Source: Eledone cirrhosa (Eukaryota). Taken from it: 64,000 nucleotides of DNA. The position numbers and the translations under genes were made by a program. Location of the stretch: positions 208,320,001 to 208,384,000 of the forward strand of contig OZ024741.1 of assembly GCA_964016885.1 (NCBI GenBank), written 5' to 3'. Below are positions 1 through 64,000 of the stretch, in pieces; position 1 is the stretch's first letter, and each line of letters starts with the position of its first letter. Below the pieces are notes generated by a model. The model ran no database searches. It saw only the letters and a list, made by a program, of their open reading frames with translations, and was not told the DNA's origin.

Positions 1-1128
1 CCCCTACTCTCGGAGTGTGGCCTCCAACATACCCCGGATGTTCTTCGAAGCCTTAGAGAAGTACTTCCCGCCCAACCATAAGTATAGAAAAATTCTTAAT
101 AGGAACAATATAAAAATATCCTTCTCTACTACTCCTAACCTAGCAGACATCATAGGAACAACGAACCGCAGTAAGATCACCAAGACACAGCACCTCGACA
201 CAGACGCACCTACACCTGACAATAACTATATCAGCCTTAACAACTCCCTGGCAGCATCCAATAGTGTTGGCAACGGCATCCGCAGACGCAACAAGCATAA
301 CCGCGAAATGACTGGGGAACATGCAGGACATGACGTGCGGAATAACAATCGCACCACCCCCCGTGCTGTGGGTTGTAATGGTGCTAACGACAGCTGCGGT
401 AGCGTAGGTAACAACGTAGGCAGCAACAATGATAGCCTTACCGTCGGAAATAGACGGAACCGCGACAGAAATTTCAACTGCCGCGACAGAGGACGCTGCG
501 CCCTTAGAGGATACTGCCTGACTGATAGGGTTATATATATAGATGCACTATTACTAGCCACAATAGCGTTAAACATTATATAGGGGCTACCTCCGGCCCG
601 TTCAAAATTAGGTTTCGGCACATCTCCACTCTTTCACAAATAGAAAACTAAGGCACTCCACTTCGCTCGCGGACTACATCACATCACTAAAGGATTTAAA
701 CATCAGCTTCTCCACGCACTTGGAGATTGTCGGCAGGGCTGCACCGTACAACTTCAAGAGGAAATGCGATCTTTGCCTCATGGAGCTCTACCACATCATA
801 ACTGCACCCCACGAGCTCATCAACAGCAGAGCTGAAACAGCGATAAGTTATACACATCGCTTAAAAATATCCTTCTTCAGATGGGTTAAGGATGAGGAGT
901 GAAACCGTGCAACGGATCTCCCTGCAACAAGTCTTAACACCCCGGCGGGCAGGCGCTGCAAAATCAAAACAAGCTATTTAACCCCCAAAACTCTTTCCGA
1001 GCAATGTAAGGAACACTTTTGATTATTTATGCCCTTGAGAAGCCCAACTGGGCGAAACGTACGTAGGTGCTGTTTTAAATAAACATGTTTTAACGGTCTA
1101 TTCTCCGATTTCTTACTTTCCCACGTGC
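1..1128 (+). mobile_element. Naiad-type Penelope-like element, 3' part (thumb, N-rich linker, frameshifted GIY-YIG, 3' pLTR)
   Basis: ORF 17-583 has FPPNHKYRKILNRNNIKISFSTTPNL and FNCRDRGRCALRGYCL; ORF 720-902 has RKCDLCLMELYHI. Ends at (TA)n after an HHR. Confidence 0.88.
1031..1070 (+). ncRNA. type-I hammerhead ribozyme, U3-A8 core variant
   Basis: gccc TTGAGAA gccc-aact-gggc GAAAC gtac GTA ggtgc; palindromic stem III ACGTACGT; stem I needs a bulge. Confidence 0.65.
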
Positions 1129-1166
1129 TATATATATATATATATTATATATAATCTATTGATGTT

Positions 1167-1320
1167 CATACATGGAACAATATCGCTACCCCAGGTTTCA
1201 TGGTAACAAACTCGTATTAGCGCCTGAATAATGGTCACTATTTTGATACCTTTTGTTTTCTGGAGGTATAGTCAAATTTGTACCTTGAAACCTTCGGCAG
1301 CGCTATTGTTCCATGTGTAT
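1167..1320 (+). mobile_element. tiny fold-back PLE-terminus relic with degenerate HHR
   Basis: 1167-1212 is an imperfect inverse of about 1277-1320; tagcgc CTGAATA...GAAAC cttcg GCA gcgcta (1218-1305); flanked by (TA)n. Confidence 0.5.
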
Positions 1321-1336
1321 ATATATATATATATAT

Positions 1337-1410
1337 ATGAGAGTCGGCTGAAAAGTTCATATGCGGCTCATAGTGTAACCAAATGAGGTTTATTTTAACC
1401 ATAGTCCCTC
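1337..1410 (+). mobile_element. mariner terminal inverted repeat fragment
   Basis: tatgagagtcggctgaaaagttcata resembles the mariner end tacgagggtgggctgaaaagttcata at 20438. Confidence 0.5.
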
Positions 1411-1524
1411 AAAAGAAACAGTGTAGTTATTAATAAAAAAGTTGAGATATATGCATACAAGATTTCACACCTCTAGTATTACGCTTCATCGTTTCACTCT
1501 ACCCTCGTATATATATATCATAAA

Positions 1525-1673
<149 letters not shown>

Positions 1674-2815
1674 TCTAGAATACTAAAATATTCTCTTTGT
1701 ATGTTCGTATATGTTCAATATTTGGCTGGAACAATTCATTCTGCAGCAGGAAAATTTAGATCAGAAGACAAGACTATTCTCTTGTCAGGAGATTAAGCTG
1801 GAGTGGCCCTTATCTTGATTAAGTTAGCAAACGGGCCCTTTAGGTGTGGGCACCCATAAACGAATAAACGTACGACTTTTGACGTCAAGATTTATCATCT
1901 CACACGCTAAAGTCACGAGGGTACCGACAAGGATTCCTTTTATCAACAACTTCATGACGCAGTCAATGATTGAAACCAATAAAAGAATAAAGTCATGATG
2001 TTTGGTTGAATTTTCAATTGATACAATCAATATTGAAATATTTTAATATAAAAAATATGCCTGGAGTTTCTCTGATTGTTATTGTCTATTTTTAATGTTG
2101 TAAACGAAATATTTTGTTTAATATTAACTTTCTTATCAAATAACATATTTTACATACTTTTGTAAATGTTATTTGAAATATGTTAGCTTAAATTTGGATA
2201 ACTCAGACACAATCAAGTACATGTATGCATATTTTGACTACTTTCTGGTTACTACACTCAATAGCTAAGAGTTTGCTTTTGTCTGTATATCATACTTTAT
2301 ATATGTTGCATAAAAATTATCTCCGACTCTCTCTCTCAAACAAATACAATGTTTGTGAAATTTTGAGTCTAACTCGTCCCTCTTTCTTCATCTTTCTCTG
2401 TTCATATATTAATCTCAAACCGCCACCATCTAACCAATGTTGTAACGATCCTACACCTTCGACCATCCAATGTCTTAGTGAAATGTTTCCAAACGAACTT
2501 CTTTTTAAGTGTTTCAAACGTTACGATTCTCATTCAAAAAAAGAATGACCAATTCAGTGTATTGTTTCTCATCAATGCTTGATACCATTTTATTATAGAG
2601 GTCCATGTAACCTAAAATAGATAATATTAGATATATATAAATATATCGTTCACTACTTAAAATTATATATGCTGTGCAATAATGTGAAATTAGACAAAGG
2701 TATTTCGGCCATGAGCATCCAGGTTTCTTTGAAATATGTTATATACATATGATGCATTTATGCTGAAGTACCATGATTTTTAATAATCAAACTACCAACA
2801 AATTCCGCGTATGTA

Positions 2816-2904
<89 letters not shown>

Positions 2905-2948
2905 AAGTTAAATAAAAGTCAAATGATTAAAATTTAGCTTCGTTTATT

Positions 2949-3003
2949 ACTGCTATATATATTTCAGTGACAGCCATCTTTGGCTGTGACCTCTTCAGGC
3001 AGT
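2949..3003 (-). ncRNA. type-I hammerhead ribozyme
   Basis: Minus strand: actgc CTGAAGA g-gtcacagcca-aaga-tggctgtcac-t GAAA tatata TA gcagt. Confidence 0.85.
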
Positions 3004-4194
3004 TTGAATTAGTATGGTATAGACAAGTACATATGTTGTTTAGGTGTATGATATTGTCAATACTCTGATATGCCCAGTTCCTTGCTGGGTTGTTAATTCA
3101 CTGGGGAACTGGAGTCATATGAATTCAAACAAACGAATTTTCGTGTCACAGGTCCCCTTCTCCTCTCATTGGTCAGTTATTAGTGTTGTCATTGTTGGAG
3201 TTAGCTTAAAAATTGATAAAATGGTAGAAGGGACAAGGTGTTGAAGGAACAAAATATCAAAAAAATGTGTCAAACTTCCCATTGTTCAGTTCTGAGAGCA
3301 TTCCTCAGTCAGAAGTCTATAGAATTCTTTCTGGGGTGAGGCTCCCTGTAGTGTTTATGCCTGCTATTGTTCAGTACATTTGACCTCCACCATTATTTTG
3401 GTACTGTTGTTGTTGTAGTGGTCAGCTTATACCTTGCTGCTGCTAACAATTTAGAAGTATTCAGTTTGTGTTTTCTCTTCATCCCACCCGCCACCATCGT
3501 AGTGGTGGTGGCGGGGGGGGGGGGGGTTCTTTCGTGTATATGAAGAAATATAAGGCAATAAATGAAGAAAACAGAAGATAAATAAATAATATAATAAAAT
3601 AAAATAATTAATATAATTTGTGTAATTTGAAAATAAATAAATAAATAGAGAATAAAGAATAAAGAGTAAATGAGAGATTGGTGAAAAAGTAATGATAATG
3701 TATATGGAGAAGTGAGAAATAATGTAGGATAAAGTGTGTGTGTGTGTGTGTGCTATAACCAATCTCAAGGTCAGAATATGTTGGATAGATTGGTATGATA
3801 CAAGATGTTAAGATGAGATATTCAATGTGTTTGTGTTATAATCTATCTCAACTTAAAATAAATATAAGGTTATACAGTGAAGAGGGCAGAAAACAAATAA
3901 CAAATTAATAAAGAGAAATCAAGATTTAAGATTGGAACTTTAAAGTCAGAAATCTGGTAAATTAAAAGTGTTTGTGTTATAGATGTTGGCCAGATTATTA
4001 TGGCTGTGTCCGATTCTATCTCTAGGCTATCATGGTGTCTGCTCCGCCTGAGTTGTTCCCTATGGCTTGAGGGGAGTTCACAACCTAGGGTGTTGTAATT
4101 GTCCATATAGCTTGAGGGAGGTCTGGCCGAGAGGTGTTTTCATGTTCTGTAGAAGTCCCTATAGCTTGAGGGGAATTCACATCTTCTTGTGTTG

Positions 4195-4650
4195 CTACTG
4201 TCCATATATTTTGAGAAAGGTCCCGGCTCTAAGGTGTCTGCATGTCCCGAAGAAGTCGGTTCTGAGGTTTATCAGGCCGCTTCCACCTCTTAGTATCTCG
4301 AGGGTCTCGTTCAGGCATAGTTTGCATATGCAAGATCCCCCTTTATCGGGTGGTACTTTCCTGATTATGTACCAGGCCAGAGAGTATGGGGTCCTGTCCA
4401 GCTTAAGCTTCCAGATCAGGTCGGAGAGAGCTGTGCTTTTCCTTTTGGCCTCCTTCTTGAATGAATGGCGATGGTTGTACCAGCGGTCCTTAAAGCTCGT
4501 TGATGTGGCTCCTATGTAGAGGTGTTCGGAGTTGGGGGTTTTAACCCTACAACCGTACACTATGTTCTTCTTGAGATATTCATTACCAAGGGGGCATGAT
4601 TCGGGGTTTCTACAGTTGCAGAGGGTGGGCGGTCTCTGCGTGCTTAGATT
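4195..4650 (-). pseudogene. PLE GIY-YIG endonuclease domain fragment
   Basis: CNCRNPESCPLGNE upstream of VYGCRVKT..YIGATSTSFKDRWYNH...CKLCLNE. Confidence 0.88.
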
Positions 4651-4735
4651 AGGGTTCTCATTATGTGTTATATATATATATGTTTATAAATATATATATA
4701 TGTATATATATATATATGTATATATATATGTATAT

Positions 4736-5431
4736 AAATATAAGTATGTATACGTACATACATATATGTATACAGACTTACAGTAGTATGTATATATATA
4801 CATACATGCACACATATATATGTGTACGTATGGATTTACCGAACATTTATTATAATGCTCGGTGTGTTTGTAAACAAACATCCCGAATTAAGCCGTACAG
4901 TGTTTAGCTACCATCGTTGCTCTTTTGTTCAACACTGACATACTACTTTACGTCTGTATACATATATGTATGTACGTATACATACTTATATTTAATTAAC
5001 AGCCGTACTAAGAGTGAGAAATGAAATTTCATTTCATTTTTTCCATTGATCGTTTTCGGTGCGCCCAGCCGATTAACTCACTCGATATGCAAATTAGGCT
5101 GCTCAGCCGTTAATATGCATAAGGAAAGTATATACTTTCAGACGTTCAATCATCTGGCAGGAAGGTATACGGTGCTGACGATAGCTAATAAGATTGAAAC
5201 TAGTACATCGTTCCTTTGTCAGTGTTGAACAAAAGGGCAACGATGGTTGCTAAACACTGTACGGCTTAATTCGGGATGTTTGTTTACAAACAAACCGAGT
5301 ATTATAATAAATGTTCGGTAAATCCATACGTACATATATATATGCATGTATGTATATATATACATACTACTGTAAGTCTGTATACATATATGTATGTACG
5401 TATACATACTTATATTTAAGTAACAGCCGTA
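4736..5431 (+). mobile_element. non-coding HHR retrozyme-like element, family A (inverted arm plus ~1.15 units of ~424 bp)
   Basis: 4736-4940 is the reverse complement of 5217-5418; 4941-5007 is repeated at 5365-5431; homologous to the 55.8-58.2 kb array unit. Confidence 0.85.
5169..5211 (+). ncRNA. minimal type-I hammerhead ribozyme
   Basis: acggtg CTGACGA tagctaataagatt GAAAC ta GTA catcgt. Confidence 0.8.
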
Positions 5432-5442
5432 TATATATATAT

Positions 5443-5603
5443 GTTATTCCCGGTTGAATAAGTAAGGTACTCAATACATAAAAGTATAAAAGTTTTAATA
5501 TAGAAGAGCTTCTACAGGACTAGAACTGTTTCATTCGTGAGAAAACATCAGCGCTTCCTGGTGATTCTTCACGAATGAATCAGTACTAGTCCTGTAGAAT
5601 CTC

Positions 5604-5608
<5 letters not shown>
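5443..5608. mobile_element. palindromic double-HHR micro-element (decayed copy)
   Basis: 5501-5608 is a near-perfect palindrome of two back-to-back HHR motifs; second copy at 32652-32838. Confidence 0.7.
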
Positions 5609-5661
<53 letters not shown>

Positions 5662-5847
5662 ATGTATATATGTATGTACGTAAGTACAAACGTACATACG
5701 TCTGCACGTAAGTATGTATATAGATATATACATATTTCAAATGTAGTCGTCTCAATGTAAATAACTACAATAATAATTGATTGGATGTTCACATATACAT
5801 ATGTCTGTATATATGTATATATATATATGTATATATATATATACACA

Positions 5848-6046
5848 CGAGATGTGAGAAAAACCACAGACCCTCCATCTCAACTCTACTTTGGAAAAGC
5901 AGTAGAACTGTGAAACCGGTAAAGGAATCAAATAGATATATATATTTAAAGACTCCAGTTGCATTTTCGATTTCATCTTTTTTCCTTATACTTTCACTAG
6001 TGTAGGACACCTCGGTTATTTTTCATTTTGTAAAAAAAAACCTCAC

Positions 6047-6053
<7 letters not shown>
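5848..6053 (+). mobile_element. solo 3' pLTR fragment of the Neptune family (mutated HHR 5888-5925)
   Basis: Matches 15741-15955 and ends at the same ...cctcactttctaa(TA)n. Confidence 0.85.
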
Positions 6054-8143
<2,090 letters not shown>

Positions 8144-8642
8144 AAAGTGTTTTTTTCTAAAACAGAATTGAACTGCAAGAGATCCTTTGAACTCAATGAC
8201 CAAACTATCTCAGATAAATAACAATTTGGGTAATCCAGTACGCGAGGTGGGGTGGCTGTTGCAGCGGGTGTCGCTGGCCATTTTTCCGCAGGAATGCTTT
8301 GCAGTCTTGTCCGCGGGGTGCATCACCTTTCCCACTCCACCCAAACCCAGAGCACAACCAAGCCCCTCCTCCTTCTTCTGTGACAATAGAGTTCTTGCCA
8401 GTCCCTCCTTTTTTCGTTTGTTTTCTTTTTTTCTTTTTCTATGAAACTTTATTTACATATGTTCCATAAACAAAATTACCCAATAATAAAAAAAAAACAT
8501 TGGATTCTCACGACTGTTAGGCATTTCATCATAATTCTGCTTGATCATTTCATCATAAATCTGCTTGATATATTATAATATATTTTATTACATTATATGT
8601 ATCACAACGTATATTCGACCAATGGAACTATGACGTCAATAA

Positions 8643-8770
8643 CAATTTCTATTTTAGGCCCAAGGCAAGTCATTTTGATGGGAGAAGAAAACCGATTAAA
8701 TCGAGCCCAGAAGGATTTAAGGCAAACCTAACCTCAGTGGGATTTGAACTCAGAACGTAAAGATCCATAA
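8643..8770 (-). mobile_element. degenerate tRNA-derived SINE fragment
   Basis: ggcaaacctaacctcagtgggatttgaactcagaacgtaaag is the reverse of the B-box region of the SINE at 41.5 and 43 kb. Confidence 0.6.
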
Positions 8771-9430
8771 CTATACACCAGACAACATGTCCGACGTTCA
8801 GGTAATTTTGCCCTCGATCCCTCTAGTGCCAGCAACACTGATGGCAATAGCGTTCAATGTATTTAATTTTTGGAGATCAGGATTGGAATGCCTTATATAC
8901 CCGGATCACTGGATATATGGACAAAAACAACAGACTGAGAAATGTGTGTTTTGATGAATTAATTGTTTGCATAAAAGAAACCCTATAATTTATGTTGATT
9001 ACTAATACGTGAACATTAAATATAAGAATGATACTTTAATAATTTAGTTCTTGGATATAGTTATATAAATGTTTAGCATCTATGTACAATTGACTTACAG
9101 GATTAAAGATAGCGTTAAAATCAAGAAACCTGTGATTGGAAAATTAACTTATCGTAGTAACATGACTGAAATACATTGTGTGTATATGTATATATGTTTG
9201 CATGAGTAAATTTTAAAGAGTTACAGAAGGGATTTATATACAAACACACATGGTATATTAATACGCTTTGTGATATATTATATATTATACTAGCGAACTA
9301 CGTGTAAAAAATGACGGGGCTATATATATTTCCTTCCAGTAATTTTTAATCTTTCTGCTCTATTTTCCTAATGTGTTTTAATTTGTCTTCTTTCATTTAT
9401 CCTTTTTATTTTTACACCGAGCAACGTTCC

Positions 9431-9490
<60 letters not shown>

Positions 9491-10261
9491 TAGTGTGCGC
9501 GTCTTGTCGTTTGGCAGCTATTCCACTCACCAATCATATCATCCATTGACTTCATCTTGTAATAATCTTAGCCTTCTTTTCACAATTTAGTTGAGCTATT
9601 ATTTGTGATATGGTGGTGGTGGGGCCGTTCTTGAGGTGGTGGTGATTTTAATTCTGGTGGGGGTAGGAGTGATAGCGTTAGTGGGTGATGGTGGTAATGT
9701 GATGAAGTGCACAACACCACAACCAAATGAGCGCCGTACATCTTCACCACACTATGACCACCAGCATATCATCATATTACCAGCTCAACCTCATCAACAC
9801 ATAACCACCATATCATCGCGAAATCACCACCCCATCACCACAATACAACACCACCACCTATATCACCATCACGTTCATAACAATAACCATACAAACACAA
9901 CACACAGATAACGATACACACAAACATACCCACATTTAGACAAACCTCCAGGCGTCTGTCCTACTTTTTACATCTTAACTGATAGAGGTAGCATATGAAG
10001 GAAGATGACTTTTATCCTGGGGGATCTATTTTATTACTCCAACAGAAACAAGCTCTCATTATGTACATATAATAATAAAGTAATGTGCAGGATTGCTTTC
10101 AATAATAATTAAAGGGCTGATAATGACAGCAAAAATTATTTTTTATCAGAAGGATCTGAAACAAAAAACGAGTAGCCACTTACACAGACCAGCTTTGTAA
10201 ACAGACACATACATACATACATTCATACATGCACACACATATATATGCATGAAAGATGCAT

Positions 10262-10308
<47 letters not shown>

Positions 10309-10380
10309 AAGAAAAAGGGATGAAATCGAAAATGCAACTGAAGTCTTATTTTTTTTTAAAATATATATATTTATTTGGTT

Positions 10381-10418
10381 CCTTTACCGGTTTCGCAGTT
10401 CTTCTGCTTTTCAAAAGG
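10381..10418 (-). ncRNA. minimal hammerhead ribozyme, U3-A8 variant
   Basis: Minus strand: cctt TTGAAAA gcag-aagaa-ctgc GAAAC cg GTA aagg. Confidence 0.8.
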
Positions 10419-11459
10419 TGAGTTGAGATGGAGGGTCTGTGGTTTTTCTCACATCTGGTTGGTCTCTAAATGTTACTTGTTTTATATGGAAAAAGTGGCT
10501 CGAAAACCAGGTTTTTCGAGAAGTAATTTGATTGGTTTGTCAATAATTATAATAAATTTCGCGCCAGTTCGCGTAACAATAGTTCTTCAAATAAGAGAGG
10601 GGGGGGTTGTCACAGGTTGTTTTTTTCATATATGAGTGTTTGAATTTCTTTTTACTTGAAAAAATGAGGCTCACGAAGGCTTTTTTTTGGTTGGTTATAA
10701 ATGAAATTTGGCTGTCACGTGAACAAGTTTTCATTACATTTTTGCGCCCTTATTTGGAAAACTATTCTGTAGTCTTTGTCTTTATAGTGAATGTTATGAC
10801 AATGGAGAGATAGTGGTCAAGGGAAAAGGGATTGGGAGAAATGTTCTGGTTCAGTGAATATGGCCAGCTGTCAGAGTTCAGGTGTCAGAGTTCAGATTTT
10901 CTATTGAGACTGAAGATATGTGTTTATTTGTGTGCTTGTGTGTGTGTATATATGTGTGTGTGTATGTGTATGTGTGTATTGGAAGATGATTCTATTAGTA
11001 GAGATGGGGGAGGGAGTTGTGTGTGTGTGTATATGGGTGTTATGTGTGTGTGTGCGAGTATGTTAGATAGAGAGAATATATATTTTGTGTGTGTGTGTAT
11101 ATATATATGTGTAGGAAAGTGGTTCTATTAGTAGAAATGGGGAGGGTGTTGTAGGTGTGGGGATTGTTATGTGTGTGTATGGGTGTTATGTGTGTGGGAG
11201 TATGGTTAGCATGTTAAGATGAAGAGAATATATATATATATATATATTGTGTGTGTGTGTATGTGTGTGTGTAGGAAAATGATTCCTTTAGTAGGAATAT
11301 TTTTGAATGAACATATTTTCCTGACTTTTTCGTGTTTGCTGTTGTATTGCCAGTGCAAACGTATGTTTAAGGTTTATTTAGTTCGGGTTTTTATTTTCTA
11401 AAGTAGAAGGTGTTATGTGTGTGTGTGTATGTCATATTGTGGTGTTGACATAATGTATA

Positions 11460-13718
11460 TTAAACCTTATTTAATGTTGGTCTATATTTTTGAATAAACA
11501 TATTTTCCTTATTTATTCGCATTTGTTCTGTTGTATTGTTAGCGCAAAGGTAAAATGGGAAGACTTGGAATTTGGGTGTCTTATTACTTGCGCAAATGTC
11601 TAGATGTGCACTTAGTGGTATCTGTCTCGTGGTTGGATCTCGTAATTGTTGGCGATGAACTGTCATTCTGTTTCTGAGTGTGAGTTTAGTTTGTCCTATA
11701 TAATCTTCATTGCATCCTTTACATTTAATGGCATAAATTAGATTTTTTGATGAGCAAGTGAAGTGATTTTTTACAGTAAAATTTTGTCCTGATTTAAATG
11801 TATACGTGTTGCCTTCAATGAGGTGAGTGCAGGTTCCACAATTAGAGCGACACATTTTTTGATACTTGGTTGTGGGTTTGTGGTAGGTAATTTGGCATTG
11901 GTGAGTAATGTTTTCAGTGATTTTGGTTGTCTTTTGCTTTTGATTATTTTGTGTGTTTCAAGGGCTTTTTTCATTCCTGGGTTTTGTTTTAGTAGTGGGA
12001 TGTTATTGTGAATAGTGTTGTAAGCTTCCGCATTTCTTGGGTTGTGTGTTGAGATATATGATAGAATATTGGACGTACCTTGAATTTGTTTCTGTTTCCG
12101 TAATTCATCAATGCCTATTGCTTTAGCCCTTTCTATTCCATTATTTATTAGTAATAGTGGGTACTCTCTCTCAAGTAGAATTTCCTTTAATTCTTGAAGT
12201 CTTTTATTTCGCGTTTCATAATTGGAGACAATTGTGCAAATTCTTCTTGCTAGGTTAAAAGGAATGTTCGTCTTCGTGTGCTTTGGATGGTTGGGGGTGA
12301 ATAGCAGATATTGTTTGGAATCTGTTGGTTTGTAGTGTATGTCAGTTTCGATATTTGTGTCTTTTTTTTGTGATTAAGATGTCCAGAAATGGGAGTTGAT
12401 CTTGGCTGTATTCCATTGTGAATTGGATGTGGTTATTGATGCCGTTTATTAAGTTTTTGAAATCCTTCAGTTGGTCGAGTGTGTGGGACCAAAGAATGAG
12501 GCAATCATCCAAGTAGCGTTTCCAATTCTCTGATAAATATTTGTGGAAGTTCAATCCGTATTTTGATTTGGACTGTTCATATATCTGGACTTCTAAGTAT
12601 GCCATGACTAAGTTGGCATAAGTTGGAGCGGCTTTTGTGCCCATCGCAGTCCCCGATATTTGCTTGTAAGTATTGCCATCGAAATCAAAAAAGTTGTTCT
12701 GTAGGATGAATTTTAATCCCTCGGTGATGAAGCTTTTTTCTATTCTGTCAGGTATCTCATTGGGATATTTCTCTAGCCAGAATCCTATTGCTTCTAGTCC
12801 GTATTGGTGTGGGATCGTTGTGTAGAGATTCACTACATCGAAAGACACAATAATAGTGTCGTTGTTGACATGTTTGGGGAGGTGGTTTAAGAGGTCCAGA
12901 TCGTCTCTTACAAGGCTTGGTATGTGTTTCAGTATTGGTTTCAGTAGTATGTCTATAAAGTTGCTCAATCTGTGTGTTTCACATTGTGGGCCCGCTACAA
13001 TTGGTCTTAATTTAAGGTCTGTGGGGTAGTGTGTGTTCACGCAGGCTGAGGTGGATTGTTTACAGGCATCGTTGATTATTTTACATTTGTGGATCTTCGG
13101 AAGTCCGTAAAGGTTGCTGGTTTTGTATTCAAAATTTGTTAAATAATCGCGTTCCTTTTTAGTTAGGTCTTCCTGGTATCGATAAATCAGTGTGTTTAAT
13201 TTGGTCATTATTTTTGATTGCTGGTAGTTTTTTACTCTTTCATAGTAATTAGCATTTTGTAAGAGAGAGAACATAGAATTTTTATATTTTTCAGCCTCCA
13301 TAATGACAACAGTACTTCCCTTGTCCGCTTCCTTAATTACAATGTCCGGATTGTTTTTTAGTTCATGGATAATCTCCCATTCCCTTCGACTTGTGTTGGG
13401 TTTGGGTTTAGGTTGCGGTAGTTCATTGTATGGGAAGGTAGCTATGTGGTCACAAAATTTGTCCAGAACTCTGTTTCTACCTTTTGTTGGGTTGTAGCTG
13501 CTTTTATTCCGTACAATTGATTCGTCGTTATTCTCCTTGTCAAAGAATTCCTCTGTGAGACGTAATTTTCTACAGAAGTGTGAGATATCGTCATTTATCT
13601 CGTTGGGGTTAGGATATTGTGGTGTTGGTGTGAATTTCAGACCTTTGGAGAGAATTTTTACTTGTTGGGCTGAGAGGTTTGTATTTGAAATGTTAATTAT
13701 TTTCGGTTTTTCACACAC
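11460..13718 (-). pseudogene. Neptune PLE RT + GIY-YIG polyprotein (5'-truncated, frameshifts near 12361 and 11852)
   Basis: LSKGLKFTPTP, ADKG, LYGLPKIHK, RPIVAG, SFDVVNLYTTIP, GTAMGTKAAPTYANL, RYLDD; C-terminal CxxC and NLIYAIKC..YIGQT. Confidence 0.93.
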
Positions 13719-13780
13719 TCGACCAACTGAAGGATTTCAAAAACTTAATAAACGGCATCAATAACCACACCCAATTCACA

Positions 13781-14737
13781 ATGGAATACAGCCAAGATCA
13801 ACTCCCATTTCTGGACATCTTAATCACAAAAAAAGACACAAATATCGAAACTGACATACACTACAAACCAACAGATTTCAAACAATATCTGCTATTCACC
13901 TCCAACCATCCAAAGCACACGAAGACGAACATTCCTTTTAACCTAGCAAGAAGAATTTGCACAATTGTCTCCAATTATGAAACGCGAAATAAAAGACTTC
14001 AAGAATTAAAGGAAATTCTACTTGAGAGAGAGTACCCACTATTACTAATAAATAATGGAATAGAAAGGGCTAAAGCAATAGGCATTGATGAATTACGGAA
14101 ACAGAAACAAATTCAAGGTACGTCCAATATTCTATCATATATCTCAACACACAACCCAAGAAATGCGGAAGCTTACAACACTATTCACAATAACATCCCA
14201 CTACTAAAACAAAACCCAAGAATGAAAAAAGCCCTTGAAACACACAAAATAATCAAAAGCAAAAGACAACCAAAATCACTGAAAACATTACTCACCAATG
14301 CCAAATTACCTACCACAAACCCACAACCAAGTATCAAAAAATGTGGTCGCTCTAATTGTGGAACCTGCACTCACCTCATTGAAGGCAACACGTATACATT
14401 TAAATCAGGACAAAATTTTACTGTAAAAAATCACTTCACTTGCTCATCAAAAAATCTAATATATGCCATTAAATGTAAAGGATGCAATGAAGATTATATA
14501 GGACAAACTAAACTCACACTCAGAAACAGAATGACAGTTCATCGCCAACAATTACGAGATCCAACCACGAGACAGATACCACTAAGTGCACATCTAGACA
14601 TTTGCGCAAGTAATAAGACACCCAAATTCCAAGTCTTCCCATTTTACCTTTGCGCTAACAATACAACAGAACAAATGCGAATAAATAAGGAAAATATGTT
14701 TATTCAAAAATATAGACCAACATTAAATAAGGTTTAA
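13781..14737 (+). CDS. uninterrupted C-terminal part (thumb + GIY-YIG) of the same Neptune polyprotein in the inverted arm
   Basis: 318-aa ORF LPFLDILI...HP...CGRSNCGTC...YIGQTKLTLRNRMTVH. Confidence 0.85.
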   Translation: MEYSQDQLPFLDILITKKDTNIETDIHYKPTDFKQYLLFTSNHPKHTKTNIPFNLARRICTIVSNYETRNKRLQELKEILLEREYPLLLINNGIERAKAIGIDELRKQKQIQGTSNILSYISTHNPRNAEAYNTIHNNIPLLKQNPRMKKALETHKIIKSKRQPKSLKTLLTNAKLPTTNPQPSIKKCGRSNCGTCTHLIEGNTYTFKSGQNFTVKNHFTCSSKNLIYAIKCKGCNEDYIGQTKLTLRNRMTVHRQQLRDPTTRQIPLSAHLDICASNKTPKFQVFPFYLCANNTTEQMRINKENMFIQKYRPTLNKV

Positions 14738-15231
14738 TATACATTATGTCAACACCACAATATGACATACACACACACACATAACACCTTCTACTTTAGA
14801 AAATAAAAACCCGAACTAAATAAACCTTAAACATACGTTTGCACTGGCAATACAACAGCAAACACGAAAAAGTCAGGAAAATATGTTCATTCAAAAATAT
14901 TCCTACTAAAGGAATCATTTTCCTACACACACACATACACACACACACAATATATATATATATATATATTCTCTTCATCTTAACATGCTAACCATACTCC
15001 CACACACATAACACCCATACACACACATAACAACCCCCACACCTACAACACCCTCCCCATTTCTACTAATAGAACCACTTTCCTACACACATATATATAT
15101 ATACACACACACAAAAAATATATATTCTCTCTATCTAACATACTCGCACACACACACATAACACCCATATATACACACACACAACTCCCTCCCCCATCTC
15201 TACTAATAGAATCATCTTCCAATACACACAT

Positions 15232-15264
<33 letters not shown>

Positions 15265-15778
15265 AGCACACAAATAAACACATATCTTCAGTCTCAATAG
15301 AAAATCTGAACTCTGACACCTGAACTCTGACAGCTGGCCATATTCACTGAACCAGAACATTTTTCCCAATCCCTTTTCCCTTGACCACTATCTCTCCATT
15401 GTCATAACATTCACTATAAAGACTACAGAATAGTTTTCCAAATAAGGGCGCAAAAATGTAATGAAAACTTGTTCACGTGACAGCCAAATTTCATTTATAA
15501 CCAACCAAAAAAAAGCCTTCGTGAGCCTCATTTTTTCAAGTAAAAAGAAATTCAAACACTCATATATGAAAAAACAACCTGTGACAACCCCCCCCCCCTC
15601 TCTTATTTGAAGAACTATTGTTACGCGAACTGGCGCGAAATTTATTATAATTATTGACAAACCAATCAAATTACTTCTCGAAAAACCTGGTTTTCGAGCC
15701 ACTTTTTCCATATAAAACAAGTAACATTTAGAGACCAACCAGATGTGAGAAAAACCACAGACCCTCCATCTCAATTCA

Positions 15779-15816
15779 CCTTTTGAAAAGCAGAAGAACT
15801 GCGAAACCGGTAAAGG
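15779..15816 (+). ncRNA. minimal hammerhead ribozyme, U3-A8 variant
   Basis: cctt TTGAAAA gcag-aagaa-ctgc GAAAC cg GTA aagg; stem III palindrome ACCGGT. Confidence 0.8.
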
Positions 15817-15947
15817 AACCAAATAAATATATATATTTAAAAAAAAAATAAGACTTCAGTTGCATTTTCTATTTCATCCCTTTTTCTTTATACTTCCACT
15901 CGTGTAGGACACCTCGGTTATTTTTCATTTTGTAAAAAAAACCTCAC

Positions 15948-15986
<39 letters not shown>

Positions 15987-15989
<3 letters not shown>

Positions 15990-16630
15990 TAATACCCCGT
16001 TTAACGCGTGGGCTACGTTCCAGAACCAATCGTGATAAATGAAAATCCGCGATATAGAGACCATAAAGACAACCCTTGTTTTCATGGTTTAAGCCTTAAA
16101 ACACCTCTCCTACATGCTTTAAGTATATATAAACTCACTAAAACACTATTGTATTTAAACACCAAAAACAGCCAGTAACGATCGTATAGAAACTACCACC
16201 AACCATTGTACCACTAATTACCAATGACGACCATTACCAGCCACGTTAGCCGTTTGTTATATAATGCGTGCAAGATTTCAAAGCTCTAGAATCACACTGC
16301 ACATCTCCTGTCAATCTATGACGTGTTTGTAGTAGATTAGAGAAAAACACAATCACTAAAACAGTAATGGAATGAAGAATAAAAACATTTTTTATAGTTA
16401 AAGCCTTACACTTACGCTATACACTTCAATCACATCGAAACTTATTTAATAAGTTTAAATTTTAAACACTTTTTATTCAGACGCACGTACCACGATCAGA
16501 AAATAAATATGTTCTAACGAAAAGCCTGCGATGTAGAGAGGATTGCTGTAATAAGAAATTAGATACGTTCCAAAGAAAAATCCGCGATGTAGTGGGACCG
16601 CGAAAGGTGAACTGCAATATAGCGAGTGAT

Positions 16631-16634
<4 letters not shown>
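15987..16634. mobile_element. pogo/Tigger-like non-autonomous DNA transposon (MITE)
   Basis: TA|cagtaataccccgtttaacgcg ... gcaatatagcgagtgattact|a imperfect TIRs; repeated aatccgcgat sub-terminal motifs. Confidence 0.6.
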
Positions 16635-16676
<42 letters not shown>

Positions 16677-16690
16677 AAATAACAGATTAA

Positions 16691-16741
16691 AGTTTAAGCA
16701 AAGAATCGCTGTTTTCACCCTTAACGGGATCTTCTGAAACT
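16691..16741 (-). ncRNA. HHR-like motif with U4A core (3' pLTR)
   Basis: Minus strand: agttt CAGAAGA tccc-gttaa-gggt GAAA aca-gcgattctt-tgc TT aaact. Confidence 0.55.
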
Positions 16742-17669
16742 AACAAAGTCAATCTGTAAACGCAGAACTGGATATTTCAAAAAACGTTGCAACCGGAGGA
16801 AGACAGGAAGACGATACTTTGGTTCGTGGAAACGTTCGCTGGCAAGGAACGGGAAAAAACGAATAATACGTCATTAATAGGAGCGGTGAAAAACAATTAC
16901 GCGCAAGGACAGAACCACGTTTATGGTAGTATAAAAGAGGTCGTAGACTAATGTTCTCTAAGTGGTGCATAGAGACGTTCTCTGGCAATGAAGGAAAAAA
17001 CGAAGATAATAAGTCATATGTGGAGCGTGGAAAACAATAGCACGCAAAGACAAAACCACGTAAATGGTATAGCAAAAGTCGTAGACTAAAATTCTAACTA
17101 GGAGACCAAATGAATCTCCGCTAGAGAGTTAAGAACAAAGTAAATAAATACAATACAGAAGTAATAGAAATAAATAAATACATACACGCAAACAAATACG
17201 TACATACACAAGCATACGCAAAACCTTACCATAGGTATACAAAACCACGCACATATAAATATGTGTGTGTGTATGCTTGTGTACAAATATATAAATAATT
17301 ATATAAACGTATATAAGTAAATAAATACGTATATAACAAGCGCACACACATACCTACATATAAAAACACGAATCTTCGGAGACGTAAGTCAACTAAAACA
17401 AGAAGTACACATATACACACACCCACCATACGTACGAACCTGCACACTCACGCGGACGCATGACTCCCGTATACACGTAGCCAAACCCTAAATACCAGAA
17501 TATATAAAAATTATACGCCATAACAATCAAATATACGTACGAGAAGGTATACATACCTTCACAAAACATACGGGTAATATATACTTACCTATGCAAATAA
17601 GTAAAGGAATAAACAAAACATATACTTAACTCCCACATCAAGACGTACAATATCCACGTATAGATCGTA

Positions 17670-19781
17670 CTATCCGTTAGGGTATAGCGTGGGGCTGTAA
17701 TACAGGAAAGTTTTGTGCAATTTATGTTTACAAGCCGAAATTGCCTCAGATTTTTTGTTTAAGATGTGGTCTGTGGCGTAGAGTATTTCCAGGGCCTCAG
17801 CGGCGCAGAGGTCACATGGTCTTTTATTTCCGTTATACGACCTAGCCCTAGCTAGGATCTCCCAGTGTAACTTATATGTGGTGTGGTTGTCTTTTAGACT
17901 CCAGATATAAGCTGAAAGTGACGTCATATTCCTTTTTAGAGGGTAACGAAAAGAATGGGTATGCATGTAAAGACGCTGCTTGAAACTATTGGCGGTTAAC
18001 CTTCTGTAGTCCCTACGGGACGTGGGTGTTACAACTTTACATTTGTAGACAATGTTACTAGAGAGGCATTTCCCGGATAGGGGGAAATCAGCCCGATTCC
18101 TACAATTACAGTTAGTACTAACTACAGGGTTGCACGTGTTCCTACGGCTCTAATTTGAAGCTGTGATGTTATGTGCAAGGTTAGGAGTCGTAGAGTAAGA
18201 AATTTTAATAGTATTTCTATTAAAAATGTTACTATATTTATGTGTAGGGGGAAAATGCTTCGTAATAAGGGAAAGAAAGATCTTAGCTAATGGTCTGGCC
18301 ACCTCCATATTATATGGTGGGTTAAACCAACAAATGCGACGGGATCTATTTCTTCTAGGTCTATTTTCGTACTCTGTATATGCTACCTTATCGACAAATC
18401 CACTTCGAGCAAGAGCTTCATTGTAATAAGTGGAATGGTCGTTGAAAATGCGCTCGTTGGTGGAAAGACGGGAAAGCCTCAACGAAACGTTTTTTACCAG
18501 GTTCTTGGTTATGCTGGCAGGATGGTTGGAATGCTTACTTATGTAATTAAGCGTATCATTCGGCTTTCTATACGGGTAATACAACCCATTCAATAAATTG
18601 AGGGTAACGTCGAGGTAATTAACGACCGAGAGATTGGCCTCAACCTGTATAGAGAGGTTGAAGCCTTTAAAGAAGGCTGTGAGTTCTTTTCTGAACCTGT
18701 CGCAAGCACGAGGTCCGCACTTAGTCATGGTCAAAAGACCATCGTCACGGTACAAACCACCGCCCGCGTTGGGGAATTCGTCCTTGATAGAGAAAAGAAG
18801 GAAAAGGCCAATAAGATCAGTAACCTCCGCAGAGTCACTGGCGCCCATACTCACGTCGAATGGAGTACTATTGGATTTTTTAATCCAAATAGAGTCGTCG
18901 AAATTAATCACCGACTTTCGGGCATTAAGGATGACATCAACTTCGAAATCCTTAACCACTGTGAGTGTTTTAGCGAAATTGATAGCTCTAAGGAGAAGTG
19001 GTAAAGTGATGGAGGAGTAGTAATTGTTGATATCGAATTGGATAAAACGGCAATGTTCCTTGTTACGTATGCCGTTGAACCAATCAATCACCGCGAAAGA
19101 ATTGTTCCACAGTGCGAGAGGGGCCAAACTTCTAATTTCAGGTATAATTGTATCAAGAATCGTTTTACTAAGTCTACCTAAATCGGACTTCGTAGGGTTA
19201 ATAAGCCGAATAGAGGGGTTGTTCGGAAAATTGGATTTATGATCCTTCAGGGTAAAGTGGGGAGAAATAGGGTCCAGATGTTCGGTCCGGTCCAAGATGT
19301 TGAGATCAGATGTGATTTTAAACCCAGCGTCGTTGATTTCATTGATGACGCACCGATTAGTTTTACGGTAATCCTTAGTTACAGCATTATGTAGTAGTTG
19401 ATGGTAATTACTGCGTTCCACTTGATATAGGTTGCCAGTTTTGTCGGAATGGACGTGCACGGCGTTAGAATCCTTAATAGAACGAATTCTATTCTTCAGA
19501 TCTTGCTGGAAGGAATTGCTCCTATTCCGAAATTTGATACTCCGAATGAGTTCCAAGACATCATTTTCGAAGGGTAGCAATGTTGGGTTCCACGGGGGGT
19601 TATTATAGGTTTTAAATCCAAATTTATCCTGTTTGTTGTCTGCTTTTCGCTTATTATCGAAATAAAAGGCACGCCAACGTAACCTTTTAATGAACGCGTC
19701 TGTTTTCTGTATCAGGAGTTTTAGGTATGTTTTCCTGCTTGGTACGGGTATGTTCTTTGTAGAAATATTCAAATGTTGTTT
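17670..19781 (-). pseudogene. Naiad RT-GIY-YIG polyprotein with one in-frame TAG at 18150
   Basis: STKNIPVP..KRLRWRAF, DKT, TLKDHK, QFDINNYY, MGASDSAEVTDL, LYRDDGL; ORF 17670-17966 is in the same frame (CNCR..CL..VYKC, CDLC). Confidence 0.92.
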
Positions 19782-19940
19782 CTGAATGATGAATACAAGT
19801 CAGTAGAGTGCTCAACCGAGGGAGCCAAATAGTAATAATAATAACATTGAAGACTAAAATCCAAAGAGGGCTCGATAAGGATAAATATATATCAAATATA
19901 TAAGAACCGTAGAGTAAATATTTATTAAATAACAGATTAA

Positions 19941-19991
19941 AGTTTAAGCAAAGAATCGCTGCTTTCACCCTTAACGGGATCTTCTGAAACT
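19941..19991 (-). ncRNA. HHR-like motif with U4A core (5' pLTR)
   Basis: Minus strand: agttt CAGAAGA tccc-gttaa-gggt GAAA gca-gcgattctt-tgc TT aaact. Confidence 0.6.
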
Positions 19992-20437
19992 AACAAAGTC
20001 AATCTGTAAACGCAGAACTGGATATTTCAAAAAACGTTGCAACCGGAGGAAGACAGGAAGACGATACTTTGGTTCGTGGAAACGTTCGCTGGCAAAGAAC
20101 GGGACAAAACGAATAATACGTCATTAATAGGAGCGGTGAAAAACAATTACCCGCAAGGACAGAACCACGTTTATGGTATAAAAGAGGTCGTAGACTAATG
20201 TTCTCTTAGGTGGTGCATAGAGACGTTCTCTGGCAATGAACGAAAAAACGAAGATAATAAGTCATATGTGGAGCGTGGAGACAAAGACAAAACCACGTAA
20301 ATGGTATAGCAGAAGTCGTAGAATATATATATATATATATATTTACATGTGTGTCTAATTAAGAAGCGAAGCCCTATTATTGGAAGTTAGATAACATCAC
20401 TAACGAATTGCAAGTTGAATTTCAAAAACGTCTTATA

Positions 20438-20830
20438 TACGAGGGTGGGCTGAAAAGTTCATACGCTGACTATGAAGGTATAATTCTAGAGCTTTGAAAT
20501 CTTGCTTGAATTAATTTAAACTCTTTTTATTTATACCTGCATTGTTTTGTTGCAGGTAAACTGACAACTGACTGTTCAAAGAAGACTTCAAAAGAAACTA
20601 GTAGCGACTTCTCTTGAAAATGGACAAAATCTGGCAACGTGGTGTTATCATGTACCTACAGGAAAAGGGTTTATCCCAAAAGGATATTCTCATGCTGACA
20701 TGGTTGCTACATAATGACGTTCCAGCTTTATCAACAATGCAAAAGTGAGCGGCTGAATTTATGAGGGTAGCGAAAGGGTAGAGAAAATATTGAGCGTGTT
20801 CACCACATGGTGTTGGATAACTGGAGATTC
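20438..20830 (+). mobile_element. mariner transposon 5' relic
   Basis: tacgagggtgggctgaaaagttc TIR, then decayed MDKIWQRGVIMYLQEKGLSQKDI..PALSTMQK*AAEF (mariner N-terminal HTH). Confidence 0.8.
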
Positions 20831-21116
20831 CTTATATATCAATATATATATATAGATATTATAAATAATTTCTCAACGCGATTGCATGCCATCTAATTTT
20901 CAAAGCCTACTCTAGTATAGGTCATAAAGAAGTTATATCTGGTAGTGTTGCTTATCTTTTAGATTGCCTGATTTAGTGTCTCTATGACTTATGCTAGAGA
21001 GGGCTTTGAAAGCTTAAGCAATATGCAACTGTTTTTATTTATAATATACTTTAGCTCTGTACAGAGCACTCTTTCTTTTTCTTTCGTTTATTATACGGAA
21101 ACTGTTGACACCATAA

Positions 21117-21167
<51 letters not shown>

Positions 21168-21169
<2 letters not shown>

Positions 21170-21960
21170 TGGATGAATACTTCAACAGGCACTAAGTACT
21201 TGTAGAAATATGCAAGGTGTTTATAATATTTGTGGTTCGGTGGTACTAATTTGAGATACCAGAACAATATAAAAAGAGCGGAGCAAGCGGTTATCAAACA
21301 ATTTTCTAAATAAACTAAAAAACGATTTAAATAATCACCTGTTCTATTGCTGTTACCGACGGTTTAACCATTCCAAATATTGTAAATCCAGAGAATTTCC
21401 AATGGAAAGAAATGGATCTTCAGACAGCTTATTTCCATACTATAAGGTTGCCAGCCTTACAGAAAGTAAATATTTCGCTTCCTGCCGCTCTTTTTATATT
21501 GTTCTGGTATCTCAGATTAGTACCATCGAACCACAAATATTATAAACACCTTGCATATTTCTACAAGTACTTAGTGCCTGTTGAAGTATTCATCCACTTT
21601 TATAATTTTTCTCCTTATGTAGAGAACAAAACGTTGAATAATGCTACTAATTTTAGTGGCAGTATCAACACGTTTATAATAAACAGCTATTATCTGCGAC
21701 CTGATTTTGTGTGTGTGTCATTTTAACGGCTTGACCGCATGCGTTGGGCAGGAAGCGAAATATTTACTTTCTGTAAGGCTGGCAACCTTATAGTATGGAA
21801 ATAAGCTGTCTGAAGATCCATTTCTTTCCATTGGAAATTCTCTGGATTTACAATATTTGGAATGGTGAAACCGTCGGTAACAGCAATAGAACAGGTGATT
21901 ATTTAAATCGTTTTTTAATTTATTTAGAAAATTGTTTGATAACCGCTTGCTCCGCTCTTT
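21168..21960 (+). mobile_element. non-coding HHR retrozyme-like element (unit ~467 bp plus inverted arm)
   Basis: 21168-21486 is the inverse of 21747-21955 joined to 21485-21598; unit starts and ends with ccgctcttt; (TA)n flanks. Confidence 0.8.
21805..21884 (+). ncRNA. type-I hammerhead ribozyme with extended stem II (mutated inverse copy 21349-21428)
   Basis: gctgt CTGAAGA tccatt...aatggt GAAAC cgtcg GTA acagc. Confidence 0.85.
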
Positions 21961-21979
21961 ATATATATATATATATATT

Positions 21980-22578
21980 AGTAAAAGGAAAAGAAAATGC
22001 TGACAAATTTTTCCCAGTGAAAAATAGTTTAATTAGGAATAAGTATAAATTAGTAATAAGTATTGGTTAGTATTCAGTTTTAGTTTTAAGTTTTTACCGG
22101 TTGCGCAATTCTAATGCTTTTCAAAATTAATTTTGAGATAGAGCGATCGTGATGTTTGTTCTAATCTGATCAGTTTGGGAAATTCTTCCTGTTTTATGTG
22201 AAAAAAGTGGCTCCAGAGGTATTAAGATTTGGTTGGTTGTTGAATGTCACGTGAATAAGTACTATAAATTTCGCGCCAATTCGTGTTGCAAAAATTCTTG
22301 TAGTCAAAACAATTTTGATTGGTCGGTAGAGGTCACGTGAATGTTAAAAATGTATTTTAGCGCGAACTGGTTTGGCGCCAAATGTAGGTTTGTCGAAGGG
22401 TGTCCTTTTTCGCCTGATTGAGTTGCAGTCATGTTGAGAAGTCACTGAAAAACATGTCTATAAGACAAATGTGTGTGTGTGTAGTAAAGAGGTTCATTGT
22501 TGTGATAATGGTCAGTAGGGATGTGTGTGAGTTGCAGTCATGTTGAAAGGTCAACAGTTCAGGTGTCTATTAAGACAA

Positions 22579-22644
<66 letters not shown>

Positions 22645-22740
22645 CAGAGTGGTTTGTGGTAGAGGGAATACATCGGTCAGTAGGAATGTGTGTGTGTACG
22701 TGTGTGGGGGATATTTTAACATGTTGAAACATATTTTTCA
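21980..22740 (-). mobile_element. diverged Neptune-family pLTR/3' UTR fragment
   Basis: Shares ttaccggtt..ttct..tgcttttcaaaa (decayed U3-A8 HHR near 22092-22128), aaagtggctc, tttcgcgcca and gtcacgtga with 10380-10720. Confidence 0.65.
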
Positions 22741-23171
22741 GCTCTTGTCTTATACGGAGAAGTGTGTGTGTGTGTGTGTGCGTGTGTGTGTATGTCTATT
22801 TCTATGTTAGTGTACGCGTGTGTATGTGTGTGTGTATGTGTGTGTATGTATGTGTTTATGTGTGTGTGTATATATATGTGTGTGTGTGTGTGTGTGTGGA
22901 TGGACCAGTATTTTTGTGATACTGGTACAAAATGGTGTACATTTTTCGATATTTTCAGTAATTTGCAAAAACGATTCTCTCAAAAGAACATCAAACACAT
23001 CAATAATAAAAGAGGTGAAATTATGTATAGTATTGTCATAACACCAAGGTGTGTGTGAGTGCAAGGGGAATCCATTAGGCCCTGCCGTATGGGAATACTT
23101 GTGTACAAATATGTATGATGCCATCAATGTGCAATGCATGTGTGCATATGTGTATGTGTGTGTGTCGGCAC

Positions 23172-23216
<45 letters not shown>

Positions 23217-23223
<7 letters not shown>

Positions 23224-23577
23224 ATATTTGGGGAGGGTCATGTTGTTATAATATTGCCAGAAATATATGAGAAACCACTCTCACTGTTTGGTTTGAGTTC
23301 GTTTCACTTCCGTATATTTTATATCTCTATAATTAATTTAGCTGGAAATCTATAGTCTCTCAGAGTTCATTCGTCACACACCTGACATCATCAGTGATAC
23401 TATTGTTTCCTCCCGTTGTATTGCTGTAATGTTTAATGTTTAAGCGAAAACCAATCCAATCCAGACTGTCAGTGTGTTTTATATATTTCTGACAATATTA
23501 TAACAACATGACTCTCCCCAAATATAACAATATTTGTTTCAACACAAGATTTAGTATCAAAAACCTTGCAAAACAAA
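23217..23577. mobile_element. small fold-back PLE-type terminus element
   Basis: 23217-23266 is the inverse of 23481-23533; homologous to 24826-25820. Confidence 0.65.
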
Positions 23578-23599
23578 TATATATATATATAAATAAATG

Positions 23600-23730
23600 T
23601 TTCTACTTTTGGCACAATGCCAGCAATTATCCCAGTGCATTACTGGTATTTTATTTTATCGACCGCGTAAGGATGAAAGGCAAAGTTAACCTCGGCGGGA
23701 TTTGAATTCCGACTATAAAGGGCCGTAACT
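23600..23730 (-). mobile_element. partial tRNA/Nin-domain SINE
   Basis: Reverse of gccgaggttaactttgcctttcatccttac..gtcgataaaataaa.taccagtaatg...tgtgccaaaagtagaaac. Confidence 0.85.
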
Positions 23731-23816
23731 CTTTGCTGCAAGTCCCCCAGTTTGATATGTTTTAAGGATTTTTCATGCTTGGTTTGAAAGAATAGTGTTC
23801 TTAAAAACACGAGTCT

Positions 23817-23855
23817 ATTAATGTTTCGAAACCTTCACAGCTGTTTCTTCAGAAT
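23817..23855 (-). ncRNA. degenerate minimal HHR
   Basis: Minus strand: att CTGAAGA aacagctgtgaaggtttc GAAAC ATT aat. Confidence 0.45.
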
Positions 23856-24008
23856 GAAAATGTTCATATTAATGTTGTATCATTAACATGCTTTGCAGTG
23901 GTTGTAAGGTTCATGAACGCTGTAAGAAATCATGGACACCTGATTTGAAATTTAAAGCATGGAATGTTTTATAATTAATTTAGTGAATGCTGCATCTATG
24001 CGTTAATT

Positions 24009-24134
<126 letters not shown>

Positions 24135-24137
24135 CAC

Positions 24138-24170
<33 letters not shown>

Positions 24171-24175
<5 letters not shown>

Positions 24176-24760
24176 AGAAGCAAAAAATTGCTTATTGTGA
24201 TCCAGTTTTTGGTTAAAAAAACAAATTCATGGATGGTTTCAACGTACGGTTAGGGGTAACTCCACAAGTTTGTAAGAATTCCGTTCAATCTTGGAGTATA
24301 AAGTATAAAAGAGAAAACACAGGTAAGCATTAAGAGAAGGATTTAATCCAGGTATTTACGACCGCTTCATTGGTAAGTGCAACCTTATATTGCTATACTG
24401 CAAATAGCAGCTACTCAATTATAATTGTTGTTCACAGTCTATATTTTCAAAATAGTGAGTTACTCTTGAAATAATTATTAATATATAGAGAAAAACATTT
24501 ATTTGGAATTGTATTTACTAGTATAGAGAGAGAGGAATCAGGAGGTGAGGGGACAGACGGCATAGTATAGAGAGAGAGGAAGGGGGAAGAGGTAGGAAGT
24601 AGAATGACAAACTGAGGTGGAGGTAGGGGTAGAGGTGGAAGGATTCTTTGGTCAGTTTTGATAGCAGACATCATGTCGTGGTGTGTAGTGAGTTAAAGAG
24701 AATTAAATAGATAATAGTGGGAGGGATGGATAGAGAGGGAGAGAGAGGGGGGAGATATAA

Positions 24761-24770
<10 letters not shown>
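24171..24770 (-). mobile_element. left arm of an inverted PLE pLTR pair (partner 31940-32410); HHR 24353-24454
   Basis: 24302-24770 is the reverse complement of 31940-32410. Confidence 0.85.
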
Positions 24771-24825
<55 letters not shown>

Positions 24826-24828
<3 letters not shown>

Positions 24829-25820
24829 TGTTATATTTGGGGAGGGTCATATTTGCGTAATATTGCCAGAATTAATAACAGAACACACTCACTGTTTGGT
24901 TGGTTTTCGCTTCTCGCTGTCTTTTATATATATATATCTGCGATCTAACTTACTCGGTCCTCAATGTTGCCATTGACTGACCGGCGGTCAAAAATAATAC
25001 AGATACAATATAGACAAACACATATATATATAGTTTACATAAATCTTTCGTTGCACATCTGCAACATCGTCAGTGGTGTTATATTCATTGTTCCTCCTGT
25101 TGTGTTGTATGTCTACGCCATTTTTTTTGTTCAGTCTGTCTATATATTTATTTATTTATTTATTTGCTTGTAAACAGAAAGAATGAGTGGAACAACAACA
25201 ACACCCAAACAAACAACACTGACCTAAGAGAAGTATAAATAAATAAGTAAATTAAATTAAATAAAATAAGATAAATAAATACATACACAAGCACATAAAC
25301 ACACACTAGTCACCCAGCAGACACAACACTATACACACTAGTCACACATCACACATAACACTATACACACACGCAAACGCATGCGCAAAGAAGACAAAAT
25401 AAAATAAGATAAACAAACAAGCAAATAAATAAATAAATAAATATATAGACAGACTGAACAAAAAAAAATGGCGTAGACATACAACACAACAGGAGGAACA
25501 ATGAATATAACACCACTGACGATGTTGCAGATGTGCAACGAAAGATTTATGTAAACTATATATATATGTGTTTGTCTATATTGTATCTGTATTATTTTTG
25601 ACCGCCGGTCAGTCAATGGCAACATTGAGGACCGAGTAAGTTAGATCGCAGATATATATATATAAAAGACAGCGAGAAGCGAAAACCAACCAAACAGTGA
25701 GTGTGTTCTGTTATTAATTCTGGCAATATTACGCAAATATGACCCTCCCCAAATATAACAATATCTGTTTCGACACACGATTTCATATAAAAAACCTCGC
25801 AAAACTAATTCATCGCCGCT
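24826..25820. mobile_element. fold-back PLE-type non-coding insertion (~345-bp inverted arms)
   Basis: 24826-25170 is the reverse complement of about 25419-25764; CTGACGA-stem-GAAA at 25516-25543. Confidence 0.8.
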
Positions 25821-25895
25821 ATATATATACACATATATATATATACACACATATATATATATTATGAAAGTAAAACAAAGAAGCCTTCAATATAT

Positions 25896-25930
<35 letters not shown>

Positions 25931-25981
25931 CATACACACACACACACAGACATATATATATATACACACATATATATATAT

Positions 25982-28900
25982 AGAGATTACAGTAATCAAA
26001 GTTCAGTTTAAGTCATTTATTTGCTTACAATTGTTTCCTCCAAACCGAGGTTTGGATTCTTCGGAGCAACTATTTATAACATACTTGACCTCCTTTTCAA
26101 CCCAAGAGACACATAAAACATATGCGCATATTGATCAACAGTGGGGTGACATTCATCAAATGATATAGCATGGCAATTTACATATAAAGGTTACAGGATA
26201 AAAATAAAATAAAATAAAAACAAGAGTGAAAATAAGAGTGAAAATAAAGATAAACATGAAGCGTTAGCAGTCTATGAAGATAAAGCAAGAGGAAAGCTTA
26301 GAGTAGTCAGTGTATGAAACAATCTCCCGTGTAGCATGCACGCGTGTCTTATCTATACATGATTAGAGTGCGTCAGAATGATATTTGCAGGGTCAGGCAG
26401 TTGAAGCAGGCAATCGATCTTATTATATAGGCTGAATTATTAAGTCATTTATTCTCATACATCTGTATGATATACAGTCTCGGATGCGGGGAAACACCAA
26501 AATATCAAAAACCATCAACATACTATAAACCTTATTGTATCGTAGGCAAGGTCGTACCACTGTCCTTGCTCACACCACCACTCACATAATCCATGAGACG
26601 CAATATATATATAGAGAACACGCGTCTATCGTGTAATTCGCAGTGGTTCAGCATATAGTCAAGCTATAAACCGTATCCAGTCGGTTCTTAATTAATATAT
26701 CATGCTGTCCAGATTCCGGAAGTGTCTGAATGACTAAGGGGAATTAATGCGTAAGGGGAGGTAACTAGCTAGTTATCTTAGTTACATTACTATGCTAAAC
26801 TACATTAATGGTGATTCAAATACGTGTCTATCATGTGAAGTTATAACTAATATCTAGAGTATGTTACCCATTTATAGGTTAGAGAGTTGTCCATTAAGAA
26901 GTACAAGGGTGTATATATTAGGATGATTACCATCCATTAATTAAGGGGTGTCATATCTGAACGTTCTATAAGAGGAGTCAGACTCTCAAGTCACTGCTCC
27001 ATGCAAATGTAATATAACAATAGGACCTGGTATGGTCCCACTATTATATATGCCACCCGGTAGGCTCCGGGTCATTGCTTGCCTGCATCTCCAGTAAATC
27101 ATCGGTATGGTCCGGAGATCCAATCTCTCATATAAATGCACTAGTCTGGCCATCAAGCAATAGGCAACCCCCGTCTCAAATATAAATCAATTATGTATCA
27201 CATCTCCAAGCTAGAGTGGAGTCTATTAATAGGTATTAAAGGAGTCCACATCAAGATGATTACGTGCATAATTCAATGAACTGATCGCTTAGAGTATATA
27301 ATCACTTAACAATACGATTATCTATCTAATCATCAATCTATCTCTTGGTGGTAATCCATGCACAGGACTATGCTATCGCAACCAGTACCGTGTCCCCAAA
27401 TTTATACTAATCTTATATTTGTGCAATGCAGAATAAGTAGTCCACGGTCGAGATATCAGTATTAGAGGTACAAGGGGGTATTCCCAGGGTAGGTGGTACT
27501 AAAAAGCTGTCAGTATTATCTTTAGAGTATAGAGATGGGTGTGGATGTGAGGTGTAAGGTGTGCTACTGATGTTAATTGCTAGGGGTGGTGCCGGTTCCA
27601 GTCTGACATTATTATATATAGGGTTTAAAGTTTTGGAACGAGTGTCGGAAGCGGTGTTGGCAATTTGCGAACACTTCTGATTTTTTATTAAGGAGATTAT
27701 GTTTAGAGAAGATGATAGTATGGGCCTCTAGTAGACAGAGGTTACAAAATTTATCAGGTGGTTTGTACGATGTTGCACTACCTACCACTTCCCATTTAAG
27801 TGTATATATTTTAGTTTTAGTTTTTAGATAGTGTATGTAGCTAGATAGTGAAGTGGAGTTGGCTAGACTGTGTTTTTGAAAGAGTGGAGGTGCGAATTGT
27901 ATCTAGTTTTGAAGCAGTTAGAAGTGGAGCCTATGTAGGTTTCAGGAGAGCTGTTAGTTGTGACTGTACATGAGTATATGATATCCTTGGTTAAGCATTT
28001 TTTATCTAAAGGGCAGGTTCTACTTGATCTACAGTTACAATTACTCTGGGTGCTAGTCTGCCGGTTACTATGCTGTGTAGAAGTTTGGAGGTTAGCTATA
28101 GGGTTATGGTTATGCGGGTTGTGGTACGCAGCGTTAATGTTTACACTAGTGCTATTACTATTATTTCCATTGATATTACGGTTATTTGTTATAATGTTAC
28201 TTTGACTGTTATTTTGAATGTTATTTTGAAGGTTTATCGACCGTTGTGATTTAGTTTGTTGGAAGTAAGAATTAATTTTTCTTTTATTTGTACTAGCTGT
28301 GGTATGCTAAGTTAGGCGTAGTAGAGTATGAGATCTTAATAGTGTTTTTGTTTAAAAGGCCGTGGTACCTGTGGCCGGATGGGAAGTGTTTACCTAGTAG
28401 TGAGAAGAAAGCCCTAGGAAGGTTGGTAGAGACGTTTAAATTGAAAGGAGGGTTGAAAAATGTATTATTTCTTCTTCTATTTCTGTTTTTTATGTCTGCT
28501 GATTTGTTTCCTTTAATGTTCCTATGGTCATTTCTGTGGTGCGGGTTACTCTTGTTGTTACAATCCCTATTAGTGTGTGTGCAGTTGCTATTCCTATTAT
28601 TAAATTTTCCCATGGACATGTTGTGTGAAATGATGTTGTAGCTATGTGTTTTTGTAGGTAGGAACTCTATCCCTGTATTATGGCCTGATCTAGCTAATGC
28701 CTGATTATAATACTGCGAGTTATTGTTAAATGTGTTTATGTCATAGGATAGATTAGAGATTCTATTAGATACTCCCTTAGAGGTAGAGTTCAATATAGAT
28801 TTAGGGTGGTTAGACTTGGTATCTACGTAGATGAGTTTTTCATTAGGTTTGTGGAAAGGTGCATATATCATTGAGTCTAAGTAGAGTGTGGCGTCTAGGA

Positions 28901-29297
28901 AGTTGACGTTTTTGGTGTTTTTGTCCATGGTAATACTAAGGTTAAAGTTTTTGAATGTTTTGTGCAATAGTTTTCTAGTCCTTTCTATATTGAATTTTTT
29001 ATAGTCTATAAGTAGAAGTGCATCGTCGCGATACAAACCACCGCTGAGGTACGGAAGTTCCCTGTGGATTAGGTTAAGTAAGTATAGGCCAACCAAATCA
29101 GTGACCTGCGCCGAGTCACTAGACCCCATAGTAATGTCGAAGTTGTTTTGCGTATCCTTGCGGGTCCATAATTGGTCCTCAAAGGTGATTATTGTTTTAC
29201 GGGCCGCAAGTATGACATCAATCTGGGGTCTAGTCAAGTCACTATTGTCCATGGCCATTATAAGTGCCTTATTTAGTAGGATAGGGGATAAAAGCAA
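25982..29297 (-). mobile_element. 5'-truncated Naiad PLE with 1.6-kb 3' UTR
   Basis: MGSSDSAQVTDLVG, LYRDDAL, NFLDATL, FFNPPF; frameshifted GIY-YIG about 27620-28050 (CNCRSSRTCPL..YIGSTS); terminal HHR. Confidence 0.9.
26021..26069 (-). ncRNA. type-I hammerhead ribozyme, U4C core
   Basis: Minus strand: ttgct CCGAAGA a-tccaaacc-tc-ggtttgga-g GAAAC aatt GTA agcaa, then AATAAA. Confidence 0.8.
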
Positions 29298-29475
29298 AGA
29301 AGGGGTGAGAAGGAAGAAAAGAAAAGATAGCCAAGAAGGGGGAAGGAAGGAAGAAGACGAAGAAATAGAAGAGGAATGAGGGAGAAGAAGGGGATATATG
29401 TATTGGTTTTGTGGGTCTAGATATAAGAGGGTATAAAGTCTAAGTATATGCAGTTTGTCAGCTGGTAGTAAGAGG

Positions 29476-31832
29476 TTAAGGGTTCGATTTGTAGTGCGAA
29501 AATTTCTCTTTGAGTCTATGGTTACAATAAATTGATCTCTCAATTTTATTGTTGAGTAACCTATTCTTCGAACTTAAGATGTGGAACAGCTCAAGGTCGC
29601 ATAATCGACAGCTTCTCATACCACTCCGATATGGGGGCGCGTTCGATAATTTGTTCCACTTCAGGGTGTATTGATGGTTACTTTCCCTCAGTTGCCAGGT
29701 CTTGTTTGCAAGGGTAGTTACATAACGGTGCTGGGAATGTTTCATTGCGTAACGGTGTGTATACCAACGAGCTTTAAAAGTATTCCCAGTCGCTCCGATG
29801 TAATACCATTTCTGGTTGTCTGATTCCACTGTGCATTGGTAAACCAGGTTAGACTGCATACATTCATTTTGTAATGGACAGGTTTCAAGTAGGTGGCAGT
29901 TACATTTCTTGTTATGGGCAACTTTGGCATTATTTGTGGGCTGCGATGCCTGAACAAGTGTGTTACGTTTTGTTTGCCAATAAGCGGGTGGTTGTGTATT
30001 AGATATTCTGTTGTGTTCGGTGGTAATTGTATTGTTATTGTTGTAAATTTGTGTTTGGGTGTTGTTATGTATCTTTTTAGCGTTAAGCATCTTAATGTGT
30101 GCTTCTATATTTGGTGCCGTGGAGTAGGATAGTCTAATAGATTTAGTGTTAAGGATTTTGCTGTATCTATGTGAATCTGGAAAGTGCCTATTTATTATTC
30201 TAAAGAAAGTAGAGGGTAGGTTAGTACTAATAGAGGTGTTAAATATGGGGTTATACCAAATATATTTTCTACTGCGTGACTTGTTTGATTTCGATGTTGT
30301 ATTTCTATTTGCCGTATACTTTGCAGTTCTATGCGTAAATGTGTCTATGCGTGTGTTTCTGGAGTTTGTGTTATGCGTGTTCGTGTGTGCTTCACAGAGG
30401 CTTTCATCTATATATTCTACTCTATCTCAGTGGCCTGCCTTGTCTAATGCGGTATTGTAGTATTCTGCATGTTCTTCGAAGATTTGCCGGTTAGATGAGA
30501 GGCGGGAGATCCTAAGGGATATGCTGCGTGGAATGGATTTAATTATTGATAGTGGGTGGTTTGAGTTACAGTTGATGTATGCTAAGTTTTCATTAATCTT
30601 GTGAAAAGGTCTTATAAGTCCCGTATTTAGGTTAAGCGTCACATCTAGAAAGTTAACTGTTTTAGTGCTATACTCATACGTTATGCTAAGGTCTAGTTTT
30701 CCGAGAGTCTTTCTAATATTCTTACGGAGTCTTTCTATGCTCTGGTTATTTAGGTTCTTAACTAGGAGAAGGGCGTCGTCTCTGTAGATTCCACCGTGAA
30801 GGTCGCTAAACTCACTTTGTAAACCATGGGCTATGTAAATACCTACTAAGTCTGTGACTTGAGCCGAGTCGTTAGCCCCCATCGTGATGTCAAAGTTATT
30901 TAATCTATCCTTACGTTCCCAATAGGCGTTTTCAAATTTAATTATTGTTTTCCTAGCAGCTAATATGATTTTTATCTCGTCGTCTGTTATGTCAGAATTG
31001 GCTTTGGCGAATGCTAAGGCTTTATCCAAGGTGTTGGGGGATATAGATGAGTAATAATCGTTAATGTCAAATTGTATAAATTTAGATACTTCTTTGTTAG
31101 CTATATTGTTAAACCATTTATTGTTTCTGTAGCGTTACCCCATAATTTAATCACTAGTTTATTCTTCATTTGTGCTATCACTCTGTCTAATATATGTTTA
31201 CTAATTTTCCCGATGTCCGATTTGGATGGGCATATAAGTCTAATAGTGGGGTTATAATCAAAATTTACCTTGTGGTCTTTGAGGTTAAATGTGGGGGTAC
31301 ATGGCTTAAGTGGCTCCGTTCTATCGTCTATTCCTAGGTGTTTGACTATATTGTGTGCCTCGTTGTTGATGTTTATCAGTGCCGCCTCATTTGTTTTTTT
31401 GTATTTCCTATGTAATTCTTTCCGTATGAAGCTGTTGTATGTATTAACATCCATCGTATACACATTTGATGTTTTGTCCGCTTTGACAATAATTCCATTG
31501 GTGGTTCGCAGCTTTTTGATGAATGTATTTATGTCATTCTGGAGTTTATTATTCCTCTGCTTTTTGAATTTGATATTTATAATCATCTTCAGTAAGTCCT
31601 GTTCAAAGGCATCCAGTTGAGGGTTGGTAGGTGGGTTTTTACACGATTTGAAGCCGTATGTTTCTTTGTTATATTCCACGGTGCGACCATTACGTCCTTT
31701 GTCGAAATGGAAAGTTTTCCATCTAACTCTGCGTATAAAGTCATTTGTTCGCTGTATCATCCCGAGAGTATAATCCTTTCTCCGAGGTATAGGATTGTTC
31801 TTTAGGGACATACCTATGTAATGCTTTTCCAT
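29476..31832 (-). pseudogene. full-length but frameshifted Naiad RT-GIY-YIG polyprotein
   Basis: ORF pieces 31101-31832 ([24 protein letters not shown]), 30427-31029 (IYRDD), 29476-30090 (CNC..CPL..YIGATGNTFK..CRLC). Confidence 0.92.
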
Positions 31833-31841
31833 AGTAGTACC

Positions 31842-32410
<569 letters not shown>

Positions 32411-32422
32411 TATATATATATA

Positions 32423-32640
32423 TAGTAATAATAATAAATGTGAATACTAAAATCCCAAGAGAGCTCGATAAGGATAAATATATAAGAACCCTAAGCCCAG
32501 AGAAAATATCGTCTTCCTGTTTTCCTTCGGTTGCAACGTTTTTCGAAATATTTAATTCTGCGTTCACAGATTGATTTTTTTAGTTCCAGAAGATCCCGTT
32601 AAGCGATTGTTTGCTTAAACTTTAATCTGTTATTTTAATA
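32423..32640. mobile_element. inverted micro-insertion of the 16.7-20.3 kb Naiad family termini
   Basis: 32423-32490 matches 19830-19908; 32505-32640 is the inverse of 19922-20066. Confidence 0.8.
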
Positions 32641-32651
32641 TATATATATAT

Positions 32652-32833
32652 AAGTTATTCCGGGTTGAATCGGAGGTAACCACAGTAAGTAACGTACTCA
32701 ATACATCGCAGAGTATAAAAGTTTTAATATAGAAGAGCTTCTACAGAACTAGAACTGTTTCATTCCTGTGAAATCATCAGGAAGCTTCTGATGATTTCTT
32801 ACAAATAAAACAGTTCTAGTCCTGTAGAAGCTC

Positions 32834-32838
<5 letters not shown>
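32652..32838. mobile_element. palindromic double-HHR micro-element
   Basis: 32730-32838 palindrome; minus-strand HHR 32737-32785: gcttc CTGATGA t-ttc-acag-gaa-t GAAAC ag-ttctagtt-ct GTA gaagc. Confidence 0.8.
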
Positions 32839-32891
<53 letters not shown>

Positions 32892-34019
32892 CATGTCCTC
32901 AATGTGCAATATGCTGTGGAAAGCACCTAGGTGGCTGGGTTAATGCAGAATGTAGGCGCGCAGAGCTGGAAATATTCATTAGTTAAGCAAAACAAGACCA
33001 CAAATTTCACAAGGAAGACATTATTAAAAGATTGTCAACATATTTTAGTTTGATGTAAGGAATGTAGAGAATAATAATAATAATATTAATAATAATAATG
33101 TCCGTTTACAATTGTTTCGCTACTACATATAATATTTCTGGATCAATTGATTATATATCATTATTGATCTGGTTCAGTTGAAAATAATTAACATAATTAA
33201 AGATAGAGCGGCTCATCGGAACTTTCAAGGAATATAAATTAAAATAAGGAAAGTATGTTACATAATGTAATGTTCCATATATTGGTATTTCACTATGGTG
33301 TCCTGGGTGTATCAATTGTCTGCCATAATCAAGCAGTATTCTTCTGTCGAGGCTGCATTGTGTGAGACCTTCCTATGGGTAACAAGATAGCCGCCAATGG
33401 ACATATTTACCTTACTAATTAGACCGTCGTTTCAGGGGATGTAACTCCTCGAGAGATTAGAAATTGTGGGCAGTTTATAGTTAAGTGCTATTTTTTTTAT
33501 TTTTTAATTGAGAGACAATGTAGGGGAGGTAACTTATAATTATATAAGTTAGTTATAACTATTTAACTTATTAACTACAAGTAAAAATGGGGCTAGATGA
33601 CTATGTTGTGTCAAATATTCTGTTGGCGAAGGAATTAGCCCTTCGATGTTGACAGCTAATAATTACCTCCGTTCTATCGTTAATCGGTAGAGGTCGTGAT
33701 AGAGTTATGTAATATGCTTCCGTAATACAGAGATCACAAGATTTTCTTCGTCCATTAAACGGTTGGGCCCTAGCTAAGATATCCAATGTTGGTTAATTTA
33801 AGGTTTTTAATGAGCCTAGCTTGAGATGTCGAACATCTGTTGTTAGAGTCTCGGAAGGAAAAAGAGTGCGCGTTATAGCGTACCTTAAAAGGGTTAGAGG
33901 TAGACCCGATATAGGAGCTGGTAGTTGAAGCAGTTTTAACCGTGCACATATAGACTATGTTGGGTGTCAGGCAGTGTCCATTTAGTGGGCATGCATTAGG
34001 GTAACGGCAGTTGCAGTTT

Positions 34020-36176
34020 AAAGATAGCCACCTCTTACATGTTATGTCTGACGAAACTAAAAATCTATACACCATGACTCCTGAAACTTACAACTCTTTC
34101 CTTCTTAAGAAACTTAATAAAAACTTCAAAAACTATACCCTCCAGTGTAAACGTACTTAACCGAAAAGTCCATGCTTTGGTTAAGGACTTGCATCTGGAT
34201 AGATTTACCCACCCTTATGTACCAACAACCCCAAGGTTCTCTCTCAAGGATCATAAGCCAAACTTTATAGAGAACCCATCTATTAGACTTATAAGCTCAA
34301 CCACATCCGACCTGGGTCGTATCAGTAAGAACATCCTTGATAGGATCATCCCTGGGCTACGGGATGATATCACCTACAAGTTGTGGTCCAACACCGGCCA
34401 AGTCATCAGATGGTTCTCCGATCTAAGGTCCAAGCAATCTATGAGGTTCATCCAATTTGACATTGACAGCTATTATGCTTCAATAACCCAGGAACTGCTC
34501 AACAAAGCATTAACCCTAGCCAGCACCAACTCGGATATAACCAATAATGAGATTGACATCATACTTATGGCTAGGCAGACGATCATTGAATTCAACGGAG
34601 CACTCTGGACTAGAAAGACAGAACAGACAACTTTGACATCACGATGGGCTCAAGTGACTCTGCGCAAATCACCGATTTAGTTGGAATTTACCTATTACAT
34701 AACATCAGAGCCGAAATCCAACCCTTGCAAGGCGGATTATACTGGGACGACGCCCTATTTGCAGTCCACAATAGCCCTAATCGGGGCATTGATTTGCTCA
34801 AAAAACAATTACATAGATTCTTTAAAAATAACGGTCTCTCTATCACCATCGAGCCGAACCATAAAGTAGTCAACTTCCTAGACGTCACCCTGGATCTTAA
34901 CAATAACCTGTATTACCCTTACCATAAACCAGGTGAAATACTTACATATATTAGCCCACACTCTAACCACCCACCGGCAGTCATCAGAGCAGTAATCAAA
35001 TCTATCTCGTATAGGATCTCCATGCTATCAGCAAATGAGGAGATATTTATAAACCATGCACCATATTATAAGGCTCTTTCTGAATCTTGTTATGAACAAT
35101 CCATTTACTACATACCTAAATGCCATAACACAGCAATTCACCATAATAAACTTAACACTAGAACTAGAAATACCTTAGCATATAGCCAGATTCGCCGGAA
35201 TTTTAGCAGCTACAGCACTTATACAGGGAACTTTAATGGTGGCAGCAGCCTGCTCCCCATCCAAGTAGCAAACTAAAAATCAACCCTAGAATAGGAATGA
35301 GCAAATAACAAATGCCCAATAATAATAACCCTAGGAAGGCCCCTACCAACTTCACTAGGACCCCTAGAAGGAATAGGCCTAGAAATATCACCTGGCTTAA
35401 CCCCCCATTCTCATCTAATCTAGCCACTAATATTCCTAAACGCTTTTTCTCTATCCTATCTAACCCCCCCCCCCCCCAACCATAGATATTACAAACTCTT
35501 TAATAAAAATAACAATAAAATCTCATTCTCCACAACACCTAACCTAGCTAGCCACATCGCATTCAGTAACCATCATAAACTAAGACAGTATAACTCCCAT
35601 ACCGCGGTACCACCACCCCTATCAAATACACCACGCCACTACACCAATACTTACTCTAGTAGCACACCTCCCCCATCTAATCCTCTTAACACTGACCAAC
35701 CGCTTAGGTTAAACTACCCTACTCTCACTAGCCGCAGAAGCAACTGCAACTGCCGTTATCCTAATGCATGCCCACTAAATGGACACTGCCTGACACCCAA
35801 CATAGTTTATAGGTGCACGGTTAAAACTGCTTCGAATACCACCTCCTATATCGGGTCTACCTCTAACCCTTTTAAGGTACGCTATAACGCGCACTCTTTT
35901 TCCTTCCGAGACCCTAACAACAGATGTTCGACATCTCTAGCTAGTCTCATTAAAAACCTTAAATTAACCAACATTGAACACTCACTAACATGTGATATCT
36001 TAGCTAGGGCCCAACCGTTCAATGGACGAAGAAAATCTTGTGATCTCTGTATTACGGAAGCATATTACATAACTCTATCACGACCTCTACTGATTAACGA
36101 TAGAACGGAGGTAACTATTAGCTGTCAACATCGAAGGGCTAATTCCTTCGCCAACAGAATATTTGACGCAACATAG
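34020..36176 (+). pseudogene. 5'-truncated, frameshifted Naiad RT-GIY-YIG
   Basis: SLKDHKPNF, IQFDIDSYY, MGSSDSAQITDLVG, LYWDD, WLNPPF, CNCRYPNACPL..YIGSTSNPFK..CDLC. Confidence 0.9.
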
Positions 36177-36554
36177 TCATCTAGCCCCATTTTTACTTGT
36201 AGTTAATAAGTTAAATAGTTATGACTAACTTATATAATTATAAGTTACCTTCCCTTACATTGTCTCTCAATTAAAAAATTTAAAAATTAGCACTTAACTA
36301 TAAACTATCCACAATTTCTAATCTCTCGAGGAGTTATTTCCCATGAAACCACGCTCTAATTAGTAAGGTAAATATGTCCATTGGCGGCCATCTTGTTACC
36401 CATAGGCAGATCTCACACAATGCAGCCTCGACAGAAGAATACTGCTTGATTATGGCAGACAATTGATACACCCAGGACACCATAGTGAAATACCAGTATA
36501 TGGACATTACATTATGTAACATTCTTTCCTTATTTTAATTTATATTCCTTTGAA

Positions 36555-36672
36555 GTTCCGATGAGCCGCTCTATCTTTAATTATGTTAATTATTTTGAAC
36601 TGAACCAGATCAAAATGATATATAATCATTTGATCCAGAAATATTATATTGAGTAGCGAAACAATTGTAAAC
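36555..36672 (+). ncRNA. HHR with U4C core and ~80-nt stem II insertion (inverse copy 33104-33222)
   Basis: gtt CCGATGA gc-cgctc...gagta-gc GAAAC aatt GTA aac. Confidence 0.65.
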
Positions 36673-37412
36673 GGACATTATTATTATTAATATTATTATT
36701 ATTATTCTCTACATTCCTTACATCAAACTAAAATATGTTGACAATCTTTTAATAATGTCTTCCTTGTGAAATTTGTGGTCTTGTTTTTCTTAACTAATGA
36801 ATATATATATATATATATGTATATATATAAATCTGTAATTTTCTGTATGTATGTGTATATGTGTGTGGACAATTTCTAATGAGGGCTCATATATTCTAAA
36901 CCATTCATGCGATTTCTTTGAAATTTTATACAGAGCTTCTCTTTGCACAAAATCTGGACACGATCTACAAAGGCTTTCAAAAATCGATATTGGGGCCTTA
37001 GGAAACATTAAAAAATGTTGGTTATTTGTGTGAATTTTCGTGATTAAGTAAGACAAGAGTTATCTTTCGTAATTCCGCTCATTCGGATTTTAATTTACTC
37101 TTTGTACTTGAAAGAAAGAGACTAACAATATCATTTTGTATATTTCACAACCAGCAATTTCTAACAGATTACTAAGTTAAGTTATAGATTTGACATTGTA
37201 TAATTTATCGTTTCAAGCTTGATGTTCATACATTAAATGATGTCATAATTTTTACAATATTATGCTTAAATTTATCTAAAATTATTTCGCTGGAATAGTG
37301 CCTAAGGCTTTCATGTTTACATAAAGTACGTTTTTCTTCTATGTATTCAAATTTACTTTGTTTATTTTAATGAGCTACATCGAAAGCTACTTGAACTGGC
37401 CAAAGGATGGGT

Positions 37413-38198
37413 TCGCTGTCTTCAAATTGCAAAGCTGTCTAAACGTAATGTTATAACTCTAATGTAATATACACTATTGAGTGCTTAGCAGCACACCGAG
37501 ATTGCATTCGTTAGCTTGGCTGCAACCAGAGCTTCGATGATGCTGTACTAAATTTGGTATTATTATCTCCTAGAATCATCGATTAATTGATTAATTTCAT
37601 TAGACAATTCTATTGATTGATTAATTGTTTATGTTTGTTTGATAACTTCTAGTTGAGTGCTTATTTCGGTTTGTGTAAAGGAATTTTATTCCTTTGTTCC
37701 AAATTTGAATTGACCGCCTAAACCGGGTTACCTCACTTCGGGAAAACCATGTGGCTTCTAGCAGTGCTTACTGCTAGCATTCACACCCGGGCGGACGAGA
37801 ACGAAAAACTTGTTGACGAAGTAAATTCCTTGTTCTATCTTCCAAAAACCATTAACTTGCAGACACCTGCAAATGGATTTTATCGATTTCGGATTTACAG
37901 AAACCTAGCGGAGATATTATATATTATATGTGATGTATATTATATGGTGTATATCATGTGTTGTGTATGATGCCGACGCGGTGGTCCAGGTTAGTCAAAT
38001 GTTTATGCTGAGTTCAGTTTTTTTCGTCGCTATGGTCACTGTGGCCCGTCTATCGGTCGCTGTCTTCAATTTGCAAAGCTGTCTAAACGTAATGTTATAA
38101 CACTAGGGTAATATACCCTTTGAGTGCTTAACTGCACACCGAGATTGAATTCGTTAGCTTCGCTGCAACCAGAGCTTCGATGATGGTGTACTAAATTT
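37413..38198. repeat. ~143-bp direct repeat (37413-37555 and 38057-38198), 644 bp apart
   Basis: tcgctgtcttcaa.ttgcaaagctgtctaaacgtaatgttataac...cttcgatgatg.tgtactaaattt occurs twice. Confidence 0.85.
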
Positions 38199-38243
<45 letters not shown>

Positions 38244-38934
38244 GCACATAGATACGCCCCTACACACAAAAACACGTATGCGCACGCGCGCACAAACACA
38301 CACACTCATACACACACACACATATGAAGGGTAGTGACCTAGAAACATGTTGATTGTTCCTCGATGCTACTGTTGAACAAACGTATGGCGATAGATATCA
38401 AAACACAGGATAGCTGAGTAAGGCCGTTTACTTGTAAACGAATCGAATATTATCATTATTATTCGATATAAGACATATTTATATTTATGTAATCTGCCAT
38501 GCTGGAGCGAGAATCAAATTCTAATTTTGTTTACATATGTATATAAATTTAATTAGAAATTAAACAACACAATATAACTACTCCATTACCAAAGGTTTAT
38601 ATATGTGAGTTACAAAAAGACTAAAATGCTTTTTCATTCATTTCGTTATTTTCGTCCGAAATGATGCTTAATCAAATAAGTAATGTAATTATGACAGCTT
38701 CGTTTGTTAAAGCTGGCTGACGAAGCAGATCGCGAGAGTTCGGTATGCAGAAGAAACAAGATATGTTCCAATACTAAAGAGATATATTTGCATTTGTTTC
38801 TTTGATGTGATTTTGTTTAACTCTTACACTACATTTACCATGTATATTCACTAATGTTTTAGTTTTTAGTATTGTTATACTTCAAATTAGATCCTTCTAA
38901 ATGCATTGCTTTCAACACGTGTCTTGATCCTCTA

Positions 38935-38965
<31 letters not shown>

Positions 38966-40655
38966 TTATCTACACACACATACACTTTCTCTCTCAAATT
39001 AGATGCACGCATACACACACATACACACATACACACATACACACATATGCATCGTAGTGTATGTACCCATGTATGTGCTTATGTCTATAGTTTTAATTAA
39101 ACAGTGTATGTTTATGTTGTGTCTCTTTATATCCCGTAATCCTAGGGCAGAAGTTAAAAGCTGAGACACTTGATTAAGAGGGATTTCTCCTCTAAAGACC
39201 TTCTGTTGTCCAGCTCGGCGGACAATTTTCTTACCACTAATGCCGCTTGTTGTGGAGGTTTTATACACAAGGTAGTGCTGTTGGTATTGGCGTATGTGGT
39301 GTTACCACTGTTGCTGTTGCTGCTGGTGCTGCTTATGATGATGTTGATGATGATGGTGCTGATGGTGGTGGTCTTCGTCGTCGTCATCGCCTCGCCGTAG
39401 TCGTCGTATTGGTGGTGGTTGTGGGGGTGGGGGTTGTGATGACGGCGATGATGATGATAATAAACTCAACGATGATCCTCAAGTGAATGAGGCAACTGCC
39501 ATTTGGTATCTCGACTCACTAGAAATAGCAGTCAAATCTCTCTCGAAACACACCTGTGTAAGGAAAGGACACATTTACTAATGTCGTGCCTTATTTCCTA
39601 CACAGAAAAAGACGAGAAGACGAGATGGTTACGGCTGGAATGTCTTCGATGATACGTCTGCTATACTATAGCTGACATAGGAGTTAAGCAACAACAACTA
39701 AACCAACACACAACATCAAAATCCCAGACAATATCAGTTAGCCATTTTATTTTTCTCCCCAAACATCCTCTCTCTCCCCCTCTCTCTTTCTCGCTCCCCC
39801 TCTCTCTTTCTCTCTCTTTCTCTCTCTCTCTCTCCTCTCCCCTTCCCTTTACCTTTATCAATCTTGACCTCTTTAATCCTAAACAAACCATAAGGATTTC
39901 TATAGAACAACAATGCAGCCAGATAAAATAGATGAGTCAGAAGGGAGCGGTGTAGGGTTGGAGAAGAGGGAGACCTTAACTGGCTTTCTTTCGTAGCAAA
40001 CATCTCACCTCACACACATCTTTCAGTTTCACCTACACCTCACCCATACACACACCTATACTTATACCATTATACACTACATCACAATACCATCCATATC
40101 ACCCAAGCTCTCTTCCAAAACACATATACTCGCGCTCCACTTCCACTCCTTAAACACACAAACACACAGCCACACACAAACTCATGTTCAACGTCTTCCT
40201 CCACTCACACTCATCTGCATCTTCCCCACGGACACCGTAACCACCACGTACACATCAACACCTCGCCATTAACTTTACCACTAAAATCACCATTATCATC
40301 ACCACCGTCACCACAGCCAACAACTTCACCGACATTATCACCATAATCGCCAACACCGCGGACACCATCACCACCGCCATTATCATCATACTCCCCATCA
40401 TCATCATCATCAACACCGGTACTAAGTCATTTTCCGTGTATGTGTGTGGGCGGAATGATTGTGTGTATATATAACACACTCACTTCATGGATAGATAGAT
40501 AGTTGCTAGATTGGAAAAAAAGAATGGAAAAAATCTTATATGAAAACATTCATATAAATAGCTGACTATACACCTACGCAGTTTCCTCCCTGCAAAAAAT
40601 CTGTTTCTTCTTACTCTCACCTATCTTTCTATTTTATCTTCTATCTCTAAGTCTA

Positions 40656-40691
40656 TCTTCTTATGAAGGACAAACGTGCGAAACGTTAAGT
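40656..40691 (+). ncRNA. HHR-like motif with G5U core (second copy 50074-50109, minus strand)
   Basis: tctt CTTATGA aggac-aaac-gtgc GAAAC GTT aag; the other copy is tctt CTTATGA aggac-tagt-gtct GAAAC ATT aaga. Confidence 0.45.
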
Positions 40692-40793
40692 CTCTTTTAC
40701 TACTATATGAAGCATTAAATTAATATATATCATCATTGTACAGTATTGTTCACCTGTGTTGTTGTTTACCCGTTGATCTTTCGCATATATATA

Positions 40794-41293
40794 CAAGGTG
40801 ATTGAAAAGTAATTCCCGATTGAATGCGGAAAGGTACCTCACCATGCTGCAAGTTGAAATCTGGTCAGTTATCAGTATTTGGGTGAATATTGAAGATTTG
40901 ATTTTGCTATTGTTGTTCGTGAATGGCTGAATGCCCACTTTCCTGGGAGATGGGTGTGTTGTCCTGGTCCGCATGAGTGGCGAGCCAGGCCCTGACTTAA
41001 CAACTGCGACCTTTTTCTTTGGGGTTGGTTACTCTACGAAACCAACGACTTTGGAAGAACTTGAAGGGCGAATACGAGAAGTTATGTCTTCCATGCCACA
41101 AGAGTTCCTGGTGTAATCAGTTGATGCGGTTCCCGGGCGGCTTGAGAAGTTGGTGGCAAATGCTAGGGCCCATATTGGATTTTAAATAAAGCTCCATGCT
41201 ATATACTTTCTTCTCGTATTCATTTCTTGTAAAAATTATAGTTAAGAAATAAATTATAAGAGTTTTAAAATAGGGAATTACTTATCAATCACC

Positions 41294-41296
<3 letters not shown>
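40794..41296 (+). mobile_element. internally deleted Tc1/mariner-superfamily element
   Basis: TA|caaggtgattgaaaagtaattccc ... gggaattacttatcaatcaccctg|TA TIRs; relic PDLT..FF.WG..YSTKPTTLEELEGRI. Confidence 0.85.
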
Positions 41297-41378
<82 letters not shown>

Positions 41379-41503
41379 CGCGTGCATGTATGTGTGTGGG
41401 GGGGGGGCGTTGAAAACACACGAGAAAAATATAGGAAAAAGAAAACTCCGAAAAGACAAACAAATGGATATTCCCGGTTCATCGGCTGCCATTATAGTTA
41501 TGG

Positions 41504-41694
41504 GGGCAGCGGTGGGTTGGCAGTATCGGTAGAGAGTCGGACGCCATGCTTTGACGCATAGAGTTACAGCCCTCGCCATTCTGAGTTCAAATCCTGCCGA
41601 GGTTAACTTTGCCTTTCATCCTTACGGGGTCGATAAACTAAAGTACCAGTTATGAACTGGATGATTTGCTGGCCTTGTGCCAAAAGTAGAAACA
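41504..41694 (+). mobile_element. tRNA-derived SINE with Nin/Deu-like core
   Basis: A box tggcagtatcgg, B box gagttcaaatcc, core gcctttcatccttacggggtcgataaa..agtaccag; 13-bp TSD attatagttatgg. Confidence 0.9.
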
Positions 41695-43077
41695 ATTATA
41701 GTTATGGATGCTTTTAAAAGACAGCTCTATTCACCAACGGTACATCAATAGTATCCACGGATAGTTATTGGGGATGAAAACACAATGGACGTTGGACAAA
41801 AAAGACATGAAGAAATACCTAAATAGCGATATGGAACAGGAAAATTGCTTCAGAATGAAGGAATGGATTTAATTAATACACGTTAGTCCGAGCAATAGCC
41901 CTAAAACTAAGTATTAATTGGCAAAAGATATGGCAAAAATGAAACAAAAGAATGAAACAAAAGCTTGAAAGGATGTGGTAGGGATCGCAGTATTCAGAAC
42001 TGAAGGAAAGGGAGAAAAAGTTAGATAGATGGATATAGAGGGAGAAATAGAGATAGACGGAGAGAAGAGAAGAAAGTGAGAGATAGTGTCACAGCAGTAG
42101 TAAACTATAGTTTGACTTTAAAATTAGGCTGTGTGGTTACAATGATAATATTATCATTAAAAAAAACACGTGAGAGAAATATAGAAAACAGAAAAGTCTA
42201 AACAGATAAATCCCGCTTATCGTAGAAATGCATTTGTATTTGTCCAGGCTTGAGTAGAAATTGTAAATCAACGTCCTACTATCTGATGAGTGTCTCTTTA
42301 TTGGAAAAGTCTAAAAGAAAGTTCACTGATATAATAAAACCTATATGTTGTACATAAACTTCATTGTAGACGAAACAATGCGCTGTGTATCTGATTCGTT
42401 ACATCTGTATGTAATAACTTGGAGCTGTTTCAATAACTCTCATGTGCATCTGAAGTCATTACACATATTTAAATAGATGTAATTTTCATCTTCCAATTCT
42501 TTCTATATGAATGTTTTTTTGTATATCTTGAAATTAAATATAGATATATAGGACCATGGCGAGACAAAGATTCCCGCCGCGTGTGTTCAACAATGCAAAT
42601 TCGAATTTATTCATTGCTAGGTAGAGGTCAGTTGTATAGCACCCTAACGAATGTTGTTGATGTTCCTGGCTTGACGAGGTTCCAATTCTCCCTCCTACCC
42701 CTTTAACGGATTTATACAACGACGTAAAAACAAGAGTAACTTTAGTGATACACAAAAAAACTCATTTTCCATCTATGTATAACTACCACAAAGTTTTAAA
42801 TAACAATAGTGTTAAACTGAGCTCTTTTTACGTAGACAATGTTACTTCGTAGATTTAAGATATACATCTAATCAGCTCATAGTCGAACGACCAGCCTGTA
42901 ACTGAGGAAGCGACTAACACTACCCACAGAGGATACTGTCTCTGCGAGTGGTGATTCCAAGTACTGTCAGATGATTTTGTTTCCCAACTGTAAGATGTAA
43001 TAGATGACTCCCTAGTCTGCAGTGACTTACTAGTTCTATACGGACGTTTAAGGTGATTTAATAAATAAATATTGAAT

Positions 43078-43520
43078 AAATAAATGCAGAGCAGCCACGA
43101 CATCTGAGAAACATTATATTGAAAAACATTATATGAGACGGTGAATTGGCAGTATCGGTAGCGGGTTGGACGCCGTGCTTTCTATCATAGTTACGTCCCT
43201 TTACGGTCTGAGTTCAAATCCCGCCGAGGTTAACATTGTCTTTCATCCTTACGGGGTCGATAAAATAAAGTACCAACAATGTACTGGGTAATTGCTGGCC
43301 TTGTGCCAAAAGTAGAAATAATTATATGAGACTCGCAGCAAACATCTTTAAGCTCCGATATAAGGAACATGTTCAATCGTTTTTGTAGTGGGATATAGAG
43401 AACTTCACAACTCTACGTCCCAATTTGTTTGGAATCTAAGGAAATGTGGAATTTAACATGACTTCATAATTTGAATATTTCAGACAGAGACACCACTGGA
43501 TATCTGTAGGTCACTGTTTG
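43078..43520 (+). pseudogene. highly decayed PLE GIY-YIG relic interrupted by a SINE
   Basis: KCRAATTSEKHYI ... HYMRLAANIFKLRYKEHVQSF resembles YIGxTxNxFKxRYxxH. Confidence 0.5.
43140..43320 (+). mobile_element. tRNA/Nin SINE
   Basis: Same family; 12-bp TSD attatatgagac (43128-43139 and 43321-43332). Confidence 0.9.
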
Positions 43521-43604
43521 TGGGATAACCAATCATGGGTGCCGAAAGATACAGGATTCTGGTCCGAGTGCTTGTAATAGACTACTATTATTTCTATAAT
43601 AATA

Positions 43605-44202
43605 TGGTGGATTGGCAGTATCGGTAGAGGGTTTGACGCCATGCTTTCCAGCATAGTTACGTCCCTTTACGATCTGAGTTCAAATCCCGCCGAGGTTTAC
43701 TTTGCCTTTCATCCTTACGGGGTCGATAAAATAAAGTACCAGTAATGCACTGGATAATTGCTGGCCTTGTGCCTAAAGTAGAAACAATTATTTCTATAAT
43801 AATAGGGCGGTGGATTGGCAGTATCAGTAGAGGGTCGGACGCCATTCTTTGACGCATAGAGTTACGCCCTTTTCCATTCTGAGTTCAAATCCTGTCGAGG
43901 TTAACTTTGCCTTTCATCCTTACGGGGTCGATAAAATAAAGTACCAGTAATGCACCGTGTAATTGCTGGCCTTGTGCCAAAAGTAGAAACAATTATTTCT
44001 ATAATAATAGGGAGTGGATTGGCAGTATTGGTAGAGCGTTGATCAACATGCTTCGTGGAATAGAGTTATGGCCCTTTATGGTCTGAGTTCAAATCCCGCC
44101 GAGGTTAAATTTGCCTTTCATCCTTACGGGGTCGATAAAATAAAGTACCAGTAATGTACTGGGTAATTGCTGGCCTTGTGCCAAAAGTAGAAACAATTAT
44201 TT
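43605..44202 (+). mobile_element. head-to-tail trimer of the tRNA/Nin SINE (~200-bp period)
   Basis: Three full copies joined by aattatttctataataatag. Confidence 0.9.
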
Positions 44203-44995
44203 CAGTACTGGATATAGTGTTATCTAATTTGCCTTGAAAATAGAGTTAAGTAATTTTAGTCCCCCGTCATAGCTGGCTCCAGCTGACAATACCTGGAATG
44301 ACCCCCCCCCCCCACCCCCACTCCTATCGAAGGTTACTGAATTCACACTGACTTCACACTTAACTTCGAAATACTAAAAAGGAGGAATGAAGCACGCACC
44401 TAACCCCATTAATTAAAACTGCACAGAACTGAAAAACAGTTACTGGACCTGGGAAAAGGTCCATGACAATTTTTGCAACAATTTTTCCATAGAGAGTATA
44501 ATGGACTAAAGAAGAGAAGAAAAACTACGCTAAAATAACTATGCACCATGCGATGATGTTAGACTAGGCGGTGACGTCAATCTATCCATATCGAGCCATT
44601 TTTAAACTTGGATTGATAAAAAAAAGAGATGGACAATGCTAGAAAGCCCATGATAATACGTCTACTCAATCAGGATAGAGATTGGAACTCAACAACAAAT
44701 ACATCCTTCCAACTAAAAAAGCATTTCGGCTTTATGCCAAACTTAGAAATACACATTTTTCTTTAAACATATAAGGGGATGTTTTTAGAGAGAAGATAAA
44801 AGGAGAATAGTAAGGTTGGATAGGGTATGTTCGCCTAGTGATGGGTCAGGCTGTATCTCGACAGGGATGTTAACAGCTGCCATATTGTTTTAGAGATTGT
44901 TTTATTTATTTTATTTCTGTGTGGGAGTAATGTTGATTAGAGTATTTGATTTCACAATGAAACGACTAACCTGGTTCCTTACCACATTTCCTCCG

Positions 44996-45110
<115 letters not shown>

Positions 45111-45117
45111 TGAAAAA

Positions 45118-45225
45118 AATAAGACTCTAGTTGCATTTTCGATTTCATATTTTTTTTCTGTATACTTTCACTCGTGTAGGACACCTCGGTTATTTTTCAT
45201 TTTGTAACAAAACATCACTTTCTAA
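45118..45225 (+). mobile_element. extreme 3' tail fragment of the Neptune pLTR
   Basis: Matches 15848-15955 and has the same terminus ...tcactttctaa(TA)n. Confidence 0.85.
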
Positions 45226-45566
45226 TATATATATATATATATATATTAGATCGAGGGGACGGGCGGGATATATATATACTTATATATATAACACTAGTTA
45301 GCTTTCTATCACTTTACATAACACAACATTTGCGTATATATATATATGAACATATCGTACAAATATATTAACATTACGATATTCACGTATGTTGTATATA
45401 CACCTATATGATATTACTGTTGTATGAATTTCGAATGTACGTATACATACATGTTTCTATGTATAAATGTATATATCTATGTATGTATGCATGTATATAT
45501 GCATGTATATATGCATGTATATATGCATGCATATATACATATATATATATACGCGTACATACACAT

Positions 45567-46810
45567 ATGGTGGGTGCCAACTCGTTTTCGAGTACGGCCA
45601 CTACTTTATATTCATGTAGGAGAACCCCTACCGATGCGTTTAACAAGTGTGACTTTTTAGTCCAGCCAGTGACTTGAAAACTCTGGTTCAAACACTACAC
45701 TTGTGACAATTATTGACAGATAGTGCTGGGCCCATGGTACATGTGATGACAAGTTCAGAGAGATCTCCAGATATAAAGCAATGCCTGTGCCGCGAAGCTT
45801 TTATAGTGAGCAAAGGCACTGCACAAAGCCAGTCCCACTCTCTTAACCAAGATGATATTTACCAAAAAGAAGAACAAGTCAACATCATTGGATACCATCA
45901 GGGTTGCAGGTGTTATATCAGAGTTTTCCTTCTCCTAGAATTCTGCCTTAACAAAGGCTAAGAGGTCATCTCTCCCGGTGATTTTGGATGGCCATTGACT
46001 CTTAAGAGCTCCTTTGCCCTTTGACAGGTTTTGTTTTTAGTCCTCCAGGATGCCAAAGTCACCCTCCTCACCAAGAAACCTTTGTGGGGTTGCCAGTTTA
46101 GTCGCCAACGACCCGACCATGAGACAGGTTCTACTGGGATACATGTTACCAGTAGCACCAACTGGTGACCTGACATACACATATACATACGTACATACAC
46201 ACATGGTGGCTGCCAACTCGTGTTCGAGTACGGCCACTACTTTATATCTATGTAGGAGAACTCCTACCGATGCGCTGAACGAGTGTGACTTTTTAGTCCA
46301 GCCAGCGACTTGAAAACTCTGGTACAAACACTACACTTGTGACAATTATTGACACATAGTGCTGGGCCCATGGTACCATGTGATGACAAGTGCAGAGAGA
46401 TCTCCAGATATAAAGCAATGCCTGTGCCGTGAAGATTTTATAGTGAGCAAAGGCACTGCACAAAGCCAGTCCCACTCTCTTAAACAAGATGATATTTACC
46501 AAAAAGAAGAACAAGTCAGCATCATTGGATACCATCAGAGATGCAGGTGTTATATCAGAGTTTTCCTTCTCCTAGAATTCTGCCTTGACAAAGGCTAAGG
46601 GCTCATCTCTCCCGGTGATTTTGGATGGCCATTGACTCTTAAGAGCTCCTTTGCCCTTTGACAGGTTTTGTTTTTAGTCCTGCAGGATGTCCAAAGTCAC
46701 CCTCCTCATAAGAAACCTTGGTGGGGTTGCCAGTTTAGTCGCCAACGACCCGACCATGGGACAGGTTGTACTGGGATACATGTTACCAGTAACACCAACT
46801 GGTGACCTGG
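45567..46810 (-). mobile_element. tandem dimer (637-bp period) of a non-autonomous, probably RTE-derived element
   Basis: Minus strand ends in a C2H2 relic HKCSVCTRVFKSLAGLKSHTRSAHR* plus a (TGTA)-like tail; no RT; clade call is an inference. Confidence 0.65.
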
Positions 46811-46826
46811 AATACACACATACATA

Positions 46827-49126
46827 CAAACTACCGATCCATTGCATGCCAGAACCTGATGTATAAGATGTAAACAGGCTGCCTGAACCTATTCCTCCAA
46901 GATCACTGTGAAAATAATAACATCATCACAGATGAACAAGCAGCTGGAAAGAAAGGGGTTTGGGGATGTGCTGAACAACTCCTAATCGACAAAATTGCGA
47001 TGTCGGAGGTGCGACAACTTAGGAGGAATATGGCTACAGTCTGGCTGAACTACAGGAAAGCCTTCGATTCTGTTCCCCACTCTTGGATGATAGAGGCCCT
47101 CCAACTTGCTAAAATCCCAGACATTATTGTCACAGCCATAAAAAGGCTGTCTTCTTCTTGGGCTACTATCCTAAGGTTAAAGACAGAGAGGAAGGACTCT
47201 ATTTTCACTGATAAAATAAAATATCGCAGGGGCATATTTCAGGGGGACAGTCTCTCTGTGATATTATTCATCTTGTCATTAAACCCCTTGTCCTTTCTGC
47301 TCAAGAAATGTGAGGGATACATCATTGGCTCACACGGGGACAGAAATACGAATCTAACCCATAATTTCTTTGTGGACGATCTGAAACTCTATGCCAAGAA
47401 CATGGATGGGATGAAAAAAAGTCTTGACCTGGTTACAACGTTCTCAAAGGATATAGGAATGGAGCTTGGCCAAGATAAATGCTCATACATGACTGTAAAG
47501 CGGGGAAAAACAACAACCCAATAAACAACATTGTCATCAATGGCCTAACTGTTTCAACGATATCTGATGTGGACTGTTACAGATACCTGGGGATAGATGA
47601 GAACATATCCTGTAATGGTATCTGTAATAAGGACGCGTAACCAAGGAATACTACACCCGATTAAGAAGATTTGGTCATCGGAACTCTCTGCGCAAAGCAA
47701 CACACTATGTGTTTGCTGTGCCTGTCCTAACACCAACGTTTGGAATACTCAATTGGACGATAGACGAAATCCGAGCAGTTGAAAAATACTAAACAACACC
47801 GGAAACTTCCACATCAACAGTGACAGAGACCGCCTTTACTTGAAACGTAAGCAGGGAGTCAGAGGCCTAACATCAGTCCAGACAGCATTTGAATGTCGCA
47901 TCATATCTCTTCGACAAGATCTATGAACCTCGGAGCGTAGGAGCCCGTCTCTCGAGCAAGTCTATCTGCATGAACCAGATAAGATCACGAGAGTTGGGAA
48001 GGAACTCCTCGAGTGATATTCCCTGTGTGATAATGAAAAACTCACACCCAGGGAATTCGCTCAGCAGTATCGCGGTGAATCCATGGATGAAAAACTGCAT
48101 GCTTATCAGCAAAGAATCATGCATGGATATGTTGCCAGGAAGCTCCAGAGTGAGAGTAATATAGATAAGGAAAGTAGTCTATCTTGGACCAACAACCGCT
48201 ATATTGGCTCCCACTTTGAAGGATACGCTTTTACAATCCAAGAACAGGAGATTAACACGAAAAACCTGATTCACAAAAGAGATAGGGATGCAGGCAAAAC
48301 ACCTAGATGTGATAACAAGTGCAGACTCTGCAGAACTAACATCGAGGATATCACCCATGTCATCAGAAGCTACCCAAAGCTGTCATCGCGGTACTATCTA
48401 CCTATGAGGCATGATGTAGTGGCCAAAACACTGTACAATGCAGTTTGTAAAAAATATAGCCCCGATAATAAACACATTAAAAGCTACAGTAATGTGGAAG
48501 ACATCCATGTACATAATATGAAAGAGTACTGGTGGAATGTTCCAGTAAAAACCCCAATAAAATGCAGGCATAACAGACCAGATGTTATGATATGAGACAG
48601 GGAGAAGAAAGCATGCACAGTAGTGGAAATTAGTTGCCCAGCAGATGTCAATATAATATCAAAGATTAGCGTAAAGGAGAATATTTATGCAGAACTGAGG
48701 AGAAATCTGCAGATACTCCACCCTGATTACACCTTCAGATTTATGCCTGTGATTATTGGGGCACTGGGGTATGTTAGTAACTGCCTCAATATAAGTCTTG
48801 AGAAGCTAGGCTTCACAGAAACAGAAAGAACAGTTAGGAAATTACAAGTACAATCCATTAATGTAACAGTAAAAATATGTAAAGCATTCAAAAATGTTGC
48901 ATCTAATAACTGCATATACACATGTACAGATACGAAGCATATACACATGCACACATACAAACATACAACTCAAAACATCCACATCCACACATACAATAGC
49001 ATCCATATCTACACATGCATGCATATCTAGTTGATGTGTAAATTCCAATGAGTGAGTCTTGTGTCTATGTTAGAAACCGACTCTCTCTCTATTGGGGAAA
49101 CATTTGTGAAATTATAAAACCAGAAC
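46827..49126 (+). mobile_element. 5'-truncated R4/Dong-like non-LTR retrotransposon (RT + CCHC + restriction-like endonuclease), pseudogenised
   Basis: NYRSIAC, YRKAFDSVPH, GIFQGDSLS, FFVDDLKLY, CRLC..EDITH, RHD, NRPD..VEISCP; (CATA)n tail. Confidence 0.88.
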
Positions 49127-49829
49127 ATACATACATACATTCATACAACAGTAATATCGTATACAACGTACGTGCATATCGAAATATTAATATATTTAAA
49201 CGGTGTGTTCATTTGCGTGTGCTATCATTCCCTTGTAATACACACTGAAATTCTATATACATGTATTTTATACACCCTTGGGTGATAACGCAACAAAGTA
49301 GCTTTAATGTGTTTTTGTGTGTTTTATATATACGTAACTCTTGTAATGTAGTCAACGAGTGTACACATATGTTTGTAAATATGTATGAGTAATTTTATAC
49401 CTTACTCCTGTGTATATCTCATGCGTTTCGCGCCCACCAGCGCGTGTGAACAGCCGTTTGAAATAACACTGATGTCGATGTACATGTGTGCACATTGCTG
49501 CCATATGTATATATATATACATGTGTGTGCGTATGAGTTTTATATATATATATATATATAAAATACGTAGTTAAGAAAGCCACAACAATGCAGAGGGAAA
49601 TCTCGAGGTAGGAAGTGAAAGATAGATAGGAAAAACAGGTGAAAGTGAAAATTGAGAGAGACAAAGATGAAAACAAAACAAAGGGAGAAGGGTTACCGTA
49701 GTGGAGATTTAATCCCAATATTACGGGCTCACGCCCATCAACGGGGGAAAGTTCCAAAAGGGGGGGAAAACAGGCCAAGCGGAGAAAGTTGTGATGTCGT
49801 TAAGACAGGAGTGCCGGCACTTTAACGCT

Positions 49830-50055
49830 TGAAATAATGCTTTCTGATTTAGACACAAGGCTAACAATTTTGGGGGAGGGAAAATCGATTGAACCGACCC
49901 CAAGGCGTTACTGGTACTTCATTTTATCGACCCAGTAAGGATGAAAGGCAAAGCTATCCTCGACGCGATTTGAACTCAGAACATAAAGGGCCGTAACTCA
50001 ATGCCATAAAGCATGCTGTCCGGCACTCTGGTGACTCTGCCAATCAATCACCCTT
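49830..50055 (-). mobile_element. tRNA/Nin SINE (subfamily variant)
   Basis: ctggtacttcattttatcgacccagtaaggatgaaaggcaaag...gatttgaactcaga...ctctgccaat. Confidence 0.85.
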
Positions 50056-50629
50056 GAAATAATAGTAAACGAGTCTTAATGTTTCAGACACTAGTCCTTC
50101 ATAAGAAGATAGAATGAGAAAGAAGAGGTGAAATAGAAAGATAAAGTGAAAGAGGAAAGAACGGAAAATAAAAATCACACGTGCGTATTCAATCGGCCAT
50201 TTTGGAGAGATGCTGATGATTGGGTATCTTAGACATTAGAGAGGCTTAGGAAGGAAGGTAATCATTGTATTTCGGGATGAACATGTGTGCGCGTGTGTAG
50301 GTTTCTTTGTTTGTGAAGAGGTTTGAAGGATCGTGACAGGCTGACTACTGTACTAGTGTAGAGGTGTGAGTGAGCGAGCGCGCATGAACTGACCAACGTA
50401 GCGAAATATACAAATATGTATATCGCACATATCGCCGGCCCATCGTATCACAAAAAATGTTAAAATTATTTTAAATTGTTTAAATATTTGTATACCATGT
50501 GACGAGATCGGACCAATGGGTAGGAAGATCACTACCTAGACGATGACCCCATCGAAATATATATCATGGGTATGAAAATAAATCTACATACTACTGCATA
50601 ATGCCTTCGGTATATTTAATATCCCCCCC

Positions 50630-51499
<870 letters not shown>

Positions 51500-51501
51500 T
51501 A

Positions 51502-51842
51502 TATAGTGTATTTTGCAATACACTGAATGCTTAATTAAAAGCATTTCGAAGACCTTATGCTATTGTTTTAGAGTAGTGACAGACTCACTTACTTTAATTT
51601 CAGCAATCAGGGGGAGATAAAGCTGATAAGGCCTTGTTTCGCATTTATTGATTCTTATCAAAGCCAACTACTCCTCCTGTTTGCTGAAATCATGGATGTT
51701 TGGTTCTTATAGAATTCTAGTAAATAATCAGGAACTGATTATACAGAGCGGTTGCCGGTCAAGCAGAAATTAAAAATTAGAATTGGTGCGTATATATAGT
51801 GTATTTTGCATTCATATATATATAGCTATTTCAGTGCACCAA

Positions 51843-51850
<8 letters not shown>
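51502..51850 (-). mobile_element. ~290-bp HHR mini-element with terminal direct repeat and short inversion
   Basis: tatatagtgtattttgca occurs twice; minus-strand HHR 51621-51665 ggct TTGATAA gaatcaataaatgc GAAAC aaggcctt ATC agct. Confidence 0.55.
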
Positions 51851-51889
<39 letters not shown>

Positions 51890-52034
51890 CCGCCTCCGTG
51901 GTATTTTCTTCGTGGTTATAAGAGGCTTAGCTCTGTTTCTCGACCGTTATATCGCGTGACTATCTCCCCCTCCGCCTTTTGGGATTCTTTCTCACGTCGT
52001 GTAGACGCGTTCTTGAGACTAGTAAAATGAGGTA

Positions 52035-52122
52035 TCCTCTTGATAAGTCGGCAGACCTCGCAAGGACTCTATATCTTTGATATATTGTTTTTGTTTATGC
52101 CACGAAACTACGTAGTCGAGGA
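52035..52122 (+). ncRNA. hammerhead ribozyme, U3-A8 core, in a solo pLTR-like fragment (51886-52197)
   Basis: tcctc TTGATAA gt-c-ggca...tgcc-ac GAAAC tacgta GTC gagga. Confidence 0.85.
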
Positions 52123-52195
52123 ATTTAGGAACAGTTTAGGTATGATACATTTTATTACTAATTATATCTAAATGTTTCTTCTCTCTTTCTTCATA

Positions 52196-52233
<38 letters not shown>

Positions 52234-52237
<4 letters not shown>

Positions 52238-52800
52238 ACTCATTCTAGTGAAGTGATATGGTTTAAAAGAAGCTGTTTCCATAATTGCGAATATTATTAA
52301 TATTCGAAAAACTCAGATTACATTTATTGTATTCAGCCGTGTAAGCGATAACTTTTTTCATTTATGTGAATATGGCAAAGCCGGCCATTAATCACTCATA
52401 TACAGGAAACTGACTGGCCAGTCCGATGATATGCAAATCTGGCTGATCAGTGGATCTGCTAATATGCAGATCTGGCTGATCAGCCAGTCTGCTAATATGC
52501 AAATCAGGCCGGTCATTCACTGCATATTTTCGAAAATATATATTTTCACTAGCTCTGACAGTTGGCAGGTGAAGAGTGAATTGTACTGATGAAGGGTATT
52601 CACCCAGAAACATTAGTGTCTGAAGTTCTGTTTACATGCCAACACAAGAGCAAGAATGAGGGACTCATTCTACTGACATTGGCTTTAAAAATGAGGCTTG
52701 TTTTCATAAATACAAACGAATCCAATGTTATTATAATATTCGAAAAACTCTTATTACATTTATTGTATTCAGCCATGTAGAGTGATAACTTTTTTATTTA
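52234..52800 (+). mobile_element. retrozyme-like element (~426-bp unit, 1.3 copies) with triplicated octamer module
   Basis: 52234-52365 matches 52660-52800; 33-bp repeats with ATGCA(A/G)AT at 52431, 52464, 52497; HHR. Confidence 0.8.
52578..52628 (+). ncRNA. type-I hammerhead ribozyme
   Basis: gaattgta CTGATGA a-gggt-attc-accc-a GAAAC at-ta-gt GTC tgaagttc. Confidence 0.8.
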
Positions 52801-52806
52801 TACATA

Positions 52807-52884
<78 letters not shown>

Positions 52885-54239
52885 TAGAAGTGGTATTTAA
52901 TTTGTTGGAAGTCCAACAAATATAAATGTTTATAACTGATTTAGAGTACTCAACAGTTTCCTGGAGTAAATATTCAATGATATTAAATAAATGGAAACTA
53001 TATTTATAAAACCATATTTATTTTATTATATATATTTCTAGGGCAACCAAGACAACATTGGTACGCTTTCATCAGATAAAATACAAAATTTGTTTTATAA
53101 ATAGAGACATACCCATGAAAATCATACATTATCGGTTGGAAATTCACTGGATAGTGGAAATATATTAGGGATTATTCAAACTTATATGTGAATATGCAAA
53201 TGAATATGTAAATAATTGAAAAACAACCGTTTATTTAAATGACACTGGAGAAAGAGAGAGAGAAAAGAGAGAGTGAGAGAGATAGAGAGAAGAAATTAAC
53301 AATAGGATGTATAAAACTCATATAACGTTAATTTGGGGGAATATATTCTAAATATATATCTAATGGTACGTGTATTTACGATTAATTAGTTGTTAAAATT
53401 CTTTTCTAATATAATATTTATTGTTATAAGTAGATAGAAAAATAAATAGATAGAAGAATAAATAGATAGAAGAATAGATAGAAAAATAAATAAATAAATA
53501 AATAAAAAGATAAATGGATAAATAGATAAATAAATGAATAGATGGGTATATCGTGTTATAGATAATTGTTTTAATGAGTTATGAGGGATATTGGTTTTGT
53601 ATTTAATGGAAGTAAATATTAAGTTAAATTAAATTAAGTTAACTGAGTTAATAAGAATATTTATATATTTATATTTATATATTTTAAAATGGGAAGATAC
53701 GGAAAAACCTCCCGTTTTGTTTATTTATTCGTTAGTATGAGACTAATTTGTCAAAATAAGTATAAATGTTGAAAGATATATTTAGCCAGAATTAGTTAGT
53801 GGTTATAAATCTAATAAAAGATATTGAAAAAATATTTTAAATATTCGGGAAAATTTTTTTAAAATATAATTTATAAGAGATAAATAATAATAAAAAAAAA
53901 AAAAAGTAATTTTTAAAAATAGATAAAAAATTAAAGAAATAATTAAAAATTATTAAGATTAAAATTACAATTAAAATTTAAATTTAAATTAAAATTAAAA
54001 TAAAAAAAATTAGAATTATATATGTATATATTTTAAGAAACTTTAAGAAGTGAAATTATAGCAAATGTTATAGATATGATTTAGAGATATCAATATATTA
54101 AAACCAACTGGATAAGATTGCTATGGAAATAAGTAGAAATATTATAAGTGTAATTATAATTTATATATAGTTCTAAATGTTGAATTCAGGCAATGTCTAC
54201 AAGAACTAAATAAATTCGTCCTTATATTAATAGTCTTAC

Positions 54240-55420
54240 ATTTAAGTATAAAAAAAATGATGATATGCTGCTTTTAATTGAAAATCATAGTAATTGTTAA
54301 ATTAATAGAAAAAGAAAATCCATAATACAATTCTTCAATAGCTACAACCTTAAGTTAGAAATAGAGAATAACTATAAAATTGTTAACTTTTTAGACGTAA
54401 CATTAAACCTTAACACAGTGCTCTACTATCCATTCCATAAAACTAATGAGAATCTAAACTATGTAAGTTTTAACTCTAATCATCCTAGATCTATCAAGAA
54501 CACTATTGTTAATTCTATCCAACAACGTATTTCACGCATCTCCGTTAATAAAAACATTTTTGACGATAAGGCAGAATATTATAATGAAACTTTAAATAGA
54601 GCAGGCTATATAAATAAGATTAAATACATCGACAACAGTGGTAAGGCAAATAACCCTACTATTAATTATAATTACAATAAAAAATCTAAAGCTAACAGAA
54701 GAAATAGAATTAGAAATATTATTTGGTACTCACCCCCATTCTCGTTAAGCGTTAAAACACCTTTAGCAAAGCTATTCTTTAAAGCTCTAGATAAATGTGT
54801 TCCTTTAGGAACACATTTATCTAGAGCTTTAAAGATACCCCTCAATCTTTAACAGACATACTATAAAACTATCTTATTCTACTGCTATGAACATAACACA
54901 GAATATAAATAGAATCAATAATAGAAATTTAAACCATAACCAAAATAGCAGTAATATCTCGAGCAATATCCAACATAATAGTACCGTTCTGAATAACAAC
55001 TCCGTAAAATGTAACTGTAGAATTAAATTAAACTGTCCTTTACAAAATAAGTGTTTAGATAGGGAGGTGGTCTATAAATGTACAGTTAAAACCAATGATA
55101 ATATATTTAACTATGTAGGTGCAACTTTTACGGAATTTAAAAGTCGCTGGAATAATCACAAATGCTCTTTCCAAAGATTTGATAAAATATCTTCAACTTC
55201 TCTTTCAAACCTGATATGGAACTTAAAATGCATGAATATAGACTATTCTTTAACTTGGGAAATAGTTTCAAAACACAGCTTTATCTAGATTTTGCAAATT
55301 GTGTGTTGAGGAAATTTTTTTCATACTTAAATGTAAGAACTCTATTAATATAAGGACAAATTTATTTAGTTCTTGTAGTTATCGCCTGAATTCAACATTT
55401 AGAACTATATATAAATTATA
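54240..55420 (+). pseudogene. Naiad RT C-terminus + GIY-YIG (frameshifted)
   Basis: VNFLDVTL, YPFHK..SNHP, IWYSPPF, CNCRIKLNCPL..YVGATFTEFKSRWNNH. Confidence 0.9.
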
Positions 55421-55926
55421 ATTACACTTATAATATTTCTACTTTTTTCCATAACAATCTTATCCACTTGGTATATTGATATCTCTAAATCCTATCTATA
55501 ACATTTGCTATAATTTCACTTCTTAAAGTTTCTTAAAATATATACATATATAATTCTAATTTTTTAAATTTTAAATTTAATTTTAATTTTAATTTTCTTT
55601 TTAATTTAAATTGTAATTTTAATCTTAATAATTTTTAATTATTTCTTTAATTTTTTATCTATTTTTAAAAATTACTTCTTTTTTTTTAAATTACTTTTCT
55701 TTTTTTAAATTACATCTCTTATAAATTATTTTTTTAAAAAGTTTTCCCGAACTTTAAAATATTTTTTCAATATCTTTTATTAGATTAGTTGAAAAAAATG
55801 AAAACGAAATTTCATTTCTCACTCTTAGTATGGCACTTACTTAAATGTAAGTATGTATGTATACGTACATACATATATGTAACTGATGCGTGCATATATG
55901 TATGTGTACCTGTATGCATATGTGTA

Positions 55927-55977
<51 letters not shown>

Positions 55978-56133
55978 GCATGCTACTGTACGTCTGTATA
56001 CATATATGTATGTACGTATACATACATACTTACATTTAAGTAAGTGCCATACTAAGAGTGAGAAATGAAATTTCGTTTTCATTTTTTTCAACTTATCGTT
56101 TTCGGTATGCCTGACCGATTTAACTCACTCAAT

Positions 56134-56186
56134 ATGCAAATTAGGCTGCTCAGCCGTTAATTTTCATAAGGAAAGTATATACTTTC
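56134..56186 (+). promoter_or_regulatory. octamer + inverted octamer-like site + TATA-centred palindrome (repeated in every unit)
   Basis: ATGCAAAT-ta-ggctgctcagcc-gttaATTTTCAT-aag-GAAAGTATATACTTTC; promoter role is inferred. Confidence 0.5.
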
Positions 56187-56215
56187 GAACGTTCAACTAT
56201 CTGGCAGATGGGTAA

Positions 56216-56258
56216 ACGGTGCTGATGATAGCTAACAAGCTTGAAACTAGTACATCGT
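56216..56258 (+). ncRNA. minimal type-I hammerhead ribozyme (unit 1)
   Basis: acggtg CTGATGA t-agct-aaca-agct-t GAAAC ta GTA catcgt; stem III palindrome ACTAGT. Confidence 0.88.
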
Positions 56259-56436
56259 TCCTGTGTCAGTGTTGAACAAAAAGGTGACGTGGTTGCCTTA
56301 ACACCGTATGGCATAAATTCAGGCTGTTCGCTTTGTTGACAAACAAACGAACAAAGCGGCCGGCGTTATAATAAACGTCGGCTAAACTGATGCGTGCATA
56401 TATGTATGTGTACCTGTATGCATATGTGTATATATG

Positions 56437-56478
<42 letters not shown>

Positions 56479-56721
56479 TATATGCATGCTACTGTACGTC
56501 TGTATACATATATGTATGTACGTATACATACATACTTACATTTAAGTAAGTGCCATACTAAGAGTGAGAAATGAAATTTCGTTTTCATTTTTTTCAACTT
56601 ATCGTTTTCGGTATGCCTGACCGATTTAACTCACTCAATATGCAAATTAGGCTGCTCAGCCGTTAATTTTCATAAGGAAAGTATATACTTTCGAACGTTC
56701 AACTATCTGGCAGATGGGTAA

Positions 56722-56764
56722 ACGGTGCTGATGATAGCTAACAAGCTTGAAACTAGTACATCGT
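56722..56764 (+). ncRNA. minimal type-I hammerhead ribozyme (unit 2)
   Basis: Identical to 56216-56258. Confidence 0.88.
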
Positions 56765-56936
56765 TCCTGTGTCAGTGTTGAACAAAAAGGTGACGTGGTT
56801 GCCTTAACACCGTATGGCATAAATTCAGGCTGTTCGCTTTGTTGACAAACAAACGAACAAAGCGGCCGGCGTTATAATAAACGTCGGCTAAACTGATGCG
56901 TGCATATATGTATGTGTACCTGTATGCATATGTGTA

Positions 56937-57008
<72 letters not shown>

Positions 57009-57243
57009 TGCTACTGTACGTCTGTATACATATATGTATGTACGTATACATACATACTTACATTTAAGTAAGTGCCATACTAAGAGTGAGAAATGAAATT
57101 TCGTTTTCATTTTTTTCATCTTATCGTTTTCGGTATGCCTGACCGATTTAACTCACTCAATATGCAAATTAGGCTGCTCAGCCGTTAATTTTCATAAGGA
57201 AAGTATATACTTTCGAACGTTCAACTATCTGGCAGATGGGTAA

Positions 57244-57286
57244 ACGGTGCTGATGATAGCTAACAAGCTTGAAACTAGTACATCGT
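57244..57286 (+). ncRNA. minimal type-I hammerhead ribozyme (unit 3)
   Basis: Identical to 56216-56258. Confidence 0.88.
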
Positions 57287-57458
57287 TCCTGTGTCAGTGT
57301 TGAACAAAAAGGTGACGTGGTTGCCTTAACACCGTATGGCATAAATTCAGGCTGTTCGCTTTGTTGACAAACAAACGAACAAAGCGGCCGGCGTTATAAT
57401 AAACGTCGGCTAAACTGATGCGTGCATATATGTATGTGTACCTGTATGCATATGTGTA

Positions 57459-57528
<70 letters not shown>

Positions 57529-57763
57529 TGCTACTGTACGTCTGTATACATATATGTATGTACGTATACATACATACTTACATTTAAGTAAGTGCCATAC
57601 TAAGAGTGAGAAATGAAATTTCGTTTTCATTTTTTTCAACTTATCGTTTTCGGTATGCCTGACCGATTTAACTCACTCAATATGCAAATTAGGCTGCTCA
57701 GCCGTTAATTTTCATAAGGAAAGTATATACTTTCGAACGTTCAACTATCTGGCAGATGGGTAA

Positions 57764-57806
57764 ACGGTGCTGATGATAGCTAACAAGCTTGAAACTAGTA
57801 CATCGT
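57764..57806 (+). ncRNA. minimal type-I hammerhead ribozyme (unit 4)
   Basis: Identical to 56216-56258. Confidence 0.88.
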
Positions 57807-57978
57807 TCCTGTGTCAGTGTTGAACAAAAAGGTGACGTGGTTGCCTTAACACCGTATGGCATAAATTCAGGCTGTTCGCTTTGTTGACAAACAAACGAAC
57901 AAAGCGGCCGGCGTTATAATAAACGTCGGCTAAACTGATGCGTGCATATATGTATGTGTACCTGTATGCATATGTGTA

Positions 57979-58028
<50 letters not shown>

Positions 58029-58086
58029 TGCATGCTACTGTACGTCTGTATACATATATGTATGTGTACCTGTATGCATATGTGTA

Positions 58087-58136
<50 letters not shown>

Positions 58137-58930
58137 TGCATGCTACTGTACGTCTGTATACATATATGTATGTACGTATACATACATACTTACATTTTAT
58201 TAGATTTATAACCACTAAATAATTCTGGCTAAATATATATTTCAACGTATATACTTATTTTCTCAAAATAGTCTCATACTAACGAATAAATAAACAAAAC
58301 TGGAGGTTTTTCCGTATCTTCCCATTTTAAAATATATAAATATAAATATATAAATATTCTTATTAACTCAGTTAACTTAATTTAATTTAACTTAATATTT
58401 ACTTCCATTAAATACAAAACCATTATCCCTCATCACTCATTAAAACAATTATCTATAACACGATATACCCATCTATTCATTTATTTATCTATTTATCCAT
58501 TTATTTATTTATTTATTTATTTATTTTTCTATCTATTCTTCTATCTATTTATTCTTCTATCTATTTATTTTTCTATCTACTTATAACAGTAAATATTATA
58601 TTAGAAAAGGATTTTAACAACTAATTAATCGTAAATACACGTACCATTAGATATATATTTAGAATATATTCCCCCAAATTAACGTTATATGAGTTTTATT
58701 CATACTATTGTTAATTTCTTCTCTCTATCACTCTCGTAATATTTATTTTTTCTCTCTCTTTCTTCAGTGCCATTTAAATAAACGGTTGTTTTTCAATTAT
58801 TTACATATTCATTTGCATATTCACACATAAGTTTGAATAATCCCTAATATATTTCCACTATCCAGTGAATTTCCAACCGATAACGTATGATTTTCATGGG
58901 TATGTTTCTATTTATAAAACAAAATTTGTA

Positions 58931-58991
58931 TTTTATCTGATGAAAGCGTACCAATGTTGTCTTCGTTGCCCTTGAAATGTATATAATAAAA
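58931..58991 (+). ncRNA. type-I hammerhead ribozyme of a Naiad pLTR (inverse copy 53021-53081)
   Basis: ttttat CTGATGA aagcgtacc...gttgccctt GAAA tgtata TA ataaaa. Confidence 0.75.
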
Positions 58992-59032
58992 TAAATATGG
59001 TTTTATAAATATAGTTTCCATTTATTTAATAT

Positions 59033-59081
<49 letters not shown>

Positions 59082-59083
<2 letters not shown>

Positions 59084-62000
59084 AAGGTTACACAAGGTTC
59101 AATGAATAAATTAAAGAATGAGTTTTACAATAGATTGGAAGCACTCAACAGATTGGTTTTCCGGAGTTATGAATATTAATTCAAAATATTAACAAAAATA
59201 GACATTCGTATGATCAAGTATATTTTATTATATATAACTGACTAATATCGTCTTGAACTTTAGACAATATGCTCTTTGTATATATATTAAGACAAATGCA
59301 TATATCTAATTTAATAATACCCCTTTTTTAAGTTTAATTATAAGGCCTTTAGATACTTTAAGGCATTTTAATTGTTAATTTTAAATTTTTAAAGTTATAA
59401 ATGTAATTATTTTCTAAATTATATAATGTGATTTATTTCAATATAACATTTTTTAAAAAATATAATATAAGATTTCTTGGTCGAAGTTGTGTAATAGTCG
59501 AATCTACTTGAATTCGTCAATATCACCTAACTACAATTTCTGTTCCATAGAGACCCTATTACTAATTATGAAAATTTAATTAACAAAAAAAGTGAATTAT
59601 TCTCAAATTGCCTTCATAAAGCTTCCTCTACATTCCAAGCCTCGCAAAAAGTCAGGAAAAAACACTAAATAAATAGGTTCTAATTTTTTGACGTCTCTTA
59701 TCAACTGTGTGCGTAAAACGTTATATCAGATTATAAAACCTTATATTTTTTTAATTTTTATTCTTTTAAGATAAGATTAATCTTAGATTAATGGGTTCTA
59801 TATAGGTATATAAACATATAGATTGTTAACATGATCTCTTGATGAATATGCATAGCATTTGATTGTGTAGATATAGTTAATTTGATTTTGATTGAGATTC
59901 TTGTATATATTTTTTTTAATATATAGCTTATATGGTTAACGGTTCTAATGCACCGTAAATCATTCATGCATTTATATATTGGTGTATTTATTCTTTTGGA
60001 GTATGTTAGTTTTACGATTCAGGATGTTTGATTTATATATTTATATTTATGTATATATATTTATGGTATATGCGTCGCACACGATCCTAGTCGACAAACC
60101 TTTTCCACTTAACTTGATGTAAAACTTCAATTATAACTTTACTAACAATGACTGTATTCGAGAGAAGCGAGATGAGGTGGTTGGTTTAAGTAAACAAACG
60201 ATGCAGAAACACATGCACACACACACAGTAGCATTCCACCATACGAACATACTACACTGCCAATACAGAGGAACAAGGTAACAACACACTCACACACACA
60301 CTCAAGCGAGACAACAACACACGCACACACACACAGTAACATTTACCAAACAGGCAGAGAATACTATGGACTGACAGCTAGCGCCACCCAACTCCCACAA
60401 TTGAAAGAACTATTTCGGCAGCCGACCTCTGCTTGACCGACCCCATTTCACGCGCACGCGCGCTCTGCTGAATACCTCAGATATTCAAAACAACGAACAG
60501 CGGAGGACACGTTTCGCACCTTTCCGACAGACAACTTCCCTCCCCTCGGAAAAAACCCCAGTTGATGGATATGAATCCGAAATATATAGGGACAATTAAA
60601 GCTCTCCCAAGGTAACTCTATCTCGTGTTGTTATTTTTATTTTTATCCTTTACGCTCTTTCCTACATTCTTCTACACGCTACAGTCTTCTACACGCCATG
60701 CATCTCAACGTACACCCACCTACATCTCTCTCTCCACCACCGGATCTTGTTACCCGGAGATTTACCCATCTGCATTGTCGAGGCTTCCAAACGACTTAAA
60801 GAAATTTACCTTATTATTCCACAATGCTTCAAGCAAACTTCAATACTCTCTTATTGTATTTATTATTTATTATATGTATATGGATCACTAATATCGTCTT
60901 GAGTTCCGAACGGAATACTCTATGTATATTTGGACAAATGTGTATATCTAGTATAATAACATGCTTCTAGCTACATTTATAAATACTTTAGATACTTAAG
61001 GACATTCTAGTGTTATAATTGTTAAATATTTTCTAAATTATATAACGATTATTATTTTTTAATTTAATTAAATTCGGATTACCTTCGGGTCAATGAAAAT
61101 CTTAACTTTTCTCTTTCTCATGTTTGCAGACACTTTAAATATGATATTATATATAGATCCTTAAAAAAAAAATGGTCTTGTATTTTTAAATCATATAGCT
61201 TAGATATTTGGCACTTTTAGATCGCAAACAATTTACTTTTTTACTTTGAATATGGTTCTTATCCTTATGATTCATGAAGTTTGATTTGTATATTTATAGT
61301 ATATATGTATTACATGATCCTAATATGATAACCTTAATTTTTAACAATATTAACAGTAACTTATTTATTATATTATATTATATTATATTATGTTATGTAT
61401 AACTGACTAATATCGTCTTGAACTTTAGACAATATGCTCTTTGTATATATATTTAGACAAATGCATATATCTAATTTAATAATACCCCTTTTTTTAAGTT
61501 TAATTATAAGACCTTTAGATACTTTAAGGCATTCTAATTGTTAATTTTAAATTGTTAAAGTTATAACTGTAATTATTTTCTAAATTATATAATGTGAATT
61601 ATTTCAATATAAAAAAGAAAATGTTAATATAATTGTTTCTACTTTTGGCACAAGGCCAGCAATTAACCAGTACATTACTGGTACTTTATTAAAAAAAATT
61701 TTAATATAATATATGATAATATAATTTAATATGGATTACCTTCGTGAGGATGAAAATATTAAGTATTCCTTCTCATGTTTGCAAATACTTTAAATATGAT
61801 TTTATAAATTAAATATGATAGTATACTTTAATATTAATATAGATATTTATAAACTTTTATAGCCTGAAATATTATACATTTTGATTAATTCATTATTCTA
61901 AACTAACATAAATGATTTGAAATTTAACGGTCAGCCGGATACGTTTGGATATATATAGTGTATATAATTAATTGTTAGTATAATTCTAATTAACTAAGGA

Positions 62001-62668
62001 CTCGAAATTAAACCCTCATATAATTACACCCAGATATATTTAATATTTAGATTGATGGATACTTCTAGATAATTCAATAATTCAAAGATTTGAGTTTACT
62101 CTTTCACAAAGCTATGCCTAAATGTATATTCATGTGTTTGTATAGATATATATAATTTTTGCATTGTCCAATCACACCCTATTCATCCACGACAATACAA
62201 ACCTCCATCCCTATGCTTTCTACTATAAAAATTATTACTCCTTGTCTCTCTATCCTTGATCAATTCTCTTTTGCTTTCTATACTTCTAGTAACTATATTT
62301 TCTCCTCATCTGTTTCTCTCTGTCTTTCTTCTTTCTTCTTTCTTCAATAATTTAAATTATTTGAATCTCTAACAGTTATGTAAATTGCTATTATGTACTT
62401 TTAAGCTTTCTCACATGCACCCTCTGTATTATATGTAAATTTGTTCATGTCTCAATCTTAAGGTATATAAATATTGAGTTTTGTCATATCTTGTTCACTA
62501 CCATGACTGAATCTTAACCATCTACTATGTCAGGGTATGTCATGCATCATCTTATTTTATCTGATAAGGACGTACTGTTGAAGTTAGCTCAGTACCTCTG
62601 AAATTTGTATAATAAAATATACTTGATCACACGAATGTCTATTTTTGTTAATATTTTGAATTAATTAA
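59082..62668 (+). mobile_element. ORF-less ~3.5-kb PLE-type insertion with inverted termini and internal duplications
   Basis: 59172-59231 is the inverse of 62609-62668; 59232-59445 matches 61398-61612 and, more loosely, 60887-61045; decayed HHR 62555-62617 (core CTGATAA); SINE fragment 61630-61690. Confidence 0.6.
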
Positions 62669-62672
62669 TATA

Positions 62673-62708
<36 letters not shown>

Positions 62709-62719
62709 TAATTTAATAT

Positions 62720-63068
62720 ATCTACTAACATAAGCGCACAGATGTACGCTAATGCCAGCAAATACACAGGTTATGTCATAGTACCTAGGTGGTTCAATGC
62801 AGGAGGATGCAGAACAATAATATAAAAGACGTAAAATAAGAAAATAAAAAAAAAAAATTTTTAAGAATTAACTTACTTAAATTTTCACTGTCCGCGCATT
62901 GCCTGGAGACTTGGCTGAGAATAGACCTCCCTGATGACGCAATGAAATTCTCAACAGTTCATTACGTAACTGTCTTTATCCCATTGCAGAAACTAATTAG
63001 TTGGAGTGAAAATTTAAGTAAGTAAGTTAATTCTTTAAAATTTTTTTTTTTTATTTTCTTATTCTAAG

Positions 63069-63077
<9 letters not shown>
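62720..63077 (+). mobile_element. small fold-back pLTR insertion with HHR
   Basis: 62821-62889 is the inverse of 63005-63077; HHR 62927-63006 ctcc CTGATGA c-gcaatg...cattgc-a GAAAC taatta GTT ggag. Confidence 0.75.
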
Positions 63078-63120
<43 letters not shown>

Positions 63121-63127
<7 letters not shown>

Positions 63128-63837
63128 CAAATAAAAACAAATAACGAAACGAAATTAAATTTCGTTTCGTTTGTAACTCACTTTTGTATGACTGACGACC
63201 AGTATGACTCTAAAAACCGGTTTGTCTGTGTGTTTACATACAGAATAGCTGAACACTCACAGTAAAGTGTCCAGTGAAAAACTCGGTACATCTACATATG
63301 TACACGTGTGTGTATTCATATGCATACTAGTATTTCAGTATACATATGTGGATGTACATTTTTAACTTAATTGTTTAAGCGTCAGTCATACAAAAGTGAG
63401 TTACAAACGAAACGAAATTTAATTTCGTTTCGTTATTTGTTTTTATCGTCTCCGCTGAACCGGTACGTAGTCACGCTCTATGCAAATTAGTCTGCCCACT
63501 ACTAATTTTCATAGAAAAAGCATATAACGATATGTGCTTTTACGATTCTCTAGAAAGGCTGGAGGATAGGTAAATATTGCTGATGAGATGTAACAACATC
63601 GAAACTAGTCCAATATTCCTGTCTGGCTTTCTGGAGAATAGAGGAAAGGTGTTTCCTCGAAAACCAGTATGACTCTAAAAACCGGTTTGTCTGTGTGTTT
63701 ACATACAGAATAGCTGAACACTCACAGTAAAGTGTCCAGTGAAAAACTCGGTACATCTACATATGTACACGTGTGTGTATTCATATGCATACTAGTATTT
63801 CAGTATACATATGTGGATGTACATTTTTAACTTAATT

Positions 63838-63841
<4 letters not shown>
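63121..63841 (+). mobile_element. retrozyme-like element (465-bp unit, ~1.4 copies, ~67-bp inverted arm)
   Basis: 63198-63376 matches 63663-63841; 63131-63197 is the inverse of 63380-63446; octamer at 63480; inside (TA)n. Confidence 0.88.
63573..63617 (+). ncRNA. minimal type-I hammerhead ribozyme
   Basis: aatattg CTGATGA gatgt-aaca-acatc GAAAC ta GTC caatatt; fully canonical. Confidence 0.92.
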
Positions 63842-63926
<85 letters not shown>

Positions 63927-63954
63927 TATATATATATATATTAATTAAATTACA

Positions 63955-64000
63955 ATCTGAGTTCAAATCACGCCGAGGTTGACTTTGCCTTTCATCCTTA
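63955..64000 (+). mobile_element. tRNA/Nin SINE fragment running off the window
   Basis: tctgagttcaaatcacgccgaggttgactttgcctttcatcctta. Confidence 0.8.

Follow-up and report, generated by a model that had tools for sequence, protein, structure and literature searches.

Fixed start sites at both ends of a hammerhead retrozyme array in Eledone cirrhosa point to insertion by a Penelope-like element enzyme

Metazoan non-LTR retrozymes are described as dispersed, multicopy and non-coding tandem repeats of low G+C content, with units that carry type I hammerhead ribozymes and insertions that are flanked by duplications of more than 4 bp (PMC7229834; bioRxiv 10.64898/2026.07.22.740005). Until now, the movement of animal retrozymes has been a hypothesis built on shared ribozymes, co-occurrence and phylogeny. 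Penelope-like elements (PLEs) were named as a strong candidate for their mobilisation (Cervera and de la Pena, 2020; PMC7229834), and an origin of retrozymes from PLE termini was argued by phylogeny in later work that called the mechanism open (Li, Clavereau and Pollet, 2026; bioRxiv 10.64898/2026.07.22.740005). In the accessible sections of this published work, the case is made from co-occurrence and phylogeny, without two fixed ends, an outward inversion or a rule by which one end (A) pairs with the other (B). We found no published end analysis of this kind in a search of mainly the open literature; supplements may hold junction data.

PLE insertions are known to be inverted head to head, with a tail at one end (PMC8557442, PMC3846280). 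According to the available text of PMC11167929, purified PLE protein cuts and extends both target strands, and the protein of the anole Poseidon element starts at two positions inside the RNA, which delimit the tail seen in the genome. Non-coding cargo has a precedent in the non-autonomous Chlamys elements such as MRC1, which are multicopy, head-to-tail and ascribed to PLE machinery (PMC8557442). In contrast to the retrozymes described here, these elements resemble the 3' ends of their partners and, in the text available to us, most are without hammerheads.

In the window (the whole 64-kb stretch of DNA that was analysed), we found a hammerhead array bounded by two plus-strand copies of the 12-mer TTTTATTAGATT, at 55775..55786 and 58195..58206. 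The same 12-mer is present once on the minus strand, at 53808..53819 in the sister arm of the inverted element that hosts the array, and there is no other copy in the window. From left to right, the array consists of an inverted short arm of 95 bp (55787..55881, minus strand; monomer positions 253-347), four complete units of 504, 506, 522 and 520 nt (55881..57932, plus strand) and a partial fifth unit (57933..58197, plus strand) with a 108-nt internal duplication that the initial annotation had overlooked. The units start at 55881, 56385, 56891, 57413 and 57933, and the hammerhead cores begin at 56222, 56728, 57250 and 57770, with spacings of 506, 522 and 520 nt. The 407-nt part of the unit outside TA is the same in all four units except for one base in unit 3, which amounts to one variant base in about 1,600, and there is no higher-order pattern. 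Each unit also has two TA runs, and their lengths vary aperiodically from unit to unit in every unit. The initial annotation had already described these near-identical units, the inverted piece in front of them, the flanking 12-mer and the single uninterrupted copy in the sister arm, and our coordinates and unit comparison agree with it. Among the listed open reading frames of at least 150 aa, none lies over the array.

When we removed the array in silico, the flanks aligned ungapped to the sister arm and restored its uninterrupted sequence, so that the sister arm represents the empty site. Six of the 28 host loci outside the window cover this site; five of these paralogues carry the full 12-mer once and the sixth carries a variant. 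Because the first three nucleotides of the right 12-mer, all T, also belong to the unit sequence, the duplication is 9-12 nt long. These data support insertion in a single event, with a duplicated target site and an empty site. The array units are near-identical while the arms of the host differ from each other by 4.0%, and the array is therefore by far the younger of the two. Tandem units that are almost identical and contain TA runs pose difficulties for assembly, and in a read check of the left junction the contigs from four runs were too fragmented to span it; however, the rejoining of the flanks, the differences between units in TA length and one base, and the agreement of both junctions to the base with the family rule described below make it very improbable that the unit number or the junctions are an assembly artefact.

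The host, which the initial annotation had taken for an inverted Naiad, is a decayed and outward-pointing inverted PLE in (TA)n (52881..59037). Its left arm extends 94 nt past the end of its right arm, the copy is 5'-truncated, and remnants of its reverse transcriptase and endonuclease lie at 54301-55288. We rejected the Naiad identity since a Naiad has an N-terminal endonuclease, whereas here the endonuclease frame follows the reverse transcriptase frame; this C-terminal position and a CxCX5C linker place the host in the Hydra clade. Naiads also target (TA)n. Pfam gave no detection of the Hydra frames, and the DKT motif is visible in a related young Hydra family instead of in this truncated copy. 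By eye, we also noted a hammerhead-like motif with a long helix II at 58937-58990, about 50 nt upstream of host end A.

Each complete unit of the array contains a type I hammerhead on the plus strand (56210..56262 in unit 1, with a predicted cut after 56252; 56716..56768 in unit 2; 57238..57290 in unit 3; 57758..57810 in unit 4). In unit 1, helix III is a single pair closed by a palindromic CUAG loop, helix II consists of four pairs over a U-U at its base, and helix I is made of six and three pairs around an internal loop. The axolotl retrozyme is alike in its weak helix III, palindromic loop and U-U in helix II, as far as its published description is available to us. In contrast, the minimal hammerhead of PLEs has a helix II of 7-8 bp, a short helix I and an ill-defined loop 1 (PMC4209133). 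The locus motif is without such a long helix II, and the earlier reading of a minimal hammerhead in each unit does not stand; the motif is of the canonical type I with a one-pair helix III, and we predict from its sequence that it cleaves. At the gathering score, Rfam makes no ribozyme call, and its best match is HH9 (18.5 bits, E 0.17). Matches to a loose hammerhead pattern number 10 in the window, compared to 0.23 in shuffles. Across nine natural variants, which were taken from the window and fetched loci and chosen by a hammerhead pattern that itself asks for pairing and so leans the covariation in favour, 11 of 17 ribozyme pairs have two-sided changes and the covariation score of the helices is higher than in any of 500 shuffles or of the slid controls. 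The palindromic loop of helix III varies among these variants (CUAG, CAUG, CGCG). In folding models, helix III within one copy would cost about 5 kcal/mol and the palindromes of two copies would pair at –4.8 kcal/mol; likewise, pairing of palindromes between copies is favoured over a weak helix III in the dimer-acting amphibian hammerheads, as the text of PMC7229834 available to us describes them.

Upstream of the ribozyme, unit 2 contains a start site A in the loop of a small hairpin, a tail of about 60 nt and a start site B after a longer hairpin (together 56539..56602, plus strand), followed by the octamer ATGCAAAT (56640..56647, plus strand), a candidate internal promoter element 88 nt upstream of the ribozyme core. 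The octamer is retained in divergent hammerhead-repeat families. Newt satellite 2 has an snRNA-type promoter that contains an octamer. The window holds further repeats of this kind. A divergent sister hammerhead repeat with a unit of about 465 nt lies in (TA)n at 63122-63845 in a layout like that of the array; its long arm ends in a small hairpin, its inverted arm holds little beyond the tail, and its octamer is 100 nt upstream of the ribozyme. At 52422-52632, three 33-nt repeats that each have the octamer precede a decayed hammerhead that belongs to a different family. At 4740-5430, there is an older copy of the array's family, which is 85% identical, has inverted arms that point outward and ends close to site A on both sides. 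Short inverted hammerhead stubs are present in (TA)n at 32700-32870 and 5460-5610; in these, helix II starts with a U-U and the tail is one-sided.

To place the locus within its family, we counted an exact ribozyme 36-mer, which has 10,391 copies in the 3.0 Gb genome (reversed control, 0), and a marker of the locus's subfamily, which has 573. The family is young and large. Monomers are about 440-580 nt long (119 monomers; 460-570 nt as the unit size for comparison with published retrozymes), with an internal TA hairpin and with G or C in 158 of 414 non-TA columns. They are longer than the 170-400 nt given for metazoan retrozymes in the available text of PMC7229834, and fall inside the 51-972 nt given in that of bioRxiv 10.64898/2026.07.22.740005. 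With non-coding tandem type I hammerhead units of low G+C, dispersed copies and duplications of more than 4 bp (12 nt here and at three other loci), the locus agrees with non-LTR retrozymes in the features open to test, and we class it as a member of them. The family may reach beyond E. cirrhosa, as a contig of 335 nt that is labelled as another organism (run X4) continues into unit sequence.

We then scored the ends of insertions in the window, in 19 stretches at best hits and in 51 stretches over the first 100 listed hits, by position, on one contig (C1). These contain 74 insertions with 123 arms, three of which run off, leaving 120 scored outer 3' ends; the monomer was numbered from the predicted cut. 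We found that 106 of the 120 ends lie at site A (positions 283-293; 47 ends) or site B (344-351; 59 ends), compared to 4.5 expected if ends were uniform, with site windows that were drawn after the data were seen and five ends that were placed by eye, two of which changed class. The other 14 ends are in the TA run (8) or elsewhere (6). Sites A and B are about 60 nt apart within the unit and away from the ribozyme cut. Inversions are outward in 47 insertions and inward in none; a further 26 insertions run in one orientation throughout, and the remaining one is tripartite. In insertions with both ends at sites, A pairs with B in 30 of 32 (p 1e-7), and (TA)n adjoins 100 of the 106 ends. When only the stretches taken in position order are counted, 73 of 84 ends are at the sites and A is paired with B in 20 of 20. 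In a replicate of 20 further loci scored with a motif caller, all nine loci with opposed ends pair A with B; of the others, seven had one end called, three had none and one had two on one strand. The locus under study follows the same rule; its short arm ends at B and its long arm at A (288-291). The initial annotation had proposed scoring the genomic copies for inversions, target-site duplications and circular permutation. We found outward inversions and some readable duplications, and the copies are not freely permuted at their 3' ends, most of which are at A or B.

The same arrangement is seen in two Hydra-clade PLE families of this genome. In the host family, two end sites lie 94 nt apart in (TA)n and are paired in 11 of 11 two-armed copies (28 other loci). 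In a young Hydra family with 712-713-aa frames, a DKT motif, a C-terminal endonuclease, a CxCX5C linker and (TA)n targets, the ends are 88 nt apart and 6 of 6 inverted copies pair both (16 loci). Both families have the C-terminal endonuclease, linker and targets that the accessible text of PMC8557442 gives for Hydra-clade PLEs, together with the two-end rule. In both the retrozyme and the host, site A falls in the loop of a small hairpin; in the window's sister repeat, it lies at such a hairpin. A member of the young family lies at 17670-19799; its 150 scored copies have 97-100% protein identity, and some have open frames of 713 aa. At 11460-14737, the window also contains an inverted PLE with a CxxxxCxxC linker and near-identical arms, which we take to be Neptune-type.

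Published PLE insertions resemble those of the retrozyme in their head-to-head inversion, one-end tail and AT-rich targets (PMC3846280, PMC8557442, PMC11167929) and, in PMC11167929, in internal start sites that lie in a stem-loop region and are unrelated to the ribozyme cut. In the portions of these papers available to us, they differ in a tail of 30-40 nt and a duplication of 8-10 bp, as compared to about 60 nt and 12 nt in the retrozyme, whose cargo codes for no protein and is multimeric in either arm and whose one-end tail we could quantify as a near-strict rule. Retrozyme junctions bear a PLE-specific mark that is tied to a biochemical step and points away from LINE enzymes, and we conclude that the retrozyme is very probably mobilised by PLE machinery. 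The initial annotation had offered this locus as unusually direct evidence for a PLE; the PLE case is supported, but its strength comes from the family-wide end pattern, which makes it much stronger than it would be from this locus alone. A partner in the Hydra clade is favoured by abundance, youth and target, and we regard it as likely, if less firmly so than PLE machinery as such. In contrast to the retrozyme, the Hydra-clade PLEs of this genome are protein-coding and their tails (94 and 88 nt) have no evident match to the retrozyme tail. Inspected by eye, three Hydra-type families showed no sequence match between their ends and the tail or ends of the retrozyme, and the terminal repeat of the young family no canonical hammerhead.

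To identify how the two arms arise, we considered the outer ends and the central joints. At its outer end, each new strand is complementary to the RNA, which implies that both 3' overhangs served as primers. At this locus, the top-strand primer ends in ATT, which is favoured in vitro, and the bottom-strand primer does not. We rejected a single priming event with 5' inversion, because both ends are primed and at different fixed sites. Fold-back, in which the inverted arm would come from self-priming at a palindrome and not from the second target strand, has been proposed for PLE inversions (PMC3846280, in its available part), and two insertions do invert at an internal palindrome with 6 (L042) and 16 (L056) common bases. 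However, the central joints have mostly 1-4 common bases or a short unassigned gap, near mirror symmetry is found at only 6 of the 47 centres, against 2.9 expected, and the outer ends differ by rule, A with B, unlike those of a mirror copy. The rarity of mirror symmetry argues against fold-back, which we consider quite improbable. The inverted piece is better read as a second first-strand copy made from the second fixed start site.

The stagger of the cut is readable at few loci. Among 15 informative pairs, a clean 12-nt duplication with an interruption near the junction is present at this locus, L056 and L070, and most of the others allow 11-18 nt of plain TA; 2 of the 15 show no duplication. 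Interrupted duplications occur in 6 of the 15 pairs as compared to 7 of 210 shuffled, and three of the six are left when two that use element bases and one in a periodic repeat are set aside. In a hunt for non-TA targets over 20 loci, L180 also gave a readable 12-nt duplication, and the remaining loci were mostly TA targets or unit variants. Across 44 scorable inversions, duplication lengths are not above those of shuffled flanks and are uninformative because (TA)n targets are unreadable. The locus under study is a rare non-microsatellite target with a readable duplication, and it reveals, with an empty site, a cut geometry of about 12 nt that is hidden in microsatellite insertions.

We next asked what RNA was copied. 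The ribozyme cut is crossed by 82 of 106 arms, and 0 of 123 arms start there. Arms that appeared to start at the cut were an artefact of the monomer query, and their true starts are 4-19 nt upstream. Genome-wide, 15 starts lie at the cut compared to 12 and 23 at two control positions (double mutants included). Without an excess of starts at the cut, a cut linear RNA is not the usual template. The two arms of one insertion share a haplotype and have on average 1.4 differences, compared to 17 between loci (subfamilies included). Seven loci (L038, L041, L043, L053, L056, L199 and L215) have variants that are unique to one of 45 loci and fixed in all units of both arms, as would be expected if a single monomer circle was copied repeatedly; the 45 loci sample the subfamily only in part, and uniform parents outside the sample are possible. 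At L048 (contig C1, 125822800-125832799), two haplotypes alternate in both arms over at least 11 units, making it a candidate product of a dimer circle. The same two haplotypes occur at L047 in the order X-Y-Y. L047 and L031 mix haplotypes, which is beyond what a monomer circle can give. The counts for RNA editing do not differ significantly (fixed A>G 5 and T>C 1; private variants 13 to 13; p 0.10).

The same two-strand PLE priming could also have used an uncleaved linear read-through of an older array, with the ribozyme as a passenger or active in another step. Such a template likewise predicts no starts at the cut, and the mixed arms of L047 and L031 require multimeric templates. In the available text of PMC11167929, PLE ribozyme mutants insert normally in vitro and the main substrate is uncleaved RNA, and in that of bioRxiv 10.64898/2026.07.22.740005, 8 of 9 retrozyme dimers stay uncleaved. 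In addition, four B arms stop at the position of site A, as would follow from twin priming on one molecule of either shape. Of 40 B arms, five start at site A (p 0.002), but three of 39 A arms do likewise, so that this signal is weak. In contrast, locus-specific variants that are fixed in up to 16 units of both arms need a bottleneck of one monomer, the two arms of L048, in which two unit types alternate strictly, are as expected of a dimer circle, and the ribozyme helices and palindromic loop covary across families. Weighing these data, we regard linear read-through as rather unlikely, and a circular template, given PLE machinery, as moderately favoured. The locus under study has a single variant base and TA lengths without periodicity, and is compatible with both templates. 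Of the single target-primed event with a PLE-type inversion that the initial annotation had put forward, what stands is one insertion, PLE machinery and a template that is either circular or an uncleaved multimer; single priming does not.

A different order of events would have PLE machinery insert a short inverted copy whose long arm grew later by unequal crossing-over or slippage. Taken alone, the locus is compatible with such DNA-level expansion: it has a 108-nt duplication and TA-length variation, and at least one sister array shows expansion of this type, with a four-unit block of L043 duplicated in one arm only and carrying variants missing from the other arm. Local tandem amplification is also suggested in the accessible text of bioRxiv 10.64898/2026.07.22.740005. 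However, L034, L038, L041, L048 and L100 have multiple units of one haplotype in both arms and would need two independent expansions, and the one-base difference among the units of the locus stands against the 4.0% between the host arms. We therefore consider later growth improbable as the source of the array. More generally, multi-unit blocks are duplicated within one arm at L043 and L206, apparently at the DNA level after insertion or in assembly.

Taken together, these data suggest that a PLE enzyme, probably of the Hydra clade, wrote the array in one event from a probably circular RNA on both cut strands, a reading that we hold with reasonable confidence. In the mechanism that we propose, a tandem array would be transcribed, adjacent hammerheads would pair through their palindromic loops and cut, and the monomer would be ligated into a circle. 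The PLE endonuclease would then cut an AT-rich target with a stagger of about 12 nt, leaving two 3' overhangs. Priming would take place from one overhang at internal site A and from the other at site B, and both reverse transcriptases would travel round the template, here for 4.3 rounds starting at A and for 95 nt starting at B. The two cDNA ends would join, mostly over 1-4 common bases, and gaps would be filled. That every inverted insertion arises in this way, with two PLE reverse transcriptases that start from 12-nt overhangs, are obliged to use A and B and roll round the same circle, is a bolder proposal to which we give slightly less than an even chance.

The A-with-B rule is relevant to how PLE inversions and one-sided tails form. 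If the bolder proposal is true, the tandem arrays of retrozymes, the inversions of PLEs and their one-sided tail would be explained by one mechanism. It would also mean that a 500-nt RNA with two hairpin start sites and a candidate promoter is a ready trans substrate for Hydra enzymes, and the young intact Hydra frames together with this defined RNA make an in vitro test straightforward.

Follow-up and report, generated by a model that had tools for sequence, protein, structure and literature searches.

The closest described relatives of the repeats analysed here are the non-LTR retrozymes of metazoans. In the accessible text of a 2020 review (Cervera and de la Pena 2020, PMC7229834), these are short non-coding tandem repeats with a type I hammerhead ribozyme and a self-paired monomer of ~170–400 nt, which co-exist with Penelope-like elements; an example from mussel is described there. 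The same text denies internal promoters to retrozymes in general, and read-through is assumed because no promoter was seen. Internal promoters are already known, according to the accessible parts of the respective sources, in newt satellite 2, in schistosome repeats and in one plant retrozyme. We analysed a 64-kb stretch of the genome of Eledone cirrhosa (the window), which contains an array of hammerhead-bearing units that resembles the metazoan retrozymes in the ribozyme type, the non-coding tandem repeats, the self-paired monomer and the co-existing Penelope-like elements; the units are 307–522 nt long across the families found, partly beyond the range given for metazoan retrozymes. Judged from the sequence, these non-autonomous units carry motifs of host snRNA-gene promoters upstream of the ribozyme, and the motifs likely form a working promoter, most probably one used by Pol II (we estimate the probability of this reading at about 0.6).

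The retrozyme array and its flanks

The segment at 56093–56258 is unit 1 of a four-unit hammerhead array within an insertion of 2,408 bp (55787–58194). The features of the locus are as follows.

54301..55288, plus strand: broken coding remnant, likely a Penelope-like RT tail with a GIY-YIG endonuclease; the array landed in its 3′ flank
55775..55786, plus strand: left target-site duplication, 12 bp
55787..58194, plus strand: retrozyme insertion of family A, a 5′ inverted piece followed by four hammerhead-bearing tandem units
55787..55880, minus strand: truncated inverted unit piece at the 5′ end of the array, a Penelope-like insertion pattern
56082..56088, plus strand: T7 run, ~45 nt upstream of the octamer; the equivalent run is at +383 from the preceding predicted start
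56133..56144, plus strand: 12-mer TATGCAAATTAG with the octamer; the same element is found in host U6, U6atac, MRP and tRNA-Sec promoters
56150..56153, plus strand: TCAG at −56, the position of the host U1/U2/U4/U5 proximal element YCAGT
56176..56181, plus strand: TATA box (−30), within the palindrome 56171–56186
56206, plus strand: predicted transcription start, the A after TGGC in TGGCAG, placed by host promoter geometry
56215..56259, plus strand: type I hammerhead, core CTGATGA at 56222–56228, GAAA at 56243–56246, short stem III
56639..56765, plus strand: cassette and hammerhead of unit 2
57161..57287, plus strand: cassette and hammerhead of unit 3
57681..57807, plus strand: cassette and hammerhead of unit 4
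58195..58206, plus strand: right target-site duplication, 12 bp

By its testable sequence features the array is classed as a non-LTR retrozyme. Its periods are 506, 522 and 520 nt, and the units vary in (TA)n length. An empty target site is intact at 53808–53819, within an inverted copy of the flank (52967–54258). The inner boundary of the inverted piece at the 5′ end is approximate because the unit is palindromic there; 5′ inversion is presented as a Penelope-like insertion pattern in the accessible text of PMC8557442. The coding frames of at least 90 aa that overlap the array are microsatellite-derived only. No Pfam match was obtained for the remnant at 54301–55288 itself, and GIY-YIG matches were found for two of the five window proteins scanned, in other frames. 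Large inverted duplications accompany several further broken RT/GIY-YIG-like frames, at 10305–15892, 17670–19799, 27612–31943 and 32972–36804, as is typical of Penelope-like insertions. A 204-bp repeat, which we take to be SINE-like, is present in three tandem copies at 43587–44203 and is dispersed through the window.

By inspection, the unit 1 hammerhead folds with its stem I formed by residues 56215–56221 and 56253–56259, within an extended stem I at ~56201–56270, and cleavage is predicted to occur after A56252. The Rfam search gave no hammerhead match at the gathering score; below it, a weak match to HH9 covered 56208–56270 (E=0.053). The near-unit-length fold has an energy of −187 kcal/mol and a z of −12, a value inflated by (TA)n. 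Run X1, the kind of which is unrecorded, gave 8 variable sites in 366 nt, none of them within the predicted promoter elements, which are too few to interpret. The single raw RNA run had 0 reads on the stretch, and runs X4 and X6 had 0 and 2 contigs, respectively, counts that speak neither for nor against expression.

The cassette and the promoters of host small-RNA genes

Upstream of the ribozyme, the units carry a cassette composed, in order, of the 12-mer TATGSWAATNAG, a YCAS motif 16 nt on, TATA mostly at 42–43 nt and a purine ~30 nt past TATA. Among 13 family representatives, YCAS is at +16 from the octamer in 10 and TATA at +40 to +45 in 12. The 12-mer is found in families A, B, C, E, F, G and H, but not in J and K. 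The YCAG-to-TATA distance is 26–27 nt in A, C, E, G, H, J and K, and 24–29 nt in copies of B and F. The A of the GCAG motif is exactly 30 nt past TATA in families A, E, G and H (56206 in window unit 1). The initial annotation had located the octamer ATGCAAAT at 5087, 52497, 56134 and 63480 and in each later unit of the array. These positions were confirmed, those in the later units being 56640, 57162 and 57682. The TGG(C)AG motif, the three TATA hairpins and the CTGANGA core are also where they had been placed, the core being 88, 89 and 100 nt past the octamer. In the window there are 14 octamer matches, compared with 5.8 ± 2.2 in shuffles; four of the 14 are copies within one array.

For comparison, the genome's own small-RNA genes were fetched and their upstream DNA was read. 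The 12-mer, which presumably resembles the extended POU consensus, is found 46–48 nt upstream of TATA in seven host U6, U6atac, MRP and tRNA-Sec promoters (octamer-to-TATA distances of 46, 47, 48, 47, 47, 48 and 48 nt). Of the 12 top U6 loci, seven (L031, L032 and the C19 cluster type) have ATGC(A/T)AAT(T/G)AG between −76 and −78, with TATA at −30, and in the remaining five the element is displaced to −270 by an insertion. Five of the ten fetched copies of the C19 U6 cluster (L037, L038, L040–L042) have a ~190-nt insertion, presumably SINE-like, between octamer and TATA, and these copies are likely silenced. None of 14 further dispersed U6 matches has the 12-mer at the promoter position, and they look like retrocopies. 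The many dispersed promoterless U6/U6atac copies (L071–L084, L088–L094), several of them with altered 5′ ends or adjoining (TA)n, are likewise likely retrocopies; one (L091) adjoins an inverted family B cassette. The 12-mer is present in one of eight U6atac loci (the best-scoring, L087), in the single MRP locus (1/1) and, at −79, in the two top-scoring of six fetched loci for tRNA-Sec, which was checked after the rule was formed.

The proximal 12-mer is absent upstream of U1 (14/14 loci), U2 (all 8 loci examined of the 16 fetched) and U5 (all 8 examined of the 10 fetched), and U4 has a partial match at −109, not −77, in three of the four loci examined. In all 14 distinct promoters of U1, U2 and U5 genes, YCART is located between −55 and −58, with a TATA-like box near −30, and YCAG is at −57 or −58 in all four U4 loci examined. 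In the layout of the host Pol II snRNA genes, YCAGT at about −56 is followed by a TATA-like box at about −30, and AATTA is often present near −90. In the loci used to define both layouts (L031–L036, L043–L062, L085–L087, L095, L206–L213, L286–L293), the two classes share a distal TTACCTCCCTTG-like element in many cases; it lies between −257 and −288 in 11 of 22 host loci. In the gene for RNase P RNA (L096:1210–1500), the octamer is missing, AAATCAGT is at ~−63 and there are two distal elements. This brings the gene nearer to the Pol II class, although it has a terminal T-run; it fits neither class cleanly and was excluded from both promoter models.

When the cassette is set against these two layouts, it appears to mix them, with the octamer of Pol III genes placed on a Pol II core, an arrangement seen in none of the host genes examined; the 12-mer at the cassette position is found in no host Pol II gene examined. 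The spacing between YCAS and TATA reads as U1-type, 4–5 nt below the U6-type spacing. The initial annotation had proposed an internal snRNA-type promoter. The proposal gained from the comparison, as host small-RNA genes carry the same 12-mer with TATA and the same YCAG-to-TATA spacing, but the octamer had to be given up as the common denominator, as it is missing from J and K.

A different assignment would make the cassette a U6-type Pol III promoter, from which either a short RNA running from ~56206 to the T-run or, by leaky read-through, the full monomer would be made. The proximal 12-mer is indeed confined to Pol III-type host genes, the Pol II element is poorly matched in A, C and G, and schistosome hammerhead repeats are reported, in the accessible text of PMC2220036, to have a Pol III promoter. 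However, the octamer-to-TATA distance in the cassette (40–45 nt, mostly 42–43) is outside the 46–48 nt of all seven host genes, and J and K do without the 12-mer. Moreover, T runs come before the next promoter (T7 at +383 in A, T5 at +356 in C), so that an RNA ending there would be without a promoter and unable to regenerate arrays; T5 is at +138 in K, and J has T4 runs only. We consider this assignment unlikely. Use by Pol II is preferred because of the U1-type spacing, the newt precedent and the T5–T7 runs ahead of the next promoter, which would end a Pol III RNA before the full monomer. Polymerase choice depends on PSE sequence in Drosophila and on PSE–TATA distance in plants (PMC9652321, accessible text).

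The fit to the host Pol II genes was analysed with a two-block model, in which the predicted site was ranked among 920 positions. The ranks are 1 for B, J and K, 4 for H, 5 for E, 8 for F, 13 for F1, 21–22 for A, 52 for C and 185 for G. The match to YCAGT near −56 is good in B, H, J and K, moderate in E and F, and weak in A, C and G; in family A, it is the flanks of TCAG that fit the model weakly. The scores of A (2.0), C (−1.5) and G (−5.3) do not exceed the range of U6-type genes (−1.7 to 5.5) and fall far short of the training genes (11.6–21.8), which counts against the Pol II reading. This weak core fit in the most abundant octamer families would also be expected if the motifs were relics of a captured snRNA upstream region, or factor sites that open chromatin without a defined start, and the multiplied octamer-like repeats of family B are enhancer-like. 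Such a reading is nevertheless very improbable, since the three-element spacing and the purine ~30 nt past TATA are kept in diverged families and a dead relic should lose them.

A model of the distal element was built after the motif had been noticed, and the site that it matches doubles as the 3′ strand of stem I. With these limits, the match in J scores 17.5 (host range 15.7–23.1) and is at +55, equivalent to −256 from the start of the next unit; the scores are 15.7 in H, ~5–11 in E and 1–10 in K, and no match was found in A, B, C, F and G. Where unit length could be estimated, the TTACCTCCCTTG match in J, H, E and K is at ~−250 to −275 from the next start.

Families, copy number and RNA structure across the genome

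Outside the array, the window contains three further cassettes.

5086..5212, plus strand: subfamily A2 cassette and hammerhead, in an insertion at ~4712–5443 with an inverted 5′ piece
52429..52640, plus strand: family B copy containing a 33-bp octamer-like repeat (2.5 copies), the proximal octamer at 52497, TATA, and the core at 52586
63479..63617, plus strand: family C cassette and hammerhead, core at 63580, unit ~465 nt

Upstream of the family B cassette, a module of the 33-bp octamer-like sequence and GATCAG is repeated (52429–52509), and L136 has about five copies of it. GGCTGATCAGCC had been said to follow the octamer in two families; this does not hold for the 52497 family, where it follows octamer-like sites in the 33-bp upstream repeats and not the proximal octamer. 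The window also has type I hammerhead families that are free of the cassette (at 58937, 53075, 32780, 21810, 21423, 2998 and 62931), several of them in inverted pairs, and these are likely the ends of Penelope-like elements. When membership in such elements was checked through coding matches, few non-cassette hammerhead families had one within 1.2 kb. The hammerhead at 58937 has ATTTGCAT 126 nt upstream.

The association of octamer and hammerhead was borne out genome-wide (3.0 Gb): a pattern of the octamer, a gap of 72–100 nt and the hammerhead core gave 35,663 matches compared with 25 for the reversed pattern, a control that also destroys the ribozyme core, and the count is dominated by high-copy families. 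Long hammerhead arrays also occur elsewhere in the genome. The genome encodes hemocyanin domains of mollusc type as well (39 matches), for which hemocyanins are the best PDB hits. Families were sorted from the matches listed, all at the start of contig C1, and from fetched loci, so the family list is incomplete. Unit lengths are 424–522 nt in A, 465 in C, 311 in J and 307–316 in K. Among the matches listed, the octamer families A, B, C and G are related. The remainder of the units had been described as not alignable by eye, but it is alignable in part: A and C align at 66% over 199 nt, A and G at 66% over 347 nt, and B and G at 69% over 122 nt. Because of these partial alignments the four share ancestry and are therefore not independent cases. 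E/H and F have little in common with A, B, C or G outside the cassette; they too have the T before and the AG after the octamer, which match the host element though they are outside the search pattern. A frequent match class (L097 type) was dropped, as it has no TATA and looks like LINE coding sequence, as were loci L111 and L132–L135, which look like chance matches. In subfamily A3 (L006, L011), 8 nt are missing between TATA and TGGCAG, yet there are several copies; a start set by TATA would shift to 8 nt upstream of the ribozyme core. One family C retrozyme copy (L053:181) lies beside the U1 gene cluster.

Two search patterns free of the octamer gave 10,573 matches (compared with 724) and 12,798 (compared with 225), and yielded families J and K, which have AAACCAGT or ATAATCAG with TATAAG 26–27 nt downstream. 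Both have the YCAG/TATA core and no octamer, so the octamer is not shared by all families; their match to the core is partly circular because both were found by a YCAS/TATA pattern. In 1.3 Mb of sequence, biased towards the cassette searches, the octamer and the core pattern, respectively, were counted in 0 and 34 of 41 copies of J, 31 and 32 of 34 of A, 19 and 19 of 19 of C, 8 and 10 of 11 of B, 0 and 9 of 10 of K, and 9 and 7 of 9 of E. The same sequence has 97 hammerhead-like motifs outside the cassette families, of which one has the octamer and eight the core pattern (core background 1.7%). The octamer as an attribute of hammerheads in general was rejected: among the 47 hammerhead-like motifs present in 63 arbitrarily placed stretches of 10 kb (630 kb), only three have it exactly and in the expected band, and two of these are family A motifs. 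The cassette is specific among hammerhead-like motifs, with family A accounting for 3 of the 47 in this 630 kb. This architecture is likely a borrowed snRNA-type promoter, of which the octamer would be one optional module.

The elements may instead be kept only as RNA structure or by descent, the units being transcribed by read-through from outside promoters, as in the 2020 review. The octamer and TATA are both within predicted hairpins, TGGCAG also belongs to stem I, the near-unit-length fold has the (TA)n-inflated z of −12 given above, and several families are related. The initial annotation had described a TATA hairpin with compensatory changes; the hairpins are present, but they do not form a single covarying stem, as TATA is at the apex of a palindrome in A, in the 5′ arm in C and in the loop in E and H. 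As RNA structure, the TATA palindrome is incidental. Most predicted folds also have the octamer paired, but the pairing bases differ between families and include mismatches. In the predicted folds, hairpin registers and partners shift while sequence and spacing appear steadier across families, and pairing leaves unexplained both the identity with the host promoter 12-mer and the U1-type spacing in barely alignable lineages. Maintenance by RNA structure or descent is quite improbable in our estimate.

Octamer mutants bear on the same question. They are not depleted among A and C copies (157 + 261 = 418 variants of octamer base 4, compared with 450 of a spacer C; 23,740 intact), a result that weighs against the promoter reading and would also suit maintenance by RNA structure or descent. 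The counts fit neutral decay after insertion, and neither show nor exclude selection on source copies. C-to-T octamer variants occur in several arrays; C-to-A, a change that would make the stem perfect in A and C, is in no array among the matches listed (100 of 157).

Proposed mechanism and relation to known systems

Retrotransposition normally leaves an upstream promoter behind. In the mechanism that we propose for the retrozyme units, the 12-mer, the YCAG element and the TATA box would be occupied by a POU-type factor, SNAPc and TBP, respectively, and transcription would start 16 nt upstream of the ribozyme core, so that the ribozyme would free a capped leader of 47 nt. The polymerase would then cross the next unit, promoter included, as far as the next ribozyme, and the resulting monomer, once circularised, would serve a Penelope-like reverse transcriptase as the template for a new multimer. 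Because the tandem/circular layout would place the upstream promoter inside the RNA, each new array would inherit it. The steps of cleavage, circularisation and Penelope-like mobilisation follow the model in the accessible text of PMC7229834.

A wider version of this idea is that animal retrozymes generally parasitise the host snRNA transcription machinery, with a species-specific snRNA promoter inside each circle and a chimeric one here; in the ~310-nt families, stem I would double as the distal enhancer of the next unit and promoter geometry would set the unit length. We put this forward tentatively and regard it as doubtful. If true, it would explain the constitutive high expression of retrozymes and their species-specific sequences. 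To the account of how that expression arises in animal retrozymes, the present analysis adds a start site and three promoter elements predicted to the base pair and matched to the host's own snRNA genes. Tens of thousands of hammerhead repeats would, on this evidence, likely drive their own transcription, in a class of animal repeats mostly thought not to. The mechanism also illustrates a route by which an upstream promoter could travel by retrotransposition via circular RNA. A by-product is the layout of mollusc U6-type and U1-type promoters, which is useful for guide-RNA expression.

Described snRNA promoters resemble those found here in having a proximal element in the −40 to −70 zone, an octamer and TATA at ~−30. 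In the present genome, by contrast, TATA is shared by the two classes, the Pol III genes have their octamer directly next to the proximal zone, and features of both classes are combined in the cassette. Newt satellite 2 reportedly has both an octamer and a PSE. Like the present repeats, it is arranged in tandem and carries a hammerhead, and the accessible text of PMC2220036 credits it (Coats, Zhang and Epstein 1994) with an internal promoter of the snRNA type that Pol II uses. Unlike it, the present repeats are from a mollusc and have a TATA box and an octamer ~72 nt upstream of the predicted start; their motifs match the host's own divergent snRNA promoters, and they comprise several lineages, two families of which lack the octamer. 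The schistosome Sm-alpha hammerhead repeats also have an internal promoter, but it is reported, in the accessible text, as Pol III and SINE-like. The plant LTR retrozyme NbRZ1 (PMC12029980) has a promoter of its own that is likely used by Pol II; transcription starts upstream of the ribozyme, at a site that 5′ RACE misses because of self-cleavage. It differs in being an LTR element with a type III hammerhead, and snRNA-type elements are not noted in the accessible text. Among the matches listed from mostly open literature, no title or abstract dealt with a mollusc retrozyme promoter or a cephalopod snRNA promoter. The prediction of an snRNA-type promoter would extend to a second phylum after newts, and what is new here is a retrozyme cassette that, by sequence comparison, matches the host's own small-RNA gene promoters.
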